Below are positions 1 to 64,000 of a DNA stretch of 64,000 nucleotides, piece after piece (the stretch's first letter is position 1; every line of letters begins with the position of its first letter). Source of the DNA: Mugil cephalus (lineage: Eukaryota); assembly GCF_022458985.1 (NCBI RefSeq), contig NC_061781.1, positions 26,385,222-26,449,221 on the forward strand, in the 5' to 3' direction. A program made the position numbers and the translations under genes. The notes below the pieces were generated by a model. It searched no databases. It worked only from the letters and a program-made list of their open reading frames with translations, and was not told the origin of the DNA.

Positions 1-494
1 CAGCACTGGAGAAATCAAAGAACATGATCCTCACAGTGCCCTTCCCATCATCCAGGTGAGAATGAACCTGCTGCAGCAGGTAGTTTACAGCATCATGCAC
101 ACCAACATGAGGCTGATACACGAACTGAAGAGGGTTCAAGACAGGAGCCACCAGGGGTCTCAGCTGAGGCAGGACGAGTCTCTTCAGGACTTTCATGACG
201 TTTGACGTTAGGTGCTCCAGTGTTTGTTAGGATAACAGTGGACAATCCTAGCAGGGATTACTGTGTCTTCACAGAAATTTATATACTCAGTGATACAGTC
301 CTTCATGCTATCTGTATCATTCCAAGGGGCTGGCAGAGCACATCCCAGTTGGTGGTCTCGAAGCAATCCTGCAGAACTTCACTAGCCTCCAGACTCCACG
401 TCCTAACTGTCCATTTGGGGACATGCTGCCTCTTTACTGCAGGAGCATAGTCAGGTGACAACAGGACCAGGTTGTGATCAGAGGTCTGCTTCAT
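1..494 (-). mobile_element. Non-LTR retrotransposon (LINE, CR1/L2/jockey-like) ORF2 fragment, truncated by the left window edge
   Basis: Minus-strand translation of 200..1 reads VMKVLKRLVLPQL...FVYQPHVGVHDAV...GTVRIMFFDFSSA, which are RT motifs. ORF 494..303 (...VRTWSLEASEVLQDCFETTNWDVLC) is the EN-RT linker motif also seen at 24037..24759. There are frame breaks between the two pieces. Confidence 0.6.
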
Positions 495-1484
495 AAAGCA
501 GGTTTAGTGAAAACTCTAAGTTTATTAACCCTGAAATGAGGGAAAGTCTGAGTTTTCCGTTTCACAAAGGGAGGTAACTGAAACCAGAGAAAGCGGGGTA
601 ACTCTAGCCTGTTTCACAGAGAGAGCTAACTTAATCTCTCAGTCAGTTACCGTAGTAACAGACTGAACCTAACCGGGTTGGGACTAGGTTTTTCCTCATT
701 GAACCTCTGTCTCCGCCCTCTTTCAGCCACACACGCCATTTGATTTTCTCTTTCATTAATTCAGTCAACAAGCGAGTTTTGCCGTAGCCTTGTTCTGCCG
801 TCTGTCAGTAGCTATATCAAGTCCATTAGGACCAGTAGGAGGCGTCATTTTTCATGAACATCACGTGTACTTTTGACAATGATCCTGTGGATGAAGGTGC
901 AGCATTACTGTGCAGAGCATTAAATATTCATTGGGAGATAGTTATCAGACTGCGCATTGATGTTTTAGCATTTCCAGACAATTATCTTTTTGAGCGGTAC
1001 CATCAGTGTACCACTATGTTGGGACAAAAGAAAAAAATACATAAAAGACAAACAAATATTTGTATGAATGAGCTTTAAAAAAGATACCTATAGGCCTATT
1101 ACATTTTATAAAGGCACTTGTGTCTTGGGGGGTGGACTCAGAGGGTGGGCTCCGTCCAGGGATTCCCTCAGCCACTGGCCTTCCAATATTGTGGCTTAGG
1201 GCTCCTCTGCCTCCCTTACAGGTGGAGGTGCCGGGGCACCACTAATCAGTTCTAATCAATTCACTGGCAAGAGTTTTCTTTTTGTCATGAAGTCTACATT
1301 TAAATATAATTCCTTGTGTTAGAAAGATGACAAAGTTCAGCTCCTTGATTATTATGTCACTGACCAGATTCTGTTTGTTGTTTTTATTCTTTGGTCGAAT
1401 TGGTGAAGAGGGGAGGAGCAGGAATAATCAGGTTTAAGATGGAGAATGTTGATCAGAAAGTTGCCATAGTGTCTTTGTCCCTCA

Positions 1485-1940
1485 GTGATTATGGAGATCC
1501 TGCATGAAGCTGAACTCTGCTTTCCACTCCTCCTCAACACCTCCTGCAGGAAGACGCTGAGGCACCAGACACAAATCATCCTTTACATCCTGCTGTCCTG
1601 CATCTCTCTGCTCACTGTGTTCCTCAACCTGCTGGTCATCATCTCCATCTCACACTTTAGGTATAAAATACAAACTCACCATAACCTACAACTATTTTTC
1701 TTTCTCCTTCTTCACAGAGCTTTAATGAATGGGCTCGGGGACAATAGAGATGTGGTGCAATATTAAAATTGATTTACAGTTGTTCTTTAACAGAATACAA
1801 CTCCTGACATCTTCTACATGTTCCTGTTGTAACTTGGATATATTTTATATATTTGACTGTTCATTATGTTGCATGTGGTACTTTCATGATTTTAACAATT
1901 GATGCATGTGATGTATGAATATAATATATCTTATGATATT

Positions 1941-2019
<79 letters not shown>

Positions 2020-2840
2020 GGCAGCTCCACACCCCCACCAACCTCTTCCTCCTCTCTCTGGCTGTCTCAGACTTCCTCGTTGGTCTCCTCCTGATGCCGA
2101 TTCAAATCCTCCTTTTAGAGGGCTGCTGGGTTTTGGGAACTTTCTTATGTGGACTGTCTTACTACACCTCTTTTATCCTTACATCCGCCTCCGTAGGAAA
2201 CATGGTGCTGGTATCAGTTGACCGATATGTAGCTATCTGTGACCCATTGTGTTACCCCACCAAAGTCACTCAAAGCAGAGTTCAGATCTGTGTTTGTCTG
2301 TGTTGGATCTGCTCTGTGTTCTACAACAGTGTGATACTGAAAGACTTTCTGAAAGATCCAGACAGATATGCTTCATGTTATGGAGAGTGTGTAATTGTAA
2401 TTGACTTCATAACAGGAGCTTTTGATATTGTATTGACCTTTGTTTGCCCTATAGCTGTCATCATAGTTCTGTATCTGAGAGTGTTTGTGGTGGCTGTGTC
2501 TCAGGCTCGAGCCATGAGGTCTCATATTGCAGCTGTCACTCTACAGGGTTCAGGTCATGTAACTGCAAAGAAGTCTGAGAGAAAAGCAGCTACAGCTATT
2601 GGTGTTGTAGTGGTTGTCTTTCTGGTCTGTTTCTGTCCTTATTTTTCTCCTTCTCTCGCAGGACAAAACATTTCAACCAGCGTGGAGTTTTCTGTCTTTG
2701 GGTTGTGGTTACTTTATTGTAACTCTTGTCTTAATCCACTGATCTATGCTTTTTTCTACCCCTGGTTTCGGAGATCTGTTAAGCTCATTATTACACTTCA
2801 GATACTACAGCCTTACTCCTGTGATGCCAACATACTCTAG
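1485..2840 (+). CDS. Trace amine-associated receptor (TAAR, olfactory class-A GPCR), subfamily A. Two exons join(1485..1660,2021..2840), about 331 aa
   Basis: Exon 1 encodes MIMEILHEAELCFPLLLNTSCRK...NLLVIISISHF (N-terminal NxS/T-Cys plus TM1) and ends AG|GTATAA. The acceptor is ttcttccag|GCAGCTCC, and phase 2 rebuilds Arg before QLHTPTNLFLLSLAVSD (TM2). It has DRY (SVDRYVAICDPL), the ICL3 motif SQARAMRS, and the TAAR TM7 fingerprint NSCLNPLIYAFFYPWFRRS. Position 3.32 is Ser and 5.42 is Asp. The intron contains a (TTTC)n microsatellite. Confidence 0.85.
1938..2016. repeat. (TTTC)n microsatellite inside the TAAR-A intron
   Basis: About 19 perfect TTTC units, read directly. They are translated in the ORF track as FFLSFFLS. 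Confidence 0.95.
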
Positions 2841-5800
2841 AGATGTCTGAGGAGAGACTGGAGGGACAGAAGTAGTTGCTGTTACTGCTATTTCTTCATT
2901 ACTCTACGAAATACTGTGATAACTGAAGCCATGCATATTTTAATCCCAGTTGAGACAAGAAGTCATATTAATATTATATTATCAGTTGCGCAAACTTGAA
3001 TAAATAAGTTGATTCTACATTAACAAAATGTCTTTTTTGCTTAATCATTTTTCTGTTTTAGATAAAACTGCAATATATGAAAGTTTCTCTGACAAAAATG
3101 TGTCTGAAAGAGTGGATCATTGAAGTCTGTCTAAGTCTTAGTCTCATTTAATCAGACATGTCCAAGACATCAATCAGCATTTACTCTCTTTATAACACTA
3201 TGACTGAGAAAGGATGTACCCGAGATGACAAATTTAGAGGGGAAGTGATGCACATGATAACGTAGCACTGTAAAACAAAAGTTCACCTGCTGACCTAAAA
3301 ATGTGAGTGAGCTTAACCAGAAGAAAATCTCTGTATCACTTCAAAAAGCTAAATTATAACTAATGACCATGTGCTCGTTTCAGCTTGATATTATGAGTTA
3401 ATACAACTTATTGGTTTCATTATCCACTAATTTTACCTTGTCAAATGAACTTACAAAATCCCTCAGTATTTCTACTCAAGATCACTTTAACTAAATTCAC
3501 ATAAAATTTCTCATCTTGATGTAACCGGTGGTAAATAAACCCAGATGTTATTCTACACTGCAATGTAAGATCATAATGTGTTCTTATCTTATTTTCTTAT
3601 TTTTCTCTTTTTCTATGTAACGCTTGTAATCTTACCATCCAGAAATGTGCACAGTAACTTTTTGGTCATAGGGTGGCAGCACTGAGCCCAGTTAGGTTTT
3701 ATTGCGAAGTGCATTTTGGGTTATTGTTGTTTTTCCTTCTGCTAGATGTGGGCCTGAGAGTTGCAAAGTGTGTAACGGACACTCTGTTGCTTAAATCAAA
3801 AGGTAGAAAATGCACACACAAACATGTTGGAAAATATTGTTCACTGGGACTTACTTGCTTGCGAAGCGTCAACCACGGTTAGCAGCTAATTTCGGTACTA
3901 GGTGAGGAAAACTCAAATACTTGGGACGACAGTTGGTGTAAGTGTCTGCTTTGGTATACTGTACATTTCAAATTGTGTTTGTTGTTCTGTGTGATTAGTT
4001 CCTTGTATTTTGGGACATTTTGTGTTTATTTTTTTTTATTTCTTTTCAAATATCAAAACTGAGAACAGTGCTCACATTGTTGGGTTGCTCCACCCTGGCC
4101 GTCCTATCGCAGGGCTAACACAGAGACAAACAACCATTCAAACTCACACCTATCAATCTAGAGTCACCAATCAGCCTAACGAGCATGTCTTTGGAGGTGG
4201 GAGGAAACTGGAGTACCTGCAGAAAACCAACGTGGACACAGGGAGAACCCGGAACTTCTCGCTGGGAGGCATCAGCACTGACCACCAAGTTCATTGTATA
4301 TATCTATTATTATTTTTATTATTATTGTTTTATTCTGAAAGTCTAATGTATGTTGTACATTTTTTTCAAATTTTTCCCGCTTTTATTGTTATGCTTATGT
4401 CAAATTTAACATTTCTTTTATTTAGACAGTTTATAGAAGGTTATGGTTTGATTAACCAAAGACATCCACTTTGAGATTCTTTCATGGCAGAAAAATGGCT
4501 TCAAAGAGTGCACCTTATCTGCCTGTGTATCTTGTGTTTTTTAAGTGTCCTTGTCCTTGTTCTGTGTTTTTATTTTTGCTCTTATTTTTCTACCTCAGTA
4601 TTTTATTCTATTGTATTTAAATACCGGACTGCTACGACGACTTAATTTCCCTTCGGGGATGAATAAAATAATCTACCTACCCACCTACCTACCGATCGAC
4701 ACTTTCCACTGAAAAGAGCCAGGTCGTATTAGTTAATAAAACACAGGTCTACTGAAGGGGAGGCCTTTGAACTCCACATCCTTGGGCCTCTCCAGTGGAA
4801 CCAGCTCTAAGTTTTGATAAAGCTTCCAGTAAGATCTGGTTCAGAAAACCCAGAGCCTTCCCTTTGTGATGCTGCTGCTGGGAGAGTTCCCATGATGCAC
4901 TGAGCTCCTCTCCTCTCCCCTCTCTCACTCCACATGTTGCCTCTTTCTCCACCTCCATCTTCTGCCCTTCACCTTTCTCAGAGACTCCGGCCACTAGAGC
5001 CCCCCCCAAAAGGAACTAACAAAGAATGTTAATTCATTTCATTTGTTTATTTATTCTTCTGTATGATCACATATTGTTGTACAAAACACAATTTTATGTC
5101 AACATAGTGCTGTTGCTGATGAAAGCCTAACCATTATGTCAAAGCTCCGCTGCACCAGTAATGTTGTGGCTGCGCATCCAAAGCGCAGTTAGTTGAAGGC
5201 AAAACAATTTTACAAAGAAGGACATGTCCTTCAGGGCATAGGTAATAAAGAGGAAGAGGAGAAAAGGCCAAGATAAAGGTTTGTTTGCATATCTTGGTGA
5301 TGGAATGTTTATCAAAGAGATTTGTGTAGCTGTTGATAGGAAATTAGTTAGTTGGTTAAAAACTAGAGAAATATATCTTTTACCTGACGGGTTAAACGTT
5401 TGTATTTGTGTGATACTGAGATTTAACTGTGGTTGAGTTGATTGTCGGGGTTGGCCCTATGCATTTACGCTTTTTTGTCTTTAAAACACAGTTTTTGCTG
5501 ATGTTTGACTGTGAACATTAGTAGTTTGAGATGTTGTTTGCTGCTGGTAATTTATGTAAGTAAAGTAAACATATACTTTTTACATCAACTCATAAGTTAT
5601 GTGAAACTTGCCCAGGAGCACTGTTAAAGTACCTCGGAGGCAGAGACTCAGCCCAGTACCAGTCCATCCTCAGGCTCAACTGTGGGTATCAGGGAAAGAC
5701 TGTCACCACATTCATTACACATTTAATTTCTACATATAAGAAGAATTACACCCAAACAGTAATTGATTTAGTCAATTACCTCTTTAATGTGTGTGTATGT

Positions 5801-7466
5801 TTTTCATCTTCCGTCTCCGTCCTCTACAGAGCTCTGTCTCTCACCCCTATCCTCTGTGTCCACTGTCCCTTGTATTGTCCACTGTGTCCACTGATGGGTA
5901 GCTCTACAGAGAGTCTCCACTCTCCCTGTGACTGTTGCCTCTGCTCTGCTCTTCAATTAATAAAGAACTACTTGAGATCTTCTGTAGCACAAGAAAGACT
6001 GAGCGGACCAGCAGTAATTCGTACTAACAACAAAGTTGGCCATCAGATTTCTTACAATGACAAATGATTTTGTCTCCAGAATAGTCAGGAAGCTCAGGTT
6101 GTAACGGGCAGGTGGAGTGTTAAAGATAAAACAGAGACACATAGAAAAAAGTCAAATGTGTGGATTGAGGTAGTTAATTTAGATTTTTCTTCTACTGAAC
6201 TTTTGCTCATAATTACATACATTTATATAGTTTTAAAACCTAATTACTCAACTTAATATTTTGTTACCTTGTTTCAGATAACTGTTCATTTATGCCATTA
6301 TTTTAGTATTTGCATGATATTTAATTCTATCTGTTTTGTACAGTTGAGTTTGTTATTATTATTCTTTTTTATTATATCTAAGTGATTTTATTTGTGGTCG
6401 CAGTTTATTGTTCTTGTCCTATAAATTATTTTCCCACATTGCTATTGCAGTTTTTGAATACAAAAATAATGAACCAAAAAATGAACTGAAATAATCCCTG
6501 TGTCCCTATCATTCAAAGATGATGCTTTTTTTTTTTTTTTGCTTCTTAGGTCCTACTCATCCCAAATACCTAAAGATCTTAATCTTTCCAAACAAATGCT
6601 TGGGTCTCAGAGAGTTAAAGGTTAATTTTCCAAACCTGGCCGTACTACCATAAAAAAACAACAGCAAAAATGAACATTCACATGGGAAACTCCATGTCAA
6701 ACTCCTCTGAAAGAAAAGTCACGGCACAGAGATGCAGGTGGAAAACAAAGTCTGAAATCATCACATTTCAATTTCATAAGTGATAGAAAAGAGTTGTTTT
6801 CAGCCACAGCATCAGTCTCTCTGTACGGGTAGAAGGCCTTAGAGGAACCAGGCTGCAGTATATGGAGTGCAAGGAGAGGGAAGATGTGTTTAGTAGTTTG
6901 GATAATGGTGTATAGACAGGAGTCAAATCTGACACAGTAATATGGAAGGGGGCACAGCAGGATAAGAGGTCAGATGAGGGGAAATTGTTTTCAGGCACTA
7001 CAGAAAAACAGATTTATAAAATAAAATAATTTCCTTTCTCATGTGGATTTGTGTCTCAGTTGGAAACAGATTTTTTCCACAGATTCATCAAGACGTTCAA
7101 GTAAACCTGATCCTAGATTTAACGACACAGACTGCACACTTTACCTTTCATATCTCGGCTGCAGGAGCTGAACAGCAAGTAAGTGCTGAATTGAAACCTT
7201 TTAAAGCGGAGACAGAGAAAGATTATAGTGTTTAGGTCAAATACAGCAGTCGCATTTGGACGAGTAATGTGGACCGGTGAATACGAGCTCTGGTCTCAGA
7301 CGAGGGAAAACTACATTCAAGTGCTACTGCACAATAGATATACTAATAAAATCATTTTGATTGTATGACTTTACTCCATATTAATCAAGATGTTAAGATA
7401 CATGCAGCATTCAAGTAAACAATAACTTGAACCTAGAGCTCAGGGGCACAGACATGTACATTTTAC

Positions 7467-8602
7467 CTATTTCGAGTCAGTAAATAGTTTCATGTCACGG
7501 GAGCCAGGCTTCAGGATCTGAAGTGACAGAATGAGCTTAATGGATTTCCTGAACCATGGGTAGAAGAAGGCATAAATGACAGGATTCAGACAGGAGTTGA
7601 AATGAGCTAACCAGATCTCAAAAGCTGCAGACGACGCATCTATGGAGGTGTCCTCCCCTGCCAGAGTGGGGAAATAATAAGGACAGAAGCAGAACAAAAA
7701 CACCACTACAACGATGCCGAGGGTCCCGGCTGCCTTCATCTCTGTCTTCTTCACAGTTACCGTCCCCCGTTGCTGGGCAGCCACATGAAAGCGGATGCTT
7801 CGAGCCTGAGACATGGCCACCACAAACACTCTAAGGTACAGGACTATGATGACAGTGATGGGTATGATGAAAGTGAAAACAAGGTCAATCATCCCTGCAA
7901 TGTAACTGATGATCACCACGCACTCTCCAAAGCAGGAGTTAGAGCTGCTTGGATTCATCAGTTGATCGTGCAGTAGGATAACCCTGTAAAAAACAGAGCA
8001 GACCCAACTCAAGCAGACGTAGATCTTTGCTTTTTCTATTGTGACTTTGGTGGGGTAACGCAGAGGGTCACAGATAGCTATGTACCGATCAAGAGAAATG
8101 AGAACCATGTTGGCTACTGAGGCAGAGGTAATGATGTAGTCAACAACATAATAGAGAGTGCAAATGATGTCTCCGAGGAACCAGCAGGACTCAATGTAGA
8201 TGATTTCCACAGGCATCAGCAGGAGACCGACGAGGAGGTCGGAGACAGCCAGAGAGAGGAGGAGGAGGTTGGTGGGGGTGTGGAGCTGCCTGCAGACGGA
8301 GAAAACCATCAACACACATCCATACAGCAAGACACTGAAACAAGCTGTTCTTGAAACGGCCCACAGAGTCAAAGAAACGAGCACAGAATAATTCCAGCAG
8401 ACCATTGAAGGATTTTAGATCAGTGCCTGAAGTGGGAGATGGAGACGATGATGAGAAGGTTGAGAGCCACAGTGATGAACGAGATGGTTGAGAGCAAGAC
8501 ATAGATGAGCATGGCCTCGGTGTGGGGGTGAGTGGGCTTCCTGCAGGAGGAGTTCAGCCACGGAACGCAGAACTCATGTCCCTCCGTGGTGTCCATGCTC
8601 AA
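7467..8602 (-). CDS. TAAR, subfamily B. Two exons complement(join(7467..8289,8427..8602)), about 332 aa. The donor is non-canonical GC
   Basis: Exon 1 reads MSMDTTEGHEFCVPWLNSSCRK...NLLIIVSISHF. Exon 2 starts at ctgcag|GCAGCTCCAC (R)QLHTPTNLLLLSLAVSD. It has DRY (SLDRYIAICDPLRY) and NSCLNPVIYAFFYPWFRKS. Both 3.32 and 5.42 are Asp. The only frame-preserving donor is AG|GCACTG, giving a 137 nt intron, and intron retention would put a stop right after SISHFRH. Confidence 0.72.
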
Positions 8603-8653
8603 CGTGGAGGAGGAGAAGAAGCCACAGAGCTCAGCGCGAACCCTCTTTTATGT

Positions 8654-8682
8654 TCCTCCTCCTCCTCCTCCTCCTCCTCCTC
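8654..8682. repeat. (CCT)n trinucleotide repeat
   Basis: cctcctcctcct... read directly, 5' of TAAR-B exon 1. It produces the poly-Ser ORF 8522..8710. Confidence 0.9.
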
Positions 8683-10276
8683 ATCTATCTGTCTATTATG
8701 TCTAAGTTAATTGCTGAAGCTACACAGCAGCACTTTATTCTCAGACCACTAGTGTCAGTGTTTTTGGTTCAGGGTCAAGGTTAAAATTAAGGTCACCACT
8801 GCTGATTTACATGAAATTGGGATGTTCAGGCTGTGAAGAAGAGACATCACTGAAGCAACACGACTTAGCGTCCTCGTCTGAAATTAAAAGCCTGATGAAC
8901 ATGATAACATAGTCACACAGTGAAGAAAACCTCGGTTTCACCTCAAAAAGCAAAATCAGAACTAATGGTCATTTGTTCATTTTAATTTGATACTATACAT
9001 CATTACATTACATTACATCATCCACTCATTCTGTCTTGTCAAATGAATCTCTCACTATTTCAACTCAGAATCACTTTAACTGAATTCACATGAATGGCCA
9101 TTTTAAGTTAAGAATACTATTGTTTTTGTTTCTACTTAAAATTTCTAATCTTGACAACTAGCCTAGATTTACTAGACATCTAAAGTTAGATTTTGTGAAC
9201 CTGACTGTTACTTGACAAGGTTAATAAAATAAAATAAATAAAAGTGTTTGGAATCTCACAGAACTGCACTTTAAGGTATATTTAAAAACACACCGATGGA
9301 ACAAACTCGTCTTTCCAAAGGGATTTATTGTAGCCTATACGTGTGTTTTTGTGTTTTTAAGGCATCAGTAAGGTCAGAGGTTTAGAAGATTGAAACAGCT
9401 TCTTGCCATCTATTAACCCTCAAAAGCCTAAACGGATCACAGGCATCCGTCAAAGCGGCTGATTTTGAATTATCGTAAGTCACAGTGGTTTGCGCTAAGC
9501 TAAGTGGGGGCAAGTATATGTGAGATCATCCATCTCACATATACTTGATCAGTTTAGGATCTAAGGAATTTCTGTCAGGCTGCATCCTGTTGGGGATGGC
9601 TGCTGCTGGGGTCTGGGTGTCTGGTCTGGTCTAGGTGGGTGCTACATGTCTAATTAACACCCAAACCAATGAATGCCAGTTCCAAAGGTTTCCCAGCAGG
9701 ACACTCAATAGTTACCAGATCGTCAATGTTATCATTTTTCCTGCCAGTGATTTTAATGTGGCTGATCGATGTACAATAACCGTTCAAGTCATAGAATATC
9801 AGCTGATTATTCAGTAGTCAGTGTAAACGGCAGTAATGTTATATGCTGTGTAGTACATTGACCTTATTTACCGTGACATTCCAGCATCAAGGCTGCAGAG
9901 TGTGACTATTTCAGTCAAGATGTCACTTCCTTTCTTTGGTTTGAGCAGATTCAATAACCTCAGTGTAACAAAATGTAACCATTATTTAATCCTTTGCCCA
10001 CAGTTCTGATCCCGATAAGGACTCAGTTGTTGCTGCAGGTTCTCGGGTCTCACTCTGACCTCTGCTGGTGGAGACACATAACTGATCCATAGAGCTTAGT
10101 GTTTGTGTTCACTTGACAAAAGACCCAAGACATTATTCATTCATTCATTCATTTATTCATTTATTCATTCAGTCACAGCTGGAGGGAGAGGGGGTGGGTA
10201 TTTCTACAACTTTATCCGTGTTAGTAAGGCCAAAGCAACACAAATAAATGTATTTCTATTCTACTACAGACACTCT

Positions 10277-11406
10277 CTACAATATATTGGTCTCACAGGA
10301 GCCAGGTTTCAAAATGTGAAGTGCAATAATGAGTCTGAGACATTTCCTAAACCAGGGGTAGAAAAAAGCGTAGATGACAGGGTTCAGGCAGGAGTTAAAG
10401 TACATGACAAAGACCATATAGATTTCAGTAGATGAACCAATCATTATTGTGCGGCCTGTGAGTGTGGCAGCGTAGTACGGACAGTAACAAACCAAGAACA
10501 CAGTGACAACGACCATTAGAGTCCTAGCAGCCTTCATCTCAGATCGCCGAGCTCTTACATTCTTTGATCTGCCTATTGTGACAGTGACAGTGACAACCTT
10601 GGGTCGCATGGCCCGAGCATGAGACACAGCCACCACAAATATTCTCAGATACAGCACAATGATGATAGCAATGGGAATGACGAAGCCCAGAACTAAGTCA
10701 ACATCTCCTGCAATGCCTACCAGACATTCTCCTAAGCAGGAATTATACTTTCCAGGTATCTTCATGTGATCATACAGGATGAAAACGTTAATAAAGACAG
10801 AGTAGGTCCAACATAGACACACACAGATTTTGATTTTCTTTTTAGTGATCCTGGTCGGGTAGTGCAGGGGGTCGCAAATAGCCACGTAGCGATCAACTGA
10901 GATGAGCACCATGTTTCCCACGGAGGCAGAAATGATGACAAAGGGTAGCAGGTAATAAGCAGCACACATGAGATCCCCCAGCATCCAGCACACCTGTGTC
11001 ATCAGGATTTCAACCGGCATCACCAAGAGACCCATGAAAAAGTCTGAGACCGCCAGAGAGAGAAGGAGGAAGTTAGTGGGGGTGTGCAGCTGCCTGCAGA
11101 GAGAGAACATCTTCATTGTGATAAGCAAAAACTAAAATCACATTCAAAAGACTCATTTAACAACCAGGAGTTAATTGTCACAGCACAAAACCACTTCCTT
11201 CTAAAAGTCTAACAGAATCAGAGAAAACAGAGATGTTTGTGCCTGAAGTGGGAGATGGAGATGATGACCAGCAGGTTGAGAGCTGCTGTCAGCGCAGACA
11301 CGACGTACAGCAGGAGGTAAGCAAGCATAGTCTCAGGCTGAGGAGGATCTGGTCTCCTGCAGGAGGCATTGGGCAGTTGTGGAAAGCAGAGCCGGATTCC
11401 CTCCAT
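10277..11406 (-). CDS. TAAR, subfamily C. Two exons complement(join(10277..11093,11243..11406)), about 326 aa if started at MEGIRLCF, or start at 11454 if MIQWF is used. GC donor
   Basis: Exon 1 reads MEGIRLCFPQLPNASCRRPDPPQPETMLAYLLL...NLLVIISISHF, with donor AG|GCACAA. The acceptor is ctctctgcag|GCAGCTGCAC (R)QLHTPTNFLLLSLAVSD. It has DRY (SVDRYVAICDPLHY) and NSCLNPVIYAFFYPWFRKC. Position 3.32 is Pro and 5.42 is Asp. Confidence 0.72.
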
Positions 11407-11641
11407 TTCCTTCACCACAGAGACAGAAAGCAGGGAGCTGAACCACTGGATCACACAGCATTTATCTTTCTTTTATCATCACTCCCTGTTCCTGTCCCTT
11501 GGGCGCTCCCCCTTCCCTCGGTCTGTGCATCCTACTCATCATCTTCATCACTTTGTCTTGAGTTTATTCTTTGTCGTGAAACATGACATTTAAATCTAAT
11601 CACACGGAAGAAGACAAACCAAGAATAAAGAAAAAAATGTT

Positions 11642-11824
11642 TTGAAACAGCCAAGAAAAGATCCTGACTTTAATCCAATAGAAATGTTGTGGAAGAACCT
11701 GAACATCAGTTCAGGAGAGGAAACCACCAACATCTCAGAGGTGAAGTGGTTCTGTTCTGAGGAATGGGATCAGATTCCTCCAAGCTGCTGTAGACAATCA
11801 TCAGCTGTTACCACAAACATTTAG
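11642..11824 (+). mobile_element. Tc1/mariner-like transposase C-terminal fragment
   Basis: DFNPIEMLWKNL...EVKWFCSEEWDQIPPSCC is the classic C-terminus of Tc1-like transposases. Confidence 0.6.
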
Positions 11825-12117
11825 TTACAAGGAGCTCACAGTGCACACTGGACACAAGGCTTCACTTATTTTTGCAAGTATAATATTTTGCTTTATTTTG
11901 TTTGATTGGGTTCTTGTTTACTTTCAGGAGTTGTGCGAAACCCTACTAATGTTTTGACTTATTTTTAATGCAGAATACAGTAGCAATCCAAACCTACATT
12001 TATACTGGCAGAAAGGCCACGTTTTTGACTTAGAAAAAAAAGAGAGATTGGCTTTCCAGTCTTATTACACTGATGTTTAAAGACTTAACCCTCATTAGGA
12101 CCACCTGAGAATGTCCT

Positions 12118-12700
12118 GTGGTATCTGGCAACAGAATGTTGTTAGTGGGGGCCTTTGAAGGGAGGGGCCTCTGTGGATCATCCCACAGATACTTGCTCAG
12201 TTTGGGATCTAGTGCATTTGGAGGCCAGGTCAACACAGACAGAGCTTCAACCGCATCCTGCTGTCGGTGGGTACAAGTTGCAGTCACAAGGTCACTGGTG
12301 CTGGTCACTGCGGTAATACCCGGACCCACTGGTGGACACTGAGGGTGAGGCGAGCCATCAAGCTGAAGAAGGAGGCCTACAGGGCATGGTTGGTCTGTGG
12401 GTCTTCGGAAGCAGCTGACCGGTACCAGATGGCTAAGCAGTCTGCAGCCAGGGCAGTGGCTGAGGCAAAAATTTGAGCGCGTGAGGAGTTTGGTGAGGTA
12501 ATGGAAGACTATTGAATTGTGAATAGTTCATCTAGGTAGGAGTGGACAACTGGAGGAGGCCATGACGACTGGGACAGATGAAGTTTATGAAGCTCCACAG
12601 GTTTGAGACACAGCACTCCAGACCATGAAGACTGGGCTGGTTGATGAGGCCACAGCAGCAAATGTTGCTTTGGACTCCGCAGGTCAGATATTCAGCACTC
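12118..12700 (+). mobile_element. LINE ORF2 fragment (linker motif)
   Basis: ...RRAIKLKKEAYRAWLVCGSSEAADRYQMAKQSAARAVAEAKI.. is a motif recurrent in fish LINE ORF2. Similar fragments occur at 52848..53084(-) and 54960..55060(+). Confidence 0.45.
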
Positions 12701-13256
12701 CAGACCAGAGACCCTCACAAGAAGATGGAGGGGGAGGGGAAAGCGATTAGTAATAGTAATAGAAAATAAATTATAAGATATCAGAGGACAGGAGCCAGAG
12801 AAGAGAGAGTAGGGGACTCTGACTGTAAAAGTGCTTTGAGTGCCTTTGAGTAGGTAGAAAAGCTCTATATAAGAGCAAGACCATTTACATTCCTACGTTT
12901 GTCACTTGAGTAAGCGTATTGCGTCACTTCCCCTTTCTGCACTGCTGCTGGGTGTGCTTGCACGGTTTTAGCTCCGTTAAAATCACATAAACGTTTTCTG
13001 TACACACCACGAAACTCGTGCTTTCAGTTTACCCAACCACCTGTCCTCTGTAGCTCCTTGTTAATCTCATATTTAATCCCAATTTAATCAGCTTTGGTGT
13101 ATTTAGCTGTGCCTCCTTTAGTGTTAATGGTACCTGTAATAAAGTTTATTTGTAGCTTTGGAGGCGAGGCTCTCTGAATTGGAAGCATGACTTCGCACCA
13201 CGCAAAACCGAATAGCTAGCCAGCGGCCTGTAGCCGGTGCGGGCCGACCAAGCGCA

Positions 13257-13415
13257 GCTCCCGTTAGCATAGCTCCTGCGTGCTGTCCCCTGCAGCTCCC
13301 GTTAACATAACTCCTGCTAGCTGTCCCCCTGCAGCTCCCGTTAACATAGCTCCTGCTAGCTGTCCCCCTGCAGCTCCCGTTAGCATAGCTCCTGGTAGCT
13401 GTCCCCCTGCAGCTC
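13257..13415. repeat. About 39 bp minisatellite x4 (ctcccgttaacatagctcctgctagctgtccccctgcag)
   Basis: Four tandem units read directly. It probably lies in the 5' UTR of the downstream L2 element. Confidence 0.85.
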
Positions 13416-16080
13416 CCGATCAGCTGGGAAACCAGGGCAGCTCAGTGACGGTATGAAGGAAGCATAGTCTTACCCAGTCCACGGAGCACCACCAACCGCT
13501 TCACATTTCAAACTGATTTTTCCCACTCAGCGACACTCCCACTGAGAAGCCAACTCTAGCAATTAGCAACTCTATTTTGCAGAACGTGAAGTTAGAGAAA
13601 CCAGCAACCATAGTTATATGCATTCCAGGGGCCAGAACGGGCGACACCAAATCTTATCTCAAACTGCTGGCTAAGGCTAAGGCTAAGGCTAAGGCTAAGG
13701 CTAAGGCTAATGCTAATGCTAAGACTAAGGCTATGTATGGTACAATTGTTATTCACGTCGGCAGTAGTGACCAACGGTTACGCCAATCGGAGGTCACTAA
13801 ACTTAATGTTGAATCGGTGTGTAAGTTTGCTAAAACTATGTTGGACTCCGTAGTTTTCTCTGGTCTCCTGCCCAATCTGACCAGTGACAATATGTATAGT
13901 CGCATGTCGTCATTCCACCGCTGGTTATCTAGGTGGTGTCCAGCCAACGTCGTGGCCTACGTTGATAATTGGAACTCTTTCTGGGGAAAGCCTGGGCTGA
14001 TTAGACGAGATGGAGTTCATACCACCTTGGCGGGTGCTTCTCTTATCTCTAGGAATTTGGCCGATTTTATCAACACCCCAAAACCATGACAACCCAGAGT
14101 TCAGCCCAGGAAGCAGAGTTGCAGTCTTACACGCCTCTCTGCTGCTTCTCTAGTGCTGTCTCACACCCATAACTCTCCAAACTCCATTGATGTGTTGTCT
14201 GCTCCCACATTTTTTGAATCGAAAAATAACAATAGAGGAGTTATTGATAGGAACCTTATACAAATCAACACAAATTGACTAGCACAACAGAGCAATAAGA
14301 AAAATAAATGCGGTCTTTTAATGTCCGGTCTCTCTCATCTAAATCACTTTGAGTGACTGATTTGATAACTGATCATCAGATTGATCTATTTAGTTTGACT
14401 GAAACGTGGCTGCAGGATGATGAGTATGTCAGTTTAAATGAGTCCACACCACGCAGTCATAGTAACTATCACATTCCTGGAGGCTCAGGCCGAGGAGGAG
14501 GAGTGGCAGCAATCTTCCACTCTGATTTATGTATTAATCCTAGACCTAAGCAAAGCTTTAATTCGTTTGAAAGCCTTACTTTTAGTCTTGCTCATCCAGA
14601 CTGGAAAACACAAAAAACTATTCTCTTTGTTGTGGTGTATCGCCCACCTGCTCCTTACTCTGAATTTTTATCTGAATTCTCTGAGTTTCTTTGTGATTTA
14701 GTGCTTAGAACAGATAAAGTCATTATAGTAGGTGACTTTAACATCCATGTTGATGTTGGCGGGGATATGTGCCCCAGTCTATTAAAACTGCTGTAATTTA
14801 ACCATTACTTAAAAAACCCACTCTTGACCCAGATGTTTTAGCCAACTATAGGCCAATTTCCATCCTTCCTTTTATCTCTAAAGTTTTAGAAAGTGTTGTT
14901 GTCAATCAGTTGGTTGATCATTTAAACAGGAATGGTTTGTTTGAAGAGTTTCAGTCAGGTTTTAGAGCTCATCATTGTACAGAAACAGCTCTGGTTAAAG
15001 TTACCAATGATCTCCTCATGGCTTCAGACGATGGACTTGTCTCTATACTTGTCCTGCTAGATCTCAGTGCTGCATTTGACACTACTGATCACAATATTCT
15101 ACTGCAGAGACTGGAAAGTGGGATCAAAATTATAGGAACTGCATTAGACTGGTTTGAATCATATCTGTCAGACAGATTTCCATTTGTCCATATAAAAATT
15201 CTTCTATATATACAAAAGTAAGCTTTGGAGTTCCTCAGGGTTCTGTACTCGGATCAACATAATTCACATTATACATGCTTCCTTTAGGCAATATTATTAG
15301 AAAGCACGGCATAACTTCCATTGCTATGCAGATGATACCCAGCTATATTTATCCATGAAACCAGATGAAACTAATCAGCTGGTTAAACTCCAAGCATGCC
15401 TTAAAGACATAAAGGCTTGGATGCCCTGTAATTTTCAACTTTTAAACTCAGACAAAACAGACGTCATTGTATTTGGCTCTAAACATGTCAGAGATTCATC
15501 ATCTAATGATTAGATGATGAATAGATTAGATTCTAATCACCTACTTTTGTTGGATGGCGTTACCTTGGCCTCCAGTACTACGGTGAAAAACCTTGGTGGT
15601 ATATTTGACCAGCATATGTCCTTTAATTCTCACATAAAGCAGGTGACCAGGACTGCTTTCTTTCACCTTCGTAATATCATTAAAATTAGGAACATCCTTT
15701 CTCAGAGTGATGCAGAAAAACTAGTTGATGCATTTGTCTCTTCCAGGCTGGATTATTGTAACGCGTTCCTGTCTGGCTTGAAATACTGTTTAAAAAGCCT
15801 CCAATTGATTCAAAACACTGCAGCAAGAGCACTGACAGGAATTAGCAAGAGAGATCATATTACTCCAGTTTTAGATTCTCTTCATTGGCTCCCTATAAAA
15901 TCTAGAATTGAATTTAAAATAAGATAAGGTAAGTTAAGATAACACTTTATTGATCCCCATTGGAGAAATTCAAATGTTACAGCAGCACAACAGTGACCAG
16001 AAAGAAATTAAAGAATTAAAAAAATTAAATAGGACAACAACGTTAAACAGGCAACAAGCACACAAAGTGACAGCAGTTGT

Positions 16081-16082
<2 letters not shown>

Positions 16083-16122
<40 letters not shown>

Positions 16123-16260
16123 ATATATTATATAATATTATATATGTGTATATCTATATATTATATATTTATATATTATATAATATATATTATTATTATT
16201 ATATTATTATTATTATCTATTATTATTCTATGTTTCCTTCAGCTTGATGTTTGTATCTAT
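16083..16260. repeat. (TA)n / AT-rich low-complexity repeat
   Basis: atatatatat... then (ttata)-like units, read directly. Confidence 0.9.
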
Positions 16261-17590
16261 GACAGAAGTTTGTTTATCTTGTTTCTCCTGTTCTTCATCT
16301 CTCTATCTTGTCTGTTTCTACCCGGCTGTCCTTGTCCTTGTCCTTCCATGTTAAAAAGGAGTTTTTCCTGCCGCACTCAGACTCTTCTGGAGGTTGCAGG
16401 CCGGCTTTTGTAAAGCATCTTGAGACAATTTCTGTTGTTATTGGTGCTATATAAATAAAACTGAATTGAACTGAATTGAATAGATCGATGAGGATCAATG
16501 CAATTTTCGTCCCATGCGTGTATCAGTTAAAGTGAAATACACTAAATAGTTTGGTGTGAAATTAGTGTTTGATATAAGCAGTTACTATAATATGCTATAT
16601 TGTGAAGTTTGTTATGAGAAAAGTAAAAGTTGAAATCATGTTGTGCAAGGCTGATGCAACTATCCCCCCACCCCCACAGGTTTACTGTTGACAACATTGG
16701 TTTTACTTAGCAACAGTTGCATCATTGTGCATCTTGTTTAATCTGACAGTAACACCTCTGATTGCAGCAGTGTCAGTGCTTTCAGACGCTAATGAATGCA
16801 GGTGTGAAAACTTCCTCGTCCAGAGAGGCTCACATTCATTAGCTGCAGCTAACACGCTACACCCTGAGAGCTGTTCAGAGCCCAGCGAGGATTCTAATGT
16901 CACTGTGAATGTGTTATGTAAGACTCTGAAATGATGAACAGTGATTCAAACGTATCCAAACTTAAAAAAAAGAAGTTTGACAGGATATACATTTGAAACA
17001 GAAATTACGTGTAAGGCACAAACATTTTTTTCTCACTGTCTGAAGTTAAATCAGACTAAACTTCTCCTGTTTCAGTTAGGATTTCCTAACTCATTTCTGT
17101 TTGGTAAATGCCACAATAATGAGAGAGTAGTTTCTTTGGTCCTGAAGAAGCTACTCAGATGAGTGGCTTCGAGAAATTCTACAACTCCAGTTTGTTTGTA
17201 AATGCCTCCCTGTCAATGCGTTTTGAATCAGTTGGGGGCTTTTTAAAGAGCTATTTGGAGCCAGACAGTAATGACTTAAAATAATCCAGCCTGGAAGACA
17301 CAAATGCATGAAGTAGTTTCTCAGCATCGCTCTAAGACAGGATGCTCTTAATTTAACAATATTACGCAGGTCCTGGTCAGCTGCTTTATGTGACAGTTAA
17401 AGGTCATATCCTGGTCAAATATAACACCAAGGTTTTTCACAGTAGTACTGGAGGCCATAGTTATGCCATCCAAAGAAACCAGGTGATTGGATAATGAATC
17501 TCTGCCATGCTTAGAGCCACATACAATGACTTCTGTTTTGTCTGAGTTTAAAAGTAGAAAATAACAGAAAATTACACGTTACCCAAGTCA

Positions 17591-17785
17591 GTGAATGTAC
17601 TAAGGCCACGCCTCATGTTCAACATGTTGCTTGACGTCACGGAAAAATCTAAAGAAATCAGCCAAGATATCAGAAAGAGAATTGTGAAGCTCCACTTCAA
17701 TTTCCAGATGCTTGAAGGTGTCACATTCATCACTTCAGTTATACTCAAGTATATCCAACTATCATACTGTTCAAGAAGGAAATGA
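17591..17785 (+). mobile_element. Tc1-like transposase N-terminal fragment (second copy at 26341..26535)
   Basis: KSKEISQDIRKRIVKLH is the Tc1/Sleeping-Beauty-type N-terminus. Confidence 0.5.
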
Positions 17786-18897
17786 GTTCTGTGTCCTAGA
17801 GATGAAAATTTGTTACTTTCTACATTATTTTATTACATCGCTGGTGCAGGTGCAGGTGCAGGTGCACATCTTGTGTCTATGTGAAGGCACCGTCTGACCT
17901 CTGGATGACTTATGTTCTCTTCTGTTCCCATATATGGTCACTCCCATGTTTTTCGTTGGTATTTCAATATTTTGGTATTCCCCTACCCCCATAAAGACCA
18001 GCAGGTGTCTGTGTCTGCAGGAATCTGGGAAATGTTTTGGGAACACAGACAGTTCTTGTGACTGTGGTGAGGTCCCCTTCCCTTGAACTCTGTCACCTCT
18101 TTCACATATAAAATGCACACAAACATGACATGTACATTCTAACAGTTTCAAGATTCCATAAAACCACAATTTTCCCGTATTTGACCCACACTGGTAGACC
18201 TAAAATCCATCTGAATAGATACGGGTCAAATCTGACCTGTAACAGCCTCAGTGTGCAAAAATGTGTAGAAACTATATGAAAGTATGAAATAACAAAATAT
18301 TTTTATTTGTATGTATTTTGGGTCACTTCAGGAAAAGTCATCAAATTTCAGGCTAAAAGAATGATGTTCAGGGTATTTTTACTGCTGTCAAAAGTCAAAA
18401 CGGGTCAAATTTGACCCGAACAGTATGTAAGGGTTACACTATTCCTTGACTCATACTCTTATGTCTATGTCTGGTCACATTTATGTTTTCTGTTTGCTTG
18501 AGACTTGGACAAAACAATTTCCCTGCAGGGATAAATAAAGTGATCTTGAATCTTAAATTCCAGTATTATTCATATTTTACTCTGTTGTTTCTCAGTTTTT
18601 AGCTACCTCATAAGGGCCCTCCACACCGGGAGTTTATGTCTGGCCTGGTTCATGTTATCATTTGACAGTCCTCTGGATATTCACGTTTAAATAGTTTCTA
18701 GAAAAAAAATGCATTAAATAGAAGAGGGTTATACAGACTGTCTCATACAGTCACTACTCTTACATGTTTTATCATTGTTCTGCTTTTACCATTTACTTAA
18801 TCAACAGCATTTCTCTGCAGTGTTTTGCTTCAAACTGTTTATTTGCCTTGAAGGTCACATTTCCATCAGTTCAAAAAAGGCCCTCCACAGTTCTACT

Positions 18898-20039
18898 TTA
18901 CAGGACGTTAACATTACAGGAGCCAGGAGTCAGTATTTGAAGTGTCACAATAACTTTCATAGATTTTCTAAACCAGGGATAGAAAAAGGCGTAGATGATT
19001 GGGTTTAGACAGGAGTTAAAATAGAACAGAGAAACTACAAAGATAGAGGATGCATAACTAATCAAATTCTCCTGGTCTGTGAGTGAAACACAGAAATATG
19101 GACAGATACATGCTAGAAACACAAGTACAACAACCCCAAGAGTCCTGGCTGCTTTCAGTTCAGACTTCTTAGCTGTTACTTTCCCTGAACGCTGCAGAGT
19201 AAGAGCTGTAATATTACAGCGCATGGCACGAGCCTGAGACACAGCCACCACAAATACTCTGAGATACAGAACTATGATGACACTTATGGGCAGAAAGAAA
19301 GTCAACATGAGATCTACAAATTGTTTGGTCAAGTCAAAATCAATCACACACTCTCCGATGCAGGAATTAAACCTCCCTGGTTGTTTCAGACTCTCCTTAA
19401 TCATCAGTAATACATAGAAGAGAGAACAGATCCAACACAGAGAGACACAGATCTGAACTCTCCTCTGAGTGACTTTGGTGGGATAATGTAAAGGATAACA
19501 AATGGCAGCATAGCGGTCAACAGATATGAGCACCATGGTTCCTACTGAGGAAGATGGAATGACTAAGTCTAAAACTGAATACAGGACACACACCAGGTCA
19601 CCAAAATACCAGCATCCTTCTATGAGTGTGATCTGAAAGATCATGAGGAGGCCCACGAAGAAATCTGAGACAGCTAGAGAGAGGAGGAGGAGGTTGGTGG
19701 GAGTGTGGAGCTGCCTGGAGAAGGAAGAAAGAAACACACTTCTAATTATTGCTGGTAGTGATTATTATCTAAACAGATAACCCACATTAGATCATTAAGC
19801 ATTCAAGAACATTTCTATTGAAGCTACTTCCACAGTCATATCTGTCCAGTTTGATAAAGAGATGAAATAAGTGTCTACTTGAAGTGGGAGATGGAGATGA
19901 TGACGAGCAGGTTAAGAGCTGCAGTCAGTAGAGAGATGGAGGACAGGATAACGTGAATACACACAGTGTCAAAGTGAGAACGCTTTAGCTTCCTGCAGGA
20001 GGTGTTGAGCTGTGGAAAACAGAGTTCATCTCCCTCCAT
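18898..20039 (-). CDS. TAAR, subfamily D, copy D1. complement(join(18898..19714,19879..20039)), about 325 aa
   Basis: Exon 1 reads MEGDELCFPQLNTSCRKLKRSHFDTVCIHVILSSISLLTAALNLLVIISISHF, with donor AA|GTAGAC. The acceptor is ttctccag|GCAGCTCC, and phase 2 rebuilds Lys before QLHTPTNLLLLSLAVSD. It has DRY (SVDRYAAICYPLHY), SQARAMR, and NSCLNPIIYAFFYPWFRKS. Both 3.32 and 5.42 are Asp. Confidence 0.88.
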
Positions 20040-22567
20040 TGTTAGAGAGAGGAGGAGAGAGCTGCTGAGCTCTGGCAGCCTCCTGGCCTCAATTCAGAGT
20101 CTTATTGTTTATGGAGCTCTTCTGACCCTCCTCTAAGATTCTTGGATGACCAATGTCCCTCCTCCGTTGTTGTGTACATGTACCGCCAAACTCCTGACTA
20201 CCTGCTGATTGGTCACAGTGAAGGTGGAAGGTCAAATTCAGTTAAACATTGGTAGAGCTCATTTTAAGTTTTAACATTTTCTTTTCTTCCAGGTGGTAAT
20301 TCAACAACCAGAGCCTTAGAGCCATATGGTAACAAGGCTGGATCTAGAAAAAAGGTTAAAGAGAAGTTTTTTAAGAAATAAAAGGCCAGTATGGTATGGT
20401 ACGGTTTAAAAGCCAGAGAGGCCCAATCAACCCCACCAAAACAACCCCACTTATGCGAGTGTAAAAACACCAACTCTGAAGCGCCGATAAGAGGTGGGTT
20501 TATTGGTCCCTCATTTACATACTCAGGTCCTAAGCCACTGTGGAGTGTATAAACTTAAAAGCCACTTCATGTGGTGAGGTGTTGTAGGGATCTGTTGTAA
20601 TTACAATATATTCAAATACTTTAAATCTTTCAGTTGTGTGTGATTATTTATTTGTCCGGAGTGCTGTATCTTTCAGACAGTTTCCACCACAGAATTGGAG
20701 GTCCCACTGAGATCTAATGAACTACTGTGATCTGCTCTTTGAGGGGAGATCATCTCAGGGCCAGGGTAAGAGAGAAATCCTCAAACTTCTTCAAAGGTTT
20801 TTTTCAGAAATATCTCTGTGATCTCCCTCTTAAAGAACTGCACACAATGATTGAGATATTCTTCATGTTATTGGGACTAATTGACATGAATAATTTTGGA
20901 AAATTAAGGCGATTTAAATTTAAAGGACACACTAATTGAAGTTGAAGTTTATTGGTTCCGAGCTTAAACAGGAAGTTCTTGAGGAACTTGCCTGAGAAGG
21001 GAAAGGGGCGAGACTGTGTATACTTTGACCCTGTGACACGTGGGAGTAGAGACAGTAATCTCTAGGGAAAATCTGTAGGGATCTGTTGTAATTACAATAT
21101 ATTCAAATACTTTAAATCTTTCAGTTGTGTGTGATTATTTATGTGTCCGGAGTGCTGTATCTTTCAGACAGTAGAGTAGAGACGGTAATCTCTATGAGAG
21201 GGCGTTAACCTTTGCTTATATGTTCATTTGGTATAGATTAAAATATGCATATATAGAGATGGTATTCTTCAGGCAAAAGCGCCATCCTCTGTTAATGAGT
21301 CCATCTGATATGAATAGAAATACGTATATATATACATATATCCATATAGATTAAATACATGTAAGAGGAAGTAGCCTCTAACAAAGAAGGTAATCCTTTA
21401 CTGGATTCGCTAAACAAGCCTAAAACTGTGTATGATTGAATAAGTGGTATTACAGATACTTGGTAAAAAGCTTTCGACTTGAGAGAAGAGATATTCGTGA
21501 ATTGTTTGTTTGTTGTTGTTTGTCTGTGTTTGTCTCTTCTTGGTATTTTCTTACTTGGGTTAGAACTGAGTAGAGGGACATAAGTGTTATTAGGAAAATT
21601 CCAGCTGGTGCACTGTTAGGACATAAGATCTCACAAATCAAAATAGTCAATGCGAAAGGACAATAATGGAAAAATGGCTTTCTTTTTTTCCTTTTTATTT
21701 GTTGCAAGGGCTACTGTCAAGCCTGGATTTTTTTAATCTATGACAGCACATGACCCAGGGATTGACATTTCCTGAACAATTTTGAAAAAGCATAAAAATC
21801 TGAAATATTAAAATTACCTTTGAAAAACCTAAAATAAAAATAGTAATAATAATTGCATATACTCATATACCTCTTCACCTTAGGGTATATAGGTTAGCTA
21901 TGGGTGCAAATACTAGTCACCCTTCAAGGCCCTGCTAAAGTTATTTGCCAAAACAGAAAACTGGGATTTTCTTAGCATGGTAGTCATACTAGTCTTACTT
22001 AAAAGGGAAAATGCTTGAAAATGAAAATGGATGAAAAATGGACAAAAGCATATTGAAAATCTAAAGTTGTGGGGAAAGAACTGATGAAACATATACAACT
22101 CCTGAGGCCTTTGTTTCTATGAGCATGGAGAATGTTTGTGATGGATGGAACAACGGACTCCTAAGGCTCTTATGGAGAACTAACATGATGATCTTATTAT
22201 ACCATATGGTTTTGTGATCATGTAACATCATGAGTTTGTCTCTAGCTGGCCACGAGATGGCTGATTTGAAAAACCAAAGTTCCATTCTTGCATGACCTTA
22301 TATATTCTCTTATTCTGATTTTATGGGTCTTTTAGATTGGGATTATGAATATATCCTGGAATGTGTTGGAGTTTGAGAAACCATCACTACTACAGTACAA
22401 ACTCTCCCAGCTGAATGTGCATGACTCCACCTGCAGACTTCCTATCTGACAGGAGACAGCATGTGAGGCTGGAAAACACATCTCAGACTCCTGTACGATC
22501 AGTACACTCACCCCTACTCTTCTCCCTGTACACTTAACAGCTGCACCTCCATACACGAATCACCATC

Positions 22568-22837
22568 ATGTCCCAGGACCTCAAATGGGAGCTGAACATC
22601 AGTGTCTTCATCAAAAAAGCACAGCAGAAGATATATTTCCTGCGGCAGCTGAAGAAATTCAACCTGCCAAAGACAATGATGGAGCACTTCTATACTGCCA
22701 TCATTGAGTCCATCTTCACCAACTCTGTCACTACCTGGTGTGCTGCAGCCTCTGCTAAGGACAAGAGCAGACTGCAGGATGTCAGTGCAAATGAAAGGAG
22801 CGTCCAAAGCATTCACTTCTGCTCCGGGGTGGGATGA
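22568..22837 (+). mobile_element. LINE ORF2 C-terminal fragment (second copy at 31383..31600)
   Basis: KIYFLRQLKKFNLPKTMMEHFYTAIIESIFTNSVTTWC is the C-terminal region of fish CR1/L2-like ORF2. Confidence 0.45.
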
Positions 22838-24759
22838 TCCTCTGGCTGAATGAGGTGCCCATCAGCCACAGCTCATCATGCAGAGGGTGAGAGGGATTGT
22901 CCAATATTGCACAGATTTTGTCCATAACCCTCTTCTCAGCCACTGTGTCTAAACAGTCCAAGTTCAATCCCACCACCGAGTGGGCTTTCGTCAGCAGTTT
23001 ATTGAGTCTTTTGATCTCACCAGTCTTGGCCCTGCCCCACCAGCACACCACAGCAAAGAAGAGCCCACTGGCCACCATAGACTGGAAGACTGTCTTGAGG
23101 AGTCGACTACAGATGCCAAATGACCTCAGTCTCCTCAGGAAGAACATCCTGCTTTGTCCTTTCCTGTAGAGGGCGTCCGTATTATGAGACCAGTCCAGTT
23201 TATTGTTGATGTTGTACGAGTCCAGCTCCTCACCCTGGATGGTGACTGGGACAGGACTCCTCCGGTTCCTCCTGTAGTCCACCACCACCTCCTTAGTCTT
23301 GCTGATGTTGAGTTGTAGGTGGTTCCAGTTACTCCACTCAACAAAGTTCTCGATCAGTCCTCGGTACTCCTCCTTGTCGTCATTGGTGATACATCCGACT
23401 ATGGAAGAGTCATCGGAAAACTTTTGGAGGCGGCTGGTGCCGGAGTTGTACCGGAAGTCGGAGGTGTAGAGGGTGAAGAAGAATGGTGTCAGTACCATTC
23501 CTTGGGGCACCCCCTTGTTGCTTGTCAGGAGCTCTGACGTGCAGCCATCCACTCTGACATACTAAGGTCGTCCTGTGAGGTCGTCCAAAATCCAGGCAGC
23601 CATGTCAGGGTGAAGTTGCATGTCCAGTAGCTTGTCTCTCAGGAGAATGGGTTGGATGCTGTTGAAGACACTGGAGAAGTCAAAGAAAGTGACTCTCACA
23701 GTGCTTCCTGCACTCTCCAGATGAGACAGGGCTGCCAAGAAAACTGCAGGGGGTCCGGGAAAACAGACAGCAGGTCTCTCAGGTGCAGGAGAACCAACCT
23801 TTCAAATGACTTCATGACATGGGATGTTAATGCCACTGGCCTGTAGTCATTGGGAGCACTGGGACGTCCTTTCTTTGGTACTGGAACAATGCAGGAGGTC
23901 TTCCAGAGGTTGGGTACCTTCATCAACCTCATGGAGAGGTTAAAGAGGTGCTGAAAGATTCCAGCCAGCTGCCCAGCACACACCCTGAGGAGCCTGGCCT
24001 TTTGGCTTTATTCTGCCTCAACCTGGAAAACTCTCTCTATACCTGGCAGGAGGTGAGGGTGAGACCATGGGTGGTGGATGGTGTGGGGACTGTGGTGATA
24101 TCCAAGGGGATGGGCTGATGGGGTGAGGGGGAACTGTCCACTGCTGGTGGTTGGAGGGAGGGGGAGGGAGGCAGGGTGTTGATGAGGAGATAAGCAGAAC
24201 CTACAACAGAGGTGTGAGTGGGGGATGGAGACACAGATCCACAGGCAGAGCTCACATTGGAGGTGTCAAACCTATTGAAGAATAAGTTTAGCTCTGATGC
24301 GAATTCAGGTCCACCATCAATTCCAGACAAGGTTTTCCCATAGCCTGTTATCTTTTTCATCTCTTTCCACAACTCTTTTGTGTTGTTCTGTCCCATCTTG
24401 GCCTCCATCTTCTCCTTATAGTTGTTCCTGGCCTCTCTCAGTTCCCTTCTCAACTCCTTTTGAATAGTCCTGAGCTCCTCACGATCTTTGGCCATGAAGT
24501 CTCTCTTCTTCCTGTTGAGAAGGCCTTTAATGTCTTTATTTATCCATGGCTTGTTGTTGGAAAAACAACAGATATTCTTAGTTGGGACAATGTTGTCCTC
24601 ACAGAATTTAATGTAGTCTGTCATGAAGCGAGAGAGACCCTCAATTTTCTCCTCAAAGAGACTCCAGTCCGTGACATTAAAACACTCCTGCAGTGCCTCC
24701 TCTGATTCTCTAGACCAAACCTTTACAGTCCTGGTGCTGGCCACCTGTTGTTCCACCAT
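22782..24759 (-). mobile_element. LINE (CR1/L2/jockey-like) ORF2 remnant, made of three frame-shifted pieces
   Basis: 24759..24037 is the linker (VKVWSRESEEALQECFNVTDWSLF...ELNLFFNRFD). 23983..23696 is the RT N-terminus (VPVPKKGRPSAPNDYRPVALTSHVMKSFERLV). 23552..22782 is the RT core (GVPQGMVLTPFFFTLYTSDF...FSDDSSIVGCI...LQLNISKTKEVVVDYRR). It sits between the two segmental-duplication copies. Confidence 0.7.
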
Positions 24760-27646
24760 CCGTCTGTAGGTGGTGTTGTGGTGTACTAACCCCTGTGTCT
24801 CCCTTTTTCCCCTCCCCCTCCATCTTATTGTCAGGGTCTCTGGTCTGGAGTCCTGAATATCTGACCTGAGTAATTCTAAGCTACATCTGCTGTCGTGGCC
24901 TCATCAACAAGCCCAGTCTTCATGGTCTGGAGTGCTGTGTATCAGACCTGTGGAGCTCCATAAACTACATCTGCCCCAGTCTTCATGTCCTCCTCCAGTT
25001 GTCCACTCCTACCTAGATGAACAATTCCACCAACCTGCCCATGATTCCTGTTATACTCACAAACTGTCACATAAGATCATCAGCTGTGTGTTATATTATC
25101 AGATTCTACGTGTTTCCTTCAGCTTGATGTTTGTATCTATGACAGAAGTTCGTTTATCTTGTTTCTCCTGTTCTTCTATTCTCTTGATCTTGTCTGTTTC
25201 TACCCGGCTGTCCTTATGTTAAAAAGGAGTTTTTCCTGCCACCGTCGCACTCAGACTGCTCTGGAGGTTGCAGGCCGGCTTTTGTAAAGCGTCTTGAGAC
25301 AATTTTTATTGTTATTGGTGCTATATAAATAAAACTGAATTGAATAGATCGATGAGGATCAATGCAGTTTTCGTCCCATGCGTGTATCAGTTAAAGTGAA
25401 ATACACTAAATAGTTTGGTGTGAAATTAGTGTTTGATATAAGCAGTTACTATAATATGCTATATTGTGAAGTTTGTTATAAGAAAAGTAAAAGTTGAATG
25501 GTGCATCTTGTTTAATCTGACAGTAACACCTCTGATTGCAGCAGTGTCACTTTCAGACGCTAATGAATGCAGGTGTGAAAACTTCCTCGTCCAGAGAGGC
25601 TCACATTCATTAGCTGCAGCTAACACGCTACACTCTGAGAGCTGTTCAGAGGCCAGCGAGGATTCTAATGTCACTGTGAATGTGTTATGCAAGACTCTGA
25701 AATGATGAACAGTGATTCAAACGTATCCAAACTTAAAAAAAAAAGAAGTTTGACAGGATATACATTTGAAACAGAAATTACGTGTAAGGCACAAACATTT
25801 TTTTCTCACTGTCTGAAGTTAAATCAGACTAAACTTCTCCTGTTTCAGTTAGGATTTCCTAACTCATTTCTGTTTGGTAAATGCCACAATAATGAGAGAG
25901 TAGTTTCTTTGGTCCTGAAGAAGCTACTCAGATGAGTGGCTTTGAGAAATTCTACAACTCCAGTTTGTTTGGACCCTGTCAGTGCGTTTTGAATCAGTTG
26001 GGGCTTTTTAAAGAGCTATTTGGAGCCAGACAGTAATGACTTGGAAGACAAAAATGCATGAAGTAGTTTCTCAGCATCGCTCTAAGACAGGATGCTCTAA
26101 TTTTAACAATATTACGCAGGTCCTGGTCAGCTGCTTTATGTGACAGTTAAAGGTCATATCCTGGTCAAATATAACACCAAGGTTTTTCACAGTAGTACTG
26201 GAGGCCATAGTTATGCCATCCAAAGAAACCAGGTGATTGGATAATGAATCTCTGCCATGCTTAGAGCCACATACAATGACTTCTGTTTTGTCTGAGTTTA
26301 AAAGTAGAAAATAACAGAAAATTACACGTTATCCAAGTCAGTGAATGTATTAAGGCCACGCCTCATGTTCAACATGTTGCTTGACATCATGGAAAAATCT
26401 AAAGAAATCAGCCAAGATATCAGAAAGAGAATTGTGAAGCTCCACTTCAATTTCCAGATGCTTGAAGGTGTCACATTCATCACTTCAGTTATACTCAAGT
26501 ATATCCAACTATCATACTGCTCAGGAAGGAAATGAGTTCTGTGTCCTAGAGATGAAAATTTGTTACTTTCTACATTATTTTATTACATCGCTGGTGCAGG
26601 TGCAGGTGCAGGTGCACATCTTGTGTCTATGTGAAGGCACCGTCTGACCTCTGGATGACTTATGTTCTCTTCTGTTCCCATATATGGTCACTCCCATGTT
26701 TTTCGTTGGTATTTCAATATTTTGGTATTCCCCTGCCCCCATAAAGACCAGCAGGTGTCTGTGTCTGCAGGAATCTGGGAAATGTTTTGGGAACACAGAC
26801 AGTTCTTGTGACTGTGGTGAGGTCCCCTTCCCTTGAACTCTGTCACCTCTTTCACATATAAAATGCACACAAACATGACATGTACATTCTAACAGTTTCA
26901 AGATTCCATAAAACCACAATTTTCCCGTATTTGACCCACACTGGTAGACCTAAAATCCATCTGAATAGATACGGGTCAAATCTGACCTGTAACAGCCTCA
27001 GTGTGCAAAAATGTGTAGGACCTAAATGAAAGTATAAATTAACAAAATATTTTTATTTGTATGTATTTTGGGTCACTTCAGGAAAAGTCATCAAATTTCA
27101 GGCTAAAAGAATGATGTTCAGGGTATTTTTACTGCTGTCAAAAGTCAAAACGGGTCAAATTTGACCCGAACAGTATGTAAGGGTTACACTATTCCTTGAC
27201 TCATACTCTTATGTCTATGTCTGGTCACATTTATGTTTTCTGTTTGCTTGAGACTTGGACAAAACAATTTCCCTGCAGGGATAAATAAAGTGATCTTGAA
27301 TCTTGAATTTCAGTATTATTCATATTGTACTCTGTTGTTTCTCAGTTTTTAGCTACCTCATAAGGGCCCTCCACACCGGGAGTTATGTCTGGCCTGGTTC
27401 ATGTTATCATTTGACAGTCCTCTGGATATTCACGTTTAAATAGTTTCTAGAAAAAAAATGCATTAAATAGAAGAGGGTTATACAGACTGTTTCATACAGT
27501 CACTACTCTTACATGTTTTATCATTGTTCTGCTTTTACCATTTACTTAATCAACAGCATTTCTCTGCAGTGTTTTGCTTCAAACTGTTTATTTGCCTTGA
27601 AGGTCACATTTCCATCAGTTCAAAAAAGGCCCTCCACAGTTCTACT

Positions 27647-28788
27647 TTACAGGACGTTAACATTACAGGAGCCAGGAGTCAGTATTTGAAGGGTCACAAT
27701 AACTTTCATAGATTTTCTAAACCAGGGATAGAAAAAGGCGTAGATGATTGGGTTTAGACAGGAGTTAAAATAGAACAGACAAACTACAAAGATAGAGGAT
27801 GCATAACTAATCAAATTCTCCTGGTCTGTGAGTGAAACACAGAAATATGGACAGATACATGCTAGAAACACAAGTACAACAACCCCAAGAGTCCTGGCTG
27901 CTTTCAGTTCAGACTTCTTAGCAGTTACTTTCCCTGAACGCTGCAGAGTAAGAGATGTAATATTAGAGCGCATGGCACGAGCCTGAGACACAGCCACCAC
28001 AAATACTCTCAGATACAGAACTATGATGACACTTATGGGCAGAATGAAAGTCAACATGAGATCTACAAATTGTTTGGTCAAATCAGAATCAATCACACAC
28101 TCTCCGATGCAGGAATTAAACCTCCCTGGTTGTTTCAGACTCTCCTTAATCATCACACCTGTATAAAAGAGAGAGCAGATCCAACACAGAGAGACACAGA
28201 TCTGAACTCTCCTCTGAGTGACTTTGGTGGTATAATGTAAAGGATAACAAATGGCAGCATAGCGGTCAACAGATATGAGCACCATGGTTCCTACTGAGGA
28301 AGATGGAATGACTAAGTCTAAAACTGAATACAGGACACACACCAGGTCACCAAAATACCAGCATCCTTCTATGAGTGTGATCTGAAAGATCATGAGGAGG
28401 CCCACGAAGAAATCTGAGACAGCTAGAGAGAGGAGGAGGAGGTTGGTGGGAGTGTGGAGCTGCCTGGAGAAGGAAGAAAGAAACACACTTCTTATTATTG
28501 CTGGTAGTGATTATTATCTAAACAGATAACCCACATCAGATCATTAAGCATTCAAGAACATTTCTATTGAAGCTACTTCCACAGTCATATCTGTCCAGTT
28601 TGATAAAAAAATGAAATAAGTGTCTACTTGAAGTGGGAGATGGAGATGATGACGAGCAGGTTGAGAGCTGCAGTCAGTAGAGAGATGGAGGACAGGATAA
28701 TGTGAGTACACACAATGTCAAAGTGAGAACGCTTTAGCTTCCTGCAGGAGGTGTTGAGCTGTGGAAAACAGAGTTCATCTCCCTCCAT
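27647..28788 (-). CDS. TAAR, subfamily D, copy D2. complement(join(27647..28463,28628..28788))
   Basis: Same structure as D1, with about 9 aa differences in exon 2 (for example HYPTKVT to HYTTKVT, YVLLMI to YTGVMI, CNITA to SNITS). Both 3.32 and 5.42 are Asp. Confidence 0.88.
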
Positions 28789-29124
28789 TGTCAGAGAGAG
28801 GAGGAGAGAGCTGCTGAGCTCTGGCAGCCTCCTGGCCTCAATTCAGACTCTTATTGTTTATGGAGCTCTTCTGACCCTCCTCTAAGATTCTTGGAGGACC
28901 AATGTCCCTCCTCCGTTGTTGTGTACACGTTCCGCCAAACTCCTGACTACCTGCTGATTGGTCACAGTGAAGGTGGAAGGTCAAATTCAGTAAAACATTG
29001 GTAGAGCTCATTTTAAGTTTTAAGATTTTCTTTTCTTCCAGGTGGTAATTCAACAACCAGAGCCTTAGAGCCATACGGTAACTAGGCTGGATCTCATCAT
29101 CTCCTGGAGCTCCAGGATACATAT

Positions 29125-29133
29125 ATGTGTGTG

Positions 29134-29211
<78 letters not shown>

Positions 29212-29218
29212 TGTATGT
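29125..29218. repeat. (GT)n microsatellite
   Basis: gtgtgtgt... read directly. It produces the poly-CV ORF 29125..29412. Confidence 0.95.
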
Positions 29219-31639
29219 TAATATTTTGTTATCTTGAGGTGTATACTTTCTCTTATTCTCTTATTCTCTTAGTTCTCAGCTTGTATAACACAAGTGATCC
29301 AAGTGTGCTCCTTCCATACACAGAGTTGTTTTGGCTTTGCTACAACTTTGCAGTAGTTAAGGAATCACTCCTTCTTGCTTGGATGGGGATGAATACCTTC
29401 CAAAAGGTATAGAGATCCTGGGCGGAAGGAGAGGAAAATATCCTCCTTTGAAAAATTGTCGGCTCGTCTGGGATACCTGGAAAGGAACATAGTTACACTG
29501 GTTCGAACATCTTTTACAGCCAGCAGCCACAACTAATAAGATGAGCAGAAAACCTCTTAACCAAATTTCTGCATGTCTTATGAGACATTTCGTGGCTGTG
29601 AGAGTATGATTCAATAGTAGTACTGTTTGTAAGAATAAAACACAGAGAATCTGTACAGATTAGTCGTAAAAAAAAAATAAAAAAAGTTAAAGAGAAGGCC
29701 GACCGTTATGGTTGAAAGGCCAGAGAGGCCTAATCAACCCCCCAAAAACAACCCCAGTCTAGGGGTTTGGGTTTACAGTTCCCTTACTCATGCAAGTGTA
29801 ACTCTGAAGCGCCGATAAGAGGTGGGTTTAGATACTCAGGTCCTAAGCCACTGTGGAGTGTATAAACTTAAAAGCCACTTCATGTGGTGAGGTGTTGTAG
29901 GGATCTGTTGTAATTACAATATATTCAAATACTTTAAATCTTTCAGTTGTGTGTGATTATTTATGTGTCCGGAGTGCTGTATCTTTCAGACAGTAGAGTA
30001 GGGACGGTAATCTCTATGAGAGGGCGTTAACCTTTGCTTATATGTTCATTTGGTATAGATTAAAATATGCATATATAGAGATGGTATTCTTCAGGCAAAA
30101 GCGCCATCCTCTGTTAATGAGTCCATCTGATATGAATAGAAATACGTATATATATACATATATCCATATAGATTAAATACATGTAAGAGGAAGTAGCCTC
30201 TAACAAAGAAGGTAATCCTTTACTGGATTCGCTAAACAAGCCTAAAACTGTGTATGATTGAATAAGTGGTATTACAGATACTTGGTAAAAAGCTTTCGAC
30301 TTGAGAGAAGAGATATTCGTGAATTGTTTGTTTGTTGTTGTTTGTCTGTGTTTGTCTCTTCTTGGTATTTTCTTACTTGGGTTAGAACTGAGTAGAGGGA
30401 CATAAGTGTTATTAGGAAAATTCCAGCTGGTGCACTGTTAGGACATAAGATCTCACAAATCAAAATAGTCAATGCCAAAGACAATAATGGAAAAATGGCT
30501 TTCTTTTTTTCCTTTTTATTTGTTGCAAGGGCTACTGTCAAGCCTGGATTTTTTTAATCTATGACAGCACATGACCCAGGGATTGACATTTCCTGAACAA
30601 TTTTGAAAAAGCATAAAAATCTGAAATATTAAAATTACCTTTGAAAAACCTAAAATAAAAATAGTAATAATAATTGCATATACTCATATACCTCTTCACC
30701 TTAGGGTATATAGGTTAGCTATGGGTGCAAATACTAGTCACCCTTCAAGGCCCTGCTAAAGTTATTTGCCAAAACAGAAAACTGGGATTTTCTTAGCATG
30801 GTAGTCATACTAGTCTTACTTAAAAGGGAAAATGCTTGAAAATGAAAATGGATGAAAAATGGACAAAAGCATATTGAAAATCTAAAGTTGTGGGGAAAGA
30901 ACTGATGAAGCATATACAAGTCCTGAGGCCTTTCTTTCTATGAGCATGGAGAATGTTTGTGATGGATGGAACAACGGACTCCTAAGGCTCTTATGGAGAA
31001 CTAACAGGATGATCTTATTATACCATATGGTTTTGTGATCATGTAACATCATGAGTTTGTCTCTAGCTGGCCACGAGATGGCTGATTTGAAAAACCAAAG
31101 CTGCATTCTTGCATGACCTTATATATTCTCTGATTTTATGGGTCTTTTAGATTGGGATTATGAATATATCCTGGAATGTGTTGGAGTTTGAGAAACCATC
31201 ACTACTACAGGACAAACTCTCCCAGCTGAATGTGCATGACTCCACCTGCAGACTTCCTATTTGACAGGAGACAGCATGTGAGGCTGGAAAACACATCTCA
31301 GACTCCTGTACGATCAGTACACTCACCCCTACTCTTCTCCCTGTACACTTAACAGCTGCACCTCCATACACGAATCACCATCATGTCCCAGGACCTCAAA
31401 TGGGAGCTGAACATCAGTGTCTTCATCAAAAAAGCACAGCAGAAGATATATTTCCTGCGGCAGCTGAAGAAATTCAACCTGCCAAAGACAATGATGGAGC
31501 ACTTCTATACTGCCATCATTGAGTCCATCTTCACCAACTCTGTCACTACCTGGTGTGCTGCAGCCTCTGCTAAGGACAAGAGCAGACTGCAGGGCATCAG
31601 TGCAAATGAATATCAGTTGGTACAGTCCAAACTGATGGC

Positions 31640-32750
31640 CTATAAAAAGGTGTGTCATTACCAAGGTGTCACACAAGGAACATCTCATGATTGGAAAAAG
31701 CAAAGAACTCTCTCAAGACCTTTGCAACCTTATTGTTGCAAAACATTCTGATGGCGTTGGTTACAGAAGGATTTAAAAACTAATGAATGTCCCAGTGAGC
31801 ACTGTTGGGGCCATAATCCGTAAGTGGAAAGAACATCATTCGACCATAAACCGGCCAAGACCAGGTGTTCCTCACAAGATTTGATGTAACGAGGACAGAC
31901 ATTTCAGAAAGACACTGATCCCAAACACAGAGCCAAGGAAACTCTCAACTGGACTGGGTAAGACCCACAAACTGCAAGGAAGTGCTACAGTTCTTGGTTT
32001 TCGGGCAATATTACAGGCAGTATATAAATGGATATCCCACCCTAGCTGCTATCTTATACCGCCTCACTGCTGGTGACCCTAGAAAGAAAAAGAGGGGTGG
32101 GAAAAAAAGTCTGGTACCTGACCCACCTGATGAATGTGAGCAGGCGTTCCAGAGCCTGAAAGAAAGACTGACGACCGCTCCAGTGTTGGTGCTACCCTGA
32201 TCACAGCCTGCCTTTTGTCCTTCAGATGGATGCCTCGGGAGAGGAGCTTGGGACCATCTTGGTACAGGTTCAAGATGCTGCAGAGAGGGTCATGGCCCTC
32301 GCCAGCAGCAGTTTGAGTCCAGTGGAGACAAGGTATCCCACACACAAGCTTGACTTCCTCACTTTGAAATAGGTGGTGACAGACAAATTCCATGACCACC
32401 TTTATGGATCAGGTTCTCCGTCCTGACAGACAATAACCCTCACAAGTATGTCATGTCCTCTACATAACTGGATGCTACAGATCAGCGGTGGGTGTCTTGC
32501 CTGGCTGCCTTTGATTTTGACATCCAGTATCGGAGGGGATAGAGCAACACTAATGCAGATGTCCTCTCCCGCATGTCCAACCAGGAGGTCTGGATGGTCC
32601 TGCAAACATGCCCCCAGCAGGTGCAGTCCAGTGAGCCCAGGTTTGTCATGGGACACTACACCGGGCCCACAAAGCCCTGCAGGCCAGGGCACGTCGGCCT
32701 CAGAGAAACATGAACCCCTCCAATATGAATAGCCCTAAAGAGACGTGGGG
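31640..32750 (+). mobile_element. Composite TE debris. A Tc1-like transposase N-terminal fragment lies at about 31740..31990, followed by an LTR-retrotransposon (Gypsy/Ty3-like) pol RNase H fragment at about 32000..32750
   Basis: Tc1 part: ...VSTVGAIIRKWKEHHSTINRPRPGVPHKI.. Gypsy part: PVLVLPDHSLPFVLQMDASGEELGTILVQ...VETRYPTHKLDFLTLK.VVTDKFHDHLYGS...LDATDQRW. Confidence 0.5.
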
Positions 32751-33429
32751 ATGGAGTCACTTCCTGCCATGACGAAACAGGAGGTCCGTGCAGGGCAGAA
32801 GGAGGATCCCGTCATTGGTGCTGTCTTGAACTATAAGAGTCTGAATCAGAAACCAAGCCACAGTGAGAGGATCAGTGGTGGTGGGCAGGTGTATACATTA
32901 TAGAGTTACTTTAGACAACATGGATGTTGAAGAATGTTTTTTTATTGCTTGTAAGGAGTGAAGCTGCCAGCATCATAGAGAATAAAGGGCGCGATCAAAG
33001 CCACAGCTCAAACTACTATGTGTGTCTGTCTCGTCCCTCTACACTACACCTTCACAACAACACTAAAACACAACAGAGATTCTCCGGGTGCTGAGAGGCA
33101 GCAGAGGCAGCGCATGGCCTAGGTTACATACACATGGGTTTCACAATATATATGACGGTAGGTGCTATTTTTCTAAGCCTTTAGTCTAGGTAACTAGCTA
33201 GCATAAGGCTAGCATAAATCTCGGTTAACTTCAAACGTCAGTCATTTGGAAAGCGGTGTTGGGTGTTTTTGAGATCAAGGTTCACATTGATGGTATGACT
33301 TTGTTAAGATTTAATCTATAAAAAAAATGTTAAAGAGAGAAATTGACATTCACCTCACATAATAGGGAGAAACCATGTCACATCCAGTTTTTCCTTTTAA
33401 TCTACTGCTCCCATAACTATCCATATTTT

Positions 33430-34210
33430 GTTCACTGGGGAAATCCAGTGTTTTCCTGATCCTGTGCTGGAGCCGTAGGCTGAGCACTGTGGCATATTTT
33501 AACTTTTAATCCAACTTCACTCTGTGATTGCCACTTCTCTGTTGGTGAATATTGGTTAGATGTATCTAACATGGCGCCCATGAAACACGTGACCAGCTCA
33601 GAACCAATCAGCAAAGACAGATAGCTCAGATGCTCCGTTCCCTGGTTGGACACTCTCTCTAATATATGGCTCAAGGCCAGCCAATATATCGGCTGATCTC
33701 TTCAGAGCGGCCTAGTCAAAATCCTCACCTCAATCCTATTGAGATGCTTTGGCATGATGTTAAAAGGGAGGTTTATGCTTGAAAACTCTCCAATGTGGCA
33801 CAATTACAACAATTCTGCAAACATGAATGGGCCAAAAATTCCTATATAGCACTGTAAAAGACTCCTTGCTGTTATTGCAAACGCTTTATTGCAGTTGTTG
33901 CTGCTAAGGGTAGTCCATCCAGTTATTAGGTTTAGGGGGAATTACTTTTTCACAAAAGGCCATGTAGGTCTGGATTGATGTTTTCCCCTTAATAATAAAA
34001 ACTTTAATTTGTATTTTGTGTTTACTTGGGTTATATTTGACTAAAGTTTTAATTAGTTTGATGATCTGAAACATTTGGGTGTGACAAACATGCAAAAAAA
34101 GAAAAAAAAAGAAAATAAAGAAAAGGAAGGGGATGTTGGGAACTCCAGCTCTGCACTTACCACAGATCCCACCTTTTATATCAGTTTGTCTGGCTGCATG
34201 AGGTGTCCTA
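33430..34210 (+). mobile_element. Tc1-like DNA transposon, 3' half (transposase C-terminus plus 3' terminal region)
   Basis: NPIEMLWHDVKREVYA...QLQQFCKHEWAKNSYIAL..KRFIAVVAAKGSPSSY is followed by a terminal region. That region is shared with 39590..40060 and 59380..59840 (..ccatgtaggt.tggatt..ttttcccttaataataaaaactttaatt...agtttgatgatctgaaacattt...ccagctctgcacttac.acagatcccacctt). Confidence 0.65.
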
Positions 34211-35206
34211 ATTTTCAGTGCTGCCTCTCAGACACACAGCGTAAAAGAGGACACTCTATTACTGTGTATTTTACCAAACACCACGAAAAAATCCTCATAT
34301 GTTTGAACATACGCAGCAATAAAGACGATTCTGATTGCTAAGTAACCTGATGGATTAATACAAATATAAATGAATAAATAATCCACCTGAATTCATTTCG
34401 CAGGTACAGTTTGGGATCTAGTGAATTTGGAGGCCAGGGCAACACCTTTTGCTTTTCTCTGTTTTCATTTTTTTTTCTTTTTTTTTTTTTTTTTTTTTAG
34501 GTGTTCCAACAGGGTTATGTGTGGGTGTCTGTCAGGTTGCATCCTCCTTTAGAAGTAGCATCCACATGAATGACTGATCCAAAAGTTTCACAGTAGAACT
34601 CTGAACTGTCACCAGACAAACATCAATACAATAAAACCACCAAAAGAAATGTGTGAATATGAATATGTCCTAAAAACAATAATGTCGCATGTTACTTTTT
34701 TATAATAGTTAGTTAGTATGACATTAAAACAAAGCAAAATATTTATGATGGATTGGATTTATATAGCGCTTTTCAACGCACAGTCTGGTTCCCAAAGCAC
34801 TTTTTACAGATATCACACATTCTCTAAAAAGCTACTTTTGTTGCCACAGCTGCGCTGGGGCAGACTGACAGAAGTGTGGCTGCCAATGTGCGCCAAATGG
34901 CCCCTCCGACCACCACATTCATACAAATTCACACGGGGCAAGGTGGGTAAGGTGTCTTGCCCAAGGACACTACGACAGTAATTGGGACAGAGCTGGATTC
35001 GGACCGCCAACCCTCTGATCATTGGACGACCCACTCTACCACCTGAGCCACTGTCGCCCCATGTTTAAATACAATATTCATGTTTAAATAATCACTTTAA
35101 TAGTGTGAGACCAGGCAAAAATGAAATAAATAGAAGAGGGTTCTGTAGACTGTCTCATACAGTCACTACTCTTACATGCTTCTTTATCATTGTCCTGCTT
35201 TAACCA

Positions 35207-35310
<104 letters not shown>

Positions 35311-35486
35311 ATTTATTCTCCTGCTCTAAATTTTATGTACCACTCTTCACCCTTCTAATTGCCCTTCAGGATAATTCTGATATGATGAATCCACAGCATT
35401 TCGCTGCAGTGTTTTGCTTCAAGCTGTTTATTTGCCTTGAAAGTCACATTTCCATCAGTTCGAAAAAGGACCTCCACAGTTCTACT

Positions 35487-36632
35487 TTACAGGACGTTGG
35501 CATTACAGGAGCCAGGAGTCAGTATTTGAAGGGTCACAATAACTTTCATAGATTTTCTAAACCAGGGATAGAAAAAGGCGTAGATGATTGGGTTTAGACA
35601 GGAGTTGAAATAGATCAGAAAACCTACAAAGACAAAGGATGAAGGATTGAGTAAAACCTCCTGCCCTGTGAATGAAACACAGAAATATGGACAGAAACAT
35701 GCTAGAAACACAAGTACAACAACCCCAAGAGTCCTGGCTGCTTTCAGTTCAGACTTCTTAGCAGTTACTTTCCCTGAACGCTGCAGAGTAAGAGATGTAA
35801 TATTAGAGCGCATGGCACGAGCCTGAGACACAGCCACCACAAATACTCTCAGATACAGAACTATGATGACACTTATGGGCAGAAAGAAAGTCAACATGAG
35901 ATCTACAAATCGTTTGGTAAAGTCAAAATCAATCACACACTCTCCAATGCAGGAATTAAACCTGTCTGGTTGTTTCAAACTCTCCTTAATCAACACTAAT
36001 ACATAGAAGAGAGAACAGATCCAACACAGAGAGACACAGATCTGAACTCTCCTCTGAGTGACTTTGGTGGGATAATGTAAAGGATAACAAATGGCAGCAT
36101 AGCGGTCAACAGATATGAGCACCATGGTTCCTACTGAGGAAGACACAATGATGAAGTCTAAAACTGAATAAATGACACACATTAGGTCACCAAAATACCA
36201 GCATCCATCTAAGAGCATGATCTGAAAGAACACGAGGAGGCCCACAAAGAAATCTGAGACAGCTAGAGAGAGGAGGAGGAGGTTGGTGGGAGTGTGGAGC
36301 TGCCTGGAGAAGGAAGAAAGAAACACATTTCTTATTATTGCTGGTAGTGACTATTATCTAAACAGATAACCCACATCAGATCATTGGATAAGCATTCAAG
36401 AACATTTCTATTGAAGCTACTTCCACAGTCATATCTGTCCAGTTTGATAAAGAGATGAAATAAGTGTCTACTTGAAGTGGGAGATGGAGATGATGACGAG
36501 CAGGTTGAGAGCTGCAGTCAGTAGAGAGATGGAGGACAGGATAATGTGAATACACACAGTATCAAAGTGAGAACGCTTTAGCTTCCTGCAGGAGGTGTTG
36601 AGCTGTGGAAAACAGAGTTCATCTCCCTCCAT
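35487..36632 (-). CDS. TAAR, subfamily D, copy D3. complement(join(35487..36303,36472..36632))
   Basis: Exon 2 reads (K)QLHTPTNLLLLSLAVSDFFVGLLVFFQIMLLDGCWYFGDLMCVIYSVLDFIIVSSS...NSCLNPIIYAFFYPWFRKS. Exon 1 (MEGDELCF...ISHF) is found with the same GT donor and AG acceptor as D1. Both 3.32 and 5.42 are Asp. Confidence 0.85.
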
Positions 36633-38859
36633 TGTCAGAGAGAGGAGGAGAGAGCTGCTGAGCTCTGGCAGCCTCCTGGCCTCAATTCAGACTCTTATTG
36701 TTTATGGAGCTCTTCTGACCCTCCTCTAAGATTCTTGGAGGACCAATGTCCCTCCTCCGTTGTTGTGTAGATGTTACCCACAAGGGCTTTAAGGTCACCG
36801 TTTATAATTTGTCATCAACTTTGCAATACATTGAATCTATCAGTAATAACATATCAACCAATCAGATTGTTCTGTTCACTTCCTGACTAAGCGCTGATCG
36901 GTCACAGGTAAAGGTTAGGCTAGACTGAATATTGGTACTACACAGTTGGCTTTCTTCCAGGTGTTAATTCAAATTTCCATGTCAACAGCATACAATCAAA
37001 TTTTGTGCGGAACCATCCAGGTTATTTTGACAAAAGCACCAAGAGTGTTGAGAACATCCAGTCTGTTTCAAGAAATGAGCCAAAGCAGCTGAAAATGATG
37101 TTTTGCATTTTGTGGCACTAACTATTTACATGAGAAAGGAATTTAGTTTTAAAGCATGAGTGAACAGTTTTGGGAGAGATAAGAGCTCTTGCAACTGAGC
37201 CATGGTGTTGTGCGGAACTGTAAAACTGTTTTGCCAAATTATCTTAGAGTTTTGAGAATGTAACTTGTTACAAGAAATGCGCCACAAGCAGTGGAGAAAA
37301 ACTGTATTGTATTTTGGAAGTTCTTCAGTGAAAAGAAAACTCCTTCCTGCAGAGTGTGCAAAATACTTTATGTTGGTCAGCTGTTCTGTCTCGTGTTTGT
37401 TTGTACTTAGATTTCCCATGGATAGTGTCAACACGCTGTTTAGCATCTTCCATCTTTATTGGTTGATTCTGCTACTTGTCACTACCTTATCAACTGCACA
37501 TTTGCACATGCGTGATGGTAACTCTACTTGGACAAGCTGCTCGATATATGTTACCAGAGATGTTCAGTCATTCTGCTGCAGATGATTTAATCAGATTAAC
37601 CGTGATGATGGATTAATCCATGTGAATGCATTAGTTTTAACACAAAATTACAAAAATACACCACTAAGTATATCCATGTGCATATGTGTGGGTCAGTGTT
37701 GATTGTTGAGCTGAGCAGCTTGCAGATCTCACTGTCATATTTGATAAAAAAAGGTGTGTCATATTGCTATACAAGCTGTATATTAACAGCGCATGTGCAG
37801 TTCTCATCAGGATTCCCTGGTGGGTGGGATTTCCCGAGCATGATGTAGAACTGATTCACCTTCAGAGATCGGTCCTGGGGAGATCAACAGGAAGACTGAT
37901 CTTATGAGAGTGGTCAAAAACTTTACTCTATTTTGAGATCCGAGTGATCAAATCTCGCAGTCCTGGTGCGTCTCCATTTTTGCACTGTGTATTCACAATA
38001 ACCCTTTACATTGGAGCTTACACAGTGACAGCCTGGCAGACTGCCCAGTGACAAAATCAGAACGTGTCAGGCAGGTACATCAAAACATAATCAGGTAATT
38101 TAATGGGACGATGCAGGACAGATTTCATACTTCAGGCAAGCCGAGCCAAGCCGAGGTGGTAGATTCCCAGGTCGATTGTAGGGTTGTTGTTGTTGTTACT
38201 AAGGGGAAAATATCGAAACCCTGCGTGGAAAAAGTGTTTGCCCCTCTACTTCATACATAGCTTAACTGTGGTTTATCACCTGAGTTTAGTTTCTTTAGCC
38301 ACACCCAGGCCTGATGACTGCCAGACCTGAGGCCTGTATCATGAAGTGAGCTCAACTTACCCGGGCTTAAGATAACTAGGATTATATATACTATAACAGG
38401 ATTTCCTGATTCCATAATGTTACATGGGCTAAAATAAAGCTGGAAGCTGATGCGACAATTACATCATATCAATATATCAAGTTGTTGGTCTGAATGAAAT
38501 GATCCTGATTCTGAGCTGTGTTTGAGGTGAGCGGGGACAAATGGCTAAAATATCCTCTTCTTTGTGAGGTTATCTCCTGGAGGACACGTTCACGCCGTAA
38601 CGCTCTTCACATGATTTGAGCTCCAATCTCAATCAGGTCTTCAATGAAAGGGCACGTGATTATTTTCCGAACAGCTGATTGTTCGGTGGGTGGAGCCTTT
38701 TACCGGATTCAGATAGATCCTGAAAGTTACCCTGACTCAAAGCGGGTTTGCCGTTCAGACTATGTTACCATGGTAATGTACCTCGATAAGAATGAATCCA
38801 GCTTCATGATACCGGAAACTCAGGGTTGACCCTGAAGTTACCTCGCTAAGTCCGTGATA

Positions 38860-40060
38860 CAGGCCTCTGCTCTCAATCAAAATCACTTATATAGGACCTG
38901 CCTCACAAAGTGAAGTAGACCAAAAGATCTTCAGAAGCTAGACACCATGCCAAGGTCCAAAGAAATGAATGAACAAATGACAAAGAAAGTAATTTGAGAT
39001 ACATCAGTTTGGAAAAGGTCGTAAAGCCATTTCAAAAGGTCTGGGACTCAACCACAGTGAGAGCCATTATCCACAAATGGAGAAAACATGGACCAGTGGT
39101 GAAATTACCCCAAGAGACTCATTCACAAAGTCAAAAAAGCCCCCACAACAACATCAAAAGAACTGCAGGCCTCACTTGACTCAGTTGAAGTCAGTGTGTG
39201 TCATGCAGACCAGTCACTTTCTTATGGTGGAATCACAGAATTCCAAGACCAAAAGCCCTGCTGAGCAAAAAGAAGTTTTGCCAGAAAATAACTTGATGAT
39301 ACCCAAGAATTTTGGGAAAATATTCTGCGAACTGATGAGACAAAAGCTGTGTGACATTACATCCAGTGTAAAAGCAACAACACATTTCATTTCATCATAG
39401 TAACAGTTAAATCTGGTGGTGGTAGTGTGATGGTCTGGGACTGTTTTGCTGCTTCAGGATCTGCAAGCCTTGTGATAAATGGAACCATGAAATCTGCTGT
39501 CTACCAAAAAATCCTGAAAGAGAACGTCCGTTTGTGATCTCAAGCTGAAGCGAAGTTGGGTTTTGCAGCAGGAAAATGATACAAAACACAGCAGTAAGTT
39601 CAATTGTATCCTATTGAGATGCTGTGGCATGATCTTAAAAAGCCGGTTCACGTGCCAAAAACCACCACTGTGGCTGAATTACAACAATTCTGCAAAGATG
39701 AGTGGACTAAAATTCCTATATAGCACTGTAAACGACTCTTTGATGTTACTGCAAACGCGTGATTACAGTTGTATCTCCTAAGTGTAGCCCAACCTGTTAT
39801 TAGGTTTAGGGGGCACACAGGGCCATGTAGGTTTGGATTTTGTTTTCCCTTAATGATAAAAACTTTCATTTTCCAGTTTGTGTTTATTTGGGTTATCTTT
39901 GAATAAAATTTAAATTAGTTTGATGATCTGAAACATTTAAGTATGACAAACATGCAGAAAAAAATAGAAATCAGGAAGGAAATGTCAGGGATTCCAGCTC
40001 TGCACTTACTACAGATCCCACCTTCTGTATCAGTTTGTCTAGCCACATGAGCTGTTCTTC
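38860..40060 (+). mobile_element. Tc1-like DNA transposon remnant (transposase gene with frameshifts plus 3' end)
   Basis: ISLEKVVKPFQKVWDSTTVRAIIHKWRKHGPVVKLPQ is the N-terminus. It also has GGSVMVWDCFAASG (the Tc1 GGGSVMVWGCF motif), a C-terminal PIEMLWHDLKKPVH...QQFCKDEWTKIP, and the shared 3' terminal region. It is part of a larger block duplicated at 58300-60000. Confidence 0.7.
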
Positions 40061-41325
40061 TTCTTAGTGCTGCCTCTCAGGCACACGGCGTAAAACAGGA
40101 CACTCGTACAGTAATATCATCAAAGATCACAGTCCAGCTGGTTCCTCACAGGGAGGCATTGTAGAGTCTTGTGGCCTGTGTGTATGTTACCAGACACCAT
40201 AAAAATAAACAAACAAACAAACAAAAAAAGTTCATAAAGACGTCTCTGATTCTGAAGTAAACAGGTGTAAAATGTTAATATAAACTAATATATGATCCAC
40301 CTGAATCCATTCTTCATGTTATTTCTTTGTCTTTTTGTTTTTTGAATCATTTCTAAAGGGTTTTTGTGTTTGCATCTGTGTCAGGCTGCATCCAGCTGGT
40401 GATGGCTGCACTAGGAGTGTCATTGCTATGGGGTGGGGGTGTCCAGTATATATATATATATATATACATATATACAGTATATATATATATATATGTATAT
40501 GTGTGTGTGCTATGTGGATGTGGATGTGGACTATTTTAATTTTAATTTTAGATTTGTTGTTTTAGATTTGTTGAAAAACTGATCAGTAGTTTCAGTCATC
40601 TTAGCTCAAGCTCCATATATACTGATATGAGTTGTATCTTTCACTTGTACAAACATGTTAAGTGTAAAATCAATAAGTGCATATATCACCTCCTTCCTAG
40701 TACTCCAAAAACATTCTGGCTGCAAATAATGTAAACAGAATGAGATATTCTTCCTCTTTATACTGTATACAGCATAGAGCTGAATGTAACGTTGTGCTTT
40801 TCATGACATATGCTACTGTGTTCTGCTTGGGATTGAATGTCCAGTCAAAGCCAGACTATCTCACACTTGTCAATGCAGAGATCTAAAAAACACACAGAGA
40901 ACCAGCTTATATCTGCAAGCAGTTAGCCACAACACATCCAGTACGTACCACTGAACATTACAGGCCCAACATACTTCAGAGATTAGATTTACTGAGATTG
41001 AAATAAAGAAACAAACAAAATGTGCGGAAAATGAGTCAAAAACAATTATATCACACGTTATTCTTCGTAATACTTTATTGTTAATGAAGGTTGGTATCCA
41101 ACTACATCAAACTAAAATGTTTATGATATCTGTCATTCAACAGACCTTTCAATATTCATGTTGAAATAGTTTCTTTAACTGTAAGAGACCAGGCATGTTA
41201 CAAATGTAAAACAATGCAATTTACTTAATCCACAGCATTTCCCTGCAGTGTTTTGCTTCAAGCTGTTTATTTGCTTTGAAGGTCAAATTTCCATCACTTC
41301 AAAAAAGGCCCTCCACAGTTCTACT

Positions 41326-42471
41326 TTACAGGACGTTGGCATTACAGGAGCCAGGAGTCAGTATTTGAAGTGTTACAATAACTTTCATAGATTTTCTAAA
41401 CCAGGGATAGAAAAAGGCGTAGATGATTGGGTTTAGACAGGAGTTAAAATAGAACAGAGAAACTACAAAGATAAAGGACAAAGGATTGATCAAAATGTCT
41501 TGGCTTGTCAATAAAACACAGAAATATGGACAGATACATGCTAGAAACACAAGTACAACAACCCCAAGAGTCCTGGCTGCTTTCAGTTCAGACTTCTTAG
41601 CTGTTACTTTCCCTGAACGCTGCAGAGTAAGAGATGTAATATTAGAGCGCATGGCACGAGCCTGAGACACAGCCACCACAAATACTCTCAGATACAGAAC
41701 TATGATGACACTTATGGGCAGAAAGAACGACAAAATGAGATCTACAAATTGCTTTGTCAAGTCAAAGTCAATCACACACTCTCCGATGCAGGAATTGAAT
41801 CTGCCTGGTTGTTCCAGACTCTCCTTAATCATCACTAATACATAGAAGAGAGAAAAGATCCAACACAGAGAGACACAGATCTGAACTCTCCTCTGAGTGA
41901 CTTTGGTGGGATAATGTAAAGGATAACAAATGGCAGCATAGCGGTCAACAGATATGAGCACCATGGTTCCTACTGAGGAAGATGGAATGACTATGGCCAG
42001 AACTGAATAAATGACACACACCAGGTCACTGAAATACCAGCATCCTTCTATGAGGGTGATTTGAAAGATCATGAGGAGGCCCACGAAAAAATCTGAGACA
42101 GCTAGAGAGAGGAGGAGGAGGTTGGTGGGAGTGTGGAGCTGCCTGGAGAAGGAAGAAAGAAACACACTTCTTATTATTGCTGGTAGTGATTATTATCTAA
42201 ACAGATAACCCACATCAGATCATTGGATAAGCATTCAAGAACATTTCTATTGAAGCTACTTCCACAGTCATATCTGTCCAGTTTGATAAAGAGATGAAAT
42301 ATGTGTCTACTTGAAGTGGGAGATGGAGATGATGACGAGCAGGTTGAGAGCTGCAGTCAGTAGAGAGATGGAGGACATTATACTGAGAAGACACACAGTG
42401 TCAAAATGAGAACGCTTTAGCTTCCTGCAGGAGGTGTTGAGCTGAGGAAAACAGAGTTCTTCTCCCTCCAT
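41326..42471 (-). CDS. TAAR, subfamily D, copy D4. complement(join(41326..42142,42311..42471))
   Basis: Exon 1 reads MEGEELCFPQLNTSCRKLKRSHFDTVCLLSIMSSISLLTAALNLLVIISISHF. Exon 2 has the same motifs as D1, but position 3.32 is Ala (codon GCC at 41997..41995, where D1 has GAC). Position 5.42 is Asp. Confidence 0.88.
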
Positions 42472-43409
42472 TGTCAGAGAGAGGAGGAGAGAGCTGCTGA
42501 GTTCTGGCAGCCTCCTGGCCTCAATTCAGAGTCTTATTGTTTATGGAGCTCTTCTGACCCTCCTCTAAGATTCTTGGAGGACCAATGTCCCTTGTGTACA
42601 TGTTGTTTATCATTTGTCATCAACTCTACAGTGCATCCTCCAGTAATAACATCAACCAATCAGATTGTTTTGTTTACTTCCTGACTGACTGCAGGCTGGT
42701 CACAGTGAAGGTGAAAGGTCAAGCTCAGCTGAAAATTGGTAAAACTCATTTTGTTTTCTTTCAGGTGTTGATTCAAAATTTGGTTGGTCAAAACATCTTG
42801 AATTAAGCTAACTAGCTTAAAATGTTTGCTATTTGTGATACCAAGTCACATCACGCTAAAGTTGTTTGACTTTCATCAAATCTGTCAGCAGTGTCAATAT
42901 GTGTCGCCAGCTGCAATCCTAATTCATGTAATGAATTCATATTTTGTTAAGGGAGTGGCAGTGAGAGGATCCAAATGCGGACAGACAAAGAAGTTCAGGT
43001 GGAATTCAACAAGTTTTATTTCTTGTTCCAAAGGGAAGACAAGTTGAGGATCTGGGGTGTGGAGGGGGCAGGCTAAGGAGGGAACAAGCTGAAACAGGAG
43101 CAGGCTGGGGGATTTCAGGCAGAGACTGGAGCAGAGTGGGACCGGGGAATCGCCCAGGCAGGCAGGAGCTGAAACAGAGAAACAGGGTCAAAAATGTGTC
43201 TCTTATCTTAAGTCTAGGACATAGAGTCAAGCAGTGTACTAATTGAACAGTGGCTACAATCTGGCAGTGAGGTGAGGCAGGGCTGAGTAGAAGTAGGCTG
43301 GTGGTGATTGCAGGATGAGTTGCAGCTGAGAAGCTGCTGATGGGCTCTCCTCCGGCTCAGCACACCTGAAATCACTCACCAGACACACACACTCAAACAG
43401 CAGCCGTAA

Positions 43410-43800
43410 CACATTTCCCACCATCTGTCCGAACCTCAGGTACATCCTTCCATTTCAGGCTGGTATGTTTGTGATAGAAAGAACAAAGATGAACTGATAT
43501 AATGGGACAGGAAAACAGAGGCCAATTAATAATCAGGGGCAGCAGTTGGATGTGACAGTGCCTTTCCCTCTAGGGGCAGAACCTGAAGGCCCAGGTAAGG
43601 CCGGACAGTGGTGGAGGAAGTCACGAATGATGACTTCAACTTGAGGACCCAAGATGTCTCAAGCTGTCTCCTTAAAGACTGTAGCCTTCCTATTCAACAG
43701 GGTATTGAAGGTTGTAGCCAAAAGTCGTTTAACCATGAACACAACGCTGTTATCTAAGAAACGTGGTGGAGGCACATCAAAGGTTGGGTGAATTTTCATC
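43410..43800. repeat. Dispersed ~390 bp repeat of unknown family (second copy at 49030..49420)
   Basis: ...atttgtccgaacctcaggtacatccttccatttcaggctggtatgtttgtgatagaaagaacaaagatgaactgatataatgggacaggaaaacagaggc.aattaat.atcaggggcagcagttggatgtgacagtgcc... is present about 1.0-1.2 kb upstream of both D4 and D5, so it belongs to the amplified block. Confidence 0.7.
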
Positions 43801-44549
43801 TACTAGGCAAGCTTCAGCCTCACAGAGAGTGGATTAACTACCTCAGAGAAAAGAATGGAGCAACAGCAGGGAGCCAACTCATGAGAGTCCATCCTTGATG
43901 TATAGCCATACTCTCTGACAAAGTTGGTAAGTGGGGTCAGGGGTACACCAGTGGTCAGCACTTGAAGTATATTACTTCCTGCATTTTTGCGAGCACCTGA
44001 TGAGCTTGTCTCCTGATGTGCTGACAAAACCAAAGCGAACCAAAGGCAGGGCAGTGGGTGCACCTACTTCCTTCTCGAGGTCTGGGAAAAAAGGTGGTTG
44101 AGAGTCATAGAAACAGTGAAAGGGGTAACCATCAGTAGCCGAGCATGTGAGTGTATTATTGCCATGCATCACACCTCCCTTACCCATTCCAACTGGTAGG
44201 CATCCCTGAGAGTAAGCTTGGAAAAACATTTTATCCCCTTGTATCTTTTCAAATGCAGGTGTGGAAGGGAATCCAGCACATCACCATCTACAGGATCTGT
44301 TTTGTTCTGGTTTGTTTTCCACTTTGGGGTGTGCATATCCATGTGTAAAAAATAATACAACAAACCTCCGAGGTGCTGAAGGTGATGCCTCACTTTCAGA
44401 TGAACTAAATCACTTATTTGCCTGCTCTGAAGTAAAGTCATCTGAGGCAGTTTTACCACACTTTATGACCAGTAACAATCACCACTTTAAAAAATTTCCA
44501 GAACACCTGCTCTGCACAACCAGCCTGTGTTTTTAGCACTGGAAGCTAA

Positions 44550-44960
44550 TTGCACAGCAAAGTCTACAGAAACTGGCCAAAGACAAACTTAGAGGGGGTC
44601 AATGTGGACATAGTTGAGGATTATAAGTATCTGGGGGTTCACATTGACAATAGAACACTGTCGGTCAATTCAGAAAGGGCCAGTCGTCTCTATTTTCTGA
44701 GGCAGTTGAGGTCTGTTACCATCGGCAGGACTTTGCTCAGGATGTTCCATGGGTCTGTGGTGGCCAGTGGCATCTTCTATGCTGTTGTTTGCTGGGGTTG
44801 GTTAAAAGACTGGTGCTGGAGGACTTCAGGGTTTGTGAAGATTGTTCTTGGTAAAAGTAAGTCAGACAAGTGTATCTGTGTACCCTCTGAGAGGGTAGTG
44901 AAACTCCAGAAAGTTCTTTCATTGTACATGAAATATGTTTTATCACAATTTGAGTCATAG
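44550..44960 (+). mobile_element. LINE ORF2 C-terminal fragment
   Basis: VDIVEDYKYLGVHIDNRTL...RLYFLRQLRSV...MFHGSVVASGIFYAVVCWG. Confidence 0.5.
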
Positions 44961-47188
44961 TTTTAAAATATATATCATTCATCAGTCACCTACAAGTACA
45001 TGTCACTTACTTGGCAAAAAGAGAAAGAAAGGAAGTGTAGGAGAACATTTTATTTCTCTCCTGACCCACCAGGAGGGGTCACTTCATCGAACAGTCCATG
45101 ACTGACAGGACTGTTGTTTCCTTTGCAGATTTCTGAGACCATAAAACAAAGCCATAAAACAAGCTTTTAAGCACATTCCCGTGCCAATGAACAAGGATTT
45201 AATACTTTTCACCAACAGGCACCAGAGATAAGAACAACCAGACTTCTCACCGCCTGGACCACCTGGGGATAAAGATCGTAAATAATTCAGAACTGCAAGA
45301 TCTCTCTCTGACTAGAACTACAGACTATTAAATGTACACTTGTAACCAAAATTATAATGTTTAATCTACACTCGGCTCGTGATTTGTGTTAAATTACAGT
45401 TTTGTTCATTTTTCTGGCTTAAATTTGACGAAGTTAGATGAAAGTATTTTTAATCATAAGTCTCTGCCATGGAGCCATACTGCCAACCAGAGACTAGTTA
45501 AAGAAATGTCTTTGGAATGTAATTTTAACAAGTATTAGTGTTATAGCATTTTAATAGTCTATATTATACAAAGCAAGCCTGGTTACCTAGCCCAAATTGA
45601 TCTACCTTTTTTATCTCTTGATATTACTTAGCGTTGCTTACTTTAATTATTTACTTATATGAATTAGGATGTTGTGGAAAGTCATAGAAATTAATGAATG
45701 TTCCTGATAACGTGTTTTCATGCCGACATGATGTTTCATTCATGAAAGTGTTCGATTTCATGTCTCTCTCTCATCCTACTTATGAGTTTAACATTGTGAG
45801 AAGTACAACCGTTAGTTAATACTCTCTTATGAGCACTGATATGTAAATCATAGAAAGGCGTGAAGACCAGTGTCGTGACAAAGAGACACACCCTGGAGAG
45901 TTGATGAACTAGAGCCTGGACAGTTCTCCCTCAGTTTTTAGTTTTTCGTTCTTGTTCTGTTCTTGTCTCAGTTCTTGCTCACTTCTTTTTAGAGTTAAGA
46001 TCTCTTCGTACTTCTTTTAGTCTTCGTAGTAGTTTTTTACTTTATCTCTAAGTTTTTATTGCCCGCCAGTTTTGAATTATTCACGCCACATTTAACGCAT
46101 GCATTTTTCAAAGTACAAACTCAATTTCCATCTTAACTGTCAAGACAGTCACGCATTAATAATATTTTTGAAGATATTTTCTGACCAGCCATCGGAAGTA
46201 TTTTTCAATTCATCATTGACAGACATGTTTTCACACACGCCATCAGATTCTGCTTCAGGACAATTTCACAGTTGTCCAGTTTGTCTACATATCACTGAGA
46301 AAGACTCCAGCTATAACCAACTGTAACTGAGGTTGAGATTTGCATGGCTGTCCAGCAATCAGCTCTCCACGCTTCGGTACCACTGATTATTCCCTGATGA
46401 TACCGCTGTGGAAGATCAAGCTCACCAGGACAGTGTTTGGTCCCCGATCCAGTTGATAGGAGCGGCATCCAAGGAGTTTCCATAAGTAGACTATCACCTT
46501 CATATTTGAGCAGAGAGTGATCGTGTTGTAATTATAGAAACCTTAAACAAATCTAAATAATTAATTTCAAAAATTAATTTCCGTTGCATCCTTATTTTTG
46601 CTCATACTTCTCACTTTTGTTAAACTTATTCATTTCAGTATACTCAGCATTTTCCATTACTCTATTATTTATCATATTGTTTATTATTCACTAATCACCA
46701 TTGTAAATAAACCACATATTTCACTTAAGTCGTTGTCAGAGGGTCTTTGTGAGCTGGAAACAGATGATCCCGGAACTGAAAGCTGATGCCCAATATATGA
46801 TGAGATTGATTATTTACTGATAATTAATACTGGTCCAATATTAATTGATTATTTCTCTGTGTATTATACATCTGTGGGTGGTGCCCCCTTTGGACGGGTG
46901 CAGTTATTATACTTAATTGTTTAATAACTTATTTCCACAACAGAGGCATTTATCAAAATATAGAAAGCACATTTCTACATAAAATTGTCTTAATAGATTT
47001 GACAGTTTTGACTTTAAGAATAGTTTTCCATTAAACTATGACACTGAGCCTGTACTGTGCTGGTGGAGATGCTCCTGATCATCTGTTCCACAGAACACAT
47101 TTGTAATATGCTGATTTAAAGTTTTTCTTTTCTTTTTTTTTTTTTTTTTTTCTTGGCTGGACATCAAGGTGACATCTCCACCAGCACA

Positions 47189-48330
47189 CTAGAGTATGTT
47201 GGCATTAGAGGACCCAGGCTTCAGTATTTGAAGTGTCACTATCACTTTCATAGATTTTCTAAACCAGGGATAGAAAAAGGCGTAGATGATTGGGTTTAGA
47301 CAGGAGTTAAAATAGAACAGACAAGTTAAAAATAAAGCAGATGAAAAATTGTACAAAGCCTCCTGATCTGTGAAAAAAACACAGAATATTGGAAAGATAC
47401 ATGTTAGAAACACAAGTACAACAACCCCAAGAGTCCTGGCTGCTTTCAGTTCAGACTTCTTAGCTGTTACTTTCCCTGAACGCTGCAGAGTAAGAGCTGT
47501 AATATTAGAGCGCATGGCACGAGCCTGTGACACAGCCACCACAAATACTCTCAGATACAGAACGATGATGACACTTATGGGCAGAAAGAAAGTCAACATG
47601 AGATCTACAAATTGTTTGATAATGTCAAAATCAATCACACACTCTCCAATGCAGGAATTCAACCTGCCTGGTTGTTTCAGACTCTCCTTCAACAACACAC
47701 CTGCATAGAAGAGAGAACAGATCCAACACAGAGACACACAGATCTGAACTCTCCTCTGAGTGACTTTGGTGGGATAATGTAAAGGATAACAAATGGCAGC
47801 ATAGCGGTCAACAGATATGAGCACCATGGTTCCTACTGAGGAAGACGTGATGACTAAAGCCAGAACTGAATACAGGACACACACCAGGTCACCAAAATAC
47901 CAGCATCCTTCTATGAGCGTGATCTGAAAGAACACGGGGAGGCTCACGAAGAAATCTGAGACAGCTAGAGAGAGGAGGAGGAGGTTGGTGGGAGTGTGGA
48001 GCTGCCTGGAGAAGGAAGAAAGAAACACACTTCTTATTATTGCTGGTAGTGATTATTATCTAAACAGATAACCCACATCAGATCATTAAGCATTCAAGAA
48101 CATTTCTATTGAAGCTACTTCCACCGTCATATCTGTCCAGTTTGATAAAGAGATGAAATAAGTGTCTACTTGAAGTGGGAGATGGAGATGATGACGAGCA
48201 GGTTGAGAGCTGCAGTCAGTAGAGAGATGGAGGACAGGATAACGTGAATACACACAATGTCAACGTGAGAACGCTTTAGCTTCCTGCAGGAGGTGTTGAG
48301 CTGTGGAAAACAGAGTTCATCTCCCTCCAT
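47189..48330 (-). CDS. TAAR, subfamily D, copy D5. complement(join(47189..48005,48170..48330))
   Basis: Exon 1 reads MEGDELCFPQLNTSCRKLKRSHVDIVCIHVILSSISLLTAALNLLVIISISHF. Exon 2 has the D-family motifs. Position 3.32 is Ala (GCT at 47860..47858) and 5.42 is Asp. Confidence 0.88.
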
Positions 48331-49599
48331 TGTCAGAGAGAGGAGGAGAGAGCTGCTGAGCTCTGGCAGCCTCCTGGCCTCAATTCAGAGTCTTATTGTT
48401 TATGGAGCTCTTCTGACCCTCCTCTAAGAGTCTTGGAGGACCAATGTCCCTCCTCCGTTGTTGTGTACATGTTACCCACAAGGGCTTTAAGGATACTGTT
48501 CATTGTTTGTCATCAACTTTGCAATACATTGAAGCCTTCAGTAATAACATTAACCAATCAGATTGTTTTGTTTACTTCCTGACTGACTGCAGGCTGGTCA
48601 CAGTGAAGGTGAAAGGTCAAGCTCAGCTGAAAACTGAAAATTGCTACAACTCATTTTGTTTTCTTTCAGGTGTTAATTCAAATGTTGGTTGGTCAAAACA
48701 TCTTGAATTAAGCTAACTAGCTTAAAATGTATGCTGTTTGTGATACTAAATGACATCACGCTAAAGTTGCTTGACTTTCATCAAATCTGTCAGCAGTGTC
48801 AATATGTGTCGTCAGCTGCAATCCTAATTCATGTCACGTTAAATCCTGTTCTGATGTGCTAAAGTGTCAGCGATTTTGAACTTATTTGCGTCATAGGTTT
48901 ATGAATGATGGTTTTAAAATCAATGGTGTTCTGTGCTGCAAGCTAAGTTGTATGTCTTATTATGGCGAGTTATTTGTGTTTTGCTTATATTGTCCATTCC
49001 AAAGCTGGACAACATAATTCCAAACCCCCACTCACACATTTTCCACCATTTGTCCGAACCTCAGGTACATCCTTCCATTTCAGGCTGGTATGTTTGTGAT
49101 AGAAAGAACAAAGATGAACTGATATAATGGGACAGGAAAACAGAGGCTAATTAATTATCAGGGGCAGCAGTTGGATGTGACAGTGCCCCTCCCTCTAGGG
49201 GTGGAACCTGAAGGCCCAGGTAAGGCAGGACAGTGGCGGAGGAAGTCACGGATGATGACTTCAGCTTGAGGATCCAAGATGTCTCAAGCTGTCTCCTTAA
49301 AGACTGTAGCCTTCCTATTCAACAGGGTATTGAAGGTTGTAGCCAAATGTCGTTTAACAATGAACACAACACTGTCATCGAAGAAGCATGGTGGAGGCAC
49401 ATCACCCTGTAGCCTATATTAACAATATAGTTATTCTTATCAAAGTGTCTTGAATCAAATCACAAAAGTATTTTATCGTCCTTTGTATTTCTTCTTTCAA
49501 ATAAAATGTGCACTTAACATGTTCACTTCAAAAATACACCTTGAACATGAAATTCCATAACAAAGTGGTCTTAAAATTAAAGAGGTAGTAGAAAACTGT

Positions 49600-51480
49600 T
49601 TGCAAACTTCTGTCCAAAGGCACTCTGTTAGCAGGAACAACAGAGATGTCTGGAGTGGTATGAAGATCATCACTGGTCTCAGGCCAGCTGGCAATAGAGG
49701 AATGGAAGGCAGTGTGGAATGGGCCAACAAACTCAATCTGTTCTTTAACAGATTTGATACCACTGCCCCTCCACCCCCATATAAACACCACCATCAACCC
49801 CTCCACCAGTGCCTGTATTGTTTTGTCTGCAACAACACCTTTTCCACTCTCTCCCTCTCTTTACTGCCCCTCATCTTCTTCGGGAGGACAGTGTCTCACC
49901 TCCACCCCCATACTAGGGCTGGACAATTATGGAAAAAATAATAATCACGATTATTTTTGATTGATATGAAATTGCGATTAATAAATACAACTATTCATTG
50001 ATTTCATAAAAAGTATTTATTGAACCACCAAAACTCAACTTTAAATATAGCTTTTTATAGCATAAATGTCACATCCTCCGTTATCTATCGCTGTCTCCGG
50101 GAGCCGGTGGGACATGGAGTGGCTGTAAAGAGTGTCCTCAAAGGAGGACTGAGTTGTGGTGGCGGTGGCTGAAGTTGATGCACTTTTTTGGGCCTTTTGT
50201 TCCTTCAATTCTTTGTCATAGACACTTCATGACGGAACTTTAAATGGTTAAATAAATTTGTTGTGTTCTTTGAGGTGCAGACACGGCGGCGCGACAAACT
50301 TTGCAAACAATCTCCTTCTGCTGCACATCTGACAATTTGAATCCAAAATGTCTCCAAATGACTGAAGTTGTCCTACCTGTCTTTTCAACTTTTCAGTTGA
50401 TCCACACACGTCACACGTGTAATTGTTTTCCTTCGATTACAGTGTTTTTATGATTGTGAGAAGCCAAAATCGAAATCGCGATCAAAATTCGATTAATTGT
50501 CCAGCCCTACCCCACATCTCCACCCCATCTACTGTGATCATCACTGCCGATGATGTTAGAAGACAGCTGGGGAATTTTCACTCTGGCAATGGGGTCAGCC
50601 CCAGGGTGCTCAAAACCTGTGCCACCCAGCTCTGTGGAGTCCTTCAGCATGTCTTCAACATATGTCTTCAGAGGGTCTCTGTAATGTGGAAGATGTCCTG
50701 CCTATTTCCTGTGCTGAAGACGCCGCGACCTGGTGGCTTGAAGGACTACAGACCGGTGGCGCAAGTCGGAGTTGAGGCTGCCATCAGTTTCGAGTACTGT
50801 GAGAGTCATGTTCTTTGACTTCTCCAGTGCTTTCAACACCGTCTTCTGGGTGAGAAGATGATGGCGATGCAGGTGGATTCCCCCCTGGTGTCATGGCTTG
50901 TTGACTACCTGACTGGCAGACCATAGTATGGCGCCTGCAACGCTGTGTGTCAGACAGGCTGGTCAGCAACAATGGGGCCCCCCAGGGGACTGTACTCTCT
51001 CCCTTCCTCTTCACCCTCTACACCACGGACTTCAACCACTGCACAGAGACCTGTCATCTCCAGAAGTTTTCTGATGACTCTGCAGTGGTTGGATGTATCA
51101 ACTATCAACGAGGTGGAGTACAGGGCTGTTGTGGACAACTTTGTTACATGGTGTGAGGAGAACCATCTACAGCTCAATGTGACGAAGACGAAGGAACTGG
51201 TGGTGGACCTGAGGAGGACTAAGGCGCCGGTGACCCCTGTGGGGGCCAGTGACATCTTCTATGCTGTTGTGTGCTGGGGCAGCAGGCTGAGGGTAGTGGA
51301 CGCCAACAGACTGAACAGACTGATACGTAAGGCCAGTGATGTAGTGGGGGTGAAGCTGGACCCTCTGACAGTGGTGTCAGACAGAAGAATGCTTCACAAG
51401 GTGAAAGTCATCCTGGACAATGAGTTGAACCCACTCCATGATGTACTGGCCAGAGTTCTTTCAGCTCCAGACTGATCACA
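49600..51480 (+). mobile_element. LINE (CR1/L2/jockey-like) ORF2 remnant, multiply frameshifted
   Basis: The linker is ...NKLNLFFNRFDT. The RT N-terminus is GVSPRVLKTCATQLCGVLQHVFN...KMSCLFPVLKTPRPGGLKDYRPVA. The RT core is GAPQGTVLSPFLFTLYTTDF...FSDDSAVVGCI...LQLNVTKTKELVVDLRR, followed by ...IFYAVVCWGS. Confidence 0.7.
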
Positions 51481-53097
51481 CCACGATGCATCACAGAGAC
51501 ACAGGAAATCATTCCTGCCTGTGGCCATCAAACTGTACAACTCCTCACTCTGAGGGCATAGAACCCATATTATTTATGAACATATTTATACTGATAATGT
51601 ACAATAATTCACTTCATCTCATATACTCTCATATATTAGTACACATTCCCTGTATACTAGGGGACTCTGGTCTTTACTATGTGCAATGTTTATAAATATA
51701 TTGATACTGAGATGCAAAAATACATGCTTCACTTTATCATTTTCATATACTTGTACATATTTCCTGATATACTCTCACCATGTGCAATAATTTTCCCCAC
51801 TGTGCAGTACCCCATATTCAATGTCACTGTGTACTTGTATATATATATTTATATATATATTTACATTCTCTTACTTAATCTTATTGCCTACATTGCTCTT
51901 TGTTCGTAATACTGGTATACTTTAGGTAGGAGCTGCTGTAACGAAACTTTATTGATCCCCCTGGGATCAATAAAGTAATTCTGATTCTGATTCTGAATAC
52001 AGAACTATAGTTATATATTATGGTTTTCTAATCTTCAGACATAACTATGAGGAGATGTTCCTGTTACCTGCTTAACAGTTTCGACTGCGACTCCGGTTTT
52101 GACTCTTCCTCAGAAGCGTCATCCGACGTGTTGCTGATGTGTCATTTATCAGCTGTCTCGCGTTCGCAGTCTTTTTTGTGTTCATTTCTCCGTGTGTAGA
52201 AAGACCTTCCTGTTTCCCCAATGTATTTTTTTTACATGTTTTGCACAGTATTTCATAGATGATGTTGTATTTTTTATCTGGTTCTATTTTGTCTTTTAGG
52301 TGTACTATGAGCTGACAGAGTTTTGTGTGTGGTTTTATTTCATCATGCGTTGATTTGGTTCAGTTATCATTCCATCCATTTATTGAATGTGCATGTTATG
52401 CCCAGACAGCAATCAACTACAAGAATGTCTTATTTGTCTTCCTCAAATTAAATATTAACATGTTTGCAATGTAGGCTGTTTATTACCTTAAAAAGGCAAC
52501 GTATCCTGGGAGAAACAACTCATAAAATCTAAAATATAGATAGATAGAAGATAATAACTTGGGTCTTAAATAGAAAAATAACATTACATTATTTTTTGCA
52601 ATTTGATTGCTACTCGTGCCTGTTTAAGGCTTAGCTCAGATAAATATGGCACAACTTATTTTAAATTCATTTTGTCTTCTTACAGGTGTTAATTCAACAA
52701 CCAGAGTCTTAGAGCTTTAAGATACCTAGGGCAGGTCTGATCCACTCCTGGAGCTCCGCGGCCGTGGAGTTGTTTGCACTGTTCAACTCCAGGCCCTCTG
52801 ACTCTGTTTCCTCTATGAGATACGTGTTGGTGGGATTGAGGAGCTCCTCAAAGTATTCCTTCCACTACCTGAAGATATCCCCAGCTGACGTCAGCAGCTC
52901 CCCGTCTCCACCAAAAATGGTGTGGGTAAGTATTCGTCCACCTCCCTTGGGGAGCTGGACGATGTGCCAGAACCTCTCGGGAACCAATCGATAGTCCGAA
53001 TTTCTCCCACACCCAAGTTTTTGCCACAGCGTCTGCCCTAGCGGCAGACCAGCTTGCTACTCTTGACTGATCAGGTGGTTCCAAAGACTCAAGGACA

Positions 53098-54451
53098 AAA
53101 ATGTGTATTTGATATTTGTAACATAATTTTTATTGAGGTTTTATGGAACTGTTATTAAGACATCCATAGCTTTAATGTATGTTCATTTCAGTTGTTTTAT
53201 CACCACCGTTTGATTTTCCTCTTGTGATTGAATTGTGGATGTATGAATTTCCTTTGCTCTAACTTTTCAGTGTTGGTTTACATGTACTTAACACATGGAG
53301 TTCATGTTTAATCCTGCAGCAGGTAAAATTATTCCACAGATCTGTGTGGTGCTGTACACAGTGGACCACCTAGCCACCCGGTACTGATCGGCTGCTTTCA
53401 GAGACCCACAGACCAGTCATACCCTGTAGGCCTCCTGCTTCAGCTGTGAATGGAGGATGTGAGTTAGGCATTGTCCTTATGAAGCTTCTCACATTAGCTT
53501 CTCCAAATGATCACCAATTAAAGTAAAATATACTAAAGTCTTGTTATATAAGACTTCTCCATGAAATTAACATTTCATATTAGCAGTTACTACGTTCAAG
53601 AAATTCTACAAGAAATTCTACAAGTCCAGCTGACCTTATTCAACGCTTTTTTGGATTACGTTGTGTAAGTTGCTGTAAGAAAATTGATTTCAAGGAGCAC
53701 CTGCTAACCTATAAACATTTCACCATCTTATTTGAATGACCTTGTGACCTTATATGCACCCTCCTGTGCACTTCACCCCCAGAGAACTAGTGTGTTGAGT
53801 GTTCTGAGGCCGGAAAAAAATACAACTGGTGAGAGTGCTTTTTCTTTCCATGCTCTATAGTTGAAGTTTAGCAACATTCACATCATTTCATTGAAAATAA
53901 AATATTTGTATTAGTGCTGCCAAGCTATTAAAACTTTAAATAAGATTAATGACAGTTGCTGTAGATTAATTCACTTAATCACGATTCAGTATTATTCAGT
54001 TTTAATTTATATCAATCATGTTTCCTTTTGCATGACCAAGCAGACTCTAACAGACTAACTTGTTATGTTAATCATATGTTTTCTATGTGAATATGGCTAA
54101 ACTTCAACTTTTGTTGAAGTAAGTTTGGACATGGTTAAGTCACTGTTTCATCATTTCAGAGTCTTGCATAACACACTCACAGTGTGTCAGCAGAATCCTC
54201 ACTGGGCTCCAAACAGCTCTCAGAATGTAGCCTGTTAGCTGTAGCTAATGAGGTTTTCACACCTGCAGTCATTAACATCTGAAGGTGACACTGCTCCAAT
54301 CAGAGGTGTTACTGTCTGATTAAACAAGATGCACCATGACGCAACCATTGCTAAGTAAAACCAAAGCTGTCAACACTAAACTGTGAGGGGGACTGATGCA
54401 ACACTCAATTAATTTAGTCTGTTACATCAATTCAACTTTGACTTTTATAAC

Positions 54452-54493
<42 letters not shown>

Positions 54494-55318
54494 TGATAAT
54501 TTTATTCATGAAACATTTCCACATTTAAAGTTTGCTTGACAACACTAATACAAATATTTTATTTTCAATAAAACTGAAATCATAAACCTGTTTTGTATGT
54601 GAATGTTGCTAAACTTCAATTATAGAGCATGGAAAGAAAAAGCACTCTCACCAGTTGTATTTTTTTCCGGCCTCAGAACACTCAACACACTAGTTCTCTG
54701 GGGGTGAAGTGCACAGGAGGGTGCATATAAGGTCACAAGGTCATTCAAATAAGATGGTGAAATGTTTATAGGTTAGCAGGTGCTCCTTGAAATCAATTTT
54801 CTTACAGCAACTTACACAACATAGTAACTGCTAATATGAAATGTTAATTTCATGCAGAAGTCTTATATAACAAGACTTTAGTATATTTTACTTTAATTGG
54901 TGATCATTTGGAGAAGCTAATGTGAGAAGCTTCATAAGGACAATGCCAAACTCACTCCTCCATTCACAGCTGAAGCAGGAGGCCTACAGGGTATGACTGG
55001 TCTGTGGGTCTCTGAAAGCAGCCGATCAGTACCGGGTGGCTAGGTGGTCCACTGTGTACAGCACCACACAGATCTGTGGAATAATTTTACCTGCTGCAGG
55101 ATTAAACATGAACTCCATGTGTTAAGTACATGTAAACCAACACTGAAAAGTTAGAGCAAAGGAAATTCATACATCCACAATTCAATCACAAGAGGAAAAT
55201 CAAACGGTGGTGATAAAACAACTGAAATGAACATACATTAAAGCTATGGATGTCTTAATAACAGTTCCATAAAACCTCAATAGAAATTGCTACATGTAAC
55301 AAATATCAAATACATATT
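53098..55318. repeat. Large inverted duplication. The arms are about 53098..53916 and 54541..55318, and the spacer is about 53917..54540
   Basis: The right arm is the reverse complement of the left arm, with a few mismatches and one indel near the inner ends (compare 53281-53340 catgtacttaacacatggagttcatgtttaatcctgcagcaggtaaaattattccacag with 55081-55140 read backwards). The arms include a LINE ORF2 linker fragment (EAYRVWLVCGSLKAADQYRVARW). Confidence 0.85.
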
Positions 55319-55934
55319 TTAAATGCAATGAACACATTTCAACATTAACTCTCCAATTGTTGTTGTGCAAATGCACAAATAAGGAAAATCCTTTACTGGT
55401 TCCTTCTCTCATAAAACTGAGGAGGTTCTGCTATCCTTCTCCAGAAAAGGAAGCTCTAGGACCAAGAAACTCAGCTCTCTTCCTTAGTTCAGTAACATTA
55501 AGGTGAATACGTCTTTTTTTTTTTTTTTAAATATAATTGAAAGTGCCAAAGGAAATTCAAAAAAGTGCAGAAAGAGATCAATCATCTATCAGGCCAACAG
55601 ACTAAAAATGGCAGTAAAGGACTGGAACATATCATCAAGAACCAACTAGTGAAAGATCCTGCTATCTTGACTATCTGCAGAATTCAATTATTTTTTATTA
55701 TTATTTTTTTATTATTATTAAGTCTGTAACACCGCAAATCCAATGCTCTAATCCATAAGTAAATCTGAACTCAACAACTACAGACGAATCAGTATTCTTC
55801 CTGTCATCTCCACAGTAATAGAAAATGGATAGCCACACAGCTAATAGAGCATCTCAATAATACACCATTGTACACAATGCAGTTTGGCCAGTCCACTGAG
55901 TTGGCCATAACCACGTTTATAGAAAAAAAAACAA

Positions 55935-57560
55935 ATGTCTCCTGGTTCAGATCTTGCAGACAGAAAGCAGTGTGTGTTGGGCAATAATGTCCGATCCCCT
56001 TACCTGGACTGTCCAGCTGGGGTCCCTCAGGGGTCCATAGTCGGGCCTCTTTTGTTTTCTCTGTACATTAATAATATGTTTGATGTCTGTATGGGTGTTA
56101 ACACACAGCTGTATATGGATGGTGTGGTTATTTTTACCTTGCAAAAATATGACAGAGGCTGCTCAGACTCACACAACAGCTTTGACTCATATTCAGGACT
56201 GGCTCACTAATTCTCGTCTTTCCTTAAATGTTAAAAAAGTGTATGTATGTTTGTTGCTAAATGTCTATGAAGGTTCTCAGTCATCCAGGTCATGGTAATC
56301 CAAAAGACGTTGAATAAGAGGAAATGCTACCTAACTTCTGAAGTGGCTGCAAATTTTATTGAGATTTTACAAAGCACTCGTTGCTGAAATTTTATCAGCA
56401 ACTTGTGATTTTATTGCAGAGAATTTTAATACTAAACTAAAGTCAACACTGGAATCTGTGGCTCCACTTTTAACTAAAACAATAAGAACAAAATATACAC
56501 CACCGTGGAGAAATGAAGATTGTAAAAAATTGAAAAAGGAAACATGAGTGCAAAGTGGAAGTGGAGAAAAACCAAACTAACTGTTAATTATGAAATATTA
56601 TATAAAGAATCCATAATAACACAGTCAAACAGGCAGGATTATCACACGTTTCAAAACTCATTAAAGACACTAAAAAAAAACCTAAATTCATTTTCTCCAC
56701 CAGCTCTACCACAATGTTTTAGCCAACACCAGTTTTGATAAACCTCCCATGGTGCTAACAGATGTCCTCTGTGAGGATATTGTAGACCACTATGTAAGTA
56801 AAATTGATAATATCAGATCTGGTCTTTTAACTATATCTGGTTGATGCTAGGATGCTTGGTGAAGTTTTCTCCCAAGTAAAGCCCAGAACATTGTGAATTC
56901 TTTGAGGGACATATTTAAAATACTGTAAATGACTCTCTCCAGATAGGTGTCTTCCCCACTGCCTTGGAGCAGCTTCTTAAGGAGAGTCATTTAGACCTAG
57001 ACCTATTTTTAATAATTACAGACCCGTATCCAACTTACCATTTTTAAGTAAAATTTTAGAAAAAAACATTTTTAATCAGATAAACTATTTATTGATAAGA
57101 AACTATATTTTAATATATTAAAATTTCAATCTGTTTTTAAGATGAACCACAGGACCGCGACAGCCCCTTTAAAAATTTTAAATAACATCAGGTGTAACAT
57201 GGACTCACAAAAGCTCACAGACCTGGTCTTACTGCATCTTAGCCGAAACAACAATCTGTAAAGAACGTGGAATGATTTTTGACTCTTCATGTCAAAAAGA
57301 AAGGTTTATACAACCTTAAGAAAATCGTCTGTTTCTCTCTCAGTCGACCATAGAGGGGCTGATGCTTTTCTCTCATCTGGATTATTGTGATGCTCTGCTC
57401 TCTGGTCTTCCAAAAAAGACAATTTCCACCTTACAATTACTATAAAATTCAGCTGCATATGTGCTGACGAGGACCAGGGAGCAGGAACACATTACAACAG
57501 TTTTAAAATCTTTGCATTGACTCCCCGTGAGTTTCAGGATCGATTTTAAGGTTCTTTTAG
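55935..57560 (+). mobile_element. L2-type LINE ORF2 fragment, 3'-truncated
   Basis: RT motifs are GVPQGSIVGPLLFSLYIN...YMDGVVIF. The C-terminal region is ...LDYCDALLSGLPKKTIS...FRIDFKVLLVGFKQS, an L2 C-terminus like 15700-15927. The element ends abruptly against a TAAR-D 5'-flank copy at about 57560. Confidence 0.55.
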
Positions 57561-57960
57561 TAGGTTTTAAACAGTCTTGGGCCTTCTTATCATTTGTCAT
57601 CAACTTTACAATGAATTGAATCCTCCAGTAATAACAGATTAACCAATGAGATTGATCTGTTTACTTCCTGACTGACTGCAGGCTGGTCACAGTGAAGGTG
57701 AAAGGTCAAGCTCAGCTGAAAATTGGTACAACTCATTTTGTTTTCTTTCAGGTGTCAATTCAGATTTCGGTTGGTCAAAACATCTAGCACTTAGCTAACT
57801 AGCTCATTAAATCCATCAGCAGTGCCGTGTGAAATTAGCTGCAATGCTAATTAATGTTATGTTAAATCTTGTTCAGATGTGGTAAAGTGTGAGCAACTTT
57901 AAAATTACATGTGTCACAGGTTAAAGAATAGTGCTAGTAAAATTAATCGTATGGTGTCGA
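57560..57960. promoter_or_regulatory. Orphan copy of the TAAR-D 5' flank (promoter-proximal block plus upstream block) with no TAAR gene attached
   Basis: ...tcatttgtcatcaactttacaatgaattgaatcctccagtaataacagattaaccaatgagattgatctgtttacttcctgactgactgcaggctggtcacagtgaaggtgaaaggtcaagctcagctgaaaattggtacaactcattttgttttctttcaggtg... matches 42540-42900 upstream of D4 and 48440-48850 upstream of D5. Confidence 0.6.
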
Positions 57961-59129
57961 TCATAACTAGCACCGTCAGACTGTTCATCACTTGTCCCGG
58001 GTGGGTCTTTTCTGCAGTGTGAAAGGGTTCCCGCTGCATTTCTTTCAGGGTCAAATTATCCTTCAAGCGACCCGGAAATTAGGTGTCTCGGCTCGCCTGC
58101 TGTGTGAAATGCGTCCCACTTAAATACCTGATGACATTGATGTACCTGCCTATCACATTCTGATATTGTCACTGGGTCATTGTGGAAGCTCCAGGGCTAC
58201 GAGTGCTACTCACTCAGATCTCAAAACAGAGCAAAGTTTTGTACCACTCCCATAAGATCAGTCTTCCTGTTGATCTGCCCGAGACTGATCTCTGAAGGGC
58301 AGATATTTGTTTCCATTTTTTTCGTGTAGCTATATGATCTTTAATGGAAGCTTGTATTTGATGCTTGGGAAGTCCCACCAATCAGGGAATCCTGATGTGA
58401 ATAAAGCTTGTACTGTGATATGGCACTTCCCTGGTCGATTGTAGAGTTGTTGTTGTTAGTAAGGGAAATCAATCCAACCCCACCTGAGGCCTGTATCACG
58501 AAGCAGGATTACGGATTACTCCAGAGGGGTTACATCTGGGAGAATGAGACGAATTATAATACAAGCTATTAATCTATGCAGCGCAGTGATTGGGATCCAC
58601 GGCTTTGTTAAATGTCAACTAATTGAGGCATTGATGTGTAATTTACGCATATATGCAATCTACAATCCTTTGCCATGCCATGGCGTCTCTTCAATGCAGC
58701 CTTGGTGTTTTACTTTTTGAGATTTCGAGTGAGATTTACTTTTTCTTCTTCATATCTGAGGAGAATCAGTCTTTGCTCCTTTTTGCTGGTGGATCAGCCT
58801 CATGATTGTGATTGGTCTGCTGCCTTGTAACTCGCCCTTATACGTCTGAATTCACCGATTCATGACAAGACAAACCTGGGTTAAGTTACCGATTCACAGA
58901 GTTGAGTTGATTACCGAGTTGATAGCCAGCGTCGTGATACCGCTTATCCAGATTGTCATTGTTGTGGATAGGTTCAGCTGGATAAATTGGAGTAAGCCTG
59001 GTTAAGATGAAATCATTTCATGATACAGGCCTCAGGTCCTGCGTGGAAAAAGCGTTCGCCCCTCCGGTTAAAACATAGCTTAACTGTGGTTTATCACCTG
59101 AGTTCAGTTTCTCTAACTCAACCCAGGCC

Positions 59130-59701
59130 TGATGACTGCCCGACCTGTTCTCAAAATCACTTATATAGGACCTGCCTCACAAAGTAAAGTAGACGGAATG
59201 ATCTTCAGAAGTTAGACATCATTTGGAGGTCCAAACTGATACATGTCAAATGACAAAGAAAGTCATTTGACATATATCAGTTTGGAAAAGGTTGTAAAGC
59301 CATTTCAAAAGCTCTGGGACTCAACCACAGTGAGAGCCATTATCCACAAATGGAGAAAACATGGACCAGTGGTGAACCCTCACAAGAGTTGCTGGCCAAC
59401 CAATACAAACCTCCACTGTGGCTGGATCACAACAATTCTGCGAAGATGAGTTAGCCAAAATAACACTGTAGATGACATTCTGATGTCACTGCAAACGTCA
59501 AGTGCTTGATTGTTGTTGCTAAGGGTAGCCCAACCAGTTATTAGTTTTAGGGGACACACACTTTTTTCACACAGGGCCATGTAGGTTTTAGTTTTCCCTA
59601 AATAATAAAAAACTTTAATTTTGCATTTACTTGGGTTATCTTTGAATGATATTTAAATTAATTTGATGATCCGGAACATTTAAGGGCAACATAAACAAAA
59701 A

Positions 59702-59732
<31 letters not shown>

Positions 59733-59840
59733 TGCATGCAAACATGCACACACAAAATAAGAAAAAAAATAAATAAATCAGGAAGGAAATGTCAGGGACT
59801 CCAGCTCTGCACTTACTACAGAACCAAATTTCTGTATCAG
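59130..59840 (+). mobile_element. Tc1-like transposon remnant (copy of the 38860-40060 element, internally deleted)
   Basis: ISLEKVVKPFQKLWDSTTVRAIIHKWRKHGPVV is joined directly to the C-terminal and terminal region. A poly(A) run lies at 59701-59732. It is part of the 58300-60000 block paralogous to 37800-40100. Confidence 0.6.
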
Positions 59841-60658
59841 TTTGTCCAGCCACATGAGCTGTTCTTCTTCTTAGTGCTGCGTCTCAGGCACACGGCGCAA
59901 AACAGGACACTTGTACAGTAGTATCATCAAAGATCACAGTCCAGCTGGTTCCTCACAGGGAGGCATTGTAGAGTCATGTGGCCTGTGTGTGTTACCAAAC
60001 ACCATGAAAAAAAAATATGTGCTTGAGATTTAATGTTGACTCAAAGCCAGATTAATCGCCACAGACGTAAGAAAATCACACAAAAACCACTTATACCTGC
60101 AGGCAGTTAGCCACAACACATCCAGTACGTACCACTGAGCTTTACAGGCCCAACATACTTCAGAGATTAGATTTACTGAGATTGTGGAATCTTATTTGCA
60201 GTGACAGGAAATTTGGTCAAGTATCCTGCATTACTGACAGAGCACAATAAAACTATTAAAGGAAAATTTGCGGAAAATGAGTCATAAAAACAATTATATC
60301 ACACGTTATTCTTCGTAATACTTTATTGTTAGTGAAGGTTGGTGTCCAACTACATCAAACTAAAATGTTTATGATATCTGTCATTCAACAGACCTTTGAA
60401 TATTCATGTTTAAATAGTTTCTTTTACTGTCAGAGACCAGGCATATTACAAATGTAAAAAAAAAAAATGCAATAAATAGAAGAGGGTTATATAGACTGTC
60501 TCATACAGTCACTACTCTTACATGTGTCTTTAACATTGTCCTGCTTTGACCATTTGATTAATCCACAGTATTTCTCTGCAGTGTTTTGCTTCAAGCTGTT
60601 TATTTGCTTTGAAGGTCACATTTCCATCAGTTCGAAAAAGACCCTCCACAGTTCTACT

Positions 60659-61804
60659 TTACAGGACGTTGGCATTACAGGAGCCAGGAGTCAGTATTTG
60701 AAGTGTCACAATAACTTTCATAGATTTTCTAAACCAGGGATAGAAAAAGGCGTAGATGATTGGGTTTAGACAGGAGTTAAAATAGAACAGACAAAATACA
60801 AGGACTAAGGATGAAGGATTGTACAAATTCTCCTGGTCTGTGAGTGAAACACAGAAATATGGACAGAAACATGTTAGAAACACTAGTACAACAACCCCAA
60901 GAGTCCTGGCTGCTTTCAGTTCAGACTTCTTAGCTGTTACTTTCCCTGAACGCTGCAGAGTAAGAGCTGTAATATTAGAGCGCATGGCACGAGCCTGAGA
61001 CACAGCCACCACAAATATTCTCAGATACAGAACTATGATGACACTTATGGGCAGAAACAAAGTCAAAATGAGATCTACAAAACGTTTGGTAAAGTCAATG
61101 TCAATCACACACTCTCCAATGCAGGAATTAAATCTGCCTGGTTGTTTCAGACTCTCCTTAATCAACACAAATACATAGAAGAGAGAACAGATCCAACACA
61201 GAGAGACACAGATCTGAACTCTCCTCTGAGTGACTTTGGTGGGATAATGTAAAGGATAACAAATGGCAGCATAGCGGTCAACAGATATGAGCACCATGGT
61301 CCCTACTGAGGAAGACGTAATGACTGTGTCTAAAACTAAATAAAAGATGCACACCAGCTCATCAAAATACCAGCATCCATCTATGAGCGTGATCTGAAAG
61401 ATCATGAGGAGGCCCACGAAGAAATCTGAGACAGCTAGAGAGAGGAGGAGGAGGTTGGTGGGAGTGTGGAGCTGCCTGGAGAAGGAAGAAAGAAACACAC
61501 TTCTTATTATTGCTGGTAGTGATTATTATCTAAACAGATAACCCACATCAGATCATTGGATAAGCATTCAAGAACATTTCTATTGAAGCTACTTCCACAG
61601 TCATATCTGTCCAGTTTGATAAAGAGATGAAATATGTGTCTACTTGAAGTGGGAGATGGAGATGATGACGAACAGGTTGAGAGCTGCAGTCAGTAGAGAG
61701 ATGGAGGACAGGATAATGTGAATACACACAGTATCAAAGTGAGAACGCTTTAGCTTCCTGCAGGAGGTGTTGAGCTGTGGAAAACAGAGTTCATCTCCCT
61801 CCAT
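60659..61804 (-). CDS. TAAR, subfamily D, copy D6. complement(join(60659..61475,61644..61804))
   Basis: The exon 1 sequence and splice signals are the same as the other D copies. Exon 2 reads ...CWYFDELVCIFYLVLDTVITSSSVGTM...NSCLNPIIYAFFYPWFRKS. Both 3.32 and 5.42 are Asp. There is a 12 bp deletion in the 5' leader relative to D1-D5 (ccattgtcagagagag-ctgctgagc). Confidence 0.85.
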
Positions 61805-62349
61805 TGTCAGAGAGAGCTGCTGAGCTCTGGCAGCCTCCTGGCCTCAATTCAGAGTCTTATTGTTTATGGAGCTCTTCTGACCCTCCTCTAATAGTCTTGG
61901 AGGACCAATGTCCTTCCTCCGTTGTTGTGTACATGTTACCCACAAGGGCTTTAAGGATACTGTTCATTGTTTGTCATCAACTTTGCAATACATTGAATCC
62001 TCCAGTAATAACATTAACCAATCAGATTGTTTTGTTTACTTCCTGACTGACTGCAGGCTGGTCACAGTGAAGGTGAAAGGTCAAGCTCAGCTGAAAACTG
62101 AAAATTGCTACAACTCATTTTGTTTTCTTTCAGGTGTTAAGTTAAATGTTGGTTGGTCAAAACATATTGAATTAAGCTAACTAGCGTAAAATGTTTGCTG
62201 TTTGTGATACTAAATCACATCATGCTAAAGTTGCTTGACTTTCATCAAATCTGTCAGCAGTGTCAATATGTTTATTTACTAACTTCTGATTGGTCACAGT
62301 GAAGGGGAAAGATCAAGTTCAGCTTAACATTTGTACAACTCATTTTGTT

Positions 62350-62811
62350 TTTTTCCAGGAGTGGAGTGGATGATGCCATCCTCTTCTTACTCCACCAGTC
62401 CCTGGACAGAGGCAGTGGAGCTGTGAGGACAATGACAAACTGAGAGATACGGGAGTTGAAACACACCTGGTGGCATGGATCACAGACTACCTGACAGGCA
62501 GACCTCAGTACATGCAACTGGGGGATCTGACACTGTGGTCAGCAGCACAGAAGCACTGCAGGAAACTGTGCTTTCTCCTGATCACGTTGTACACGTCGGA
62601 CTTAAGGTACAACTCAGAGCTTTGCCACGTACAGAAGTTCACAAATGACACCGCTATCATCAGTTGTATCAACGGTGAACAGGAGGAGGAGTACAGAGAA
62701 CTGATCAAGGACACCAACCTCCTGCTCCTCAACACCACCAAGACCAAGGAGATGGTGTTGGACTTAGACCAGGAGTGTTCAGGGTTTTTCAGGCCAAGAA
62801 CCCCAAAATGA
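62350..62811 (+). mobile_element. LINE RT fragment inserted into a partial copy of the TAAR-D promoter block
   Basis: GVDDAILFLLHQSLDRGSGAVRTM is followed by WITDYLTGRPQYMQLGD...LYTSDLRYNSELCHVQKFTNDTAIISCI...LLLNTTKTKEMVLDL. A further RT C-terminal piece lies at about 63300..63500 (KGDYVEVVHTYEYLGV.LDDKLDW). Confidence 0.55.
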
Positions 62812-64000
62812 TGGAGAGGTTAAGAAGGGACTCCCTACCTACTATATGTGTTCTATATTAAACTCAGCCTAGTGCTATTGATAAATATACATTGTTATTA
62901 CCTGACTGGTAGATAAAGAAAATAATTGACAGATTCAAGTTTTAATTTTATCTGGGGACTGAATAGACTCTCTTGGCAAATTGCGGGGAACCTGACAGAA
63001 TCAGCTGAACCAATCACGAGGCCCCATATGTAATTAAACACTGATGGGGTGGGGCCTACTGTGTACATGAGGTTGAGACTGACATGTCTCGCCTAGTGTG
63101 GCACTCTGTACGAAACAGTGGCTGTTGAGACAGCTCCTGTTTCGCTGAATGAGTGAAGTGCTGACTGAAAGATAACGGCTTCTGCCTCTGTTTATCCCTT
63201 ATACTTAAAATATGTTGGATTCATACTAATGTGTATATAAAGAAATTTAAATTTGCAGAGGAATATTTAAAAATAACTATATAAAAATATCTAATCAAGC
63301 AAAAATTTTGCGACCCCCTGTTGAAGACCCATGCTTTAGGAGAACCAGGTCGGACCCATAGCCTGTCCTCATCAAAGGAGACTATGTGGAGGTGGTACAC
63401 ACCTATGAATACCTGGGAGTATAGCTGGATGATAAACTGGACTGCCAACACAGATGCTCGGGCAGGAAAGGACAGAGCCCTCTGTACTTCCTCTGAAGGC
63501 TAGCATCCTTCATCATCTGTAAAAAAAACTACTACAGATCGTCCACCAGTCTGGACTTTGGTTAAATCTGCCAGTAGTGTCAATGTTTGTTGCAAGCTCC
63601 AATGATAATTAATGTCAAGTTAAGTCCTCTTCAGGTGTGCTAAAGTATTAGCAACTTTAAAATTTTATGCATCATGGGTTTAAGACTGATGGTTTTAAAA
63701 TGAATGGCATGGTGTTTTATGCTGTTTTTAAGTTGATGTCTTATTATGGCTAGTTATTTGTGTTTTGCTTAATTAATCCATACCCCAGTTAAACAAAACT
63801 TTTTTAGCATAGATGTTTTGACACTTATCCAAGTAGCCTCTTTTCTACTTGGATATACTTCAAGAAACACTACAAGTCTACAGTTCGTTTTTTTTTTTAC
63901 GTCTTTTTGTTTATTATGACCTGGATGACTGAGAACGTTCACACACATACCATAGCTACAAATCAAAGATCCACTCTCACCAGTTTACCACCATGCGCCC

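Follow-up and report, generated by a model that had tools for sequence, protein, structure and literature searches.

A TAAR cluster in the Mugil cephalus genome raises the question of how closely related receptor genes come to differ in the canonical amine counter-ion, Asp3.32, and what such a difference may mean for the ligands that they bind. An earlier note on this DNA had described nine paralogs among which the residue at 3.32 toggles, D4 and D5 carrying Ala where their nearest relatives carry Asp, while Asp5.42 is kept throughout. Below we address the identity of the genes, the history of Ala3.32 and its predicted consequences.

The window holds nine spliced TAAR genes of probable class III type

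tblastn searches of the whole window, by which we mean the complete 64,000-nt stretch of M. cephalus DNA analyzed here, located exactly nine TAAR genes and no extra TAAR pseudogene. Exon 1, intron and exon 2 are intact in each gene, and each of the nine models matches an M. cephalus RefSeq protein exactly (Table 1), with D4 100% identical to one labelled 'TAAR 13c-like'. The intron falls after codon 53–56, at a Phe|Lys junction in D1–D6 and a Phe|Arg junction in A, B and C. All D-gene introns, including those of D4 and D5, are GT-AG, and the D reading frames are intact at 325 codons.

Table 1. Positions within the window of the TAAR genes, selected introns, the codons for residues 3.32 and 5.42, and the patch shared by D4 and D5.
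Feature	Position	Strand	Details
Gene A (XP_047457666)	1491..2840	+	exon 1 1491-1660, exon 2 2021-2840; 329 aa
Gene A intron	1661-2020	+	GT-AG; holds (TTTC)n microsatellite
Gene B (XP_047457663)	7467..8596	-	exon 1 8596-8427, exon 2 8289-7467; 330 aa
Gene B intron		-	137 nt, GC-AG
Gene C (XP_047457670, 'TAAR 4-like')	10277..11406	-	exon 1 11406-11243, exon 2 11093-10277; 326 aa
Gene C intron		-	149 nt, GC-AG
Gene D1 (XP_047457671)	18898..20039	-	exon 1 20039-19879, 164-nt intron, exon 2 19714-18898; 325 aa
Gene D2 (XP_047457675)	27647..28788	-	exon 1 28788-28628, 164-nt intron, exon 2 28463-27647; 325 aa
Gene D3 (XP_047457680)	35487..36632	-	exon 1 36632-36472, 168-nt intron, exon 2 36303-35487; 325 aa
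Gene D4 (XP_047457672)	41326..42471	-	exon 1 42471-42311, 168-nt intron, exon 2 42142-41326; 325 aa
Gene D5 (XP_047457681)	47189..48330	-	exon 1 48330-48170, 164-nt intron, exon 2 48005-47189; 325 aa
Gene D6 (XP_047457676)	60659..61804	-	exon 1 61804-61644, 168-nt intron, exon 2 61475-60659; 325 aa
A Ser3.32	2169..2171	+	codon 107, TCT
B Asp3.32	8139..8141	-	codon 107, GAC
C Pro3.32	10943..10945	-	codon 105, CCC
D1 Asp3.32	19567..19569	-	codon 103, GAC, TTA before
D2 Asp3.32	28316..28318	-	codon 103, GAC
D3 Asp3.32	36156..36158	-	codon 103, GAC
D4 Ala3.32	41997..41995	-	codon 103, GCC
D5 Ala3.32	47860..47858	-	codon 103, GCT
D6 Asp3.32	61328..61330	-	codon 103, GAC
A Asp5.42	2424..2426	+	GAT
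B Asp5.42	7884..7886	-	GAC
C Asp5.42	10697..10699	-	GAC
D1 Asp5.42	19312..19314	-	GAT
D2 Asp5.42	28061..28063	-	GAT
D3 Asp5.42	35901..35903	-	GAT
D4 Asp5.42	41740..41742	-	codon 188, GAT
D5 Asp5.42	47603..47605	-	codon 188, GAT
D6 Asp5.42	61073..61075	-	GAT
D4 patch, Leu3.31-Ala3.32	41995..42000	-	codons 102-103, CTG GCC; common with D5
D5 patch, Leu3.31-Ala3.32	47858..47863	-	codons 102-103, CTG GCT

Pfam 7tm_1 (PF00001) matches at E ~1e-47, and scores of 156–168 bits against a cut-off of 30.5 identify D4, D5, D1, B, C and A as class A GPCRs. All nine genes have the DRY and NPxxY motifs and the disulfide cysteine Cys3.25, and a regular expression for the TAAR fingerprint, NSxxNPxx[YH]xxx[YF]xWF, found it in 9/9 proteins. 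This TM7 fingerprint was reportedly defined by Lindemann et al. in 2005. The name 'TAAR fingerprint motif' is used in PMC8890504. A PDB search returned zebrafish TAAR13a–e as the best relatives (E 1e-53 to 1e-52), with TAAR1, 7f and 9 next (E 1e-49 to 1e-47) and, among the matches listed, adrenergic, histamine and 5-HT receptors at E ~1e-34 or weaker, which makes TAARs, not other aminergic GPCRs, the closer relatives of the window genes. According to PMC4415300, class III family A has its ICL1 intron close to codon 55, at an aromatic|basic dipeptide. The window genes have this structure, with two coding exons and an aromatic|basic ICL1 junction, and the Asp5.42 of the same family is found in all nine of them and in ~97% of aligned sequences. 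The window is part of the M. cephalus olfactory TAAR cluster and holds nine genes of probable neoteleost spliced class III type, with the class III placement resting on the intron hallmark and the closest homologs.

Assignment of positions 3.32 and 5.42

Position 3.32 was taken as the residue 17 upstream of the DRY Asp, and 5.42 as the residue eight before P5.50. When aligned to zebrafish TAAR13c structure 9m2s, the Ala of D4 lies opposite residue 112 and its Asp opposite residue 202, which are Asp112^3.32 and Asp202^5.42 of TAAR13c (Li et al. 2015, PMC4695389). Alignment to human B2AR pairs Ala103 of D4 with Asp113 and Asp188 with Ser203, so that the Ballesteros-Weinstein numbering of the earlier note holds against both receptors. 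Reading the codons gave the residues and coordinates that the note had reported at 3.32 in all nine genes, as well as the Asp5.42 (GAT or GAC) that it had ascribed to each. An AlphaFold2 model of D4 built on a 60-sequence alignment reached a mean pLDDT of only 47 and a pTM of 0.31, which makes it unfit for pocket geometry or a fold search; only its helix boundaries were taken, and these would place residues 103 and 188 in H92-126 and H184-225, respectively.

Turnover of position 3.32 across the clade

We observed extensive variation at 3.32 in an alignment of 129 sequences comprising the nine window genes and 120 homologs. The residue is Asp in 71, Ala in 30, Gly and Ser in 10 each and Asn in 5, with Pro, Met and Ile occurring once each; Asp5.42 is present in 125/129. 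Even of 203 pairs that are at least 85% identical, 77 (38%) have Asp at 3.32 in one member and non-Asp in the other. Among 125 percomorph homologs, 3.32 requires 37 parsimony steps, which ranks it 10th of 325 columns (top 3%), and includes at least 27 switches between Asp and non-Asp, while 5.42 requires 4 steps and ranks 246th. Position 3.32 is among the fastest-changing pocket positions of the whole clade. The toggle is not peculiar to these genes and recurs throughout percomorph class III TAARs; the Asp-to-Ala swap is a further example of an already described fish TAAR pattern that is commonplace in the clade. The number of switches also suggests that a single loss of Asp3.32 in clade III, the picture derived from zebrafish, oversimplifies the percomorph case.

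Pocket variation within the D subfamily

The D subfamily has at least 15 members, six of them in the window (D1–D6), and among the sequences searched it was seen only in M. cephalus. The best non-D matches to D4 reach at most 71% identity, with Mugil paralogs of other subfamilies and sequences of other species both at ~71%. Twelve of the 15 D paralogs have Asp at 3.32 and three have Ala, namely D4, the out-of-window XP_047457677, and D5. On an NJ tree D4 and XP_047457677 are sisters (100% bootstrap) and this group joins D1 + D2 at 59%, while D5 is placed elsewhere, on the longest branch and with the unusual substitutions L77P (2.56), C6.49F and Y6.51I. Internal branches of the D tree, which is star-like, are weakly supported. 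Asp3.32 is most parsimoniously ancestral in the subfamily, the direction from Asp to Ala being given by parsimony only.

Position 3.32 is one of many differences among these genes. The D paralogs differ from each other at 25–46 residues, including 3.33, 3.36, 6.48, 6.51, 6.55, 7.35 and 7.39, and the claim that they differ 'exactly' at 3.32 is therefore not tenable. Across the family 106 of 325 positions are variable, so that variation at 3.32 as such is unremarkable, and generic pocket positions are over-represented among them (20/30 versus 86/295, p = 6e-5). With rates obtained as Nei-Gojobori counts, the TM6-ECL3-TM7 segment has a pN/pS of 1.41; both results bear out the proposal that young paralogs have diversified in the pocket. 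The dN/dS ratio is below 1 among D paralogs and lowest for D4 (0.38–0.57 against the others). Given this low ratio and the retention of Ala in the sister of D4, the Ala copies seem to be under constraint and not in decay.

All 15 D members retain Tyr7.43, with which Asp3.32 usually pairs. Trp6.48 is absent from all nine window genes, which have Ile, Phe or Leu instead, and in the D family Lys5.38 sits a helical turn above Asp5.42, suggesting that the pocket of these genes may differ from that of TAAR13c. Pro3.36 is found in D1, D2 and D4, and residue 6.55 is hydrophobic in all three Ala3.32 paralogs (p = 0.044).

We also note that synonymous divergence among the D genes is concentrated in the ligand-binding segments, and that the D intron is 98–100% identical. 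A conserved regulatory element was considered as the cause of the intron identity and rejected, as the D intron is unrelated to the A, B and C introns (~46–49% identity when the alignment is forced).

Ala3.32 lies on a short patch shared by D4 and D5

The codon for Ala belongs to a 5-nt patch that reads CTG-GCY in D4 and D5 versus TTA-GAC in the other window D genes, so that in both genes the preceding Leu codon carries two synonymous changes (TTA to CTG) as well. The three differences, at CDS nt 304, 306 and 308, are three of only four sites exclusive to D4 and D5, and their occurrence within 5 nt is non-random (permutation p ~7e-4). D4 and D5 are the least similar pair of window D genes (90.6% nt). 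The earlier description of a 'single A-to-C' change stands formally for D4 only; GCT of D5 is two steps from GAC, and in both genes the replacement is part of a multi-nucleotide patch.

At ~14 nt or less, the shared patch would make a short conversion tract. PHI, a formal test for recombination, gave no significant result with the six D coding sequences (p = 0.85–0.97), and we therefore do not claim ordinary long-tract gene conversion. In a sliding-window nearest-neighbour scan, likewise, there was no extended stretch over which D4 and D5 came out as mutually closest. Genes A, B and C were excluded as donors of CTG-GCC by their codons (ACC-TCT, GTT-GAC and CTA-CCC, respectively). The presence of the patch in the non-sister genes D4 and D5 suggests that the Ala had a single origin and moved between paralogs. 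Most likely, Ala3.32 arose once and was transferred through gene conversion or recombination over a very short stretch.

The Ala3.32 patch appears to be one of many small pocket-lining motifs seemingly shuffled among the D genes. It is conceivable, though we are inclined to doubt it, that templated micro-conversion of few-codon patches diversifies the ligand-pocket code of the subfamily and that selection keeps the copies. If so, having or lacking the canonical amine counter-ion would be a transferable cassette, and a synonymous divergence 5–10x higher for the binding segments than for the intron would be accounted for.

Predicted ligand consequences

In the scheme of Li et al. (2015, PMC4695389), Asp5.42 without Asp3.32 is the non-classical clade III configuration and the two Asps together are that of TAAR13c-type di-cation receptors, in agreement with how the earlier note had read them. 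Both Asps are present in B, D1, D2, D3 and D6, while A (Ser), C (Pro) and D4 and D5 (Ala) have the Asp5.42-only, TAAR16-like arrangement. By analogy with the zebrafish receptors, the former are predicted to anchor di-cations (diamines, agmatine, histamine) at both ends, and the latter to anchor one amine on Asp5.42 in an inverted orientation. We infer that D4 and D5 may have switched from di-cation to mono-cation ligands.

Mutations in zebrafish receptors bear on this prediction. D3.32A abolishes the cadaverine responses of TAAR13c and leaves TAAR13a, 13d, 13e and 14d with weaker or no responses to di-cations, and Asp5.42 is required by clade III TAAR16c and TAAR16f (PMC4695389). The suggestion that losing Asp3.32 could change a receptor for diamines into one for monoamines goes beyond what D3.32A has shown, which is only the loss of di-cation responses; the conversion itself was demonstrated in TAAR13c for D5.42A and not for D3.32A (PMC4695389). 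Guo et al. (2022, PMC8890504) document exceptions to the one-Asp/two-Asp rule. Since spliced family A has no zebrafish members (PMC4415300), the functional rule is transferred here across ~40–45% sequence identity.

Alternative explanations

The D receptors could instead anchor their ligand on Asp5.42 only, in which case 3.32 would be near-neutral or serve fine-tuning and no switch in ligand class would follow. This is what one might read from the place of 3.32 in the top 3% of columns for changes, from its at least 27 Asp/non-Asp switches among 125 homologs and from the 38% of pairs at or above 85% identity that differ in Asp status, as well as from the unusual pocket (no Trp6.48; Pro3.36 in D1, D2 and D4; Lys5.38) and the motif-rule exceptions of Guo et al. 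(PMC8890504). However, diversifying selection on ligand class predicts an equally high turnover of a charged pocket residue, D3.32A weakened or abolished the response in every two-Asp zebrafish TAAR tested (PMC4695389), and the conserved Tyr7.43 in 15/15 D members also argues against a dispensable 3.32. We regard it as unlikely, although it deserves some weight.

Regarding the origin of Ala3.32, two independent Asp-to-Ala substitutions under parallel selection, one in the D4 lineage and one in D5, would essentially restore the single-change picture. That D4 and D5 are non-sister and the most divergent pair, that PHI gives no recombination signal and that homoplasy is high (44% of informative site pairs are incompatible) would all fit, and the hydrophobic 6.55 of the three Ala paralogs (p = 0.044) could mean convergent pocket remodelling. 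But the two synonymous TTA to CTG changes are shared too, and three identical changes within 5 nt are very unlikely to have happened twice, so we think independent substitution improbable. About equally improbable, in our judgement, is the reverse history, in which Ala3.32 (CTG-GCC) is ancestral in the D family and Asp3.32 (TTA-GAC) was regained and spread by duplication and conversion. In the nearest Mugil outgroups 3.32 is indeed Ala (P0020, P0087) or Ser (P0015), the star-like tree has a weakly supported backbone, and homogenisation is evidently active (intron 98–100% identical); yet Asp occupies 3.32 in 12/15 paralogs, D4 and its sister nest with the Asp-bearing D1 and D2, and ancestral Asp needs fewer parsimony events. 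We give hardly any credence to assembly or sequencing errors at the Ala codons, or to decay of D4 and D5. The long branch of D5 and its L77P, C6.49F and Y6.51I substitutions might hint at decay, but Ala occurs in three distinct paralogs and on a multi-nucleotide patch rather than as a single-base difference, the genes have intact 325-codon frames, GT-AG introns and RefSeq models, and dN/dS is < 1 and lowest for D4.

Taken together, we consider it probable that one explanation covers the cluster identity, the ancestral Asp, the single transfer of Ala and the predicted ligand split. All nine genes retain Asp5.42, the counter-ion for non-classical amine recognition in clade III TAARs. Asp3.32 would be ancestral in the D subfamily, Ala3.32 would have arisen once on the CTG-GCY patch, and the patch would have passed between D paralogs by very short conversion or recombination. 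Loss of Asp3.32 would then leave a single amine anchored on Asp5.42, by analogy with zebrafish TAAR13/14 versus TAAR16. Beyond these points, there is nothing unusual about the locus, an olfactory receptor cluster that is already annotated.

Comparison with known systems

Zebrafish TAAR13a–e and TAAR14c/d (PMC4695389; structures 9m2s, 9m0x and others) share both Asps with B, D1, D2, D3 and D6, and the TAAR13 receptors, which are the best PDB relatives (E ~1e-53), have the fingerprint, DRY, NPxxY and Cys3.25 in common with the mullet genes. They are nevertheless probably not orthologs of the mullet genes, whose spliced family has no zebrafish member, and 'TAAR13c-like' is a similarity-based automatic label. 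Zebrafish TAAR13c is a single-exon gene, whereas the mullet genes have two exons (PMC4415300 gives zebrafish TAARs as intronless). Trp6.48 of TAAR13c is replaced by Ile, Phe or Leu in the mullet genes, and its Trp5.38 by Lys in the D family.

The mullet genes share two coding exons and the ICL1 intron with percomorph family A of cichlids, stickleback and medaka (Azzouzi et al. 2015, PMC4415300). Family A and the Siniperca chuatsi repertoire resemble mullet in their tandem arrays and dN/dS of ~0.4 or higher (PMC4415300 and PMC12560584), and in the one S. chuatsi genome 45/68 TAARs have Asp5.42 only and 15/68 both Asps (PMC12560584). The accessible parts of these two papers do not describe features like the shared CTG-GCY patch or the segmental synonymous excess of mullet. 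Our literature search found no published work on Mugil TAARs.

Olfactory receptor clusters and the MHC are examples of tandem receptor families in which gene conversion and diversifying selection act together. Unlike conversion of that type, the mullet D genes gave no detectable long tracts and no significant PHI result. They are similar to it in combining near-identical introns and non-binding segments with binding segments that diverge at both synonymous and non-synonymous sites, and in the short motifs common to non-sister D genes.

The configuration of mullet A, C, D4 and D5 is that of the monoamine receptors TAAR16c/e/f of zebrafish, which have Asp5.42 only (PMC4695389). TAAR16 belongs to a different class III family, and in the zebrafish model its loss of Asp3.32 is old and fixed, whereas that of D4 and D5 is probably recent and lies within an otherwise two-Asp subfamily. 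If the prediction holds, D1 or D2 and D4 form a natural receptor pair (92% identical) with and without the classical counter-ion. Such a pair would be a convenient test of the second step in the two-step model of Li et al., the loss of Asp3.32 that turns a di-cation receptor into a monoamine receptor of inverted ligand orientation, a step that has so far been inferred from deep phylogeny only.

Gene content and gene models

A six-frame ORF list together with tblastn recovered nine TAAR-like second exons in the window, and no further TAAR fragments were found there by either approach. Exon 1 of each gene was placed with the aid of the N-termini of the RefSeq models, and two-exon models were then built whose translations match RefSeq XP_ proteins exactly in all nine cases. 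In a database search the D4 ORF was 100% identical to a RefSeq protein of 325 aa named 'trace amine-associated receptor 13c-like [Mugil cephalus]', which is encoded on a chromosome of 27.8 Mb. Splice sites are GT-AG in seven genes and GC-AG in B and C, whose RefSeq proteins need these GC-AG splices and whose introns share phase and position with the other seven. The intron splits the codon after Phe53-56, with Phe and Lys or Phe and Arg as flanking residues; an intron placed in this way is the hallmark of family A, the 'spliced' class III TAARs of neoteleosts (Azzouzi et al. 2015, PMC4415300). Each of the nine proteins matches Pfam 7tm_1 (156-168 bits against a cut-off of 30.5 for D4, D5, D1, B, C and A) and has the TAAR TM7 fingerprint. 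On all sequence criteria applied, the nine genes belong to the neoteleost spliced family of class III TAARs.

Two-exon models of the nine TAAR genes, with introns (164 or 168 nt in D1-D6) and the residue and codon at position 3.32
Gene	Model	Strand	Intron	3.32	Codon position
A	1491-1660 / 2021-2840	+		Ser, TCT	
B	8596-8427 / 8289-7467	-	8290-8426	Asp, GAC	
C	11406-11243 / 11093-10277	-	11094-11242	Pro, CCC	
D1	20039-18898	-	19715-19878	Asp, GAC	
D2	28788-27647	-	28464-28627	Asp, GAC	
D3	36632-35487	-	36304-36471	Asp, GAC	
D4	42471-41326	-	42143-42310	Ala, GCC	41997..41995
D5	48330-47189	-	48006-48169	Ala, GCT	47860..47858
D6	61804-60659	-	61476-61643	Asp, GAC	

The intron of gene A holds a perfect (TTTC)19.5 microsatellite (1939-2016) just upstream of the exon 2 acceptor, which gives the mechanical ORF 1899-2840 a false 'FFLSFFLS...' extension. 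On the minus strand between D1 and D2, 22782-24759 contains one ORF of 256 aa and another of 240 aa. The former has an ALKBH8_N-like match and a weak match to reverse transcriptase (RVT_1, 26.9 bits where the cut-off is 29.6). A degraded LINE-type retroelement is the probable source and would explain the longer D1-D2 spacing. D5 and D6 are 13.5 kb apart, compared with 5.8-8.8 kb for the other D units; tblastn found no TAAR remnant in 48331-60658, and this interval resembles other intergenic DNA only in short stretches (e.g. 49034-49404 and 43409-43779, 94.6%).

Positions 3.32 and 5.42

Position 3.32 was taken as the residue 17 before the DRY Asp and 5.42 as the residue eight before P5.50. A recount bears out the residues and codons that the earlier note had assigned to 3.32, as well as its Asp5.42 in all nine genes. 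Alignment agrees with this numbering: the D4 Ala and Asp lie opposite chain residues 112 and 202 of the zebrafish TAAR13c structure 9m2s (HMMER), which are Asp112^3.32 and Asp202^5.42 (Li et al. 2015, PMC4695389), and D4 Ala103 and Asp188 pair by BLASTP with Asp113 and Ser203 of human B2AR. An AlphaFold2 model of D4 was rejected as too poor for use (pLDDT 47).

We aligned the nine genes with their 120 best homologs, percomorph 'TAAR13c-like', '8a-like' and '4-like' proteins, some of which are RefSeq versions of the window genes. Of these 129 sequences, 71 have Asp at 3.32, 30 Ala, 10 each Gly and Ser, 5 Asn, and one each Pro, Met and Ile, whereas 125 have Asp at 5.42. Parsimony on an NJ tree of 125 sequences requires 37 steps at 3.32 (rank 10 of 325 columns), with at least 27 Asp/non-Asp switches, against 4 steps at 5.42 (rank 246 of 325). 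When cluster representatives with a mutual identity of at least 85% are paired, one member has Asp3.32 and the other does not in 77 of the 203 pairs. Gene A (Ser3.32) and the out-of-window XP_047456040 (Gly3.32) fall in one 90%-identity cluster, so the toggle extends beyond the D family. It is a general property of this TAAR clade, and one already published in part: in Siniperca chuatsi 15 TAARs have both Asp residues, 45 have just Asp5.42 and 6 just Asp3.32 (PMC12560584).

Origin of the Ala codons in D4 and D5

In M. cephalus the D subfamily numbers at least 15 genes, the six in the window and nine paralogs outside it (P0004, P0006-P0009, P0121, P0123-P0125). It is monophyletic against other mullet TAARs (100% bootstrap), and the best identity to D4 from another species in the database search is at most 71%. 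All 15 members have Asp5.42; at 3.32 twelve have Asp and three Ala. Given this majority and the monophyly, Asp3.32 would be the parsimonious ancestral state, with some room for doubt left by the star-like tree. The reverse history, in which Ala is ancestral and Asp was regained, is possible and draws on the nearest outgroups, which carry Ala and Ser at 3.32, but it is less parsimonious.

Codons 102-103 read TTA GAC in D1, D2, D3 and D6, CTG GCC in D4 and CTG GCT in D5. Among the 149 variable sites of the six D coding sequences only four have a state common to D4 and D5 alone, and three of them are CDS positions 304, 306 and 308; random draws of four variable sites place three within 5 nt in ~0.07% of trials. 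The shared stretch is at most ~14 nt, bounded by discordant sites 294 and 309. No D pair is less similar than D4 and D5 (90.6% nt, 85.8% aa), and in the D-family tree D4 groups at 100% bootstrap with the out-of-window XP_047457677, which also carries Ala3.32; this pair joins D1 and D2 at 59%, while D5 is placed elsewhere. Two independent Asp to Ala changes, each by the single A-to-C substitution that the earlier note proposed, are contradicted by the CTG codon common to these non-sister genes. Most likely, Ala3.32 of D4 and D5 sits on a multi-nucleotide patch of common origin that two separate lineages carry; the change from GCC to GCT in D5 would be a later synonymous step. That the Ala codons reflect assembly error or decaying copies is unlikely, as Ala occurs in three paralogs and on a multi-nucleotide patch, and the Ala paralogs have intact ORFs and dN/dS below 1.

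Selection and mosaic history of the D units

Pairwise dN/dS among D1-D6 is 0.38-0.86 (Nei-Gojobori); the cichlid family A mean is 0.425 (PMC4415300). By segment, pN/pS reaches 1.41 in TM6ext-ECL3-TM7ext, against 0.14-0.64 in the other computable segments. Unexpectedly, synonymous divergence is uneven as well: pS is 0.16-0.23 in the three extracellular, ligand-binding segments but 0-0.04 in three of exon 2's four intracellular segments, and TM7int-C-terminus has 0.13. Codons for invariant amino acids are polymorphic at 18 of 56 in binding segments vs 14 of 147 elsewhere (p = 2e-4). Identity of the D intron is 97.6-100% across all six genes (8/164 sites variable), above that of the coding sequence (90.6-97.8%), and the synonymous rate of the binding segments exceeds the intron rate (p = 6e-7). 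Because this intron is unrelated to those of A, B and C, its identity reflects recency or homogenisation and not deep constraint.

Similarity between D units reaches no more than a few hundred bases beyond the genes. The 300 bp upstream of the start codons group D4, D5 and D6 (42472-42771, 48331-48630 and 61805-62104; 93.9-98.3%, with D5-D6 at 98.3% and D4-D5 at 95.8%), and D1 and D2 are 97% identical there and 86-90% to the rest. A 4-nt intron indel splits D3, D4 and D6 from D1, D2 and D5. In coding sequence D4 is nearest D1, a grouping different from the upstream one, which points to a mosaic history. Tight patches are common to other non-sister pairs as well (e.g. D2 and D5 at nt 464, 466 and 467), and 44% of informative site pairs in the D coding sequences are incompatible. 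In the six D coding sequences this incompatibility showed no distance dependence by the PHI test (p = 0.85-0.97), and ordinary long-tract gene conversion is not demonstrated by it. We infer fine-scale reticulation, in which very short conversion or recombination patches would have been selected in pocket segments on a young or homogenised background.

Pocket variation and predicted ligand consequences

The recent paralogs had been described as differing exactly at 3.32. They in fact vary at 106 of 325 positions, including 20 of 30 generic aminergic pocket positions vs 86 of 295 others (Fisher p = 6e-5), among them 3.28, 3.29, 3.33, 3.36, 4.57, 5.39, 5.46, 6.48, 6.51, 6.55, 6.58, 7.32, 7.35, 7.36 and 7.39. 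In place of Trp6.48, the class A 'toggle', all nine TAARs carry Ile, Phe, Leu or Tyr, and TM6 reads CxCPY instead of CWxP (e.g. D4 codon 257, residues 256-261 'CICPYF'). D5 additionally has C6.49F, Y6.51I and Pro at 2.56. All 15 D paralogs keep Lys5.38 (residue 184), which lies one turn of the helix above Asp5.42 and could form a pair with that residue. At 6.58 (residue 267) the D family toggles among Asp, Gly and Ser; an external gating site for cadaverine has been reported at Asp6.58 of TAAR13c. Position 6.55 is Leu or Phe in all three Ala3.32 D paralogs vs 3 of 12 Asp paralogs (p = 0.044), and Ser276^6.55 is close to the second amine in the TAAR13c model (PMC4695389).

The cluster consists of intact olfactory TAAR genes of class III in tandem, with invariant Asp5.42 and hypervariable 3.32. 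By analogy with the zebrafish work, B, D1, D2, D3 and D6, which have both Asp residues, are predicted to bind di-cationic amines through one salt bridge at each end; D4, D5, A and C would bind just one amine, in inverted orientation, at Asp5.42. The functional framework was set out by Li et al. 2015 (PMC4695389) and by Guo et al. 2022 (PMC8890504), the latter listing exceptions to the motif rule. Position 3.32 may instead be dispensable in the D subfamily and its toggle near-neutral. The very high turnover would fit, but diversifying selection accounts for it equally well, and zebrafish mutagenesis speaks against dispensability: D112A abolishes TAAR13c responses to cadaverine up to 1 mM, and D3.32A reduces or abolishes responses of TAAR13a, 13d, 13e and 14d (PMC4695389). 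Monoamine agonism was gained only in the opposite mutant, D5.42A (PMC4695389).

Despite their automatic '13c-like' name, the mullet genes are probably not orthologs of zebrafish TAAR13c. Their pocket differs from it in having Ile, Phe or Leu in place of Trp6.48 and, in the D family, Lys5.38 above Asp5.42 and Pro3.36 in D1, D2 and D4. Published work already covers the Asp3.32/Asp5.42 categories, what they are proposed to mean for ligands and their occurrence side by side in percomorph genomes; the earlier reading of a toggling Asp3.32 is correct, but the nine-gene cluster is an ordinary case of this known TAAR pattern. What the mullet adds is the species itself, a recent within-subfamily toggle on a shared 5-nt patch and a segmental excess of synonymous divergence.
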